From positions 1-60,724 of the forward strand of contig JAUCBJ010007414.1 in the NCBI GenBank assembly GCA_032718475.1: a DNA stretch of 60,724 nt. Reading direction: 5' to 3'. The notes beneath the pieces were generated by a model, which saw only the letters and a list, made by a program, of their open reading frames with translations, searched no databases and was not told the DNA's origin. The first letter of the stretch is position 1, and each line of letters opens with the position of its first letter. This stretch comes from Nemertoderma westbladi. Lineage: Eukaryota > Animalia > Xenacoelomorpha. This document shows positions 1 through 60,724 of the stretch, piece by piece. A program made the position numbers and the translations under genes.

Positions 1-223
1 TACACTGATGCTGCACGAAGGCCCCACACAAATTCTAATTGGAAAATTTTCAAACTTTTGCCAAACAACATGTGTACCAAGTTTGGATAGATTTCATCAA
101 GGATTGGCCGAGTTATTAACGTTTAAAATAAAATACTGAAAAAAAACGCGACAGAACGACAGAACGACAGGTTGATTAATGGTACCACTACGCTAAGGCT
201 CACTCACTTCGTGGCTCGCCCCA
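1..223 (-). mobile_element. 5' part of Helitron-like non-autonomous repeat (runs off the window start)
   Basis: Near-identical reverse complement of 6775-6997 (GTGGGGCGAGCCACGAAG start, CTGTCGTT repeats, AAACTTGGTACACATG core). Confidence 0.75.
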
Positions 224-314
224 TATTACTCTTAAACCTAATGTACAGGACACGAAGTAGCTTCCACTCCAAACGCAGTGTAACTAACTGCATTCAATAC
301 AAACAAACTAAACT

Positions 315-760
315 GTTTAATTGAGGTCGATAATCACGATAAAACTTGTTAAAAATATTTTCTGGTAAAGCAACCATCATTTTTAGTGCCATTTTGGTCC
401 CCCAGGATGAAAAGTACAAGTAAAAAATGTCAAACTAAAATATTTTGTTTGGTTTGGTAATTCTGAAGATATACGGGTTTTCGAGGTCGCTGACCAAGAT
501 TAAATTAGTTAAAAATATTTTTGGTTAATTTTTGGTGACATTCTGGTGCCCCAGAACGAAAAGTACAAGTAGCAAAAATTTCAAACTGTTAAATTTTGCC
601 TTTGGGTTTGTAATTCTAAAGCTATACTGGTTTCCAAGGGCTCTGATCACGATACAACTCGTTAAAAACATTTGTGGTAACGCAACTATCGTTTTTGGTG
701 CTTGACTGGTGGGATGAAAAGCATAAAATTTCGAACGGCAAAAATGGAATTTGGTTGGAT
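315..760. repeat. Diverged tandem repeat, about 160-bp unit, about 3 copies
   Basis: GAGGTCG...GTTAAAAATATT...CCCCAG..GAAAAGTACAAGTA pattern recurs near 322, 482 and 635. Confidence 0.6.
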
Positions 761-1521
761 AATGCGATATTTTTGAGTGTTATATTCGTGATTAGCATCC
801 CAGAAAACCCCTAATGTCATAAAATCATTTTGATTTACTAATAATTTTTGGTTATCAAATTTGTGCTATACATAGGCCTATGTATTTTTCGGTCCACACA
901 TTGACATGTATCAAAACAAAAAATGCCCTAATCAAAAAGGTACGATATATTTCAGTGTCAAATTCGTCAAATTCAAAATAAATACCAATGCCCATCCCAA
1001 AATACCAATGGTAATAAAATCAATTTGATTTTATTGTGATTTTTCTTCACATCAAAATTACCAAGAAAATCATTTACATATACGTATATATATATACTTA
1101 TGTGCACTACGGAAAAATATATGTTGAAAATATAATTTTCTTATAATTTGTTTGTTTCCATGGTAACCGACATAAATTAAAATGTGATATATTTAAGTCA
1201 TCTGCATCATGATATATTAGTTAAAATAAATAGGTTTGCTCTTGTGTGTTCTCGTTTATAATTACAGTTCCAATCCAGATGGGTGCTGTGTTTTCTCATC
1301 TTAGTAATTTAATGTACCTGTAGCCATAGCAACCACATCCATCATTCTGTCCATTTAAATAACTTTGTTTAAATATCATTTAAATAACCATTTTAATTTT
1401 ATATAATTCTCGCATGACTTCTTATAATGTTGATTTACAATCATTGTTCGAAGTTATTCTATAAATCTTTTAATTGAGTTGTTGCCCTGGCAACTATAGT
1501 AAACATGCTTAAGTACATAAG

Positions 1522-2921
1522 TTGGTGCCAGTTCCCAAGAAGGGCAACCTAACACCTGGTTCTTTTCGGGGAATCTCATTGATCTCGATTGCTGCAAAGC
1601 TATACAATATAATTTTATTAAATCGCATCAGGGACCCCATTGAGAGACTGCTCCGTGAAATCAGAATGGGTTCCGTTAAGGTCGTGGGACCATGGTGCCC
1701 ATTTTGGCACTTAGAAGGATAATTGACGAGTTATCAAAAAAGAAAGACAGGCATCTGGCTGTTATCTTTATTGACTTCTTCAAGGTCTTTGATTCATTCT
1801 CTCACTCACGTATGTTCAGCATGCTTTCATTATATGGGATTCCTGATGAAATTATTGCAGCAATCAGATCAGTATACGATGGTTCGACAACATTCGTGTC
1901 CACTGTTGATGGTGACACAGAACCATTTGAAGTATTATGGGGAGTCCTCCAAGGAGACACACTTGCGCCATTCTTGTTCATAATTGTGGTTGACTGTTCT
2001 ACGCATGTCCTTAGATCATCATAATCATGATGGGGTGATGGTAACTCCACCTACTGGCTCCAGAAGTCGAGGAAATCCTGCCAAGTACCTAACTAATCTA
2101 GACTTTGCTGATGACTTAGGAGTACTCTCAGAATCATTAGAGGGAGCCCAACGGCTCCTCAGCTCATTAGAACAGACTTCTTCTAGTGTTGGTCTTTTTA
2201 TTGACTCCAAAAAACCAAAATTTGGACAGTTAACTTTGAAAGTCCTCAGCAAGTCTCTGACCGGATGAGCATAAGCTCAAAGGATGGTATGCTAGAGCAT
2301 GTGGATGACTTCTGTTACCTGGGATCATGGATGCGGAAGTGAGGTGAGGACCTTCGAATACGTAAGGGAAAGGCATGGGCAGCCTTGAATATGCTTTCCA
2401 GGATTTGGAAGTCACATAGAATTAATCGGAAACTTGAGGTCCGATTATTTAGAGCAGCAGTAGTTCCAGTACTCTTCTATGGGAGTCCATGCTGGGTTCT
2501 AACTGCTGAGGACACCAAATCTCTGGATGGCGCATTTACAAGAATGCTACGCCGGGTTCACCGTGTCAAGTACAATGCACACATCTCCAACCAGACACTA
2601 TATAACATTAGAGGTGTCTCATTGATTCCCCCAAGCTTGACACTAGAACAAAGCCGCCTCCGCTTTGCAGGATATTGCTTGCGCCGTGAGGTCCAGCCAG
2701 TGCATAATCTTGTACTTTGGCAGCCTCATGGAGTGTATAAGCATGGTGGACAGTCCATGACTTTCTTGAGACGCATCTTAAAGGACACTGGCCTTGAAGA
2801 TGCGGATGATCTAGCAAATGTCATGGGTGATAGGGAGTTGTGGCGGCGCAATTTTGTCGACAAGTCGGTACAGCATTCTTAAAAATGCAGCTGCAATGCA
2901 GCATGTTGAACCTAGTAATAG
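1522..2921 (+). mobile_element. 5'-truncated, frameshifted RTE-clade LINE (RT and C-terminus)
   Basis: ORF pieces PKKGNL..FRGISL, FIDF.K.FDS, GVLQGDTLAPFLF, DFADD, LRFAGYC; ends in a TAGTAATAGT tail. Confidence 0.9.
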
Positions 2922-3151
2922 TCATGTCGTAAATAAACCGGCATATCCATTTGTGCGACATTCCTAGAGACAAATCTACTAAATTATTGCAAAATTCCAC
3001 TAATCCGACGGGGTTCTCACAATGCAGTCCTTAACCTTAACTTAATATCAAAATAAATATTTGTGTATTTTAGCACCCTGCAATAATAATTCTAACATTA
3101 AATTAAATTAAATAGTACTCAAAGTTTAATTCTCGCAGAGAGGATAGATTA

Positions 3152-4754
3152 TGTGGGGCGAGCCACGAAGTGAGTGAGCCTTAGCGTAGTGGTACCATTA
3201 TTCAACCTGTCGTTCTTGTTCAATTTTAAACGCTAATAACTCGGCCAATCTTCGATGAAATCTATCCAAACTTGGTACACATGTTGTTTGGCAAAAGTTT
3301 AGAAATTTTCCAAGTTGAATTTTCGTGTGGCCTTCGAGAAGCTAAGATAATAGCAGTTAATTAGTTAATTAAATTGATTACGGTAAAAACAGCACTTTCA
3401 ACCTGCCTGTTAAAGGAAATTAATTGTTTTACAGTATAAGACTTCAATAATTATACTTAAAAATTATACAGATGTAATCCACATACTCCATTCTATTATA
3501 GTTTTTAATTAGATCAAGTGATTTGCTTTAATAATTGTGTCTTTAATTGATCTAAAGTAATTAAAACGGCATAAAAAATTGATTCTCATTAAATACTGCT
3601 CATTTATTGGCCAACATGCTGGTACATAGATGGAAGGATGTGTGTGTAAGGCAGCCAGTTGCTGGGAATGATTATTGGTCAAGTCTCTGCTGGTGTGGAG
3701 CTAGCTGGCTGGGAGTTGTGGCTGTAGACTAACCAGAGAGGAATTGTAATAGGCAACCAGTATTGCTATTCCAGCCCAGACAACATTCTTTAAATCCCAC
3801 ATCCCACCATCCTTCCTGTATTCCAATTCCTATTGACTCTACTATAAATGTTGTATTGCTATCTCAGGTAAATGACAGATACATGTATAATAACATAAAT
3901 ACTATCCATGGCATGGCTGTTGTGTAGGTTTATATATGAAATAGTTTATTCCACAATGTATTTGTCTGGTTATTTTTAATTGAATTTTTGTAAAGTAGTA
4001 AAATTAATGTTCTTAAAAATAATTTTATTATTTTATATGTAACCAAGGAAATTAGCTACAATTTTTCGCTGCAGCTTTAAGAGTGTACATTGATTTAATA
4101 TTATTTCAATACCCATATTACTACATCGGCATACGATGCGTTGGCGTTGTATCACACATCTCCACATAGATGTATCAGCAGTTACTCGCACAGTTTCGAA
4201 ACTTCGCATAGTTATAACTGTATAAAGGTCGTCAGTCTGCGTTTAGGAAAATATTTTGTGACAACACAGGACGAGCGACGAGCGCAACGAGGCATATAAT
4301 GAAGACCGAGTACTGCGTAGACTTTATTCCTATAAACCATCCCTGGCTGCGCCTATTGAACGCATCGGTAGTTATAAAGATCGTCAGTCTGCGTTTAGGA
4401 AATATATTTAAATACAAAACAGGACGAACGCAACGAGGCTTATAATGAAAACGAGTACTGCGCTTATTATATTCCTATAAACCACCTGGCTTTGCATATT
4501 GAACGTGCGATTGGAAATAAGTTCGTGCTACCCTTCCGTGGGTGGTAGATGTCGCGGTTATGTATTGGTGGGTGGGAAAGGTGGGGAGGGGGGGTGCAGA
4601 TTAAAAGGGCTGAACACGTACTGTACCCCTTTCTTTAATTGATTGGTGGTGTGGGTAAATTTCTCAAATACTGATTTTGTGATACAGTCGCTCAGTTTTA
4701 ATTTGTATCTCATAACTGGGCCTCGTGCTGCGCGAAGGCCCCACGAACGTGTAG
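3152..4754 (+). mobile_element. Helitron-like non-autonomous element, copy with both ends
   Basis: Same 5' block as 6774 and same 3' block (4383-4752 matches 10048-10427) ending in a GGGCCT...AGGCCC hairpin plus ACGAACGTGTAG; internal duplication of about 150 bp at 4231-4510. Superfamily is inferred. Confidence 0.65.
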
Positions 4755-5380
4755 TCTGTTAGAAGTAGAGAGTTGTATATTATACTTATATCTCATAATT
4801 AAAGATTCATTGCTAAGTAGGCTTACCAGAAAGCATTGAAATACGGTCTGGTGAACAACTTAATCCAATTATAAGAGTTTGTTTGCATAAGTTACATAAC
4901 ACATTGGTCTGCGTTTCTAACAGATTAGACTTTTTTGGAACAATTACAACGGGTGTTATGACGGAAAATACTTTTGGCTCTTATACAGTACATTACATTC
5001 AGTAGTCTGTGGGAAATACAGTATTTGACATACTGTAGATCCAATGTCTACATAATAGGATATTATTTCCTCATACAAACCAATTATGGGGCCAGTATAA
5101 TTATTCTGGTAGGCCTGTTGTTATACTGTAATTGAACTTGTTAATTGGCAATATATTGGCAGTTTTGAGTGCGGCAGTAATAATTATACATATTATATAA
5201 ATATGTACGGTATTTAATTTATACATTTCCAATGGGGGTGGAGGGGTTTTAAGGGAGGTGGGCCATATTCCGCAGAAGAGTATCGCCTAAGAATGTACAA
5301 TTCTATTATTACAGTTACAGTAGGTCTACATGCAATGCAATGTGTCGACTAAATGTCTACCATGTCACTGGATAACAGAT

Positions 5381-5510
5381 TCGTGTGGCCTTCGCGCAGC
5401 ACGAGGCTCAGTTATGAGGTACAAATTCAAATTGAGCTACAGTATTCTATCACAAATTCGGTATTTAAGAAATTTAACAACACCGCCTATAATTAAAAAA
5501 TAAGGGGTGA
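5381..5510 (-). mobile_element. 3'-end fragment of the same Helitron-like family
   Basis: Diverged reverse complement of about 4625-4746, including the terminal hairpin. Confidence 0.65.
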
Positions 5511-5741
5511 CCTGGGGACAACCCAAAGGCGCGCAGAAGACTTATGATAATTAAAGAATCGATGACAAGAAGGTATTAACAGAAAATTGGTGTTGTAAAA
5601 GTAATATATTTTAGGCGTGGAGGCGACTTTGTAAGAAATATTAAAACTTACCTTATGCCGATAGTTTTATTATACTGAAATATTAATTTTCCATGTCAAC
5701 ACCTCAACGAAATTTTATTTAGCTAATTATTATTCTAAAGA

Positions 5742-5950
5742 ATAGTGTTGAGAACTGAATCAATTTTGACCAATTTCAGTTACAGTTTCAGTATTCAAAG
5801 TTTTGCATTTCAGTTACAGTTTCAGTATTACAAAATTGAGCATTTCAGTTTTAGTTACAGTTTTGATCGCGATAAAATTTCAGTTTACTATTTCTAATTT
5901 AAAATAGAGAAAAAAGATAAAATTTCAGCTATTTCAGTTTCAGTTATAGA
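5742..5950. repeat. CAGTT(A/T)CAGT-rich dispersed repeat, probable DNA-transposon end
   Basis: GTTGAGAACTGA followed by CAGTTA/CAGTTT arrays; related copy at about 14025-14167. Confidence 0.5.
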
Positions 5951-7594
5951 TTCAATATATTATCCTACGTAGTAAGCAGTCATTGAAATAATTAAAACTA
6001 AAAATGAGTCACTTTAATATATATTACTGTTATATACACTAATAATAATATTCATTATGAAACTGCCTCTTTATAGAGCCTGACTGCCTGAGCGGTAGGC
6101 CTATAGGTTAGTTGTTGTAGGAAAGATGGACCCCATCTATGGGGGTATTTTGTAACTGATATACTGATAGTACTGTATGTAATGAAAGTGGCAGTCACAA
6201 TATTAACTAAAGGCACCCACATTTTACTGTACATCTTGTTTCATTTATTGTTTTGGTTATAAAGGCCATGCTTTTGAATCCTGTTCATTTCCCTTAATTT
6301 ATAATTTGTTGTAGTAAGTTTCATATATTTGTAGTTTTGGTTAGACCAACCTTGTTAAGCTGCTCCTTTCACTTTTTAAGTTTAATTGTAATTTTGTAAT
6401 CTATTATGGTAAACTTGACAAAAAATTTATTTCCAGTGTGCCTCTAGTGTGATAACCCCTGTGATATTAATAGTACCAGTAACATAATTCATAATGTAAA
6501 ATATATATCCGTTATATGATAATATATGATAATAATCTAACAGTTGAGGTAGATGCTACCACTATGGCAGTAATGTGGTACTACTGTACCTGTAGCTGTC
6601 AGCCCAGTAGGGCAGGCCCGATAAGCATAGCCTATTCATTATTTTGTTGATCAAGAGTGGGTTGGTTCAGCCCCGTCAACTAAATAAGTCATTGAGGGCT
6701 ATAGCGCCTAGGGCACTATTGAAGGCAAAGGCTTGATACGCATCTGCATTAGAGATGATACAAGCCCCGCCCTGTGGGGCGAGCCACGAAGTGAGAGAGC
6801 CTTAGCGTAGTGGTACCATTAATCAACCTGTCGTTCTGTCGTTCTGTCGCGTTTTTTTTCAGTATTTTATTTTAAACGTTAATAACTCGGCCAATCCTTG
6901 ATGAAATCTATCCAAACTTGGTACACATGTTGTTTGGCAAAAGTTTGAAAATTTTCCAAGTAGAATTTGCGTGGGGCCTTCGTGCAGCATCAGTGTAACT
7001 GTTATTGTAGTTATAATATATTTATTTATCCAAAATTAACATGCGTTAAATTATTATTACTGTAGGATAAATCAGCTGGTTTTCTGACAAATTTTGCAAA
7101 ACATAGGGGCTGTCTGCCAATCTGCATGTACCATTTGTACCGGTACTGTCAGGCTGTAATACAGGTCAGCCGGTACCATACACTGCAGACATGCCATATC
7201 ATGTAATCTAAACATGGCCCCGGAAACCCTTGCGGTGATTATAGTTTAGGCCTAATTAGCCTAGTACCGGTAATAATAATATAATAGTTTAGATAGTTCA
7301 GTAGTTACCGCTAATCATTCAGTCATTGGCACGGTACACCGTATTGCTGTACTGCCGTTCAGCCGTTGTAGTGCGCACCGTAGGTACCACCCATGCGTAG
7401 GCTGACTGTGCTGATTATGGTTTGATTGATTGATTGTTTTTTACACATAATTAAACCTTTTAAAATTCACAATAATACATTTATAAAGATTACGTTACGA
7501 TATTAGGCCTACAGTACAAGTAGGCCTAATAACACTAGATATTTAGGAGCACCAATACTGATTTATGTAGATAGTCAACTTATAAAATGTTTAT

Positions 7595-7830
7595 TTACTT
7601 AAATAAAAGGTTCTGGTGTAAGGATAGCCTCATGAGGTATATACCTCGTTTCCATGAGGGTCCTATAATAATTTTCATACTCTAATATTTAAAGCTAGTC
7701 AGACTGTGGTACCTAAGCTATATACTGTTAGGTATATTGCTGTATTGGGGTGGGGTTAGGAATAATCCATTTGTTTTAGCATTGAACTGTTGAATCCCCT
7801 TATTTATTATAAAACCATTGGAAATATTCG
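7595..7830 (-). mobile_element. L2/Crack-type LINE 3' end
   Basis: 7621-7664 is homologous to the 3' stem-loop at 23471-23513 of the L2-like element. Confidence 0.55.
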
Positions 7831-8581
7831 CAAATGCCGCTCCATTACTGTCTGATGTCTGAAACGCTCCCGACAGTCCGATGTATCTGGACCCGAGCAG
7901 CCGAGTTGCTTCAAGAGGTGATTAACGGGGGAATACTACGGAATTGCTTGTTTGTCAGTACGATTCTATTTGGGTATTTACTACACTCAGACACTGGGAA
8001 TACGGCGGTCGGTCAGATCGTAATGCGGGCCACTGCCAAGTTCATCATGCCTCACTCCGGTCACCCACCTTGGAGTGCGGTGGGAAGAGTCCCACTTACT
8101 GACTTACGTCGACGACTGGACGAATCGACGAGGATTGCGATCTGGGTTTAGCGGCGGCCCGGATCCTGGGATCGCCTGGGGGAAATGGTTGAACGTTGGG
8201 CAGACGTTATCGCACTGGATTACGTTCTCTGTGACGCGAAAGTGTGAAGCGAATTCGTTGTCGAATTGGGTCGGAAGCTGCGGGAATTCTACTGTTCTAC
8301 GGGAGTAAACCGCAGCGGTCCGGTGACTAGACTACGGACGGATACTACTGGGATAAGCAGGTATTTCGATCGAGTTTCTCGTATTCTCGATGCTCGAGGC
8401 GGATAGAGAGTTGGTTGTGTTGGGCGGTGTTGTTCAATTCTATCAAACATATTAAATAATTGGTAAAATAATAAAAACACACCAGATAAAGATACTGAGC
8501 TTATGGTAAAGAGATAGGCCGAACTTACAATTTCCAAATAGATTGTTCATATAATAAATATATTTTTGGTATTTGATTTCA

Positions 8582-8841
8582 AGATAGGGGGGGGGGGGGG
8601 GGGGGGGGCTGGACGCAGTAAAAATTCATCCCTCTCCAGGGGAAATTGGACGCAAATAACAACAGCTGATTACTCTCAAAAATAAAACTGTAACCTGTTC
8701 TATTGTGTTTAATTTATTGTTTTGGTTAAAATAACGTGCCACTGTAACCTGCTCCTTTCCCAAAATTTAGAAATTAATATTGAGGCGGGATATTAATTCG
8801 CCAAGATGGGATTTGCGTCCAGTCCCACCCCCCTCCTATCT
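8582..8841. mobile_element. MITE with G-rich terminal inverted repeats
   Basis: AGATAGG(G)n CTGGACGCA ... TGCGTCCAG (C-rich) CCTATCT; related copies at about 16790-17050 and 19424-19591. Confidence 0.6.
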
Positions 8842-9686
8842 CTTGATTTCACTAAAAAATAGAATACATTGCATTTTACTGTTATAATTACTGTATTGAA
8901 TAAAATAATTAATTGATTGTTTATTAAACCGTGCTAAGCACGTTGAACTGGAGCTCTAACAATTCCCCACTAGCGGCAGACAGGAACTGTAAAAGTCTCT
9001 GTAGAATTTCTAATTAAGCAATGCTCTTAGGTAACTGCTACTAAATTTCAGATGAATCTGATCGTTGGTTCTATAATTACAGCTATTTTTACGTTTCTGT
9101 TAATTCGCCCCCTAGCGGCAGACCGGGGAACTGTAGAAGTCTGTCTGTGTGTAGAATTTCTAAATTTTTTTAAGACTACAAGTGTACCACGTTTGGTTCC
9201 ATTTCATCCATGATTGACCGACTTATTAGCGTTCAAACATTCCTGCCACGAATAAAAGCTGCAGGAACTCGAGCGATAATTAATTTATTTATTATTAAAT
9301 ACTGTTTCAATTAAATTCTTTACGAAAATCTAGTCATCTTCTTTTAAATATGGACCCTGCATTCATGGAAAATATAATATTTGATAATTCATCAGTCACC
9401 AGTCAGCCTACGCTAATTTCACAGCAAAGTCCTTGTCATGGCCTGTGTGTAGTAGGCCATGGTACCACCCTACTACCGGTACCGGCTGACCGGTGGCAAC
9501 TAGCACTTGCACAGCAACAGCCCTACCGGCGATACACAGGTTGAAATTTATGTAGAGTTTGCTCAACAGTACAGATATAAAATAGTTATCTAAATTATAT
9601 ATATTACTATTGACAAGTATTGAAATATATACCGTTATTCGTGTTATCAGTATTTGCAACATCTGACATCGAAGAGGTGAGAGAAG

Positions 9687-10020
9687 ATGAATACCGACAC
9701 TCAACAAAACCAACGCTTATCACAGGTCGGTATGGTTACCTCGAAACCGGCGCGACTGTCCACTCGAATACAACTTCAAAACACAAACGCCAACAATAAA
9801 CTGAAAGCAAATCGAACGTCTTCAGAAGAATATGTCATTGGGACGAAGAAAAGGAAGCCGAAACCACGGGAATGGACCACAGCTAAGATTGAATGCTCCC
9901 ATTGTCAGAGTTCCTGGACCGAAATTGAAACACCAATTGCTGATGGGCTTGATCTCTCAAACCAAAACTTCCTCTGCGGGGTTTGTGCGGCAGTAAAGAT
10001 TGAAAGTCTGGAAGCTGGCA
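9687..10020 (+). pseudogene. Fragment resembling the PHD-like finger of a CR1/L2 ORF1
   Basis: IECSHCQSSW...NFLCGVC; the ORF then reads into repeat DNA after about 10030. Confidence 0.35.
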
Positions 10021-10430
10021 TCCCTAGGTATTATTATTATAAAGAGCGTCAGCCTGCGTTTAATAAATATATTTTAATACAAAACAGGTCGAACGCAAAG
10101 AGGCTTATAATGAAGACGAGTACTGCATTGATTATATTCCTATAAACCACCTGGCTTTGCATATTGAACGTGCGTTTGGAAATAAGTTCGTGCTACCCTT
10201 CCGTGGGTGGTAGATGTCGCGGTTATGTATTGGTGGGTGGGAAGGGAGGGGGGGGGGGGGGGGGGGTGCAGATTAAAAGGGGTGAACACGTACTGTTGTC
10301 CCCCTTTCTTTGATTAATTGGTGGTGTTGGTTAATCTCTCATAACCTGATTTTGTGATACTGTCGCACAATTTTAATTTGTATCTCATAACTGGGCCTCG
10401 TGCTGCGCGAAGGCCCCACGAACGTGTCTA

Positions 10431-13400
10431 TACTGGATGCTCCTCTACCAGTGTTAGGTAACCTAACCCAGGAGGCACACTTGGTTCAGGGTGTAACAAA
10501 AGGACCCCTACAGTCGGCAGCAGGGCTGTAGGCCATGGATAGGCGGAAGGTAATCAACCAACGGCTAGACATGCTGACAAGGTCGGCGGAAGTAATCAAC
10601 CAACGGCGACCTACTGCGAAGACGCTTGTAGGAGTTGCGACCACAAGCGGTTTACTCCCGCAACTGAAAGATATGAGTATGAGAACCCTCCAGGAGAAAT
10701 ACCGGCTCGGTCGTCGCCCGGGTCAACAAGGACCGCGTCCCTCAGTGGTACACCAGGCTGGGGTCGATAAATTGGCTACTGGAACAGAAGACAGAGAAGA
10801 AAGAAGAACCAACCTGTTGAAATGTAAAAAGACACTAAAGATTGCTACAATGAACGCACGCACGTTGAAAGCACAGAGCAAACAGGGTGACATGGTCGCT
10901 CTGGCAATGGAATATAACATCGACATCATCTGCATCCAAGAACATCGGATTTGTCATGAAGACACTGCCATGAAGTACAATGACATTGGAAATGGATGGA
11001 CGTTAGTAACAAGCTCAGCAGTAAGAAACTCGGCCAATGCATCAATTGGTGGAGTAGGAATTCTGCTAAGCCCATTTGCACTTAAGACCCTAAACAACAT
11101 CGAATCTATAAATTCCAGGGTTATGATCGCAACATTTGATGGGAATCCCAAGACAACAGTTATATGTTGCTACAGTCCAACCAATGCATCAGAGCCAGAA
11201 CAAGCAGTCAAGTTTTATGAAGAACTGACTGGACTTATTAAGGACATCCCGAAACACAATGTTAAAGTCATTGCTGGTGACCTGAATGCGCAAATTGGCC
11301 CAGAAGACATCAAGGGTTACACCTATAACACCAGTTCTAACATAAATGGGTACTTACATTTAGACCTAATGGAAGAATATGAATTGATACCAACAAACAA
11401 CACATTCGAAAAGAGTAAGGGGAAGCTATGTACCTTTCAATACCCTAATGGAACCAAAGCACAACTGGATTACATCCTTATAAACAAAAAGTGGAGAAAT
11501 AGCATGATCAACTGCGAGGCATACAGCTCGTTCAACCTAATTGGTTCGGACCACAGAATTGTCACTGCAGAGATCAGACTCAGTTTGAGAGCCAGCAAAC
11601 CCAGGACAAGCAAGCAAATCAACTATGACTGGGAGAAACTCAGAACTGACAATGCTGTAAGGGATGCTTATACAGTAGAAGTTCAAAACCGCTTTGAAGC
11701 ACTTCAGTCAATGGATGAAGACCAATCCACCGATTCAATATACCAGAATATAATAACAGCCCACAAGGAATCAGCTAAGAGGCATATCCCCCAGAAACCT
11801 AAACGAAAACAGTATGTGCCATGGCAAAACTCTGAGGTTACTTGTAAGAGAGAGGATCTTAAGATAGCCTACAAAGTTAAAACCGAACAACCAACAACCG
11901 AAAACATTAACAAGGTTGAGAAAGCTAAGGACGATCTTAAATTGGCCTACAACATCAGCCAGGAAAAGTACATACAGGATAAAACTGAAGCAATTACAAC
12001 TGCTCACATACAGCACCAATCAAGACTTACCTGGCAAACTGTAAATGAGGTATCTGGTCGGAAAAGTTGTGCAAAGGGGCGCCTCAAAGCCGATAGTCCT
12101 GAAGAAAGAACGTGTTGGGAAGTGGAAAAATCATTTCAGCAACTTGCTTGGGCAGCCACCAAACATCGAGGTCAGCCCTACAAGGAAAATATATGACAAG
12201 ACACTACCTATAGAAACAGGGGACTTCACACCTGCCGAACTCCAAAGAAGCATTAAAAGCATGTCCAATAATAAAGCGAGTGGATTAGATGAAATCCCAG
12301 CGGAGGTATGGAAAACCGGAGTGCTAAATAGACCATTATTGAATGTTTGCAACCGGATGTTAAAAGGGGAAAAGCCACCACCAATTTGGACTAAAGGTCA
12401 ACTAAAGCCTCTCCCCAAGAAAGGAGACCTCGGCATACCAACAAACTATCGTGGGATCTGTCTGCTTGTGGTAGCTGCCAAAATATACAATAAAATGATT
12501 TTATATAGGATTAGGCCTCACATAGAGAAACTACTGCGTAAGAGCCAAAACGGATTTCGACCAAGTAGATCAACAATAGCTCAGATACTTGCACTACGGA
12601 GACTGATTTAAGGAATTAAGTCAAAGAATCTCCCCGCAGTCATGACTTTTGTGGACTTCAAGAAGGCATTCGACTCCATCCATAGAGGTAAAATGCTTGA
12701 AATCCTAAGAGCTTATGGAATACCAGAAGTAATTGTTGCTGGCATTGGATTGTTATATTGTGACACAGAAGCGCAGGTACTCTCACCAGATGGTGAAACT
12801 GAGTTTTTCTCAATCCTGGCTGGCGTACTGCAAGGTGACACATTAGCACCATTACTATTTGTAATTGTGCTGGATTACGCAATGAGGTCGGCCACAAAGG
12901 GTGAAGATCTGGGATTCACACTTCAAGAACGCAGAAGTAGTTGATATCCGGCAACTACAGTCACAGACACCGACTTTGCGGATGACATCGCCCTGCTCTC
13001 TAATACGCTAGCAGATGCACAGCTTCTACTAAATAAAGTGGAGAGGGCTGCTAAGGAGGTTGGATTGTATATAAATGCTACCAAGACCGAATTCATGACC
13101 TTTAATGTTGATGGAAACTTGACAACCATTGATAATAATCAACTAAGGAAGGTCGATGACTTCCAGTACCTTGGATCATGGATAGAGAGTAGCAAAAAGG
13201 ACATAGAAGTTAGGAAAGCAAAGGCTTGGGTAGCTCTATCAAAAATGGATACCATCTGGAAATCAGATCTCTCCAGGCACCTGAAGACTAAGTTCTTTCG
13301 AGCCACAGTGGAAAGTGTATTTTTATACGGGGGTGAGACCTGGACACTGACTAAATCACTTGAACAACGAATTGATGGTTGCTACACAAGACTACTAAGG

Positions 13401-13732
13401 GCAGCCCTAAACATCAGCTGGAGACAACACATGACAAACGCCGAGCTTTATGGTACAATACCACCTGTATCAACCACCCTCCGTGAACGCAGATTAAGAT
13501 TCAATGGGCACTGCTGGCGAAGTAAAGACGATGTCATACCAGATCTACTTCTCTGGCAACCAACTCATGGAAAGCGTAGTCGTGGACGACCTGCCATAAC
13601 ATATATAGATCAACTTGAAAGGGATACTGAACTTGGGAGAAACGAAATTGCGACAACTATGGAGAATCGGGAAGCCTGGAAGGATCTCATTTCCACTGTC
13701 CGAGTTCGCTCGACCTAGTAGTAGTAGTAGTG
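10431..13732 (+). mobile_element. Near full-length RTE-clade LINE (APE endonuclease + RT), inactivated
   Basis: APE motifs ATMNARTL, CIQE, GDLNA, LDYIL, SDH; RT motifs GVLQGDTLAP and DFADD; frameshift near 12110, stops at 12609-12611 and 12942-12944; stop codon merges into a (TAG)n tail. Confidence 0.95.
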
Positions 13733-14174
13733 AGGTAGATAATCATGACTAATTATAACTACATTATATGCTAGATCTTCGTTCATTACTCGATGCTTCT
13801 TGACTCACCAAATAAATCACAGTTGAGTTAAGTGGACAATGGGTCTTTGGGCCACTTGACTAATATGGTGGCCCATTACTCAGTTACTATCAAGGTCTAA
13901 AATTATAATAATAAATAAAAATACAATGTTTTAAAAATGATAGGCCCTACCCATGTCGACCACTGTTTTTAATTTATTAAACTATTACAATACTGATTCA
14001 AATGCTCATTCATGTTAATTGTGTGGTTGAGAACTGATTTTTAGCAATTACAGTTACAGTTACAGTATTCAAAATTCCTAATTACAGTCTCAGTTATAGT
14101 TACAGTATCAAAAAAACATCAATATCATTCAGTCACAGTTGCAGTTAGAGTATAATTACAGTTATAGTGGAGTG

Positions 14175-14268
14175 ACCCACCCCCCTGTCCGAAGATGTCC
14201 GGATTTCGAAGACCCCCTCCCCCCCCCCCCCCCTCCTGAACTCGGACGTCCTTTATGGATGCCCCCTA
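14175..14268. mobile_element. PIF/Harbinger-like MITE end
   Basis: GGACGTCCTTTATGGATGCCCC terminus after C-runs; matching other end not seen. Confidence 0.4.
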
Positions 14269-14396
14269 TAAGTAAACTTAATTAATTAAACTATAAACTT
14301 CATTAAAGTCGCCAGCTAAAGAGCTTTTGAATGATATATATTTCCCTATTTTGGAGTGAGAACTTTAGACACTTGTTTCTATTTTCAACCCTATAG

Positions 14397-14555
14397 GTAT
14401 GGAGTCACCTGGAGTCCACGAAACCACCTACAACTCGATTATGAAATGTGACGTTGATATTCGTCGAGATTTATATTCGAACTCGGTTCTCTCTGGTGGT
14501 TCTACTATGTACCCCGGGTTAGCTGATAGAATGCAGAAGGAATTACAATCTCTAG
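14397..14555 (+). CDS. act: Actin, penultimate exon
   Basis: After acceptor CTATAG reads (G)[52 protein letters not shown], then donor GTGAGT; phase 1 at both ends. Confidence 0.95.
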
Positions 14556-15306
14556 GTGAGTTGGAAAGGAAGTAATACTGTAGCGCGTTCGTTTTGACTT
14601 AATAAAGTTTAAAAGAGTCAAGAATTAACAAATAGGATTTTAAGTATTACTTGAAGAATTCCACTTAATTTTTACGTATTCCACGTTTTTCACGGCGATC
14701 TCAAATATTTCAATTCAGCTAATTAATATACTTCGTTATACTCTCTTTATTAACTGACAAACTCTCATCACACTACCATTGCTACATACGCGTAGGGTTC
14801 AGGCGTTATATTTAGAGTTATGTAGATTTATCAAATTTAGATTATCACATCATGAATTCGCTTAAGCTACATCTTATGAATTTTGCCTGTAAGACGGTAC
14901 ACTAATTTATACTTAATACCCATGACCTACTGTAGTACTAAAGATATCAATTACAGATATCTATATCTTTATTAGTTAGCCCCTATTAGCGCCTATGTTA
15001 TACCTTATATTTTAGTGGTATTAGTAGATGTCCATGTGACATCACGATATAACGTGAGCTTTCCCGTGCTGCCCCAAATGGCGGCATTAAATTTTAGTTG
15101 CGAAATTATATAACGGAAAAAAGGACAATTAAAGCTCCGGCTGTTAAAATTGTCAGTATATTTCCGATTCAGTTGTCATGTTTGGAGGAATTCCGATATT
15201 ACGTACACCATTAAAGCTATATAGCACAACTCACCTAGTTTAGTTAGCAACTCCATCGTTTACTTTACATATATTTTCTAATTTATTCTCCATATACTTT
15301 ATATAA

Positions 15307-15600
<294 letters not shown>

Positions 15601-15705
15601 GAAACCGGCGTTCCAGAATATCTGAGTCAGTCCCACTAACTGTATTATTGTAATCTTTGTAGAATGGTTGGCGATAGAAAGTCCATTATAAAGACTAACA
15701 AGTGC

Positions 15706-15711
15706 AATAAA
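15706..15711 (+). terminator. Putative actin polyadenylation signal
   Basis: AATAAA about 105 nt after the stop, followed by a T/GT-rich tract. Confidence 0.6.
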
Positions 15712-17639
15712 CATTTTATTTGTTTTGTTTTTATTGGAAATAGGCGTTATAAACTAATAAACTGTACCTGCGGACACTTACAAACTCAACTCAAACTATT
15801 TCTTCCATTTCCTTCCATTTCTTCCATTACCTTTTATATTTTATCAGTTGTGCTACACATTGTGCTTCTCAATCTGCCATATTCTTTGTATTTCGTGTTT
15901 TTATTTTTCCGCGTTTTCAATTTCAATAGCACCAAATGTTCTTATAAACCCACAGAGTAATTATTTTTATGATTTTTAGGTTTTTATATTTCAGTGCAGA
16001 ATACTGTTGTATATTGTGTGTGAACTATTTTTTTTAACATTCTTCGGTTTTATCAATTTCACTTGTTATAATCCGGTTCATAGTACTTCGATATGAATTA
16101 TTTAACATGGTTATATGGTAATGGTATTTGTCTATTGGAAGTGTAGCCAATTATTATATGATGGAAAAAAACGGGAAATAGTGAATATAAACAAGATATT
16201 ATTTCTAATTAACTTTTTATTGCACTTTTAATACATCATAAGGGGTGGGGAAATATTTTTGGTTTATAAAATAAATATTAAATAAATACCTAATTATTCT
16301 ACTATACGTCAGCGAGCTGGTTGAAACAAACAGTTGCGTTTAAACCGTATCATAACTTTAATTAACTTATCCTTAATAACTTACTTTAACAGTGAGTTGG
16401 GGATATCGCTTCGCTCGAATTGATCAGCAATATATACTGCTTTACAATTTTAACAATAATAATATGTACCTGGTTCAACATCGAACACCCACCCCACGCA
16501 CTCCCCCACACCGCGGGTGTACCAGTCGTATACTGAAACAAAGGTAGTCCTAATACTGAAACAACTCTCCGCCACGGCGCCGTATTTTCCCTATATATTA
16601 AGTCGACATGACTGATAATCTCAAGATGATTTTAGCATTATTATTGCCAATGCTATAAAAAGGAGAGAGTTGTGTCGAAATATGTTATTTTTTACTTTAC
16701 ATTTTTGCCTTGCTTTGATTGGTCAATGTAGGCCCCTATGGTGTCGTTGCCAGGATAACAAATTATTGAAATCGAATTTTCTAATCGGGGGGCACAGGGG
16801 GGGGGGGGGGGGGTGTTGGATACGCGAGAATTGCTCGCGAAAATTTTCGAACTTAAAATGCCCCCCAGTAGAAATGTGGTCAATATACTCATTAGGATGG
16901 ATTTATCTCTTATCTATATGACTACCAAATGTTTATTGTTTCGGTTAAAATATCGAGCCACTGTAACCTGCTCCTTTCCTAAAATTTATCATTTAACATT
17001 GAGGTGAGATAATAATTCGCCGAGATGGGATTTTGCGTCAAGTCCCCCTCCAGTCACGCAGTGTGGTTTTGTTATAGTGCTGCCATTAGTACCTACTGTA
17101 TTAAATACCGCTATCCTATCCTATCCTATTCCGTAATCCGTTGATGAATCCTTCGAAACTGATACTTTTCTTTTTTAACGGTAGTAGGCCTACAGGTATT
17201 ATAAATTGGAATGTTCCCCCTAAATGAGATAAAAATTTATTTATTATTATTATTTATTTATTTATTAAAAATTATTTCAGAATTTTAGGCCCGGCTGACC
17301 GCGCTCTTTTAAATAATTAATAATTTTAGATAATTGATACATATCTGGATAATGCATTTAAAATGGATCATGACAACTGTAATGTTATGGGTAGCTGTAG
17401 TGGTACCTCTAAATCTATAATGTAGTTGTAAACTTACAGATCAGTCCACATAGTTAGTTAGTTTATTGTCGTATCCGGGATGAAAACTCAAACAAACAAT
17501 ATAAACAACAAGCACCATAAAGGATAGACCAATTATAAAATGTATACTAAATACTGTATATACTACTTACGATATACTGTACTACCGAAGTATATTTCCG
17601 ATTTGTATTGGATACGATTTAATTGTATTCCTCATTTAT

Positions 17640-18352
17640 TCTATTTAATTAATTATACTAAATGTACTACAAATTTCTGATAATGACAGAAAGAAATTTA
17701 AATTGAAATTTGAAATTAAGCCGATCGTAATTCGTTACATTATTACTTTTTGTGTACCTCGATAATTTCATGACACAAACTAGTTAGTTCTGAATTGCTC
17801 AAACTCCCTAGGGCCGTTGGTAGATCTCTGTCACTACTCTCAAGGTATTTGGCTCTTTGCAATGACGATAAAGAGCATTCTACGTAGAAAAATATGTGTG
17901 TCCGTTTGAATGTCACCGCACGCGCATAGTCATTCGTCTCTTGGGATACGCGACCATCTTCCCATTTCCATTGGTAGCGACGTCGAACTCATCCGTATTC
18001 TAGTAAAGTCAATTCTTTGAAATTCTGGAATAGAGGAGTCACTATAAACTGAATGGCAGACTAAATTCGGGTTGAACTGGAGGTAATTTGATATCCTCGT
18101 GGAATTTCTAACATTGGCTGTGGTACGCTCTTTTATCACGTTTAATGAGGATTGAGGGTTATTAGTATTACCATTCATCATGTTGTCAATATATTTACCA
18201 CATGGGCTTTTTAGACTCGATGCTAATTTTATTGCGAACTCGTGGTAACTTCCGACGAAATTAGATCTCCTTGTTAACCCTTGAAGAAAGTTCTTTTGTC
18301 GTATTTTTATTGTTGTCTCTATATGTTCCACTCCTGCAATGCAATACAATGT
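17640..18352 (-). mobile_element. Non-LTR retrotransposon C-terminal fragment
   Basis: FTRIRMSSTSLPMEMGRWSRIPRDE*LCACGDIQTDTH resembles the R.SSH.L.IE.GRW plus CCHC tail of LINE ORF2. Confidence 0.75.
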
Positions 18353-18489
18353 GTTCGAAAAATCTACTTATTCCCCATTTGAAACACACTGACACAAAAT
18401 ATCGGGCCGGTTTTAGCTAAAAAAGCAGAGATTGTTCCAATAAAGGATATATACAACTACATAATGTAAAATAATGTCGCCGTAAAATT

Positions 18490-18860
18490 CTCCTTTTCCT
18501 CAATTGGTAAAGTAGTATCGTTTATTGTTTTGGTTAGAAAATTCCGTTTCTGTAACCTGCTTCTTTCCCCAATTGCTAAAGTGATCGTTTATTGTTTTGG
18601 TTAGAAACACCCGCTTCTGTAACCGGCTCCTTTCCTTCATTTGGTAAAGTGACTGTTTATTGTTTTGGTTAGAAAGGCCCGCCTCTGTAACCTGCTCTTT
18701 TCCCTGATTTGATAAAGTGACTGTTTAACGTTTTGTTTAGAAAGGCCCGCCTCTGTAACCTGCTCCTTTCCTTCATTTGGTAAAGTTTATTGTTTTGGTT
18801 AGAAAACCCGGCCTTTCTAACCTGCTCCTTTCCATTAATTGGTAATTGTTTTTGGCTATA
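18490..18860. repeat. Tandem array, about 67-bp unit, 5 or more copies
   Basis: GTTTATTGTTTTGGTTAGAAA...CTGTAACCTGCTCCTTTCC units start at 18520, 18587, 18655, 18723 and 18785. Confidence 0.9.
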
Positions 18861-20574
18861 AAATGTAATGTTTTGCTACGTCATATGGTAATAGATTATC
18901 GACTACAACCACAGGCTATACAATTTAGTTTTAAATTTTATTTAATACTATTAAATTTAGAGTCTTTTTACCACAGGCGCATATGGAAATCTATCTCATC
19001 TATACCTATAAAAATCAAATTCTTTTTTTTTTACATTTTAACAATCGAATAACTGCACAGGTACTGTAGTCTCTCAGTAATAGTATTGCGAATTGATAAA
19101 CCATGGTACAGTATTCAATACTGTATGCGATATAAAATTCGTATAAAGTTATTGATGTGATTTTGCCTACAGTAGAGACTTATAATAACCAAGCACATGC
19201 AAATTGTAAATGCACATAATAATTAGAGTTTGAAAGAAATGCAGTTCAGTAAGTCTAGAGAGGGGAAACCAATATTTATTTTAATAGGGGCCTAATGTTT
19301 CGGCCACTTTCACTTTTGTTGCGTAAGCCTAGGCCTATATGTTCATGGAGATATTTTCAAGTTAGATGTTCGTCAATAAACACACCCCTACTATACAGTG
19401 TAGAAAAATGCTGCTAGATCTGTAGATAGGGGGGACATTCGACGCAAACATTCATCCCTCTCTAGTGGACAAACGGCGCGCATTATAGTTGATTGCTCTC
19501 AAAAATCAAATTATGACCTGTTCTATTGACAGATTAACTTTTAGATTATAGTTTTGGTTAAAATAACTTGACACTGTAACCTGCTCCTTTCTGGGTGTAA
19601 ACGCTACGCCGACAACCATTATTAAAGCTAATTAATATTATTTATTGATTTATTTATGTTTTTGCGATTAAAGAGATTTTATGAGTAATTTTTAATTTAT
19701 TTTTTTGCTTTTATGCGATGTGTTTTATTTCACTTAATATCTTGGCTCGGAATTTAAAGTCTACATTTACGTCGCCCCTGTCACTATAAGAACAGTAGGT
19801 TTGTCCTATGTTTTTATAATTTTTTATCGAGTGTTATTGTTTACATAATTATAACGTACAGTATTTACCGTTATTGTCAATCTCGCTGTTTACTTTGCGC
19901 CCTTTTTTTATTTTATATATTTAATTTTGTTTTACAACCGTCAGTGTTGTTTCTAACTTGGCTGTTTTCTCCTCGACCATATTTCATATTTTACTGGTAT
20001 CGCTGTATTATATCGAGTCTTAATAATAATAATAATATGTATGCATGGATCTTCGCCCTTCCATCAGGATTGCCGATGTAAATATTGTAATGCCTGTTCC
20101 ATATCAACCACCACGCTACTGTTTGCCAGAAGTGTCCGCTACTTGCTGTGCTCGCCGCCTAAATAATTTATTCTGTAAATATTATACGGTAAATAACATA
20201 AATATCAGTTTAAAATTATATTCTAAACATTTTATGTATTAATTATATTTTAAAGTGTACTTGATTGTAAATTTTGTTGCAGTCAAGTTTAGTTGTTTTA
20301 AATAAATAAATTTACTCGCTAAATAAATTTATAAAAAAAAAAATAATAATAATATCATCATTATCTGTCATACTGTCATATAGGCCTACCGCATAAATCC
20401 TGTAACAGTCTGACAGTCCACAGTGTAGGCCTATGGTTTACTTTACAGGCTGACAGGTCAGCAGGTGTCTGGTGTATGTACATGAAGTACGGTACAGAAA
20501 GTAGTTTATGCTGTTATGTAGTCAGTAGGCCCTAGTACAGTAGTTACTATAATAATAATAATAATAATGCACTC

Positions 20575-21540
20575 TTTTATTAGGCTAATCATTAAACATA
20601 TAAAAATTAATTAAAAGGGAGAACATCACCCAGGTTACATGAACACTTACGGGCAACAATTGCACTTACAGACTTACAAATATCGTTAAATTAAAAGACT
20701 AAAATACATGTTCTTATATATTGTAAAAATTACTAATCCAAAAATCTACCAAAACTACAATAGGCCCCCTACCCCTAAGGTAAAAGATCTACTTTTTTTA
20801 ACAAGTTCTTAAAAACATTAATATTGCAGTATTGACTGCCTGACTGTCATAACTACGTCTGACTGTCTGACGGTAAATCGTCTGATCGTCATATCGTTCC
20901 ATACACTTACTACACCTGTACACGCGGTTTGAATAGGAATACTTAGTTATCTCTAATCTAGTAAAACGTTTAAAAAGTTTATAAGAATGTCCTCTATTGC
21001 ACCGCACCGTATTTCAGTATTTGCAAAATTAAAAAAAAAATTTTACGGTAGATCAACAAGTTGATGTAGAATGTTGTAAGTCATTGCAGCATTGTAAGAT
21101 TAAAAATATGTCTTCGTACTTCTAAAGGCTGTAGTTCTAAGATTCTCAGCCTGTTAAGATAACTTGTACGGCCTAAGTTCAAAGTTACAACGGGCAAAAA
21201 GTCTACGAGTAAAGTACCGTTGAAGACGCTCAATTAAATCAATTGTACCAAAGTGAAAGGGTGAGCTAACCGGAGTACAGTATTCTAGAATAGGTCGCAC
21301 GTAGGACAGTAGGACTTATAGGCAGTAAGAATTGCGTTTAAATTACCAGTATGAAAACATCTGAATATCATATTAACTATTTTATACGCATTCTTCACCT
21401 GCTCCCTAAAGTACTGAAGTATAAGTTAAACTTTAAATCACTACTTATAGTTATACCCAGATCCCTACAAGATGTATCATATCTCAATTTTGAACCACAT
21501 AGATCAGTAGATGGTATTCATTACTGTAATTACAATCTAT
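20575..21540 (-). mobile_element. Decayed CR1-type LINE 3' fragment
   Basis: Minus-strand RDLGITISSDLKF, YVRPILEYC, IERLQRYFTRRL and RGHSYKL...SNRV. Confidence 0.85.
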
Positions 21541-21589
21541 TCTACGCTACATGTACTGATATGATATGATGTACTGATATATTTCACCT

Positions 21590-23940
21590 TGAAACCCGTG
21601 GATCTTTCAGACATCAATAAAATCATTATGAGCCTCGACATCCACAAGAGTAGTGGCCAGTGGGCCTGATTCTATTAGTCCAAGAATTAGAAAGGATGGA
21701 TGCCCAATTATTGAAGACTACTTAACCCATTGCCCATATTGTGAACTTATCAATAAAATCAGCCGTGTTCCCTGACCCATACAAGGTTGCCAAAGTTGCA
21801 CCAGCATTTAAGAAAGGAATACTAACCCATGACACAAACTTCCGCCCCATATCATTATTAGTCATCATGTCAAAAGTTTTAGAAAAAACTGTGTTCGATC
21901 AACTTATGCCCTATTTAATATCTAACAACATACTAGATTTACTACAATCCGGCTTTCGACCTGGTCACTCGGTGCAAACCTGCTTAATGTATCTGGACAA
22001 TATCATCCGCGATGCTATGGATTCTGGGAAAATAGTCGGGATGGTTGCCATTGACAGATTGACCTCCAAAAAGCGTTCGACACGGTCGACCACAAAATTC
22101 TACTTCACAAGTTGAGGTGTATTGGCCTGGATGAACATAGCGTTAACTGGTTCCGATCATACCTATCTGGCAGATCCCAGTTTGTCCAGGTAGGAAACTG
22201 TCGTTCTAGAACTCTTGGAATTGACTGCGGTACTCCCCAAGGAGCCCTACTCGCTGTCCTCTTATTCCTGATCTATATGAACGATTTAGACCTTGCCTTG
22301 CCTCCTGTCAAATCCTTGTCGAAAACAGCATCCCAGACTAACGACGTCAATAATGCCAGCCCAGCCAAAACTGCCTGCCACGAATCCACCACTGCACTGA
22401 AGTATGCTGAGCTGACGATACCAACCTCATCAAAGCCGGAGACAACTGCGAAGAAATTTCTGCATGCCTTACTGAACTCTGTCGCGCGTAGCTGATTGGG
22501 CAGTTGATAATCGCCTCAGTATACACCCTGGGAAATTCGAGGTCTTCCTTTTTGGAACGCACCAATGCATTGCATCAGCCGGAAGCCTTGAAGTCTACTA
22601 CAAAAACAAACTACTCGAACCAACAGATACCATAAAGTACTTGGGATACGTGATGGAGCCAACCTTATCCGGATCGGAGTCCGCACATAAAATTATACGC
22701 AGGGGAAATGCATGTCTCAAATTCCTTTATCGGAATTCGCAAGTCCTTGACAAACCCCTGCGTCGGTTGCTTTGCAACTCACTGATACAGCCGCTTATAG
22801 ACTTTTCAGCCCCTTGCTGGTATCCGAGTGCTGCGAGTCGTCTACGTAATCAAGTCGATGCACTCCAACGCAAGTGCATCAGGTTCTGCCTGGGACTTGA
22901 CTCTCGAGCGCATATTGGTGCTGCCCATTTTGTAGATATTAACTGGCTTCCAATTACCGAACGTACCCACCAGATAATATTAACCCACATGTTTAATATC
23001 CACGCAAAGACAGCCCCGGCTTATATGCGCGACATGGTTATTTTTACTGAACCTTTTCACCTCCTACGTAACGGAGCCGCACACGCTTTACTACCCCAGA
23101 AACACACGGTAGCAGCCACACAGTCGCTCTCCTACCTTGGCCCATATCTGTGGAATAAACTCCCCAATGCGATCAAAGAAATTAGGAGTGTGGAAAGTTT
23201 TAAGCATAAGTTAAAGGATCACGTTTTAGAACTTTTATCCACCAATGAATTGTCGTCATATAAGTAACTTATAATTTTTACCATCTACCCTATATTTTAT
23301 ATTTTAATCATTTGACCTTCCACATTAACTCAAACAAATGATTGAAGAACCATTTTTAGAATTTTTATTTAATAGTAAATGTTTTATATTTTTTATTTAT
23401 ACATTATTTTAGAATTTTTATCCTGCACGAGAGCACGACCTTATACCTTTTATTCTAAACCCCAATCTACAGGACCCCTGTGGAAATGAGACTATGTCTC
23501 TCAGGGTAATCCTGGACAAACAAAGCTTACACTATGACGTTTCAGAACTATTTACTCTACTCTGCCGTGCAATTACTGCTCTATACTGTATAAAAATATA
23601 TTATAATTTTTAATTATTTTTGCATTCCCAAATATGGTGCGTCACCTTAACCTTCTTAATTTTTCGGTATATTTCTGAATTTATCACCCCTTTTTTTCTT
23701 TTTAACTTTTATACACTTGCCTAACCGAAACACGTTTTTAGCCTGACAGAATTATATAATTGTTTAATTTGAACTACAAACCGAAAGAAAATAATTGTAT
23801 CTAATTTAATTTATGTACGTAATTTGCACTCTGCCTTACCATACAGTATATCATTTTCTTAATCGTTGTGTTTATATCTACGTATATGTCGGTATGTTTA
23901 TACTTTACTTCGTTTGTCAAATAAATAATTCCATTCCAAT
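21590..23940 (+). mobile_element. L2/Crack-like LINE, 5'-truncated, with 3' UTR
   Basis: NFRPISLL, QSGFRPGHS, GTPQG..L...LFLIYMNDL; YADD disrupted by a GCTGA duplication near 22406; LWNKLP; stem-loop at 23471-23513; AAATAAATAA/TTCCA tail. Confidence 0.9.
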
Positions 23941-24122
23941 TCTATGAAGCACAGAGGTACGCTGTAGTTAGTACTGTAGTACGCTACAGACTGACAGAAC
24001 TAACTGCTGTACCGGTACTTTATTCAGTATTAACCCGTTAAACGCTACCGTATTAAATACGATTAATCCTAAACACAATAATTCCGATACTGATACTAAC
24101 TCATAAACTGACTATTTTAATA

Positions 24123-27119
24123 ATGCCAAAGTCGTATACTAGCAGTACCGGTACTAGTCAAGGAAAACTGGTACGAAATTCCGCTGCTTCCAAACTCTTC
24201 GATGAAGCCGTGGGATTTGATTGGATAACACCGAAGGATTCGACGAGGAGAGAGACTCGCGCGTCATCCAAGTCGCCGGAGAAATCCAGCCAATCATCGA
24301 CGTCTTCCTCGGTGTTTGATTCTCCGGAAAAACAACCGAATGTATTGCCTACTGGCAAAGGGAAGACGGCGCCGACCGCTCCTCGGAACAAACGCAAACT
24401 ATCCGCTGTCAGTCCAATTAAATCGCCCTCAAAGAGGGCGAAAAATTGCGGAAACGACAACGCTAAACAGTCGCGTCTCCAACCCGAAACGTCGGACGCC
24501 AACGAATCCGAATCAGAGATTAAATCATCATCGGCACTTTTCGATGAGATTTTACCGACGACTCGAAAATCGAGTGGGAAGAATAAAACTCCGACGAAAA
24601 TAGATTTAAAAGCAAAAAGAAGAAAACGCACTTATTCATCCACGCTGTTGGAGAATTCAACTTCCGAGACTGGCGCTCTCAGCGTTACCGTTTCTAGAAC
24701 TTCCGGAACTTGTTTTGGTTTCGAGGACGATATCACTACACCCGGTAAACCGAGGAAGAAAGTCGACGAACACAACTACGGAGCCGAGGTTTATGTGTCG
24801 AAACAGAAAGCGGAAGATCATCTGTATCTGCACGCGGTGTACGAAGATGGGGAGCGGAAACGGGATCATTCGTACGCGACGCACTCGGATACCAAACCCA
24901 AGTACTACTGGCGGGAGAAGGGGAAGCCGCACAGCGACCACACGTACGAGTGCGAGGACGGAGTCCCGATAAACCATAACGTCGCCCTGATGGAGTCCAA
25001 CAAACAGTTAACCGAAAAACGGCCCCAACAAACAGACAAACAGCCCCAACAAACGGACAAGCGGCCCCAACAAACAGACAAACTGCCCCAACAAACGGAC
25101 AAACGGCATAAACAAACGGACAAACGTTCTAAATTAGTAAGAGACAAAAAGTTTCAATCCCTAAACGACAACGGGAATAAATCTTTATCGGAACAGTTTA
25201 ACGATTCGAGCGATTATATTGAGGAATCTCTCGATCTCCCCGAGACCACCTCGGTCGGTGTTTACGATTATAGCGACGAATTCACCCCGACTAAAGATCC
25301 CACCGACATCAAGGAACAGCCCAAAACCGGTGGGGAGGCGAAACGACGGATTCTATGTAGCCCGCGGAAGAAGGTCGTCTACAACGCCAAATCGTGGCTC
25401 TCGGTGGACGGCGACTCCCCGGAGGAACCGAGGACCCCGGTTCAACGCCGACTCGTCGCGGTTCCCCCGAGGACCCCGGTTCAACCCCGTCTCGACGCTG
25501 TACCCCCCACCCCCGTTATATCCAACACGACTCACGAACTCCGCGAACTGGGTGAGTCCCAGAAACTCAAAGAGGACCTCAGCTACCTGTTGGAAGGCTT
25601 GCAGCCGAGACACGCGCTCGCCACACGGGTGCTCAGCGCGGTGAGCTTCGCGACTCGGTGCTGCGACCGCCGCTTCCGTCTGCACCTCCGGGCCCGCGGG
25701 TGTCTCCCCCGGGTTATCGTGGCGCTGCGGGACTCCCCCCGCTACCAGTGTATGTCTCTGTGCGCGGCCGCCGTCCTCTTTCTGCTCGTCCAGGAGGGCA
25801 GCGTTGACCCGGAAGTGGACGTGCGAACCCTCGCCTTGCTGCTGCAACTCGCGCGGGTGCGACAGCGGTGGACCGGCCTGGAGGACGCCGGATCCACCCA
25901 GTCCGGTAAGGCCCACATGCGGATGGGTCAGCTGTTTAAGGGTATCCTCCTCGGGGATGGACTCATGTTGCTAGGGAACCCCAGCGTGGAGTCTGCCAGC
26001 GTCCGCGTGGGGGATCTAGCGATGGAGGCGGCGCTCACCATGGGGCTACTCAGCGGCTCAGAGTGGTTCAAAGAGAGACTCAGAACGTTCGGGGGGATCC
26101 CCCTTCTAGTCGACTACGTCCAGCAGTGGGCCGACGTGGTCCTCGACGCTGATTGGTCCGACAGCCGCGGCGACCTCGATCGGGCGCTACTGTGCTGCAC
26201 CAAGGGTCTATGCGTGGTCGTCACGGTGACCGAGGGGAACATCGCCAATATTACCGCCCTGTTGGAGTACGGCGAGCTGATTGGTCGGTTGGCTCAGCTG
26301 GCGGGTCGCTGTCACACCGCGTTGCTAGACGACAACCAATCAAAGGGCGATAAAACCTTAGATTCTAATGAATCGCCGCAGATTAATAAAGCGTTCGGTG
26401 ACTCAACGACTCAAAGTAAAGTCTTCAGTTGTCTCCAAGCAGTTCTTAAGACTTTGGTTCATTTATCCTACGACGATAACGAGTTAGGGACTCACAGCAC
26501 TCTGGTTGGTCAGCAAGCCGACCTGATTGGTCTGCTGATAGACTGCGTCCTCCGTCTCCCTACAAGCATTCCTTGGGTTGAACGTCACGACGTTATGGTC
26601 CTCGGGTTGGTCCTACTGATCAACCTCGTCATCCACAGCCCCGCCAACCGCGCCCAGGTCCTCCAACCAGAGGAGACGCAACCCGGTTGTGACGTCATCG
26701 TCTCCTTGACGACCCTGTACGAGCGGTACACGGGTTTGGCGGCGGAGGCGGAATCCGAGACGATTTCCGCGATTCGGAGCACCAAGGAGCGGATGTTGCT
26801 GAAGTCGCAACGCACCGCGGACAACCGGGTTACCGAGAGCATTAAGGCGGCGTTACGGAGCGCGCAGAAGACCGCGGACTCCCACCTCGAGAACTCCATG
26901 GTAGCCGCATACACCGCGCTCCTATTGGGTTGTCTAGTTCAGAACGACTCAGACTATATAGACCTGTTGAAGTCCAGTCTCCCGGGTAACAGTCTCTCCG
27001 GGATGGTGGAACGCTTACAATGGTACGTGGAATACTTTGAGTCGACTTTTAAGGACGATTACGATGTTATCGCTAATGTAGGTAAGGTTATTCGAACTTT
27101 ACAACATTATATTCAATGA
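24123..27119 (+). CDS. WAPL: Wings apart-like (WAPL) cohesin release factor homologue, intronless, 998 aa
   Basis: ELGESQKLKEDLSYLLEGL..RVLSAVSFATRC..FRLHLRARG, FKERLRTFGG, LGLVLLINLV and HLENSMVAAYTALLLGCL correspond to conserved WAPL-domain blocks; S/K-rich N-terminus with an FGF motif (24714-24722); AATAAA at 27166. Confidence 0.92.
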   Translation: MPKSYTSSTGTSQGKLVRNSAASKLFDEAVGFDWITPKDSTRRETRASSKSPEKSSQSSTSSSVFDSPEKQPNVLPTGKGKTAPTAPRNKRKLSAVSPIKSPSKRAKNCGNDNAKQSRLQPETSDANESESEIKSSSALFDEILPTTRKSSGKNKTPTKIDLKAKRRKRTYSSTLLENSTSETGALSVTVSRTSGTCFGFEDDITTPGKPRKKVDEHNYGAEVYVSKQKAEDHLYLHAVYEDGERKRDHSYATHSDTKPKYYWREKGKPHSDHTYECEDGVPINHNVALMESNKQLTEKRPQQTDKQPQQTDKRPQQTDKLPQQTDKRHKQTDKRSKLVRDKKFQSLNDNGNKSLSEQFNDSSDYIEESLDLPETTSVGVYDYSDEFTPTKDPTDIKEQPKTGGEAKRRILCSPRKKVVYNAKSWLSVDGDSPEEPRTPVQRRLVAVPPRTPVQPRLDAVPPTPVISNTTHELRELGESQKLKEDLSYLLEGLQPRHALATRVLSAVSFATRCCDRRFRLHLRARGCLPRVIVALRDSPRYQCMSLCAAAVLFLLVQEGSVDPEVDVRTLALLLQLARVRQRWTGLEDAGSTQSGKAHMRMGQLFKGILLGDGLMLLGNPSVESASVRVGDLAMEAALTMGLLSGSEWFKERLRTFGGIPLLVDYVQQWADVVLDADWSDSRGDLDRALLCCTKGLCVVVTVTEGNIANITALLEYGELIGRLAQLAGRCHTALLDDNQSKGDKTLDSNESPQINKAFGDSTTQSKVFSCLQAVLKTLVHLSYDDNELGTHSTLVGQQADLIGLLIDCVLRLPTSIPWVERHDVMVLGLVLLINLVIHSPANRAQVLQPEETQPGCDVIVSLTTLYERYTGLAAEAESETISAIRSTKERMLLKSQRTADNRVTESIKAALRSAQKTADSHLENSMVAAYTALLLGCLVQNDSDYIDLLKSSLPGNSLSGMVERLQWYVEYFESTFKDDYDVIANVGKVIRTLQHYIQ
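25018..25126 (+). repeat. 21-bp coding repeat (QTDKxPQ, about 5 copies) in WAPL
   Basis: CCCCAACAAAC(A/G)GACAA units. Confidence 0.9.
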
Positions 27120-28740
27120 TAAAGTTGAACCGATTTAATGTGAATTCTTAAAGTTTTACCTTTGAAATAAAAGTTCCAATTCTACAAGAAAAGTCATAGC
27201 GGTACATTATTTACATAATATAATCACCATTCAGGGAATTTTGTATTTTGAAATTTCAGTTTATATTTCGGAAACTTTATAAATTATAGGCGATTTTTTA
27301 TACGATTAACTATTTTCGCTTTACGATTAATTTACCTTAAACAATATAAATGGAATAAGACCAAGTTAGTTATAAAGTTTGTTCCGATTGTGTCAGGAAC
27401 TTGTATTATTAATGTTTTCAGATTCCTAATTAAATATTAACTATTTATTTTCTCATTTTGTTTAATTAACTAATTTTTTTCTCTGATTAATCTGACTCTC
27501 TATGCCTATAATATATTGTTTGCAATGATTTACCTTTTTCTTCGAATAGTGATTTTAAGTTACATTGATTTGCAGAAATAAATCCACGAATGATTTTGGG
27601 TTTACCATCGTGCTAATTTATAATACAACTTATACAACAATTGTATTCACTCTACTTTACTTTATCTTGTACTAACTAGCCATCTTGGTATTTATTTTTA
27701 TTCACAATTAGTGTATAACTGATATTTTTACTAATTAAATTAGTTTTAGTTGGTTTAATTGCTGTTTTTTTTTTAAATAATGGACGTTTGTTGGAAATAC
27801 TAAAACTGTATAGATCTGCTTTCCACGTGCTGAGTTACGGTAGTATGTAAATCTCTGTCTGAGTGTCTGTTCGCTATTACGTTAGTTTAAATAAACTCAC
27901 CTACGTCTAAGGAACTATGGTGCTTATTATTACTACGTATTCTCCTAAGTCGGGATTGAATATTGTTATTCCTATTTGAACATAACGAATTATAAGTTTT
28001 AATCAATGCGATTTTCGACCGTTTTTATCTAATATTTTATATTTGTTAATTAGTCCGGCCATTCTAGAATTCTCTGACTGTTTCAAGTTGTTTTGTTATT
28101 TTGTATAATTTTATTTATTAAGTTTCGTTAAATCTTTTAACGAATGTTATCTCTTTAAGTTTATTGCGTTAATTCATTTCTCAACCTGTACAGCTCCATC
28201 TGAACATGTGTAGGTACAATAATCCATGTGCGAGCCCACCAACCTTTAAAACACACTTAGTTCTGTTGTTAGTTGTGATTATATTGTATTATTGGTTGTT
28301 GTTGTTGTCTATTTTGTATTATAATTTTATGTACATTAAACTGTTTCCGCATAAATGTAAAAATTCTAGGTTCCACATTTTGTCGTCTTAGTATTCTTAT
28401 TGAGGGGATTAAAGACTCCCACGCCAATTTACTTTAATATGATTCACCTTCCAATTGCGGAAGACACCTTGGTGTGCGTGCGGTATGTAGACGCTGGATT
28501 ATCTCTGCTCGTGTCCCTGCAGGAACGACAATTCCGGATCCAAGGTAATCAAGGCCATCCTGTACTGAATAGTCATTTATATTGTTTTCATAAATACATA
28601 ATTCCTTTGGGATGTTTTTTACCAGATGTGCCGATATGCCTCTTATTACTGCATACAAAATAAGTTTATAAGTCTCATCATGTAATGCAGCATCATATAA
28701 AAGCTTGTGGGAAGGATCAATTTCTTTTGTGCGATCAAAA

Positions 28741-28851
28741 GCAACCTGTTTGACATGCAGGGCAATTAGCAACCTGTTTGACATGCAGGGCAATTAGCAA
28801 CCTGTTTGACATGCAGGGCAATTTGCAACCTGTTTGACATGCAGGGCAATT
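28741..28851. repeat. 27-28-bp tandem repeat (4 copies) inside Gypsy pol
   Basis: GCAACCTGTTTGACATGCAGGGCAATT repeated. Confidence 0.95.
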
Positions 28852-30614
28852 TCATCTGCTTGCTTAACATCTTCAGTTGCGGGTTTAGAAACGGGACACC
28901 TATAAAGTGTGTCATCAAAAGTGTTTTTCTTCCCAGGAATCCATTCCGCAATGAAATTGCAGCCACTTAGCTTTTCTTTTAATTTCTGGAGACGTAAGTT
29001 CTCAATATCATTTAATAATTTGTTGTTCAAAATATATCTAAGTGGTTTGTGGTTGGTTCTAATCAGAGAAGTTTGGACTCCCTTGTAAGTAAACCCGGGG
29101 TTTCTTTACTGCCCAAACGACTGCCAAAAGCTCGAGTTCAACTACTTCCCAGTTGGCTTGGGAAGTTGGATGTAGTGAAACGGCTTCCACATATTACGAG
29201 CCGCCAACCTTCACGGTTTTTTTTGGGTGATTGCAAATCCGATTCCATTCTAAGATGCATCAGTATGTAGATCGATGTTGGAAGTGTTGCAGGGTTGGTG
29301 CTTTTGTGAGTGCAGCTCATACCGATGTAAAGGCAGCATCATGATCTGGCATCCAGTTCAATGTATTTTTCTTGCTTAACAATCCTGTTAGTGGGGCGAC
29401 AGTGCAGCAGCCAAACATGTTGAAAATATGGTGAATTGATTTGTGAGTCCCAGAAACGAGTTAAGTTCTGTTATGTTTCGTGGGATTTGAATATCGTGAA
29501 TTACCCAAGTTTTGCCGGATCCCCTTTTATACCATCACATCCGATCCTAAGTCCAACAAACTCTACTTCTGGTTGTCCAAAGATAAATTTATCCTTACTG
29601 AGGGTGATCCCGTACTTACGGCATTTACCTTGTGATGTTCCTCAAATGTAACGGTGTGTACCAATATATCATCTACAATTTTTCCATCTACAATGTTATC
29701 TATTCCTGTCCTTGCTAAATCTCCCCAGACGCAGTAAACATCGCCTGTGCTGCTGAGACCCATAGGGACACGTAAAAATTTATACGGTGCGATGTAATAA
29801 GGGTTGTTAGAGCCTGGCAGCGTGGATGTAGTGGGATGTGTCAGTATCCCTTAACTGCATCAAGAGATGAGAATAAATTGCAGCCTGGCGATATATTTTC
29901 GATAATATCTGCGGGACAAACATAGGGATAAACAAACAGGCCTCTCAACATATTCGTTAAGGCGGGAATATTCTAACCCCTCCACGTGGGTTTTCCACAA
30001 CTACCATTGGTGATACCCAGGGTGAAGGGGGATCACCCAGCTCTATCTTTTGTATGATTCCAAGTTGCAACATGCGGTCTAATTCTAACTTTGTTACAGT
30101 TTCAAGGGGAAGTTGTGCCTTTCGTGTAGTGTAGATCTTGAAAGGTTGTGTCCCTTGCTTTAGAATGATTTCCATTGGAGGTATGTTCATTGGTTTAAAT
30201 TTACTTGTATTGAAATCATCAGAAAATTCCTCGATGTCCCGATTTCTGGAGGTGTCAATACTAGATACTTCATCAATGATGATATTTTGTGGTACTGGGC
30301 ATATTTAGTGATGAACAGGTGTGCCAGGGTAATATGAAAGTGGATCCTATTTTGGAAACTATGGCCTGGATATTAACCGATGAGTTATAATATTGAACTG
30401 TTAATTAATTTAATTGTACCACACGATTCAATGATTTGGCAATTTGCTTCATATATTTTATGGATAATTTATTGTACAGTAATCTCAATATTTCGTTCTA
30501 CATTATGAGTAGCGAGGAGGGAAAATGGTATGCTGGCAGCGTCAGCACCAGTGTCTTGTAGTGCAGTGACTGTAAAATTGTATATAGTGTATAGTAATAT
30601 AGTACACTTGCTGA

Positions 30615-30803
30615 CAACCAACTTTTCTGGCAACCAACTCATGGAAAGCGTAGTCGTGGACGACCGGCCATAACATATATAGATCAACTTGAAAGGGATA
30701 CTGAACTTGGGAGAAACGAAATTGCGACAACTATGGAGAATCGGGAAGCCTGGAAGGATCTCATTTCCACTGTCCGAGTTCGCTCGACCTAGTAGTAGTA
30801 CAG
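30615..30803 (+). mobile_element. About 190-bp 5'-truncated RTE copy inserted in the Gypsy, 15-bp TSD
   Basis: Near-identical to 13548-13725; flanked by TAGTACACTTGCTGA at 30600-30614 and 30804-30818. Confidence 0.95.
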
Positions 30804-32079
30804 TAGTACACTTGCTGAATGCCTGAAGATTTACACACTGGTGAGAAATGACCTGATTTTCCACACTTATTTCATGTCCTGTTTCGGGCGGGACATTGCA
30901 AACGATTGGATGGCCTCATGTGATACAGCAGATTAGAAATTAATATTTGTGCTTGCTGAGGTCCTGTGAAACAGCTGTTTCATTAGTTAGTTATATGGTG
31001 GGAATTGATGTTTATGTCAGAGGATATTGCATTTGTTTCAGTTTCTCCTTTTTCATGAGTAATGCACACTGTTCGCACATCCTTTAAATTAAATTTTTTA
31101 TTTAGGGAGAGCAAAAAGTTTCTTTTGAAGCTCCTTGTCACAAATACCAGAACAAATTTGAGTAGTTAGTGTCTCCTCAGCGCAAGGGCAACCTGAACTC
31201 GGCTCAGTGACCTCTTGTAGACTTATAATCCTGTCAAAAAATTATTCAAATGATTCTCCTTCAGCCTGGAAACTCTTACTAAAAGGGACACGATGGCGTA
31301 TGAGGCTCATTTTCTCAGCGTAGTACAATTGAAGAACATCTAATGTTTCTTCGACAGATTTGTTAGTATTCTCAGTGAGGCCCATGTGATCCTCATTTTA
31401 GTGAGCATGTCTGTTGAAAAACATTACCGTAATTGTGCAACTTGGCTGCTTTGGTCAACTTGATCAAGATGATTGGAAGTGTAACAATCATTACATTTAG
31501 CACGCCAATAACGGAATGTCGCAAGTGTCAGTGAACTAACCAGTGCATTTGGTTGGCATGAACGGTCAATGCGGTGATTTGTCGCCATTCGGAAAATTCC
31601 AGGAGCACTAGGATGCGGAATTTCAGGGCCTTGGATCGCCTAATATTGCGACCTTAGCTTTTCATGGTCGCGCTCAAGGAAAAACACCTCATTTGAAAAT
31701 GTGTCAATGCGTGACACAGCCAAGTCATCTGGTGCAGGTTGTTCAATTATTGTTACCAAATCGTTCTGATCGACGATTTGGAGAGCGCATCTTTAAAGCC
31801 ACTGAGCATGCGTGCTAGCATGTCAAAATCCAAAATGTCGAGATTTTCAGCGGGAACTGCCATAAGGCATTAATTGTGTTTTGAAACGAATTTTAGCCTT
31901 GTTGGTTCGACCAAAAAAAACAGCTCTCGGGAAACTTTGGCAGTTTTAAGAGCATCAGGATCGACCTTTTGTGCCATTATTGGTTTTGATTTTACTGTGT
32001 ATACTCTTACAAGGTTTGTGGAGAGGTCCCGCTTCATTATGATTAAAAATATAAGAAAATGCGTAGTTTAACTAAACTA

Positions 32080-32091
32080 CTCGCAGCGCCA
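32080..32091 (-). promoter_or_regulatory. Gypsy primer-binding site, tRNA-Ser-like
   Basis: Minus strand ...GAACA|TGGCGCTGCGAG upstream of gag; the 5' LTR would lie to the right of 32092. Confidence 0.7.
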
Positions 32092-32567
32092 TGTTCGGTG
32101 ACCCACCAGGCAGACGACGAACTTAGATAAATGTAAATCAATATTAAATAAAGCAACTAACAACGTTTAATAATAATGATAATGATAATATATTCACTTT
32201 AGAATTGACAATATATCAACCCACAACCAAACAGTGAAACAGTGACCAGATGATTGGTTGCACTACTGAATAAGTTTAACCAGCTGAGACTGTGTATATC
32301 CCTTTGCTGCTCGAATTATTTTTACTGGTTTAAAAATTTTTTTTAGGTGAGATAGATAAACTGAAAACAGTCTAAAAGAACACACTAATGCCAAAAAATT
32401 TATTTTTTTTATTATTTGAATATTTTTAATGAATGTTGTTCAGGAACAACAATGGAGCATTAATGGTAGCAATAATATTTGGTATAATAGTATCCGATTC
32501 ATCTTCCCCACTATCATTACTATCTGGTATGACAATTGAATACACCTTCTCTTTGTTCTGGTACCGA

Positions 32568-32860
32568 ACTACTACTACTAGGATCGGCATGCTGTATTGG
32601 AGCTGCATTTTTCAGAAAGCTTTGTCGGCTTGTCGACAAAATTTCGCCGCCACAACTCCCTATAACCCATATCATTTGCTAGAACATCCGCATCTTCAAA
32701 GGCAGTGTCCTTCAAGATGCGTCTCAAGAAAGTCATGGGCTGTCTACCATGCTTATTTGCTCCATGAGAGCGCCAAAGCACAAGGTTATGCACTGGCTGG
32801 CCATTACGGCGAAAGCAATGTCCTGCAAAGAGTGTTCAAGTGTCAAGCTAGTGAAGATTA
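32568..32860 (-). mobile_element. RTE 3' fragment (family of 1522-2921), first half
   Basis: Reverse-complement homologue of about 2630-2920 with a (CTA)n tail; continues at 35515-35613. Confidence 0.9.
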
Positions 32861-33051
32861 GGCTCATTCCAAAGTAAAGTACGGGACATTCGTACACAAT
32901 TTTAAACTTTGATTGCCTGTACAATGTTATCCACAGCACATATGTGCACAAAATTGTGCTTGGATTGAAACTTTCGAATATCAGCTTTGATTTCGCTAAG
33001 CTTATGGCGGGACTTAGTCACTTTTGAGAAAACACCAGCTTGTCCAATTAA

Positions 33052-34042
33052 CCCTTTGGTTACTAGGCCGTTTTTTAAATAGCCCCCCAGAACCTAAAAA
33101 TTAAGCAAACTTTAAAACACATTTACGGCAATGCCAATCATCTAGAAGTTATGACACATTTTTAAAATGATTTGACTTTTATCTTAAAAGGTGTCATAAT
33201 TGATATTCTTCATATTTTTTTAAATTAAAAATGTTAAATTTTTAAAAATTAAAAAAAAATTTAAATTAAAAATTTTTCTTTTAAATTTAAAAAAAATTAT
33301 AATTTTTGAAAATTAAAAAATGAAAAAAATATTTATTTTCCTGAACTATATCATATATATTATTATATTCCATGGTCTATTTATGGTACCGGTATAATCT
33401 ATATGACTTATTTATGATAATCTGCAAAGCATTTATCAAGAGCCCTGGATATAAACTGTGAATGAATGATAAAAATAAATGAATAATTATTGTAATACTA
33501 AAATGCAATATAGCTTCATTATTGCAGAATTACCACAATAATCCACCAGGATGCTAGTACAGGAACAATCATCATTCCCATTATTCTATTTACGAAATGC
33601 AATTACGTAATTCACCAACATGAAGAATACCAGGTTTTCACTTTTCAGTCATGTATTTATTTATTTTCGAAGTAGATTATTACAGTGGAAAGCTTGACAG
33701 GGAAATAAACTCTGATTGGTTGGTATTCTCTAGGGCTACTCATTCAAATCTCTGCCATCTGCCACTGTATCCTACTGTTACAATCAACCTGCTTTCAATA
33801 AGCAGCCTGCTTTCTCTGAAAAGGAGCTCATCACTGATTGGTTGAATTCCAACCTCTAACTCAAACTCCAGATCACTTTTTTAACTAAAACGGGTAGTAT
33901 AGTGTCCTAAGCGATGGATAAACACTGCTAGAATAACCTAAACTTGAATCATCCCCATTGGCAGCCATTAACAACAGGACGTATATATACGTCCTTAGGA
34001 CAGTGTTGAGGACGTATATATACGTCCTTAGGGCCCAAAGGG
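33052..34042. mobile_element. piggyBac-type non-autonomous element
   Basis: TTAA|CCCTTTGG ... CCAAAGGG|TTAA; two subterminal palindromes AGGACGTATATATACGTCCT (33976-33995, 34009-34028). Confidence 0.8.
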
Positions 34043-34384
34043 TTAAGGTAAAGTACGGATTCGTACGAAATGGTTTTTTTTATGTTATGATTTCAATTCT
34101 AAAATTTAGCGAATTGTGCGCAGGTACGGTGTTGAGTTGATGTTTAGGATAAAGCTGTATTATTAAGCTTAAATAAAAATATAAATATCAGACGAATTGC
34201 TACATTGCTAATTTTTTACAGTTGGTGTGTGTGGTAAAGTATGGGACATTGCTAAGTAAAGTACGGGACCTGTACGAATTTTATGGTCAAAATTGTCTCT
34301 TACACTTAAATTAACAGTAATTTCTGGATAATTAGTGATAATAAAGTGGAACTAAGTATTTCCAACCAAGATATGGATGCAAAA

Positions 34385-34700
34385 TGTGGGGCGACCCACA
34401 AATTGACCCGAAGTCTTAGCATATGGATGCCGTTGAGGAGTTGTCTGTCTTCTGTCTAATTTTTGATCGCTAATACTGTATAACTCCATACTTGGTACGT
34501 ATGAAGTCTGTCAAAAGTTTGGAAATAATCTGAAGTTTAAGGAATCAAAGGTCACATATCAGACATTCTGTCTGTTGGTACCGATAGTTTCAAAATTTTG
34601 ATAAAAACCGAAATAAGTCCGCCAATCATTGATGAAATACTGTATAACCAAACTTGGTACACATGTATTCTGTGAAAAGTTTAGAAATTCTTTCCATTTT
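34385..34700 (+). mobile_element. Diverged copy of the Helitron-like 5' block
   Basis: TGTGGGGCGACCCAC...CTTAGC, CTGTCT repeats and AAACTTGGTACACATG; another diverged copy at about 58373-58500. Confidence 0.55.
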
Positions 34701-35514
34701 TCTGAAAATGTACCGGCAATTACTGTACTTACCGATCTTCTTATCTGCTAAAAAACTAAATTTTTTGAAATTTGTTGTAAAGTACGGGACTTTACATGCA
34801 TAAACTCAAAGATTAGTTAACTGAGGAATGATTCTTAGTTCAAATACATACTTCTATGCTTCCCACTACTATCACCCTAAAGCATTATAACACTCCTGCC
34901 TATGACCTTAGAGTATTATAACACTCATGGCTTCACATATTACATTAATACAGTGCACTAAAATATAATCGCCATTTTAATGGTAAAGTATGGGACAATT
35001 TTAAATTGGCCGCCATGATATTTCTGAGGGAGTGATGATGAAACTAATTGTCTTATAAGATGACGCAACTCAAACGTGCTTTGCATTTAACTGGGTGATT
35101 AGGCTGAGTTACATCTCTGTGAATAAACTAAAAATTTCACTATTTTAGGTAAAGTATGGGACATCACATGATTAACTTTATCGATTTCATTACAGAGGAA
35201 TTAAACACTGGTGAAATTAAATGAAACCAAAAAAATTCGAAAATGGGTTTGTTTTTGATTTGGTACATGCTCAGAAATGTTAATTTATTGGTCATAGAAA
35301 GTGCCTACAAGAAACGAAACTTTTGCACACTTTTATTCACATTTTGTGCAGAGCAGGTGCATAATTTGTAATTCGACTATTTTTGAGAAACCACCTGTGT
35401 TGATACAATTTTTAGCACTGAATTCAGGAAGTACGATAAATTTTGACCTAAAAGAAGCATAAATTCAAAGCTACATCTCATTTTTCGAAATTATTTTTCG
35501 AAATGGAATGAGCC

Positions 35515-35613
35515 ATTAATGGAACACCTCCAATGCTGTATAGAGTTTGGGTTGGAGATGTGTTCATTGTACTTGACAGAGTGAACTCTGCGCAGCATTC
35601 TTGTGAAAGTGCC
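35515..35613 (-). mobile_element. RTE fragment, second half
   Basis: Reverse-complement homologue of about 2529-2625. Confidence 0.85.
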
Positions 35614-36414
35614 TGTGAAAGTGTGAAATAAAAACTAATAACAGTGTAATTATAGCTTTCTTAAACTTAAATGGGCAATGTTGTTGTGGGACAACAACCT
35701 TTAAAACACTACCCACTTGGTTAAAATCTATTAAAATCTATTGGAGCATTCGAAAACCACCTTAGACATGTTTTCCTATCTACTCAATTTTTTTGGAACG
35801 GAAAAATTAAAGGGAATTGTCTTTTTTAACAATATAAATGCACATGTTTTTTCAATTACCGCTTGTTGAAGCATAGGCTCACAATATGTAAGCCAATGTT
35901 CAAATTTCCATCTGGAAAGCAAAGGAAACTGATCCTCAGGTACAAGAAACATGTTGACAACCCATATCAACCAATCAGATTTCACATATTACTGTACCAT
36001 TCTGAGATTAGGAGAGCCAATAATAGGAATGTTGTTCCGGAACAACACTGAGCAGCAAAGGGATATGCAATGCATGTGCAATGGTGCAATATAATGTAAT
36101 ATAAACCATATTAGTACTTTAACTATATTGCTTACTGATGGAATACCATACAGGTTGCTAATACATTTATCATGTATATAGTTATATAATCCCGTCTAAA
36201 ATAATTTAAAAAAACGTGAAATATTAATAAACAATATAACATACAATATAACATAATAACTTTTCATAAATTATTATTTATCAACAATAAAGACACGGGT
36301 CGACTATAGCATTTTGTATATTTATATCCAATAATTAATAATAATTTAAAAATAAGGGGAGGGGGGGGGGGGGGGGGGGGGGTTGGGATAGAATAAATAT
36401 GGTGCCATGTTGGT

Positions 36415-36552
36415 CTCCCGGTAGCAGCGGTTCTCGGGGAGGTTGAATGACTTCTTTATGCAGGAGGCATTCTCGGCTGGGATAGCGATTCGGAGAGGTT
36501 GACGCAGAAACTCTGTACTTCTTATTGTCGATGACCTCCGGGTGGTGGTTTA
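36415..36552 (-). mobile_element. Possible extreme 3' end of a CRE-like LINE
   Basis: Minus frame STEFLRQPLRIAIPAENASCI resembles the CRE-type FLxQRLSIAIQRGNA terminus. Confidence 0.35.
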
Positions 36553-37697
36553 ACTGCCGTAAGAACGCTAAGGATGAAGATGGCCTATGCCACCAAGTGT
36601 CTCAACAGCGACAGGCTGGACTAAATAAAGTCTATGGAAAAGTTCCAACACTGTCAGTCCTTCAGCTACTGATGAACCATCTAAGTCTTTCTCAGGTGTC
36701 GATTTGTAATGGAATTTAATATAAAAAGCTTCAGTTCATAAGAGTCGTATCTTTGGCGTAAACTTTTCGTGTTAGCACCAAATTTTTTTGCTACCACCGC
36801 AAAAAAATAAAATTTTGAGATGTCTAGTGTCATTATAATTTATTTCCATCAGATTCAGTACTCCCATAAAACGCAAGAAATTAATCCATATATTAATAAA
36901 TTGGATGTTTTAAATCTGGATACTGGATAAATAAAAAATAAAAAATACTGGATAAATTGGAAGTGATAAAAAGATGCCAAAATCAATTGATGGATTTTCA
37001 AATTTGATAATAGCGCCAAATTTAGCAACCAATCAAATACAAGTTTGAGTTTTCTAGTGCAATTTTTACTTATTCCATCGCTATTATGATGTTTCTTTTC
37101 TACATACAATAATAGTTGAGAAACAATTAACCAAATAGGCGGACATTTTGGTGCTAACACCAAAATTTGACAACCGCTGAAGAATACCAAATTCCTAGCA
37201 TTCAGTATTTATATTTACTCTATCGGATTGAACACCTAACAATTCAGTGTAGTCAAAAAATGGGGAGGGTACAAATCACATTTCATGCAATCAAATTTTC
37301 AAAAACGTTTCTAAAATAGGGCAAAAGTACTGATAAAAATGGTGCCATTTCTCGAAAAGAAACCAATGCACTTAAAAATCGATTTCATTTTAAGAGGGTA
37401 CAGTAAAATATTTTTTTAGGAAAAAGTCGCAAGATTTCCCAATATAACAAAATTTGAGATATAACAATAAAGCAGGCAACATTGAATTGTTTAAACAAAG
37501 ATACGCCCCAAGCGGGGCATATGGTTTGACCAATGAGAGTGATAAAAGTTTACAGCAATATGACCCTATGTCGGGAAATAAACACCTCGGGATATAAATT
37601 CAATAGGATTATACCGGAGAAACTCGTATGGATAACAATAATACACAAATATTCGTAGAATTGCCTTCACCAGTAAATAGTTGATTTCCAACAAACT

Positions 37698-38375
37698 TTA
37701 GAATCTAAAAACCCCAAGAAATATGATTCCAACTAGAAGCTGAAAGGTCAGATCAATGTTATCGGATCCGCTTGTTTCTGTTGAGGTTTCCATGACAACC
37801 ATGCTGGTTGTTTCTGCTACGGCATCATCCTTCCACGTAACAGGAGGACATTCGCTACCGGTACCGTTGCAGCATTGTACTTGACACGACTTGCCTGTTA
37901 TTACTGAAGCTAGACCCTCCAGCCATCTAACTATCCTTATAAAAAGATAGAAATCATCCGACATACTATCCCGGTCTCTCTCTACAGCGATGTTGTACTG
38001 CAGTGTGCATGTAGCCTCGTTCAGATCTAAACACTTCTCCCAACATTCTATATACGAGTAATAGAACATAACCTCATCCTTGTCTTTGAAATCATCACCC
38101 GGAATACCGGAGAATCTCACATGTATGATGCCGCAAGAACTGCAGTCCTTTGCAATGATTGTATCGTTGAACCAATAATGGTTGTTTTGTGTAACTATGA
38201 GATCTACCAAGGCATCTTCAAAAAAGGATTGTAGTTCTTTGTTGTCTGACTTTACAAAAACGGAATATCCAACTTCACAAGAAACTCCTAAACAAATAGT
38301 TACACAAAATAATGACAAACTAATGGCTATTATGATTGGCACTTTGGAATATTCCATCTCTATGAATACAATCAT
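37698..38375 (-). CDS. Secreted, probably GPI-anchored 10-Cys protein, divergent Ly6/uPAR (three-finger)-like
   Basis: Hydrophobic signal peptide ending CLG|VSC; 10 Cys in the mature domain ending C.V.CCNG...C; S/T stalk; SGS plus hydrophobic C-terminus; single 225-aa ORF. Confidence 0.72.
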   Translation of the reverse strand: MIVFIEMEYSKVPIIIAISLSLFCVTICLGVSCEVGYSVFVKSDNKELQSFFEDALVDLIVTQNNHYWFNDTIIAKDCSSCGIIHVRFSGIPGDDFKDKDEVMFYYSYIECWEKCLDLNEATCTLQYNIAVERDRDSMSDDFYLFIRIVRWLEGLASVITGKSCQVQCCNGTGSECPPVTWKDDAVAETTSMVVMETSTETSGSDNIDLTFQLLVGIIFLGVFRF

Positions 38376-39350
38376 TCATTTACATATTTCCATAATGAAC
38401 TTCAGATACACAAATGTTTACTAAGTTTGGACCCATCTCTTCATCGTTCAGCTCTTATTTATTATTACTTAATTTCAATTTCATGTATTGCAGATTTATT
38501 ATATAACTTATTGACTTCTTAAATATCTTTTAACGACTTCTTTAACTTTTAGCGTTAACCACGTCATTCACATTTAATAGTACAGTCTAAACCGCGGTAA
38601 AATGAGTTTCCTCATCAGATAGAAAATTGAAACAATGAATTATTGTAAACTGAAACTAATTATTTATTGTAGAAAGAAATATGGTGAATAAAGTTTAACT
38701 GCGTTCTGTTGTAGGATATGTATGCCTACTAACAACAGCATTATTCGTGTAGGCCATAAATAGAAAAGGCCTCAAAATATTCTGATACTCAAGCTGTAAC
38801 CCATTTACATACTTAGGTACAGTAGGCTACCGAGGCTGATACAGAAGCATTAGACTGAAATACTGTTTCAGCTTTATTCAGATTGGATCTGTGAACTATT
38901 TAGTGGAATCCACCAGATCTAATCGTTATTGTGCCATTGCAAAAAGTAACAGTAACAGATTGCCATTGCCAGTCTCAAGTCCGATATGAAAATCCAAATA
39001 AAGAAGGTCATGAGGCAGGTCTGGAGCAATAGGCTGCAAGCGGAGAGCCAAAAGCTCGATATAGTCTTATGAGGAATAAATAATGCAGCCTATTTAACGT
39101 AACTTAGCAAACTTAAATAAACACCAAAGTAAAACCTCATAAGATAGCATTTTATCAAACCCCTTTTGTTAAGTAGGCACTCTTCTTTGATCTTTTTTAG
39201 GTCGATTTTAAAAGGATTTTTCCAGGAGAATGGCGAAAGCTAGAACGATTCTGTTTGCGCGATCTTATAGATGTCCCGAGCGCGCACAGCAGAGAAATAT
39301 TTGGCAAAAATCTGTTAATTAATTAATTAGTAATTAGCGATTAAAGATTT

Positions 39351-40532
39351 TGTAAAAGCTTTTGCGGATATACTCAGTCCCCCTCGCCCGCAAGGTACCG
39401 TTATAGGTGTTTTAACGGACATAAAAGTCATTCTTCTATATGCGTGCTTTGGCGGACATGGTAAGGCAAAAAACCTGCAATGCACCAAATACCCTGGCAC
39501 AGCTTAGCCTTGATGATTCAGATTACGACATCTAACAGCTGGTTGCTGACATGGAAACGGCCATTGGACACATGGTTCTTTGTTTAGCTTAACAGCCAAT
39601 CAGAGCGATTTTTTCTGTCGATGTGGAGATATTTGGCCGATCGTGCTAGGAGTGTTCGGTCTTACTGTTTTTCTTGATACTGTTGTGTTGTTTCTATCTA
39701 GGCCAGGAACACCGGCTCTAGAGTCAATTCGTTTTTCATACTTTAGAAGAAACATTAGTAGGCTTAAATTATAGAGCGTATAACTGTTATCAGTGCAACT
39801 CCGTTCAGTCTTGCATTATCGGTTCAACATACATTATTATACTGCTATTTACTGTTGTCATATTTTGTATCAGTTGGTTGAATATTATTTGGAGAACATC
39901 TATAAAGAACCCAAATTTCCCAATTTTCTTGATACACTACAGGTTAGAGAGACGGGTTATATATAGCGATTGCGACTTATATTATTGTGGTTTGTAGTGA
40001 ATTTAATGCTATTTGATAAGTACTACATGAGTCAGTTGCTGTTCTCTTTATATATGATAAAATTCATTGACGGTCGGCAAATTAGTGAGCAGTATTGTGT
40101 GTTACCGGTAGTGTGCATGATTGTGGCTGATAACTAAGCATTTCCTAAAGAATGCGCCTCATACGTGAATCATAAGCCTTACAGACTTACCGTTGTGTTT
40201 AGTACAAGTCATATCTCTGTTTACCTAGATAGAGCGCCACGTCCTAAAGGAACTGTTAATATTTCCCGAAAGTGAATAATATTAGTCAGAAATTATTTAT
40301 TAACGATCAATCGAATAATACAGTAAGCTTACACTGCAATAATAATCTAAGCCCTCAGAATCCAGTCTCCCGGGTATATCCAGCGGGTGAATGGACGCGC
40401 ACTAGGCTGGCTTCTGCTAATGTTGTGTTTATTGGTATTAAATATTTGTCAACTTCTAAAGTCTATTTATAAACCAAAAAACATATAAATTTTGGCAGGT
40501 TAAACTGCTAAAGGTCTTCAAAAGCGCGTACA
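39351..40532 (+). repeat. 5' LTR
   Basis: About 8 substitutions versus 52051-53232 by manual comparison; imperfect 14-bp terminal IR TGTAnnnGCTTTTG. Confidence 0.98.
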
Positions 40533-40574
40533 ATAACAGTTATTGTCTTTATTGCAGTAAGCAATAAAGTTGAA

Positions 40575-40727
40575 AGTACCGGTCGACCGGTAAACCTGAA
40601 CCGGTACTTCTGTAGGTCAGTAGGCCCAACTGCCAGAACCGGTACTGCTGTAGGTCCGTAGGTCCAACTGCCAGAACCGGTACTTCTGTAGGTCCGTAGG
40701 CCCAACTGTCCTAACCGGTACTTCCAG
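40575..40727 (+). repeat. About 38-bp tandem repeat in the BEL leader
   Basis: AACCGGTACTTCTGTAGGTCCGTAGGCCCAACTGCCAG, 3 to 4 copies. Confidence 0.9.
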
Positions 40728-40956
40728 TATAAGTACATTAGTATTATTCGATTTTGATTATTGTATACCGGTAGGTCTTAGTATTTAATCAGGGACTGCA
40801 GCCCTGGTTTTTTATTGAGATTTTACTTATTTCTGTCGGTTTTATTTACATGTAAGTTAATATTGAGCTGAAGACGTGTAAGTCTGCTCAGATTGCTCAG
40901 ATAACTGTAGGCCGGACTGTTGTCGGATTGTTGTTGGGTTTGGAGGAATTGCGGCG

Positions 40957-41420
40957 TATGTAGAGTTTGTCTGATAAAGTGCCAGTTAGTAAGTTGGGGC
41001 AGCCATAGCTGTAAGGTCAATCCCCTCTTAAAGAATAAGCCGTACTACCGTGTTAGAACGCATACTAACTAACCATTTTGGAATCTGCACATACTGTAGT
41101 TTATTTAGGCTTGACAGTATTCTGCCAACGTTTTGGCCTGTGTTTGTTTGTGTGGTCTGTTCAGGTACCGTAATAGTTATTACTCAGATATTTTGTAGGC
41201 TGGATTGTTGTCTAGCTATTATTAGGTCTGAAGAGATTGCTGCATGTGTAGAGTTTGTCTGATAAAGTGCCAGTTAGTAAGTTGGGGCAGCCATAGCTGT
41301 AAGGTCAATCCCCTCTTAAAGAATAAGTCGTACTACCGTGTTAGAACGCATACTAACTAACCATTTCGGAATCTACACATACTGTAGTTTATTTAGGCTT
41401 GATGGTAGTCTGCCAGCGTT
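40957..41420 (+). repeat. Direct repeat with about 287-bp spacing in the BEL leader
   Basis: TGTAGAGTTTGTCTGATAAAGTGCCAG...TTTATTTAGGCTTGA occurs near 40959 and 41246. Confidence 0.9.
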
Positions 41421-42765
41421 TGGTTTGTATTTTATTTGAGTATTCTGTACGGGTAGCGTACTATTTATTATTCAGAGTTTATGCGATTATTCGCAACATT
41501 CATGTCCCCAAGTTTATTCCTACAGTAATTGTGCTTGTTACACATACCGTTATAGTTAAATTAACCCCGGTACTACACAGGCTGCTTGGCGTAGGAAAAG
41601 ACTGGTGACTTTGTGCTTCGGTCACTCCAGCAGATGCCGTGGTTCTTTTAACTGTTCAAGTATATTTAACTACTAATTATTGTTGTACCAGTACTTGTAC
41701 CTAATTTAGGGTTTAGTGTACAGTGCTTTCCGAAGGTAATTAGCGTGTAGGCAGTATATTTGTGTTGTAAAGTGGTTAATAGGCACGTTGGATCTGGTAG
41801 TCCGCGGTAATTAACTTCCAGGTAGGAACACTCCGTGATACATAACGTAGTACCTATAGCGATATGGCTATAGGTCGTCAGGCGGTGGTATTTTTCCTAT
41901 CTGGACAGTGCAATATATTTACTACTACTTATTATTTTCAAATACCGTAGTACCCTGTCCGTTGTAATAACCAGAATTCTAACCCTTTGTTAGGCTGGTT
42001 TGTAGACTTCCTGTGAAATTACCCTAAAAATTTCGTACGTAATATTTTGTTGTGTTTAATTAGAGATTTAATCTCACCCGTATCGTAAGTAATTTGTAGT
42101 ATTAAGTAACTTAGGTAAATTAGAATTATCTGTTTTAGTGTCCAATAAATAGCACTTCACTGAGAGCGCACAGCTTCTGTGTAGTGACCCCCAGAAATAA
42201 TAACATTTATTTCAAATATTGACAAAACCCTTTTAAACGGGTATATAAATATTATAAATCAACTCAAACGATTTATAAATAGTAGGCCTGCCATACAACA
42301 ACTAGGTCTCAATATCAGTTGGACTACTGCTTAAATAACGGTAATAAAGTAAGTTAAAGTAACCAAGTAACCCTAAAATATTCAGAAATTCAATTATTCT
42401 AAAATAATTGACATACCGGTATTTACCATAGGCTTATTATATTTATTTCTATAAATTTGGGCTGAAATCATACCGGTATTCTGTAATTAATTCTAGTTCA
42501 TAATTATACTTATATATACTATAAGTGTAAGCTGTATACCGGTATTCACGATAGGCCTATTATATATTTATATATATTTGTGCTAAATTTATATACCGGT
42601 ACTCTGTGACAAAACTAGTTTACAATACTTATATATATTATAAGTGTATACCGATATTCTAATATACTGTAATAAATTAACGGTACTAGGCCAACGGTCA
42701 TACTGAATTACTAGACTTGCTTTAACTGTAACTATAGCAGTAGGCATTCAACCGTATAGCTAAAC

Positions 42766-45700
42766 ATGTCTGACACCCAGCAAAACCTGTCAGACAGTCT
42801 AATCGATACAACCATCTGTGACACAGATAGGAGTGTGGAGCGATTAAGAAAGGAGTTCAGCTCACCTCCTACTGAACGAAAGGTCATCCCTCCAGTAGTA
42901 GTATCAGACCCTAAGCTAATCCAACACCGTAGGTCTATCATCGGCACTCGGGCCCAAGTCAAACGGAACCAGGAAGCAGCTGTCCAACAGCAGCAACATC
43001 CTAGTCAAGAAACTTGTTCCCAGCGATCCGATAGCTCCAGTAGTTCGGATACTGTAGAGCTGACCCCCGAACGCGGAGTGCAGATGGCGGCTACAGCCTA
43101 CTCGGATCCCCTTCTCACCCTTCCTGCCGCAGTGCTAACTACTATATTGATTGCGGTGGAGGAACATCAAGCCGATTGGGCGAGAAGTAAGCGAGCGACC
43201 CAAGATAGTTATGCGGGATACGCCAGCGAAGAATTGATGTCTATTGTCGAGTCACAATGGAACTTTCCCGGACCCGGACTCCTGTTAGATTTGTCCGAAG
43301 CTACTTGGGAAGATATACACAGGATGGGAGTGGCTAAAGATACTATGGATCCAGCTGTTTGGAAGAGGTCGGCAGCAGGATATGTGCAGGGATTCTTCGG
43401 CTCCTTAGAGCGATTGGAAGAACAATTGTTTCGACAACCCCAAGGACCTCAAGAGCAGGAAGAGCTGCTTTATCAAGTACGCGGAAGAACCCTACGTATT
43501 AGACTAATCCTATCAGCCTTTGAGGAAACTTCCAAAAGAAGACAGGACACGTCGCTGCAGGTTGCTGTCAAGACTTGGTTCCAGCGGGTAGGTCTCAAAG
43601 TTCAAGAAACGGACCAGTGGAAATCCCAGCTGGCTGAGAGACCAACCTATGAAGAACCAACCGATGCCACCCTTTCTCAAATGGAAAGCGAAGAGACACC
43701 AGCAGAGCAGCCGCCCTCGAGAGACGCCATAGACATCTATCTGTCAGACTATCAACGATTCCTAGGAGACGAAGAGTTGAGGAGACGACAGTCTGGACTT
43801 CGCCCTAATAGTGAAGGAACCAAGCTTGTGTTGGACGCAATCGATGCGGAAATGTTAGCTGCAAACCAAGCAAAATTTGATGAAAAACTCCGCCTCGCTA
43901 GAGTCCAAGAAGAACAAGTAAAGAAAAAATGGATAGAGGACCGAAAGGCAGCAGCAGTAACGGCGGCAGAAGCAGAAGCAGCAAAGGCAGCAGCAGCGGC
44001 AGAAGCAGAAGCAGCAAAGGCAGCGGCAGCGGCAGCAGCAGAAGCAGCAAAGACAGCAGCAGCAGCAGAAGCAGAAAGAAAGGCAGCGGTGGCAGAAGCA
44101 GAACTGAGAGCGTCTGAGGAGACTACCCAACTAGAGTTGGAAAATCTGCAAGAGACGCAAGACAACATAAATAAACAGTTAACTGCTAGTCACATGCAGA
44201 TGATGAGAAGATCTACTCCCAAACGCCAGGGATATACATCATCGGAGGAAAGCGAAACCACCGATCCTGAAGGCGGAGGAAATAGATCTCGTCTAAGCAG
44301 GCGTAGAAAAACATCTTACCGTCACAAATTGCCTGATTTGCCCCCAGCTGTTAGAAGACAACTAGCTAGCACAGACGTAAGTAGTATAGAACCTACAGAC
44401 CAAATTATTAAGGTCAAAAAACTCCCTACTATAGTTGATGAGCCTGAAATAATTAGGCCTGTCGTTCCCAAAGTCACTCCTGTGCTAGAGACCCCTGTAC
44501 TTCCAGAGCTTAACTCTAAATTCCCTTTACACAGTACTACACTGCCTGTACCCGGTAGAACAGTCCATGAGAATATCCCTGCCCTGGAAGCTGAGAGAGA
44601 AATCAAAGATTTGTCTCCTGTCGTCCCGCGTCAGCCCGCTACAATGTTGGCGACTCCCGCTTCGGCGGTCGAGTGGGTAGAGGAGGGACGGCGGGGGATG
44701 AATCTCCTGCTCGGACAGATGCAGGAGACTGTCCACCAACTTATGGGAACAGTAAGGGAAGGTAGGGCCGAATTGCAAGAAGTGCAGCAAAGTATCGCGC
44801 TAGAACGCGACAAATTAGTCAATATCCAAAAAGGTATACCAATACCCCCTGTAAAATTGTGTCAACCTGTTAGGTCTGAAGTATTACATGCGCAAGGTGT
44901 GGAGCCTACACGCATCTATACTGCTAGTGAAGTAGAAACTCCTATAGCAAACCCTATTAAGAGTGATTATAGACCTGTTGTTAATGATATTCCCTATAGA
45001 CCTGATAATGATCCGAGAAATTTATATACCGATAATTCGATATTAAATAACACGATGGCCCAAGAAAGCTTTACGCGTCAGATGGCTAGAATAGAAGCCC
45101 GCCAAGCGGTCAAAGTGGGAGAGATCGTTAAATTCAATGGAGATGAGATGAAATGGTTACCTTTCAACGAATATTACAAAGACAGCATACAGAACTCTGT
45201 GCTATCTAACGGAGAGAAACTTAGGTTCCTCATCAAGTGCTTGGAAGGACCTCCCAAGTTAATGGCATTAAAGTTTATTGGACATCCAGAAGGATTAAGA
45301 CAAGTTTGGGATACATTAAACATCAGGTATGGTAACAAGGATAACATAGCTAAGTATTTGTATGCAAAATTAGTAGCCCCCCGAAACTTCCTTAGTAGCG
45401 GGATTATAGAGTTTTCCGATGAGATTCAGGAGATCTGTAGACAATTGGACTGGTTAGGTAAGTCCCATGAATATCAGAGTTCCATGGTTATTGGAGCCGT
45501 AGTCTCTACTTTACCAAAGGGTGGAGTATGTACACGCTGGGACAAGAAAGTGTTGTATATGAATGAGCAGCAACGACGAAGCCCTACCATGGCTGATCTC
45601 ATGTCCTTCTTAGATGGTGAAGTAAAACTACAACTCATCAAGCAGTCCAGAGAGAAAACATCGGAAAATAAGGTAAGTGAGAAACCCGCTTCTAGACACC

Positions 45701-45804
45701 GGTGTGTTACACTGACGACGGCGAAAGCCAAGCTTCTCAAGAAGAGGACAGCGGGAAAGACACTGATCGAGCTTACTACGTTGGTAAAACCTCAAAAGAC
45801 GTAA
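42766..45804 (+). CDS. gag: BEL gag, N-terminal 1012 aa
   Basis: KFNGDEMKWLPF...LSNGEKLRFLIKCLEG is a BEL capsid-like (DUF1759-type) block; long N-terminal extension with an Ala/Glu/Lys repeat. Confidence 0.88.
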   Translation: MSDTQQNLSDSLIDTTICDTDRSVERLRKEFSSPPTERKVIPPVVVSDPKLIQHRRSIIGTRAQVKRNQEAAVQQQQHPSQETCSQRSDSSSSSDTVELTPERGVQMAATAYSDPLLTLPAAVLTTILIAVEEHQADWARSKRATQDSYAGYASEELMSIVESQWNFPGPGLLLDLSEATWEDIHRMGVAKDTMDPAVWKRSAAGYVQGFFGSLERLEEQLFRQPQGPQEQEELLYQVRGRTLRIRLILSAFEETSKRRQDTSLQVAVKTWFQRVGLKVQETDQWKSQLAERPTYEEPTDATLSQMESEETPAEQPPSRDAIDIYLSDYQRFLGDEELRRRQSGLRPNSEGTKLVLDAIDAEMLAANQAKFDEKLRLARVQEEQVKKKWIEDRKAAAVTAAEAEAAKAAAAAEAEAAKAAAAAAAEAAKTAAAAEAERKAAVAEAELRASEETTQLELENLQETQDNINKQLTASHMQMMRRSTPKRQGYTSSEESETTDPEGGGNRSRLSRRRKTSYRHKLPDLPPAVRRQLASTDVSSIEPTDQIIKVKKLPTIVDEPEIIRPVVPKVTPVLETPVLPELNSKFPLHSTTLPVPGRTVHENIPALEAEREIKDLSPVVPRQPATMLATPASAVEWVEEGRRGMNLLLGQMQETVHQLMGTVREGRAELQEVQQSIALERDKLVNIQKGIPIPPVKLCQPVRSEVLHAQGVEPTRIYTASEVETPIANPIKSDYRPVVNDIPYRPDNDPRNLYTDNSILNNTMAQESFTRQMARIEARQAVKVGEIVKFNGDEMKWLPFNEYYKDSIQNSVLSNGEKLRFLIKCLEGPPKLMALKFIGHPEGLRQVWDTLNIRYGNKDNIAKYLYAKLVAPRNFLSSGIIEFSDEIQEICRQLDWLGKSHEYQSSMVIGAVVSTLPKGGVCTRWDKKVLYMNEQQRRSPTMADLMSFLDGEVKLQLIKQSREKTSENKVSEKPASRHRCVTLTTAKAKLLKKRTAGKTLIELTTLVKPQKT

Positions 45805-48800
45805 GTAAATACAAGGCTCGAACCAACGATAGGAGAGAACAGGTTGCCAAGACCCCTCCTCAGTCTCCTAACAGAATGCACGGAAGAAAACCCGAAGAAA
45901 GAACGAGAGTGCATCAGGTTACCCAAGGTAAAGTGAGTAACATAAAACCTAACTGTGCGCTGTGCGACGGGACCCACCGTTTGAGTGCGTGTGCTGAATT
46001 TCTAAAGAAATCCCTTATAGACAGACGTGCAGTCGTGTGGGATAAGCGGTTATGCTATAATTGCCTCAGACCAGGACACCAACGGCGAACCTGTTACTCC
46101 GACGTAAAGTGTGCAAAGTGTAGCGCGAAACATCACATCTTGTTACACAGTGAGTTCGAACGAGACAACCCGAGTAAGGTAAGTGAGCTCGAACTACATG
46201 TCCAATTCAGTGATGTAAACGACACTGATCAAGAATCTGAGATGGAAGGATTCTATACTGACGAATTCTCCGACGCCAACGAATCCTGTTATCTAATCAA
46301 TACCGCGGTGTATCGAGCACTTACTTATGAAAAGGACACCGAAAATGAGTTACCCCCAACTACTTTTGCCAGACAACCATCTTGGAAAGCTCCAACTTCC
46401 AACGTAGGAATCAGAGAATTTCCTGTAGTGCAGGTAAGAGTTCACGGTCCTAACAAAAGTTACATAGTGAACGCACTCCTTGACTCCGGCAGCACAGGAA
46501 CATTCATCGATCAAGAACTAGCCGAAGATATCTTTGCTGGACAACCCAAATTCCGGACTAAATTGAATATGTCAGGAATTATGCAGGTTTGGAAATCGAC
46601 CCTAACGGCAGACTACTATGTAGGTGTGTTGTCCACCCCCCAGGATAAATTAGGAGCACAAGGTATAAGGTCGGTAAAAATGGTGGCTATAAAGAACTTC
46701 GCTACTACTCAAGCAGACCTTTATAATTGGGACGAGGATGAGAGCATCCAATATCTTAAGATACCTCGATTCCAGACAGATTATCCTGGAGTGCAAATAC
46801 TCATCGGCCAAAACGCGCATGAGGCGCTCGAGACATTGGAGAAACGGCCTACTCAACCGCAGCCACTGCAAACCTATGCGGTAAGAACCAGAGTAGGTTG
46901 GTACTTTACTGGCCCTTCTCGCAGAACTCTCGAAGAGAGAATGCCACAAGAACGAATATACCAAGTAAACGATGGGGAAGTGGAGAGCAGTGAGGTGGAC
47001 GAACTAACCGAAGGAACACCATACTCCTCAGATAATGATGACATCTACCAACTCTTCGATGAAGAGAACACAATCGACCTACTTACAGAAAACAAAACGT
47101 GGAAAAACCAGGTGAACCTATGCCAACTGATTCGCCCATCGGGACCCATTGATTACAATGACGAACTAAATGACGAGATAGAGCGCTGCAACGCTAGAAC
47201 TCAGGACGAACTCGCCGTACGATTCTTTACTCAAGAACTGGTAGAGCCCAATTCATACGATAAGGCCCTATCGATAGAAGAAGAAAGAGCCAAGCAAATC
47301 CAGGAAACAACTACACGTTTTTTAAAGGACCAAGGTAGATATGAAATCTTCCTACCATTTCGAAAACGAGAACCTAGATTTATAAATAACAGACCCTTGG
47401 CAGAGAAAAGAATCGCTCAATTACATCGACGCCTTACGGCTAATGCTTCAGCTAAAGAAATGTACCAAACTCAGTTGAAGAAATTTATAACAAAGGGATA
47501 CGCGGAGTGAGTACCGGAAGGAACACCAGTGACTGAGAGAACGTATTACTTAACACATCATTACGTTCCCAAACCCGGTAAACCCCACGAAGTACGAGTC
47601 GTATTCGATGGCTCCGCTCTATATATGGGCCAATCCCTCAATTCCGAGTTGTTACCAGGACCCAACTTACTCCAATCTTTGTTGGGAATACTTTTAAGAT
47701 TAAGACAATATTCCATCGCGTTCGCCTCCGATATAGAAGGAATGTTCTTACAAGTCAAGGCGCTGGATAGAGATAGAGACAGCCTGAGATTTCTGTGGTG
47801 GCCTGAAGGATATCTCAACCAGAAACCGGAGGAGTACTGGATGACCATCCAGGCTTTTGGGATCATATCTAGCCCTTCCAATGCCTGCTCCGTGGTGCGG
47901 ACCACTGCGAATGACAACCGAGACGCCTTCTCAAAAGAGGTGATAGACAACATCAAGCGTAATATATACATGGACGATAATTTAAGGTCCCTTCCATCAG
48001 TAGAAGAAGCCATTGATGTCGCGAAAGGAACGGTAGAGTGTTTGAAAAGAGGTGGATTTCGACTGACGAAATTCACCAGCAACTCCCGTGAGTTTCTGGA
48101 AGCGATACCGGTAGAAGACCGAGGAACGAAAGACCTAGACTTAATAAAGGATGATCTTCCAGAAACCAAGACGCTTGGCTTGAAGTGGGACACTGAAAGA
48201 GACATCCTGTTTTTTCAGTTAAAACAGCGAGATAATCCAGTTCGGACAAAACGGATTTGTTTAAGTATCCTGAGCACTTATTTCGACCCATTGGGATTTA
48301 TTTGCCCAGTTATATTGATTGCTCGGAGTTTAGTACAACAAATGTGGCTTGAAAACCACTCATGGGACGATCCGCTTAAGGGAGAACTGTTAAAGAAATG
48401 GATGAAATGGGAAGATTCTCTACCTGCCATCGAGAACTTTATAATTTCCCGTGCATATTTTGGTCATGTTCTTCCTACGTATTCCTATCAACTCCATGTG
48501 TTTGGAGACGCCAGCAACATGGGAATAGGTATAGTAGCATATCTGCGAGTCGAAACTCCGGAGGGAATCAAAGTCACCTTGGTTACCTCTAAGGCATTGA
48601 TTAACAACAAGTTAAAGGTTCCTCGAGCGGAGTTAAAGGCGGCTTTATACGCTACAGCCATCGGCCGGAACGTAACAGAACAAATCGACTATCCACTGGA
48701 GAAAACGGTTTATTGGACCGACGCTTTACTCGTGTTGGAGTATCTAACCAATGAAGTCTGTCAGTTCAGCGTTTTTGTTACTAACAGGGTAGCTATTATT

Positions 48801-50851
48801 CTTAGTCGCACAAAGATAGATCAATGGAGACATTGCCCTGGTACGATTAATCCAACCGATATCGCCTCCCGGGGAGCAACTCCACAGGAACTGATAGGTA
48901 CTCCAGACTGGTTGGGTGGACCCGACTTCCTGAGCAAGGAAGAGGATGAATGGCCTCCTCACCTTACTACGGCGGAGATTAGACAAGCCAAGGGAGCGGA
49001 GACAGTCAAACCTAAAACCCGGGCGAGTAAATCGAAGTTATTTAAACCGACTATCGATCTATCTGTATTACATACTTCCAGGAATGATGCTTCGGATCCA
49101 CAATCCCTCAACACAAATAAGTCTGTTGTGGAAATTAGAGATAGAGACTGGAAATCTGGAATACCTGACATCTCGCAAGGAATCTCACCCCTGCTGCAGA
49201 GAGCAATGCATCACTACAGTTCCTGGAATCGGCTCTGTAAACCGTCACGTATTTAAGGAGATGTTTTCATCATCACTACTCCAGGACGAAGACCATTAGT
49301 GATACCGCTCCATTGACATCTGCGCAAGTTCATGTTATTAAAAATTTACCCAAATATAAAACATCCGACCGGTTTCTAAAGGAGAAAATTAGTCACCAGG
49401 AGCATGAAGAAACAAATAAGCAGATACTGAGACTCCTGCAATGCTATGAGGATTCCGATAAGTATTTCCTGTTGTTGAGAAATCCGCAGATGCGCTTACG
49501 GGATCGCTTCTCTAGCACAATGATAGATGGGTTAATACGTGTTGGAGGAAGGCTCACCAATGCGCCATTATCCTTTGACACTAAATTCCCCATACTCATT
49601 AGAAATCTTGAAGTACAAATCAAGATGATTGTAGATGTTCACAGCAAACTTTACCATGCTGGTAGAGAACGAGTTCTTAGCGAAATTCGAACTCGCTATT
49701 ATTTTGATAAACCCCGTAGAGCTCTGAACCAAGTTCTTAGGAACTGCATACCCTGTAGGAAAGCATTCAGTTGGCCTTTAACACAGCGAAAGGCAGAATT
49801 ACCTAGGGAACGAGTAAGCTTCTATGAACCACCTTTTACTAATACTGGTGTAGATTTATTTGGCCCTATTGAAGTATATCGTGCTAGGACTATAGTCAAG
49901 AGATGGTGTGTCATCTTCGTATGCATGACTTGTAGAGCCATCCATCTCGATATGGTGAACGATCTATCTACCAACAGCTTCGTCTTAAGTTTACGCCGAC
50001 AGATCGCTCGCTTCGGGACGAGTAATACCATGAGATCGGATAAGGGAACGAACTTCATTGGTGCCAACAACGAAATACAGGCTTACGTGAAGGACTGGAA
50101 CCAAAGACAGGTGGACGATCAGCTAAGGATAACAGCGTCTAGCTGGACCTTCAACGCCGCCGACGCCCCTTGGTGGGGAGGAAGTTGGGAGAGATTAATT
50201 AGAAGTGTCAAGACCGCATTTCACTTTATAGTGCCATGCCGCGCGTATCTCACCGACGAACTTTTGCGGACATTAATGGAGGAAATAGCTGCCTATCTCA
50301 ACGAGAGACCGCTTATGCCAGTCTCATTGAGTCCCGATTCCCTGGAAGCGCTAACACCCGCGCACTTCCTACTGAAGAAACCTGTAGCCATGCTCCCACG
50401 ATCGGAGATTGCCGACGGAGACGAATACTGCCGTCGAACTTGGCAAAGTATGCAGTTGCTATCCCGTTGTTTCACTGACCATTTCGAGAAACATTATCTG
50501 CCCACGCTACAACTTCGAACTAAGTGGTTTGCGCAGCAAGAAAACGTCAGCGCCGGAGATATGGTGCTTATTGTAGATCCAGACCTCCCACGTAAACGGT
50601 GGCAGACAGGTCGTATCATCGAGACTCACATCTCGGATGATGGTTTAGTACGCTCGGTAGAACTCGTTGTCATGCGGCGTAACTTCAAGAAGCCAGGCAT
50701 AATCTTTGAGACGCAACAACTCAATCGCCCAGTTGGTCGTTTATGTTTACTGGAAAGAGACAGAGAACTCTCCGGAAACTATGGAAGGCAAGACACTCTT
50801 CCCACGACCACCTCCCTAATTCCTCAAACATCTAGGGACTCCCCAACGTGA
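45702..50851 (+). pseudogene. pol: BEL zinc knuckles plus pol (PR, RT, RNase H, IN), interrupted
   Basis: CALC..H..C, CYNC..GH..C, CAKC..HH; LLDSGS; YMDD; VFGDAS; HHCC plus VDLFG / SDKG / WERL. In-frame TGA at 47508-47510 and a 1-nt deletion near 49240. Confidence 0.93.
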
Positions 50852-51078
50852 TACGTCTGGAGTGACTATATGACTATATTATTTTATCTATTTTATTGTA
50901 TTTTATATGTGAACATTATTTGTTGTATTGAACATTATATGTGAACAGTTATGACAACGATTACATCCTAGAATAGTATCAAGGTCCACAGTGTCTCACT
51001 GCGTACGATTATCACCATGCCAACTATGTTTCTCGGCAACGTTGTCGGTTATGCGCATCGAGAGACCATGCTACGCCC

Positions 51079-51972
51079 ATGGACACAAACGTCCGCTGTT
51101 CCTATTTCCACGAACAACCGGCGATGGAAATTTATTGCGCGTATTGCAGACTCAATAACTTGCACATTTTTGCGGTTTGCCCTCAATTTATGACTCAATG
51201 TCACCATTGTCAACTAAAGGGACACGCCAGTTTCGATTGCCCTTTTAATCGCGATTTGGAAAGCGTAGATGAAATGATCACACTACGTTACATCAGAGCT
51301 TGGGAAGCGAACGCTGATTTATATTGTGATTTGCGCCATCGCTATTATCCTGGACGCGCTTACGAAGGAGTTTATGCGTTCCATCCTTACCTATTCGCTT
51401 CTGTCGAACAGAAATCACGCATATCGAGTTACGAACTACTGAAGCACGTCGGAGAATGTATTTCAACCAAGTTCGTACGCAAATTTCTTAGGAGTGTTAA
51501 TCCTAGCGACCTTCATTCCTATAACTTAATCAATTATATCCGTCAGGACCCAGACTATGGAGACTTATTTGTTAACTCACACCCCGAGTTACAGGAAGTA
51601 TATCGATGGCCTTACGAATACCGAGCCCGCGAATGCGAGTTGGAAAGAACCATTAAACCCAGGAAGTTTCTGACTGCCTATGGTCCACCCACGGCTCTCG
51701 TTCAGACCACTCGTAAAGGACCCGTAAGAGCGGCTGTCTTAAAACGCGCTCTCAAAGCCGTTAGACCCCTCTCCCCCGACGTTGATGTCAATCAACCCGG
51801 CACTTCGACTGGCGGATACACCGACCATAATCCTACACCCTCTGATGCAATTATATTGCACCCTTCACCCAGGAGTTATAGCCCTCCTTGTAAGGTGGCT
51901 CGCCCCAAAGAGAAAAGGACTCTGGCCAGCTTTAAAAAACTGCGTAAACGCCGTCCGCGCAAGAAAGGCTAA
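51079..51972 (+). CDS. Accessory ORF of the BEL element, 297 aa, two CCHC knuckles and a basic tail
   Basis: Intact ATG ORF between IN and the 3' LTR; CAYC-x5-H-x4-C and CHHC-x4-H-x4-C; KKLRKRRPRKKG. Confidence 0.75.
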   Translation: MDTNVRCSYFHEQPAMEIYCAYCRLNNLHIFAVCPQFMTQCHHCQLKGHASFDCPFNRDLESVDEMITLRYIRAWEANADLYCDLRHRYYPGRAYEGVYAFHPYLFASVEQKSRISSYELLKHVGECISTKFVRKFLRSVNPSDLHSYNLINYIRQDPDYGDLFVNSHPELQEVYRWPYEYRARECELERTIKPRKFLTAYGPPTALVQTTRKGPVRAAVLKRALKAVRPLSPDVDVNQPGTSTGGYTDHNPTPSDAIILHPSPRSYSPPCKVARPKEKRTLASFKKLRKRRPRKKG

Positions 51973-52050
51973 CTGTTTAGAGTATTTACATATATTAGAA
52001 ACTGTGATTTTTGTATATTTATAAACTTGAATCCCATTTTCTGGGAGCGG

Positions 52051-53232
52051 TGTAAAAGCTTTTGCGGATATACTCAGTCCCCCTCGCCCGCAAGGTACCG
52101 TTATAGGTGTTTTAACGGACATAAAAGTCATTCTTCTATATGCGTGCTTTGGCGGACATGGTAAGGCAAAAAACCCGCAATGCACCAAATACCCTGGCAC
52201 AGCTTAGCCTTGATGATTCAGATTACGACATCTAACAGCTGGTTGCTGACATGGAAACGGCCATTGGACACATGGTTCTTTGTTTAGCTTAACAGCCAAT
52301 CAGAGCGATTTTTTCTGTCGATGTGGAGATATTTGGCCGATCGTGCTAGGAGTGTTCGGTCTTACTGTTTTTCTTGATACTGTTGTGTTGTTTCTATTTA
52401 GGCCAGGAACACCGGCTCTAGAGTCAATTCGTTTTTCATACTTTAGAAGAAACATTAGTAGGCTTAAATTATAGAGCGTATAACTGTTATCGGTGCAACT
52501 CCGTTCAGTCTTGCATTATCGGTTCAACATACATTATTATACTGCTATTTACTGTTGTCATATTTTGTATCAGTTGGTTGAATATTATTTGGAGAACATC
52601 TATAAAGAACCCAAATTTCCCAATTTTCTTGATACACTACAGGTTAGAGAGACGGGTTATATATAGCGATTGCGACTTATATTATTGTGGTTTGTAGTGA
52701 ATTTAAGGCTATTTGATAAGCACTACATGAGTCAGTTGCTGTTCTCTTTATATATGATAAAATTCATTGACGGTTGGCAAATTAGTGAGCAGTATTGTGT
52801 GTTACCGGTAGTGTGCATGATTGTGGCTGATAACTAAGCATTTCCTAAAGAATGCGCCTCATACGTGAATCATAAGCCTTACAGACTTACCGTTGTGTTT
52901 AGTACAAGTCATATCTCTGTTTACCTAGATAGAGCGCCACGTCCTAAAGGAACTGTTAATATTTCCCGAAAGTGAATAATATTAGTCAGAAATTATTTAT
53001 TAACGATCAATCGAATAATACAGTAAGCTTACACTGCAATAATAATCTAAGCCCTCAGAATCCAGTCTCCCGGGTATATCCAGCGGGTGAATGGACGCGC
53101 ACTAGGCTGGCTTCTGCTAATGTTGTGTTTATTGGTATTTAATATTTGTCAACTTCTAAAGTCTATTTATAAACCAAAAGACATATAAATTTTGGCAGGT
53201 TAAACTGCTAAAGGTCTTCAAAAGCGCGTACA
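52051..53232 (+). repeat. 3' LTR
   Basis: Direct repeat of 39351-40532. Confidence 0.98.
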
Positions 53233-54134
53233 GATTTCTAATTGATATTGCTCGAAGACTATTTGGTTTTTCCCATAGCAACGGTGTTTTTTTAAGGTTC
53301 ATCTCAGTAAGATCTAAAAAATGTTCAATCATCGCTATGGCCCACCTATTACTGTTAATTAGTACTAATTAGCCGAAAACTAATTAGCTTCGTATCTCGA
53401 ATACGCTAAGAGCTATGAAAAAACGTAACATTACAAAGTTGTTCAGAATTTTATTCTGCACAAAAAGTATCTTGGACCGATGCCGCATCTCCTACCGTTA
53501 ATTAGTAATTCACTAATTACTTAATAACCTAATCCAGTGCCTGGGGGCACCCAAATCTTTATAAATTGTTGTATAAATAAATAAATAAATATTAATAAAT
53601 AAAATAAATAAGTCGGCCATGCACTCGCATGGTGCAAATGCTCCATTTGCGCTCTCCAACTGGATGCAGATTGGTACAGCTGAGACAGGAACTGGTGGGA
53701 AAGGAATGAAATTATGTACACCATGACCCGTAATACAGTATAGTATCATAATTTCTGATGACACGGACCCCCCCCCCCCCCCCCCCCAACGTTTTCTACA
53801 AATGTTAATCATATTGCTTGAAATTTGAAACACAACTAGTTCCACCAACGTCGATGTCCACATGAAGCCGGAATTTTCCATTTTGCCTGTAAATTTTTCC
53901 TATAAAAATCTTAAAAAAGTGTCTTTTGCGAAATTGCACATCTCCTATCGTCGCCATTCTTAATATTATTATTATTCTTTTTAATCAATTAAATGTATGT
54001 TTATTCAGCCACATAATATGATACTGATATGCTAACATTAAAATCAATGTACTATAAAATAAACTTAGTAATTTACGAATACACGGCACAGGTATAATAG
54101 TACAAATGTGGGGTGAGTAAAGTAATTAAGCGCA

Positions 54135-54980
54135 CTTTATTTTGTTATAATAATAGTTTTTAGTTCCCCTTTCCCCCCTTAACCACCCCAGATCCCGGTC
54201 CCATCACCGAATCCGAGACCTCGCCACGACCTCCGACCCCCACGGAGGCTGAGCGAACATGACCGAAGTAGTGCAAACTGCAGTCTCCGCCGGACGACAC
54301 CCAAGACACAGGCATAGCCACGGTTTCGCATAGACTCTCGCCTTGCCACCAGTACTTCTGTGAGGTGTGTGATGAGGATTTTGGCCTCGGCACACCAGAC
54401 ACCATCTGTGGTTCCCACCAGTGGTGTGAAGGCCATCCGTCGATCTTCACACACTGGCTGGTAGTGTGTCCTTCTTTTGGCGCGCCCGCTGCTCGAGGAG
54501 GGATTCTGTCGACCGGTTGGTTTGAATGTAGGAGGTAGCGTCAGGGTTAATAACCGCAATGTCGAACGACGCTATCTGCTGATTGGACCATACCCCCCGG
54601 CTGACCAGGTCTGCGCGCACCCCACCCACCACTCCACCCTCCGCGTCCAGATGACCACGAGAGAGAGTGACCTCACGCTCCACACTGGATGCACCGAAGG
54701 CTGAAGCCAGTAGTTCACCGTAGACCTCCCTCAGCTCGTCATGGCGCTTGATGACGAGGCCTCCTGACTTGCAGCTGAGGGCATGCGTAGTAGTGAAGTG
54801 GCCGCCGCAGCCCTCGCATTTGTTGGGGAGACCTGGTGGAACCAAACCATAGCGAAGGGCGAGACTGTCTCGGAACTCATCGGGGATTAAGTCTGTGTGG
54901 TCCACGGCCGATGGTTGGGCTGTGAGTCAGCCACCAGTGTTTTTCGTAATGGCCCGTTCTACAGTTCGACGGCGACGGCG
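54135..54980 (-). mobile_element. CRE-clade (restriction-like endonuclease) LINE 3' fragment
   Basis: FRDSLALRYG, CEGC..HALSC..GG..KRHDE, RADL..RGVW..FDIAVINPDA, RRRLQFALLRS; frameshifted; TAA-rich tail. Confidence 0.85.
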
Positions 54981-55286
54981 ATCAATTAAATTGATATAGT
55001 AAAAATAATTATGCAATAAAATTGATAACAGTCCTATAAAAATATATCAGTCTTTTACAGTCCTGTTCTAAATAACCCGAAAAATTCCAGAATCCTCTGG
55101 TGTTTTGTGGCAAAGTTGATGTCCGTTAGACTATAGCAATTGGAGATGAAGCATGCAACTGCTTTCGTTTCCGTCAACGATATTTGTTATATATTTGTAT
55201 TTGTTTCTTAATCGGTTTTTAAGGTTGCGTTTACAGTAATCGAAAGTTAAAATAGACTCTAAGGCTGGTAGATCGTATTGGTTTCT

Positions 55287-56190
55287 CTGGTGGGGCTGAA
55301 CCAACTTTTTATAAAAGAAAAATGCCCGGCCAAACTGATTTCATTTCTTGGGGCACTTCAACGCCCTGATTCCAAAAATGATATTTTCAAAATCTTTTGC
55401 TGGTGTCTTTTTCTTAAAATTACTAAATAAATTAGTAATACTATTTATAATCGCTGACTTAACCTAAATTACACTACACTGTTTAGGTAAGCTAGTTAAT
55501 GCAATATATCACCATATCACTAAAAATCAGACTTCGACATAAATAACAGACTTAGGGAATATGCTTATTTGAACCGCAATGGTCGAATTAGTAGTTGTAG
55601 ACTCCATCAAAACAATAGTAGTATAAAAAAATTGATATTTTTTGTGATATTGTGATATATTGATATTGAATTGCTGAAGTTATGTGCTCATTTATGTGAT
55701 CGCGCTCACATTTTGACCGATATCTCGAGAAGCAATAACTCGACCATTGTTTTGATGGGGGTCTACCCCCACTAAATCGACCATTGCGGTTCGAATGATA
55801 CTAATATCAATGCAATAGCAGTACGGTAAATTGATAATCACTACAATTGAATATATTAGCCAGTTTGCTAATATAATATTAATATTATTTTATATTTAAT
55901 TTATTTAATTACTCTAAAAGACACCGACGAAATATTATAAAATTAACAGATTCGAAATCAGGTTGATTGAAATTCTCGATAAATGCTATAATTTGGTCTG
56001 GGTATTTTTTATAATATATATAAATAGCATTATAGTATTACTAATTTATTTAGAAAATTTAAGAAAAAGACACCAGCAAAAGATTTTGAAAATATCAGGG
56101 TCGGAACCAGGGTGTTGAAGTATACCAAAAAATGAAATCAGTTAGTTTGGGGAATTTTATTTTATAAAACATTGGTTCAGCCCCACCGTG
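55287..56190. mobile_element. MITE with TIRs of about 160 bp (CACGGTGGGG end, Transib-like)
   Basis: 55289-55445 inverted versus 56032-56188; inner inverted pair 55570-55618 / 55745-55795. Confidence 0.7.
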
Positions 56191-56670
56191 ACTTTGAGCT
56201 TTTTGGTAAGTATTTGCAGCTTCCTACTGGAAAGATCACTACTGAAATCAGTTTCCATAAGAATCCTGAGAAAGGTTTGTAGAAGTAAGTTTGGACTAGT
56301 TTTGACCCGAAGTATGCACTTTAAGCAAGATCTGAATGACTTACAACTTATATCACCAGTGTGAAAAAGTTCGTAGAGAACTGAATTCTGAACATAGTTC
56401 CCAACATGAAGCAAACCCCGCAAAATTTTCCTATAGAACGCATCCATCAACTTCAATTTTGTGTTGAAGAGTGAATGATTCAACACTGAAAGTGAGGCTA
56501 TAAAGAATAGAAAGGAGTGCGATACTGTTCCATAAGTGGAGTTACTGTACTAACGGGTAACTTCCGAACTGTCCATCCGCGCCGATGAAACTTAGCAGAA
56601 TGTATTGTTAGAAGGCGAATACAATGGGAGTATAAAAACTGGGGGTTCGGTTGGTGATCTGGTATCCCAA
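56191..56670 (-). mobile_element. Decayed LINE ORF2 fragment
   Basis: MDAFYRKILRGLLHVGNYVQNSVLYELF resembles the post-RT region of LINEs. Confidence 0.5.
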
Positions 56671-58827
56671 AAAGGTGATTTAGTGAAGAATTTTCCATAT
56701 CATTAGAAAGCTTGCGTTGCAAGCATTCCAAATGCAACGCGTTCAAAGATTGCAAGACGTATCGTTTGCTGAAGGCCATTTATTATATTTAATAGATACA
56801 TAAAATTCTAGAATGAGTTATTTATTTTATGAATTGGTGGTTGCGTAGCTAATCATACATAAACAAAATGTTCCAGAACATTGTGTATAATTTTTTTAAA
56901 TAGAATAACTGGCCCTCAGCGAACGATACTTCTTGCAATCTTTGAACGCCCGTATCTCAGCTGTTTCTCAACGAAATTCAACAAAAATCGAATTGCATTT
57001 GGAATCCTTGCAAAGCAAGCTCTCTAATGGTATGAAAAATTCACTAATGATTATCAATGAGATTAATTATTGTGAAGTATGGCGACGATAGGAGATGTGC
57101 AATTTCGCAAAAGACACTTTTTTAAAACGAATATTAAACAAATTTACAGGCAAAATCGAAAATTCCGGCTTCATGTGGACATCGACGGTGAGTGGAACTA
57201 GTTGTTCAAGAAATATGATAAAGACTAGTAGAAAAAGTTTGGGGGGGGGGGGGGGGGGTCCGTGTCATCATAAAATGACACTATATTACCGGTCATGGTG
57301 TAATTGTTAGGGAAAATAAGGTAGTTTCAGCAGGAAAAGGCTAATAGGAAAAGTTATATGGAAAGGTATTGGGTGGAATGCAGGGTTACCCCTCGGTTCG
57401 GATGGTTCATCCACCACGAAACGCGGACCAGTACGATACAAATCGTGGAGATCAGAAGCATCCCCATTCCTCTGTAGTCTGATTCAAAAGACAAAACAAA
57501 CTGATATTGTACCTTTACCAATACTACCGGTATAGGTGGAGCTTTTCTAGCGTCGCGATCTTCGCGAATGTTCTAGAAGAAAATATGTTAGTTCTACAAT
57601 GTTAGTTAAATAATTTAGTGTTCTCGAATATTTATTACGTAACTAGAGAGCCGCTTAACAACATAAACCAATATTGGATATTGAGTTCCGTTTTGGAGTA
57701 CCTACGCTTGCAGACACTGAAGTTGCAAATAACGTTTAAGTGTGCGAATGGATTTTGCTCAAATTACGTGCAAACAATTTCTACGTCGATGTTCTTTCAA
57801 CACATTTAATAAAATTTAAGAAATTCCAATAAATATATTTTATTTTACTTTTTCCGCCGGGAAAAAAGTAAAATCAATGCAATCTTATGGGTTACTTTTT
57901 TCCCTATGGAAAAAAATGAAACTTTTTCACCCGATTTTGGTCTAAATTCGAGCGAAAAAGTAACAATTTAAGAATAAAAACTGTTTTTAACGAATGGTGT
58001 GCTTTTTAGAAATCAAATCGTATGTTAAATTATTATAATATAAATATCTTTATTTGTTATAATTTATTCAAATTTAGGTTATAACTAAATACGAACTACA
58101 TAAAAATTTGAAGTTTTTTGAAGTTACAGTAGTTGAATACAATGTTTTTTTAGTGTACGTCAAACACAGTCATCATACTACTGTATTACGTTTCATTCAC
58201 AGTATTAAAGTTATCATGTTGTGTTACATGATGTAAGGAGGGAGTCCTGCAGTCTCTTTAGTATAAGAATCAATACAAGTGAGGTTGTGTTGTTATAAAG
58301 TACTGTACATTCGATCAATTTTTACAAACTAGAGAATTGTGGCAATGTTAATTATTTCATAGAGTTATGTACTGTGGGGCGAGCCAAGAAAATAAGCGAG
58401 CTTAGCATAAGGGTAGTACCACTATCTCAATCGGTGTGTCTGTCGTTCTTAGATCCGTGTTATTAAACGTTAATAATTCAGCCCCCTCTATGAAATATAT
58501 TTATTGGGTGATAGTGTTAACCAATGAACCCAATATACTTTTTGGTGCAACGGGAAAATCCGTTCGGGGAAGAAAATTAATAAATAAAGAAACCGCAAGG
58601 TGGTGTCATGAAAATTAAGTCTCATCTCACTGCTTACTGTATACAAATAAAGTCAATCAACAAAGTAGTTAAATAATGGGTCGAGGGGGATGCTAAAATC
58701 ACTACACAGACTCGACATAAGCTGAGGGTAAGGTAGAAAGCTGAACAGCCAATACAATTACAGGAGGCGTTTAGTTGCTAAGATGCACTGTCAAGACAAC
58801 GGAATAAATAATAACAGAAACAGCTGG

Positions 58828-59998
58828 TGTTCGCGCTTTTAGACCTTTTAGCAGCTAACCTGCCAATTTAAATGTACTTTTAATTATAAATCGACTTTTG
58901 CCCTTACCAATTTGCTGAATAGTACTGAATTTACATCCGCCGAAGCCAGTCCGTGCGCGGCGTATGACCCACTGTGTGGGAGACTGGAGTCGGGTCCAGA
59001 GAAAGTTTATTGCGGTCTAGGCTACTTTGTATTATTCGATTGATCGCTACTATATAATTTCCGACAACTATATTTACTTTCGGGAAATATTAACAGTTCC
59101 TTTAGGACGTGGCGCTTTAAGTATAAAAACAGAGTTATGACTTACACTAATCACAACTAGATGGCTATAGAATCTCGTAAATAGCGCATTCTTCAGGAGA
59201 TGCTTTATTAACCTTCACACTACTTCACACGACTTCACACTACTTCACACTAAGTCACACTAATTTGCCGACCGTCACTGACTTTGATCATATATAAGGA
59301 GGATTGCTACTGACACACGTAGGGATTATGAAATAGCATTTAATTCACACAAAAACCACTATAATTTGAGTCGCAGTTGCTACCGGTAGACCCTTCTGCT
59401 TACCTCAGTAATTAAGAAAGTTGAGGGGTTTACGATTATTTATCGGTATTCTCCAAATATAACATCCATTAACCCTCCAGTTATCTTGCTGTCGTGAAGG
59501 GGTTAATATAAACAGCAATTAACAACAATATAAAACAGCATTAAAACAGTGCGGTGAACAGTCAGTATGTGTTCATGAAGTTCAGTATGATAAGGTGCGG
59601 TTTGTATGTTCGATGCAATGTGCAGTAAGGTTTGATGAGTTAATAGATTTATGTTCTTATAACTCCAGCCATCAGATGTTCTTGGGCCAAAGTCTGAAAC
59701 GTCTGTACTTAGTACTGTACTGAATCCAGAAAGGAATCGGATTCTCAGAAAAACTATAACTGCGCATGCGCCAATTTCCACAGGTAGGTCTCTATTGGCA
59801 TAACTGGGAAGATTGCTCTGATTGGCTGAAATATGCCCAAACAAAGGAACCTCCACGTACACAAAGAATCAGCTGACAGATTTCGTCATCTTGGTTCTAA
59901 TTTCTGACCGACGCATAGTTGAACAATTTTAGGCCTTTTTAGAGTATTCAGCGCATTGCGTAAAAATGACTTGTTATGTCCGCAAAAGCTTTTTTGCA
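58828..59998 (-). mobile_element. LTR of a related BEL family (solo or orphan)
   Basis: Ends match the 39351 LTR (AAAAGCTTTTGCGGA; TGGCAGGTTA..CTGCTAAA..AAAAGCGCG.ACA); similar length; collinear conserved blocks; no TSD. Confidence 0.85.
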
Positions 59999-60592
59999 CC
60001 CAGTTACCAATTTCAATCTCCGGTTACCAATTTCAGTACTTGGTTACGAATTTCTGTTTCAGGTTACAAATTGTCACCCAGTTCGTGCACCCAATTACAA
60101 ATCTCAGTCCACGGTTACTAATTTCAGTATTTGGTTACCGAATTTCCAGAAAAGTATACTTCACCCGTATTTACGATTACGACCACAAGAGTCCACAAGA
60201 TACCGAACCACTGCAACACAACTAAGCAGGTATCACTTGTTTCTAGTGTTTACTCTAATTGCATTTCCCTGTGTTTTCAAAATGTGTATAAACTGGTAAA
60301 ATATATAGCAGGAGGTATTAAATTGTGAAAGAGTTAAAATTGAAAATGTATTAATTTATGAAATTGCGTTCAATGTAAAGGACGGTAATAACGAAATTGA
60401 CAAAGGGAAATAAAAAGACAAAGTCACAATCACAATTTTAGTTGTATCCTATTATTGCTCTTTTATGCAGTTAATACGAGAGATATTTCTCGAAATATTT
60501 ACTATTAAAAGTAAACTTTATAATAAAAAATTAATAAAATGGGAAATTTCCGGAAAAATGTAAAGAAAAAATGTCCTAATATTTCCTCATAG

Positions 60593-60724
60593 GAACTGAT
60601 CTAGGGGTCTTAACCTCGAATGATAAGTTTATTTAACCGAGTATGTACGCATGTGATGGGATTAGTCCTACAATTGCGCTAATGAAAGATAAGTTATTTG
60701 GGTTAAGACCCCCTAGAACAGTTC
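60593..60724. repeat. Short inverted-repeat element at the window end
   Basis: GAACTGATCTAGGGGTCTTAACC ... GGTTAAGACCCCCTAGAACAGTTC. Confidence 0.65.

Follow-up and report, generated by a model that had tools for sequence, protein, structure and literature searches.

The window analyzed here is a 60,724-nt stretch of DNA from Nemertoderma westbladi (assembly GCA_032718475.1, contig JAUCBJ010007414.1), and all coordinates refer to its forward strand. A BEL/Pao element spans positions 39351–53232. Its two LTRs are 1182 bp each, have TG..CA ends, and differ from one another by 8 mismatches (0.7%). The principal features of the element, along with a diverged LTR found elsewhere in the window, are as follows.

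39346–39350, + strand: left TSD, GATTT (sequence)
39351–40532, + strand: 5' LTR, 1182 bp, TG..CA (LTR pair alignment)
42760–45804, + strand: gag-region ORF with DUF1759 (ORF and Pfam)
45696–50851, + strand: remaining gag and pol in three ORFs (45696–47510, 47511–49256, and 49241–50851), with Peptidase_A17, Integrase_H2C2, and DUF5641 (ORF and Pfam)
50977–51972, + strand: additional 331-codon cysteine/histidine-rich ORF upstream of the 3' LTR (ORF; no Pfam match)
52037–52050, + strand: short purine-rich tract before the 3' LTR (sequence)
52051–53232, + strand: 3' LTR, carrying a second copy of the candidate primer 11-mer at 52480–52490 (LTR pair alignment)
53233–53237, + strand: right TSD, GATTT (sequence)
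58828–59998, - strand: diverged sister LTR, 72% alike over its 3' 680 nt (alignment)

The coding region consists of four ORFs and is interrupted by an in-frame stop (47508–47510) and by frame changes near 45700–45800 and 49250; this copy of the element is therefore young but broken. A reading made from the sequence alone (the sequence-only reading) had called the element BEL/Pao, and the Pfam domains agree: DUF1759, Peptidase_A17, Integrase_H2C2, and DUF5641 occur in BEL/Pao order. Homologues with up to 42% identity over the RT/RNase H piece carry PF05380. The element has the LTRs and TSD of this family as well as Pao-type domains, with the integrase after RT and RNase H. Its domains are those of BEL/Pao and not of Ty3/gypsy (chromovirus) elements. 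The ORF between pol and the 3' LTR (50977–51972) yielded weak zinc-knuckle leads only, below 0.9 (Atlas). The 2.2-kb leader (40533–42759) contains a 9-bp hairpin, a 16-nt palindrome near 40578–40593, short repeats, and a 288-nt tandem duplication.

According to the ICTV profile, BEL/Pao elements (Belpaoviridae) have an 18-nt primer-binding site (PBS) for host tRNA-Arg or tRNA-Gly and are primed by host tRNA (PMC8742986). The element resembles the Belpaoviridae in its LTRs, the order of its gag-pol domains, and its purine tract, but the tRNA PBS of the profile (PMC8742986) is missing, with no TGG following the LTR. This is a departure from the family description; the protein-based placement in BEL/Pao stands. 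No tRNA genes or Rfam families were found in the window. The features of the primer-binding position and of its complement in the LTR are the following.

39734–39791, + strand: block common to family copies, with variation from 39792 (contig comparison)
39780–39790, + strand: candidate self-primer, exact PBS complement, overlapping the TATA-like TATAAC at 39779–39784 (sequence)
40530–40546, + strand: 8+1+8 palindrome covering the LTR end and PBS (predicted hairpin -2.1 and self-dimer -15.4 kcal/mol)
40533–40543, + strand: primer-binding position ATAACAGTTAT, without TGG (sequence)
40547–40569, + strand: 9-bp hairpin immediately 3' of the PBS (fold prediction)

The sequence-only reading had described a PBS without TGG, an exact complement of it in the LTR, and a pairing of 11 bp in register with the LTR boundary, and all of these are borne out. 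The sequence ATAACAGTTAT adjoins the 5' LTR's end and occurs once in the window (40533), while its complement ATAACTGTTAT occurs only at 39780 and 52480. The two form exactly 11 Watson-Crick base pairs anchored at PBS +1, over a distance of 742 nt, and the second-best pairing in the LTR with this anchor is 5 bp. When the LTR was dinucleotide-shuffled 20,000 times, the PBS complement turned up in 21 shuffles, a number that rose to 63 of 20,000 when PBS offsets of 0–3 were allowed and to 51 of 20,000 when either orientation was. Throughout the window (sampled every 7 nt, real repeats included), 0.28% of positions have a complement of at least 11 nt in the preceding 1182 nt. The 11-nt self-complementarity is thus real and exceeds chance for one element. 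As in Tf1/sushi-type elements, an LTR segment of ~11 nt is complementary to the PBS and in register with the LTR end. The same reading had cautioned that the 11-mer is AT-rich and near-palindromic; this is correct but understated, as the last ACA of the LTR completes the 8+1+8 palindrome at 40530–40546.

Copies of the element family were sought in public runs. The stretch is partly present in six of the seven runs listed, none of which is on record as RNA. The family is abundant, as thousands of contigs in runs X1 and X3 match the region 39250–41250. Contig depth runs on from the LTR end into the leader in this region, and no PBS variants occur among the 40 of 334 entries listed. In run X4, contigs cover the PBS junction but leave 39652–39852 bare, a gap that was given no weight. 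The layout of variants on 39725–39875, taken from four contig sets (at most three samples), has a sharp edge. All 16 listed substitutions of at least 1% fall at 39792–39819 and none at 39725–39791, in a listing that leaves out variants near contig ends. Among the 12 of 15 indels listed, two lie upstream (39767 and 39776) and ten at 39793–39819. In X1, the summed depth is 118,000 at 39785–90 and drops to 8,900 at 39797–802. Several contigs, including one diverged 345-nt contig, match up to 39791, and at least one loose end begins there. The shared block thereby ends one base past the 11-mer, with variation setting in 2 nt beyond the latter, although the 46 nt upstream of the 11-mer are as invariant as the 11-mer itself. 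Conservation that ends at the 11-mer fits a primer role.

The sister LTR (58828–59998) has no TSD, and no internal sequence or coding remnant of the element was found beside it; for these reasons, the sequence after it may be host flank. At the aligned 11-mer, seven of 11 letters match and four differ. No complement, spliced or unspliced, was found between this LTR and the sequence after it (best 6 bp), and a sister LTR without the pairing counts mildly against self-priming.

Four candidate promoters can be recognized by sequence in the element LTR, which contains no AATAAA. The motifs concerned, and a possible intron, are listed here.

39596–39600, + strand: CCAAT box, also present in the diverged sister LTR (motif)
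39901–39906, + strand: TATAAA named in the sequence-only reading, absent from the sister LTR (motif)
39943–40498, + strand: possible intron, with donor-like and acceptor-like sites that the sister LTR also has (motif)
40049–40086, + strand: rival promoter, TATATA (40049) and initiator-like TTAGT (40082), both kept in the sister LTR (motif)

The TATAAC at 39779–39784 has CATAAA as its aligned counterpart in the sister LTR and is followed 28 nt on by an initiator-like TCAGT (39805). We take the CCAAT box at 39596 to point to an RNA start near 39670; TATAAC and TCAGT would presumably place the start at 39807, and TATATA and TTAGT, on the same assumption, at 40084. A start at 39780, as in Tf1, is possible from the sequence. 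Starts at ~39670 or 39780 would keep the 11-mer in the 5' RNA, whereas starts at 39807 or 40084 would leave it out of the 5' RNA end. The TATAAA at 39901, earlier suggested as a rival start site, is indeed there, but its absence from the sister LTR led us to discount it as a promoter. A block at 40229–40271 is near-identical in both LTR families and lies between acceptor-like and donor-like sites, like a small conserved exon; it contains an 8-nt PBS complement (40251–40258).

In unspliced full-length RNA, the predicted pair probability of the 11-mer and PBS is 0.00–0.06, and the PBS folds on itself. In silico removal of 39943–40498 gave a pair probability of 0.95 with an RNA start at 39780 and of 0.0 with a start at 39670. 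All 29 arbitrary deletions of the same length had the same 0.95 effect (start at 39780), and the gain was therefore rejected as support for an intron at 39943–40498. The same folding method recovers the pairing in just two of the six relatives described below, and these predictions do not decide on the duplex.

Relatives of the element were retrieved as 23 BEL/Pao loci on contigs that are binned into bacterial genomes and that we infer to be host DNA. (Additional searches of bacterial genome groups found host-derived elements in 1 of 63, 3 of 401, 1 of 401, 2 of 25, and 1 of 11 genomes.) Nine of the 23 loci have TGG at most 4 nt from the LTR end, six do not follow that pattern, and eight are unreadable. 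Identity to the RT/RNase H piece of the element is mostly 31–34% for the TGG loci and 37–50% (best segment) for the six others, which are located as follows.

L003: 1–630
L004: 1001–1790
L005: 1001–1880
L006: 4289–4700
L013: 1481–1870
L014: reverse strand

These six are the nearest relatives with a readable primer site, and each has a pairing of 11–12 bp within 2 nt of its LTR end. For L004, L005, and L013 the LTR end follows from the LTR pair, and for L003, L006, and L014 it was assigned by hand after seeing the sequence; L013 also reads TGG starting from its second letter. In all six, the pairing partner is a canonical GT-AG junction, of a GTRAG donor and a YAG acceptor, inside the element's own LTR, and AATAAA occurs within ~40 nt after the acceptor. 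The six PBS sequences all differ, each being matched by its own LTR junction, and the predicted primer and the PBS are 45–153 nt apart in the spliced form. By comparison, the TGG elements tested (six of the nine, leaving out three near-copies of L027) pair with their own LTRs over no more than 6 bp. In a control with mismatched LTRs and PBSs, one of 182 pairs reached 11 bp, this being the AT-rich PBS of the present element with the LTR of L005. In L004, L005, and L014, the donor is ~220 nt past a TATA box, which places the predicted primer ~190 nt inside the RNA.

L004 and L005 are alike at 642 of 778 aligned letters. Their exons end in CAC and TAA, respectively, and the partner places read GTG and TTA; two neighboring letters of the primer thus differ between the loci, as do the two letters opposite them, with the pairing kept. 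As judged from these sequences, the difference is a double compensatory change, that is, one event pair. Compensatory changes among related elements had been proposed as a check on the pairing, and this pair of relatives provides one, while none was seen in the element's own family.

The element joins the six self-complementary relatives on two quick trees of RT/RNase H (SH-aLRT 90 and 95), in which it sits on a long branch, and its grouping with four TGG elements was rejected (p-AU 3e-6). The intron-split layout of these relatives is absent from the element, whose best consensus junction gives 4 bp and whose LTR has no AATAAA. Its 11-mer is instead unsplit and 742 nt from the PBS, as compared with 45–153 nt in the relatives. 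A search with a 20-nt LTR motif returned no viral contigs and two metagenome contigs, both chance matches, and protein scans of viral contigs gave no matches. The BEL/Pao elements L024–L031, L035, and L036, which have a TGG PBS, come from one bacterial genome record; their PBS looks to us like a complement of tRNA-Tyr, which is not among the two tRNAs of the ICTV profile.

Several other explanations bear on these observations. The 11-mer might be part of a promoter, with its TATA-like motif, and its match to the PBS incidental; tRNA-free priming would then proceed through the palindromic PBS, as a hairpin or RNA dimer, or through other element RNA, such as the 8-nt match at 40251–40258. The palindrome at 40530–40546 takes in the LTR end, its self-dimer is predicted at -15.4 kcal/mol as against -10.1 kcal/mol for the primer duplex, and a conserved hairpin site in fungal GalEa, as presented in excerpts of PMC5445492, is a precedent. 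A PBS-to-PBS dimer, however, would need a cut in the genome before it could present a free 3' end at the boundary of the LTR. The alignment of TATAAC with CATAAA in the sister LTR agrees with a promoter, but the region past the motif, where the start would fall, is the most variable part. Similarly, the 8-nt match sits in a block that is identical between the two LTR families, but 20 of the 182 mismatched pairs reach 8 nt. An incidental match would also have to overcome the ~0.1–0.3% chance of 11 bp in register, and we consider this explanation unlikely.

It is improbable that the primer is some host RNA that is not an entire tRNA, whether half of one or a different small RNA, with the LTR match due to chance. 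Several copia lineages are described as having half-tRNA primers without TGG in excerpts of PMC6317226, but a fixed host RNA would not yield six PBS sequences each matching its own LTR junction, and the element groups with those six relatives. Very improbable, in our view, is a spliced primer like the one predicted for them, in which the exon would end with 39780–39785 and splicing would run from a weak donor at 39786 to the acceptor-like site at 40498, giving a 10-bp primer 35 nt from the PBS. This junction does give 10 bp at PBS offset 1, as in L004 and L005, family conservation stops at position +6 of the would-be donor, and the sister LTR retains the acceptor-like site. Against it, the donor GTTATC is far from the GTRAG donors of the six relatives, no AATAAA follows, the sister LTR lacks GT at the aligned place, and the joint is absent from the 15 of 21 joints listed among family contigs.

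We favor the interpretation that the 11-mer at 39780–39790 is the element's own RNA primer, which at this site is somewhat probable from sequence comparison. Self-priming is likely because of the conservation in the family and the pairing and compensatory changes in the relatives, together with the lack of pairing in the more distant TGG elements. Our confidence is good for tRNA-free priming at the level of the clade and fair for self-priming at this particular 11-mer. The tRNA-independent priming proposed in the sequence-only reading therefore gains from the clade placement and from family conservation ending at the 11-mer, but not from compensatory change within the family. In the mechanism we envisage, the transcript would begin at or upstream of 39780, and 39780–39790 would pair with 40533–40543 across 742 nt, a distance perhaps shortened by splicing. 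A cut at the 3' side of the 11-mer, by RNase H if as in Tf1, would free its 3' end, and reverse transcriptase would extend the 11-mer RNA into the LTR end, priming minus-strand DNA. Its relatives are predicted to assemble their primer by splicing; the element would carry such a primer already complete and unsplit. The Tf1-like detail that the 11-mer constitutes the first 11 nt of the RNA does not appear to be needed for self-priming, since the primer predicted for the three relatives that have a clear TATA box is ~190 nt internal and assembled across a splice junction. More broadly, we consider it evenly balanced whether an animal BEL/Pao clade dropped tRNA priming for a primer from its own RNA, usually spliced together ~190 nt inside the transcript. 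The element would then be a derived member of a clade that can switch between splice-dependent and splice-independent priming, with its primer unsplit and far from the PBS.

The BEL/Pao element Cer7 of Caenorhabditis elegans is reported to supply its own primer RNA in the form of a distinct tRNA-like molecule encoded close to the 3' end, unlike the LTR segment of the present element. Self-priming has been described for the Ty3/gypsy elements Tf1 and Tf2 of Schizosaccharomyces pombe and Tj1 of S. japonicus (excerpts of PMC7175516, PMC5341516, and PMC4600332), and is predicted for Tcn1 and copia TAR (excerpts of PMC6317226). As in Tf1/Tf2, Tj1, Tf1/sushi, and Tcn1, the present element has no tRNA PBS and an 11-nt LTR sequence that complements the bases after the 5' LTR (PMC7175516, PMC4600332, and PMC5341516, in the parts available), and the length of the pairing equals that of Tf1 (PMC7175516, likewise in part). 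In Tf1, however, the RNA's first 11 nt serve as the primer, whereas the present element is BEL/Pao and its site lies 742 nt from the PBS; the predicted primer of its relatives differs further in being internal and made across a splice junction. The element thus works like Tf1 at most, without being a Tf1/sushi member. The TAR lineage of plant Ty1/copia elements (Houba and Osr-1) is similar in that self-priming was predicted from sequence alone (excerpts of PMC6317226), and different in its copia domain order and plant hosts. Where a PBS would be expected, fungal GalEa also has a palindrome that takes in the last LTR base(s), but its authors found no LTR complement, according to excerpts of PMC5445492, and the present element has one.

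Neither self-priming nor splice-built primers were reported for BEL/Pao in the full-text literature searched, which excludes Repbase reports, supplements, and most subscription papers. The main texts of PMC3118150 and PMC554778 do not mention PBS or tRNA, and the available portions of PMC3286476 and PMC3601003 have nothing on BEL priming. For BEL/Pao replication, tRNA priming is an assumption of the published description (PMC8742986). If the favored interpretation is true, self-priming occurs in a third LTR superfamily, and the mechanism is either old or has evolved more than once. With an internal primer built by splicing, the start of reverse transcription would be coupled to host splicing, and these elements would escape silencing by tRNA fragments. 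Annotation tools that depend on tRNA matches would miss such primer sites.

Elsewhere in the window, a WAPL-like gene at 24057–27119 has one uninterrupted frame of 1020 codons, with 27–32% identity to its best matches (mostly fish). These matches point to an animal host, and the gene would belong to a fast-evolving, perhaps intron-poor animal or be a retrocopy. A broken LINE-type element with endonuclease and RT domains is located at 10532–13718, and nested inverted repeats of 120–260 nt, resembling DNA transposons, occupy 53717–57302.
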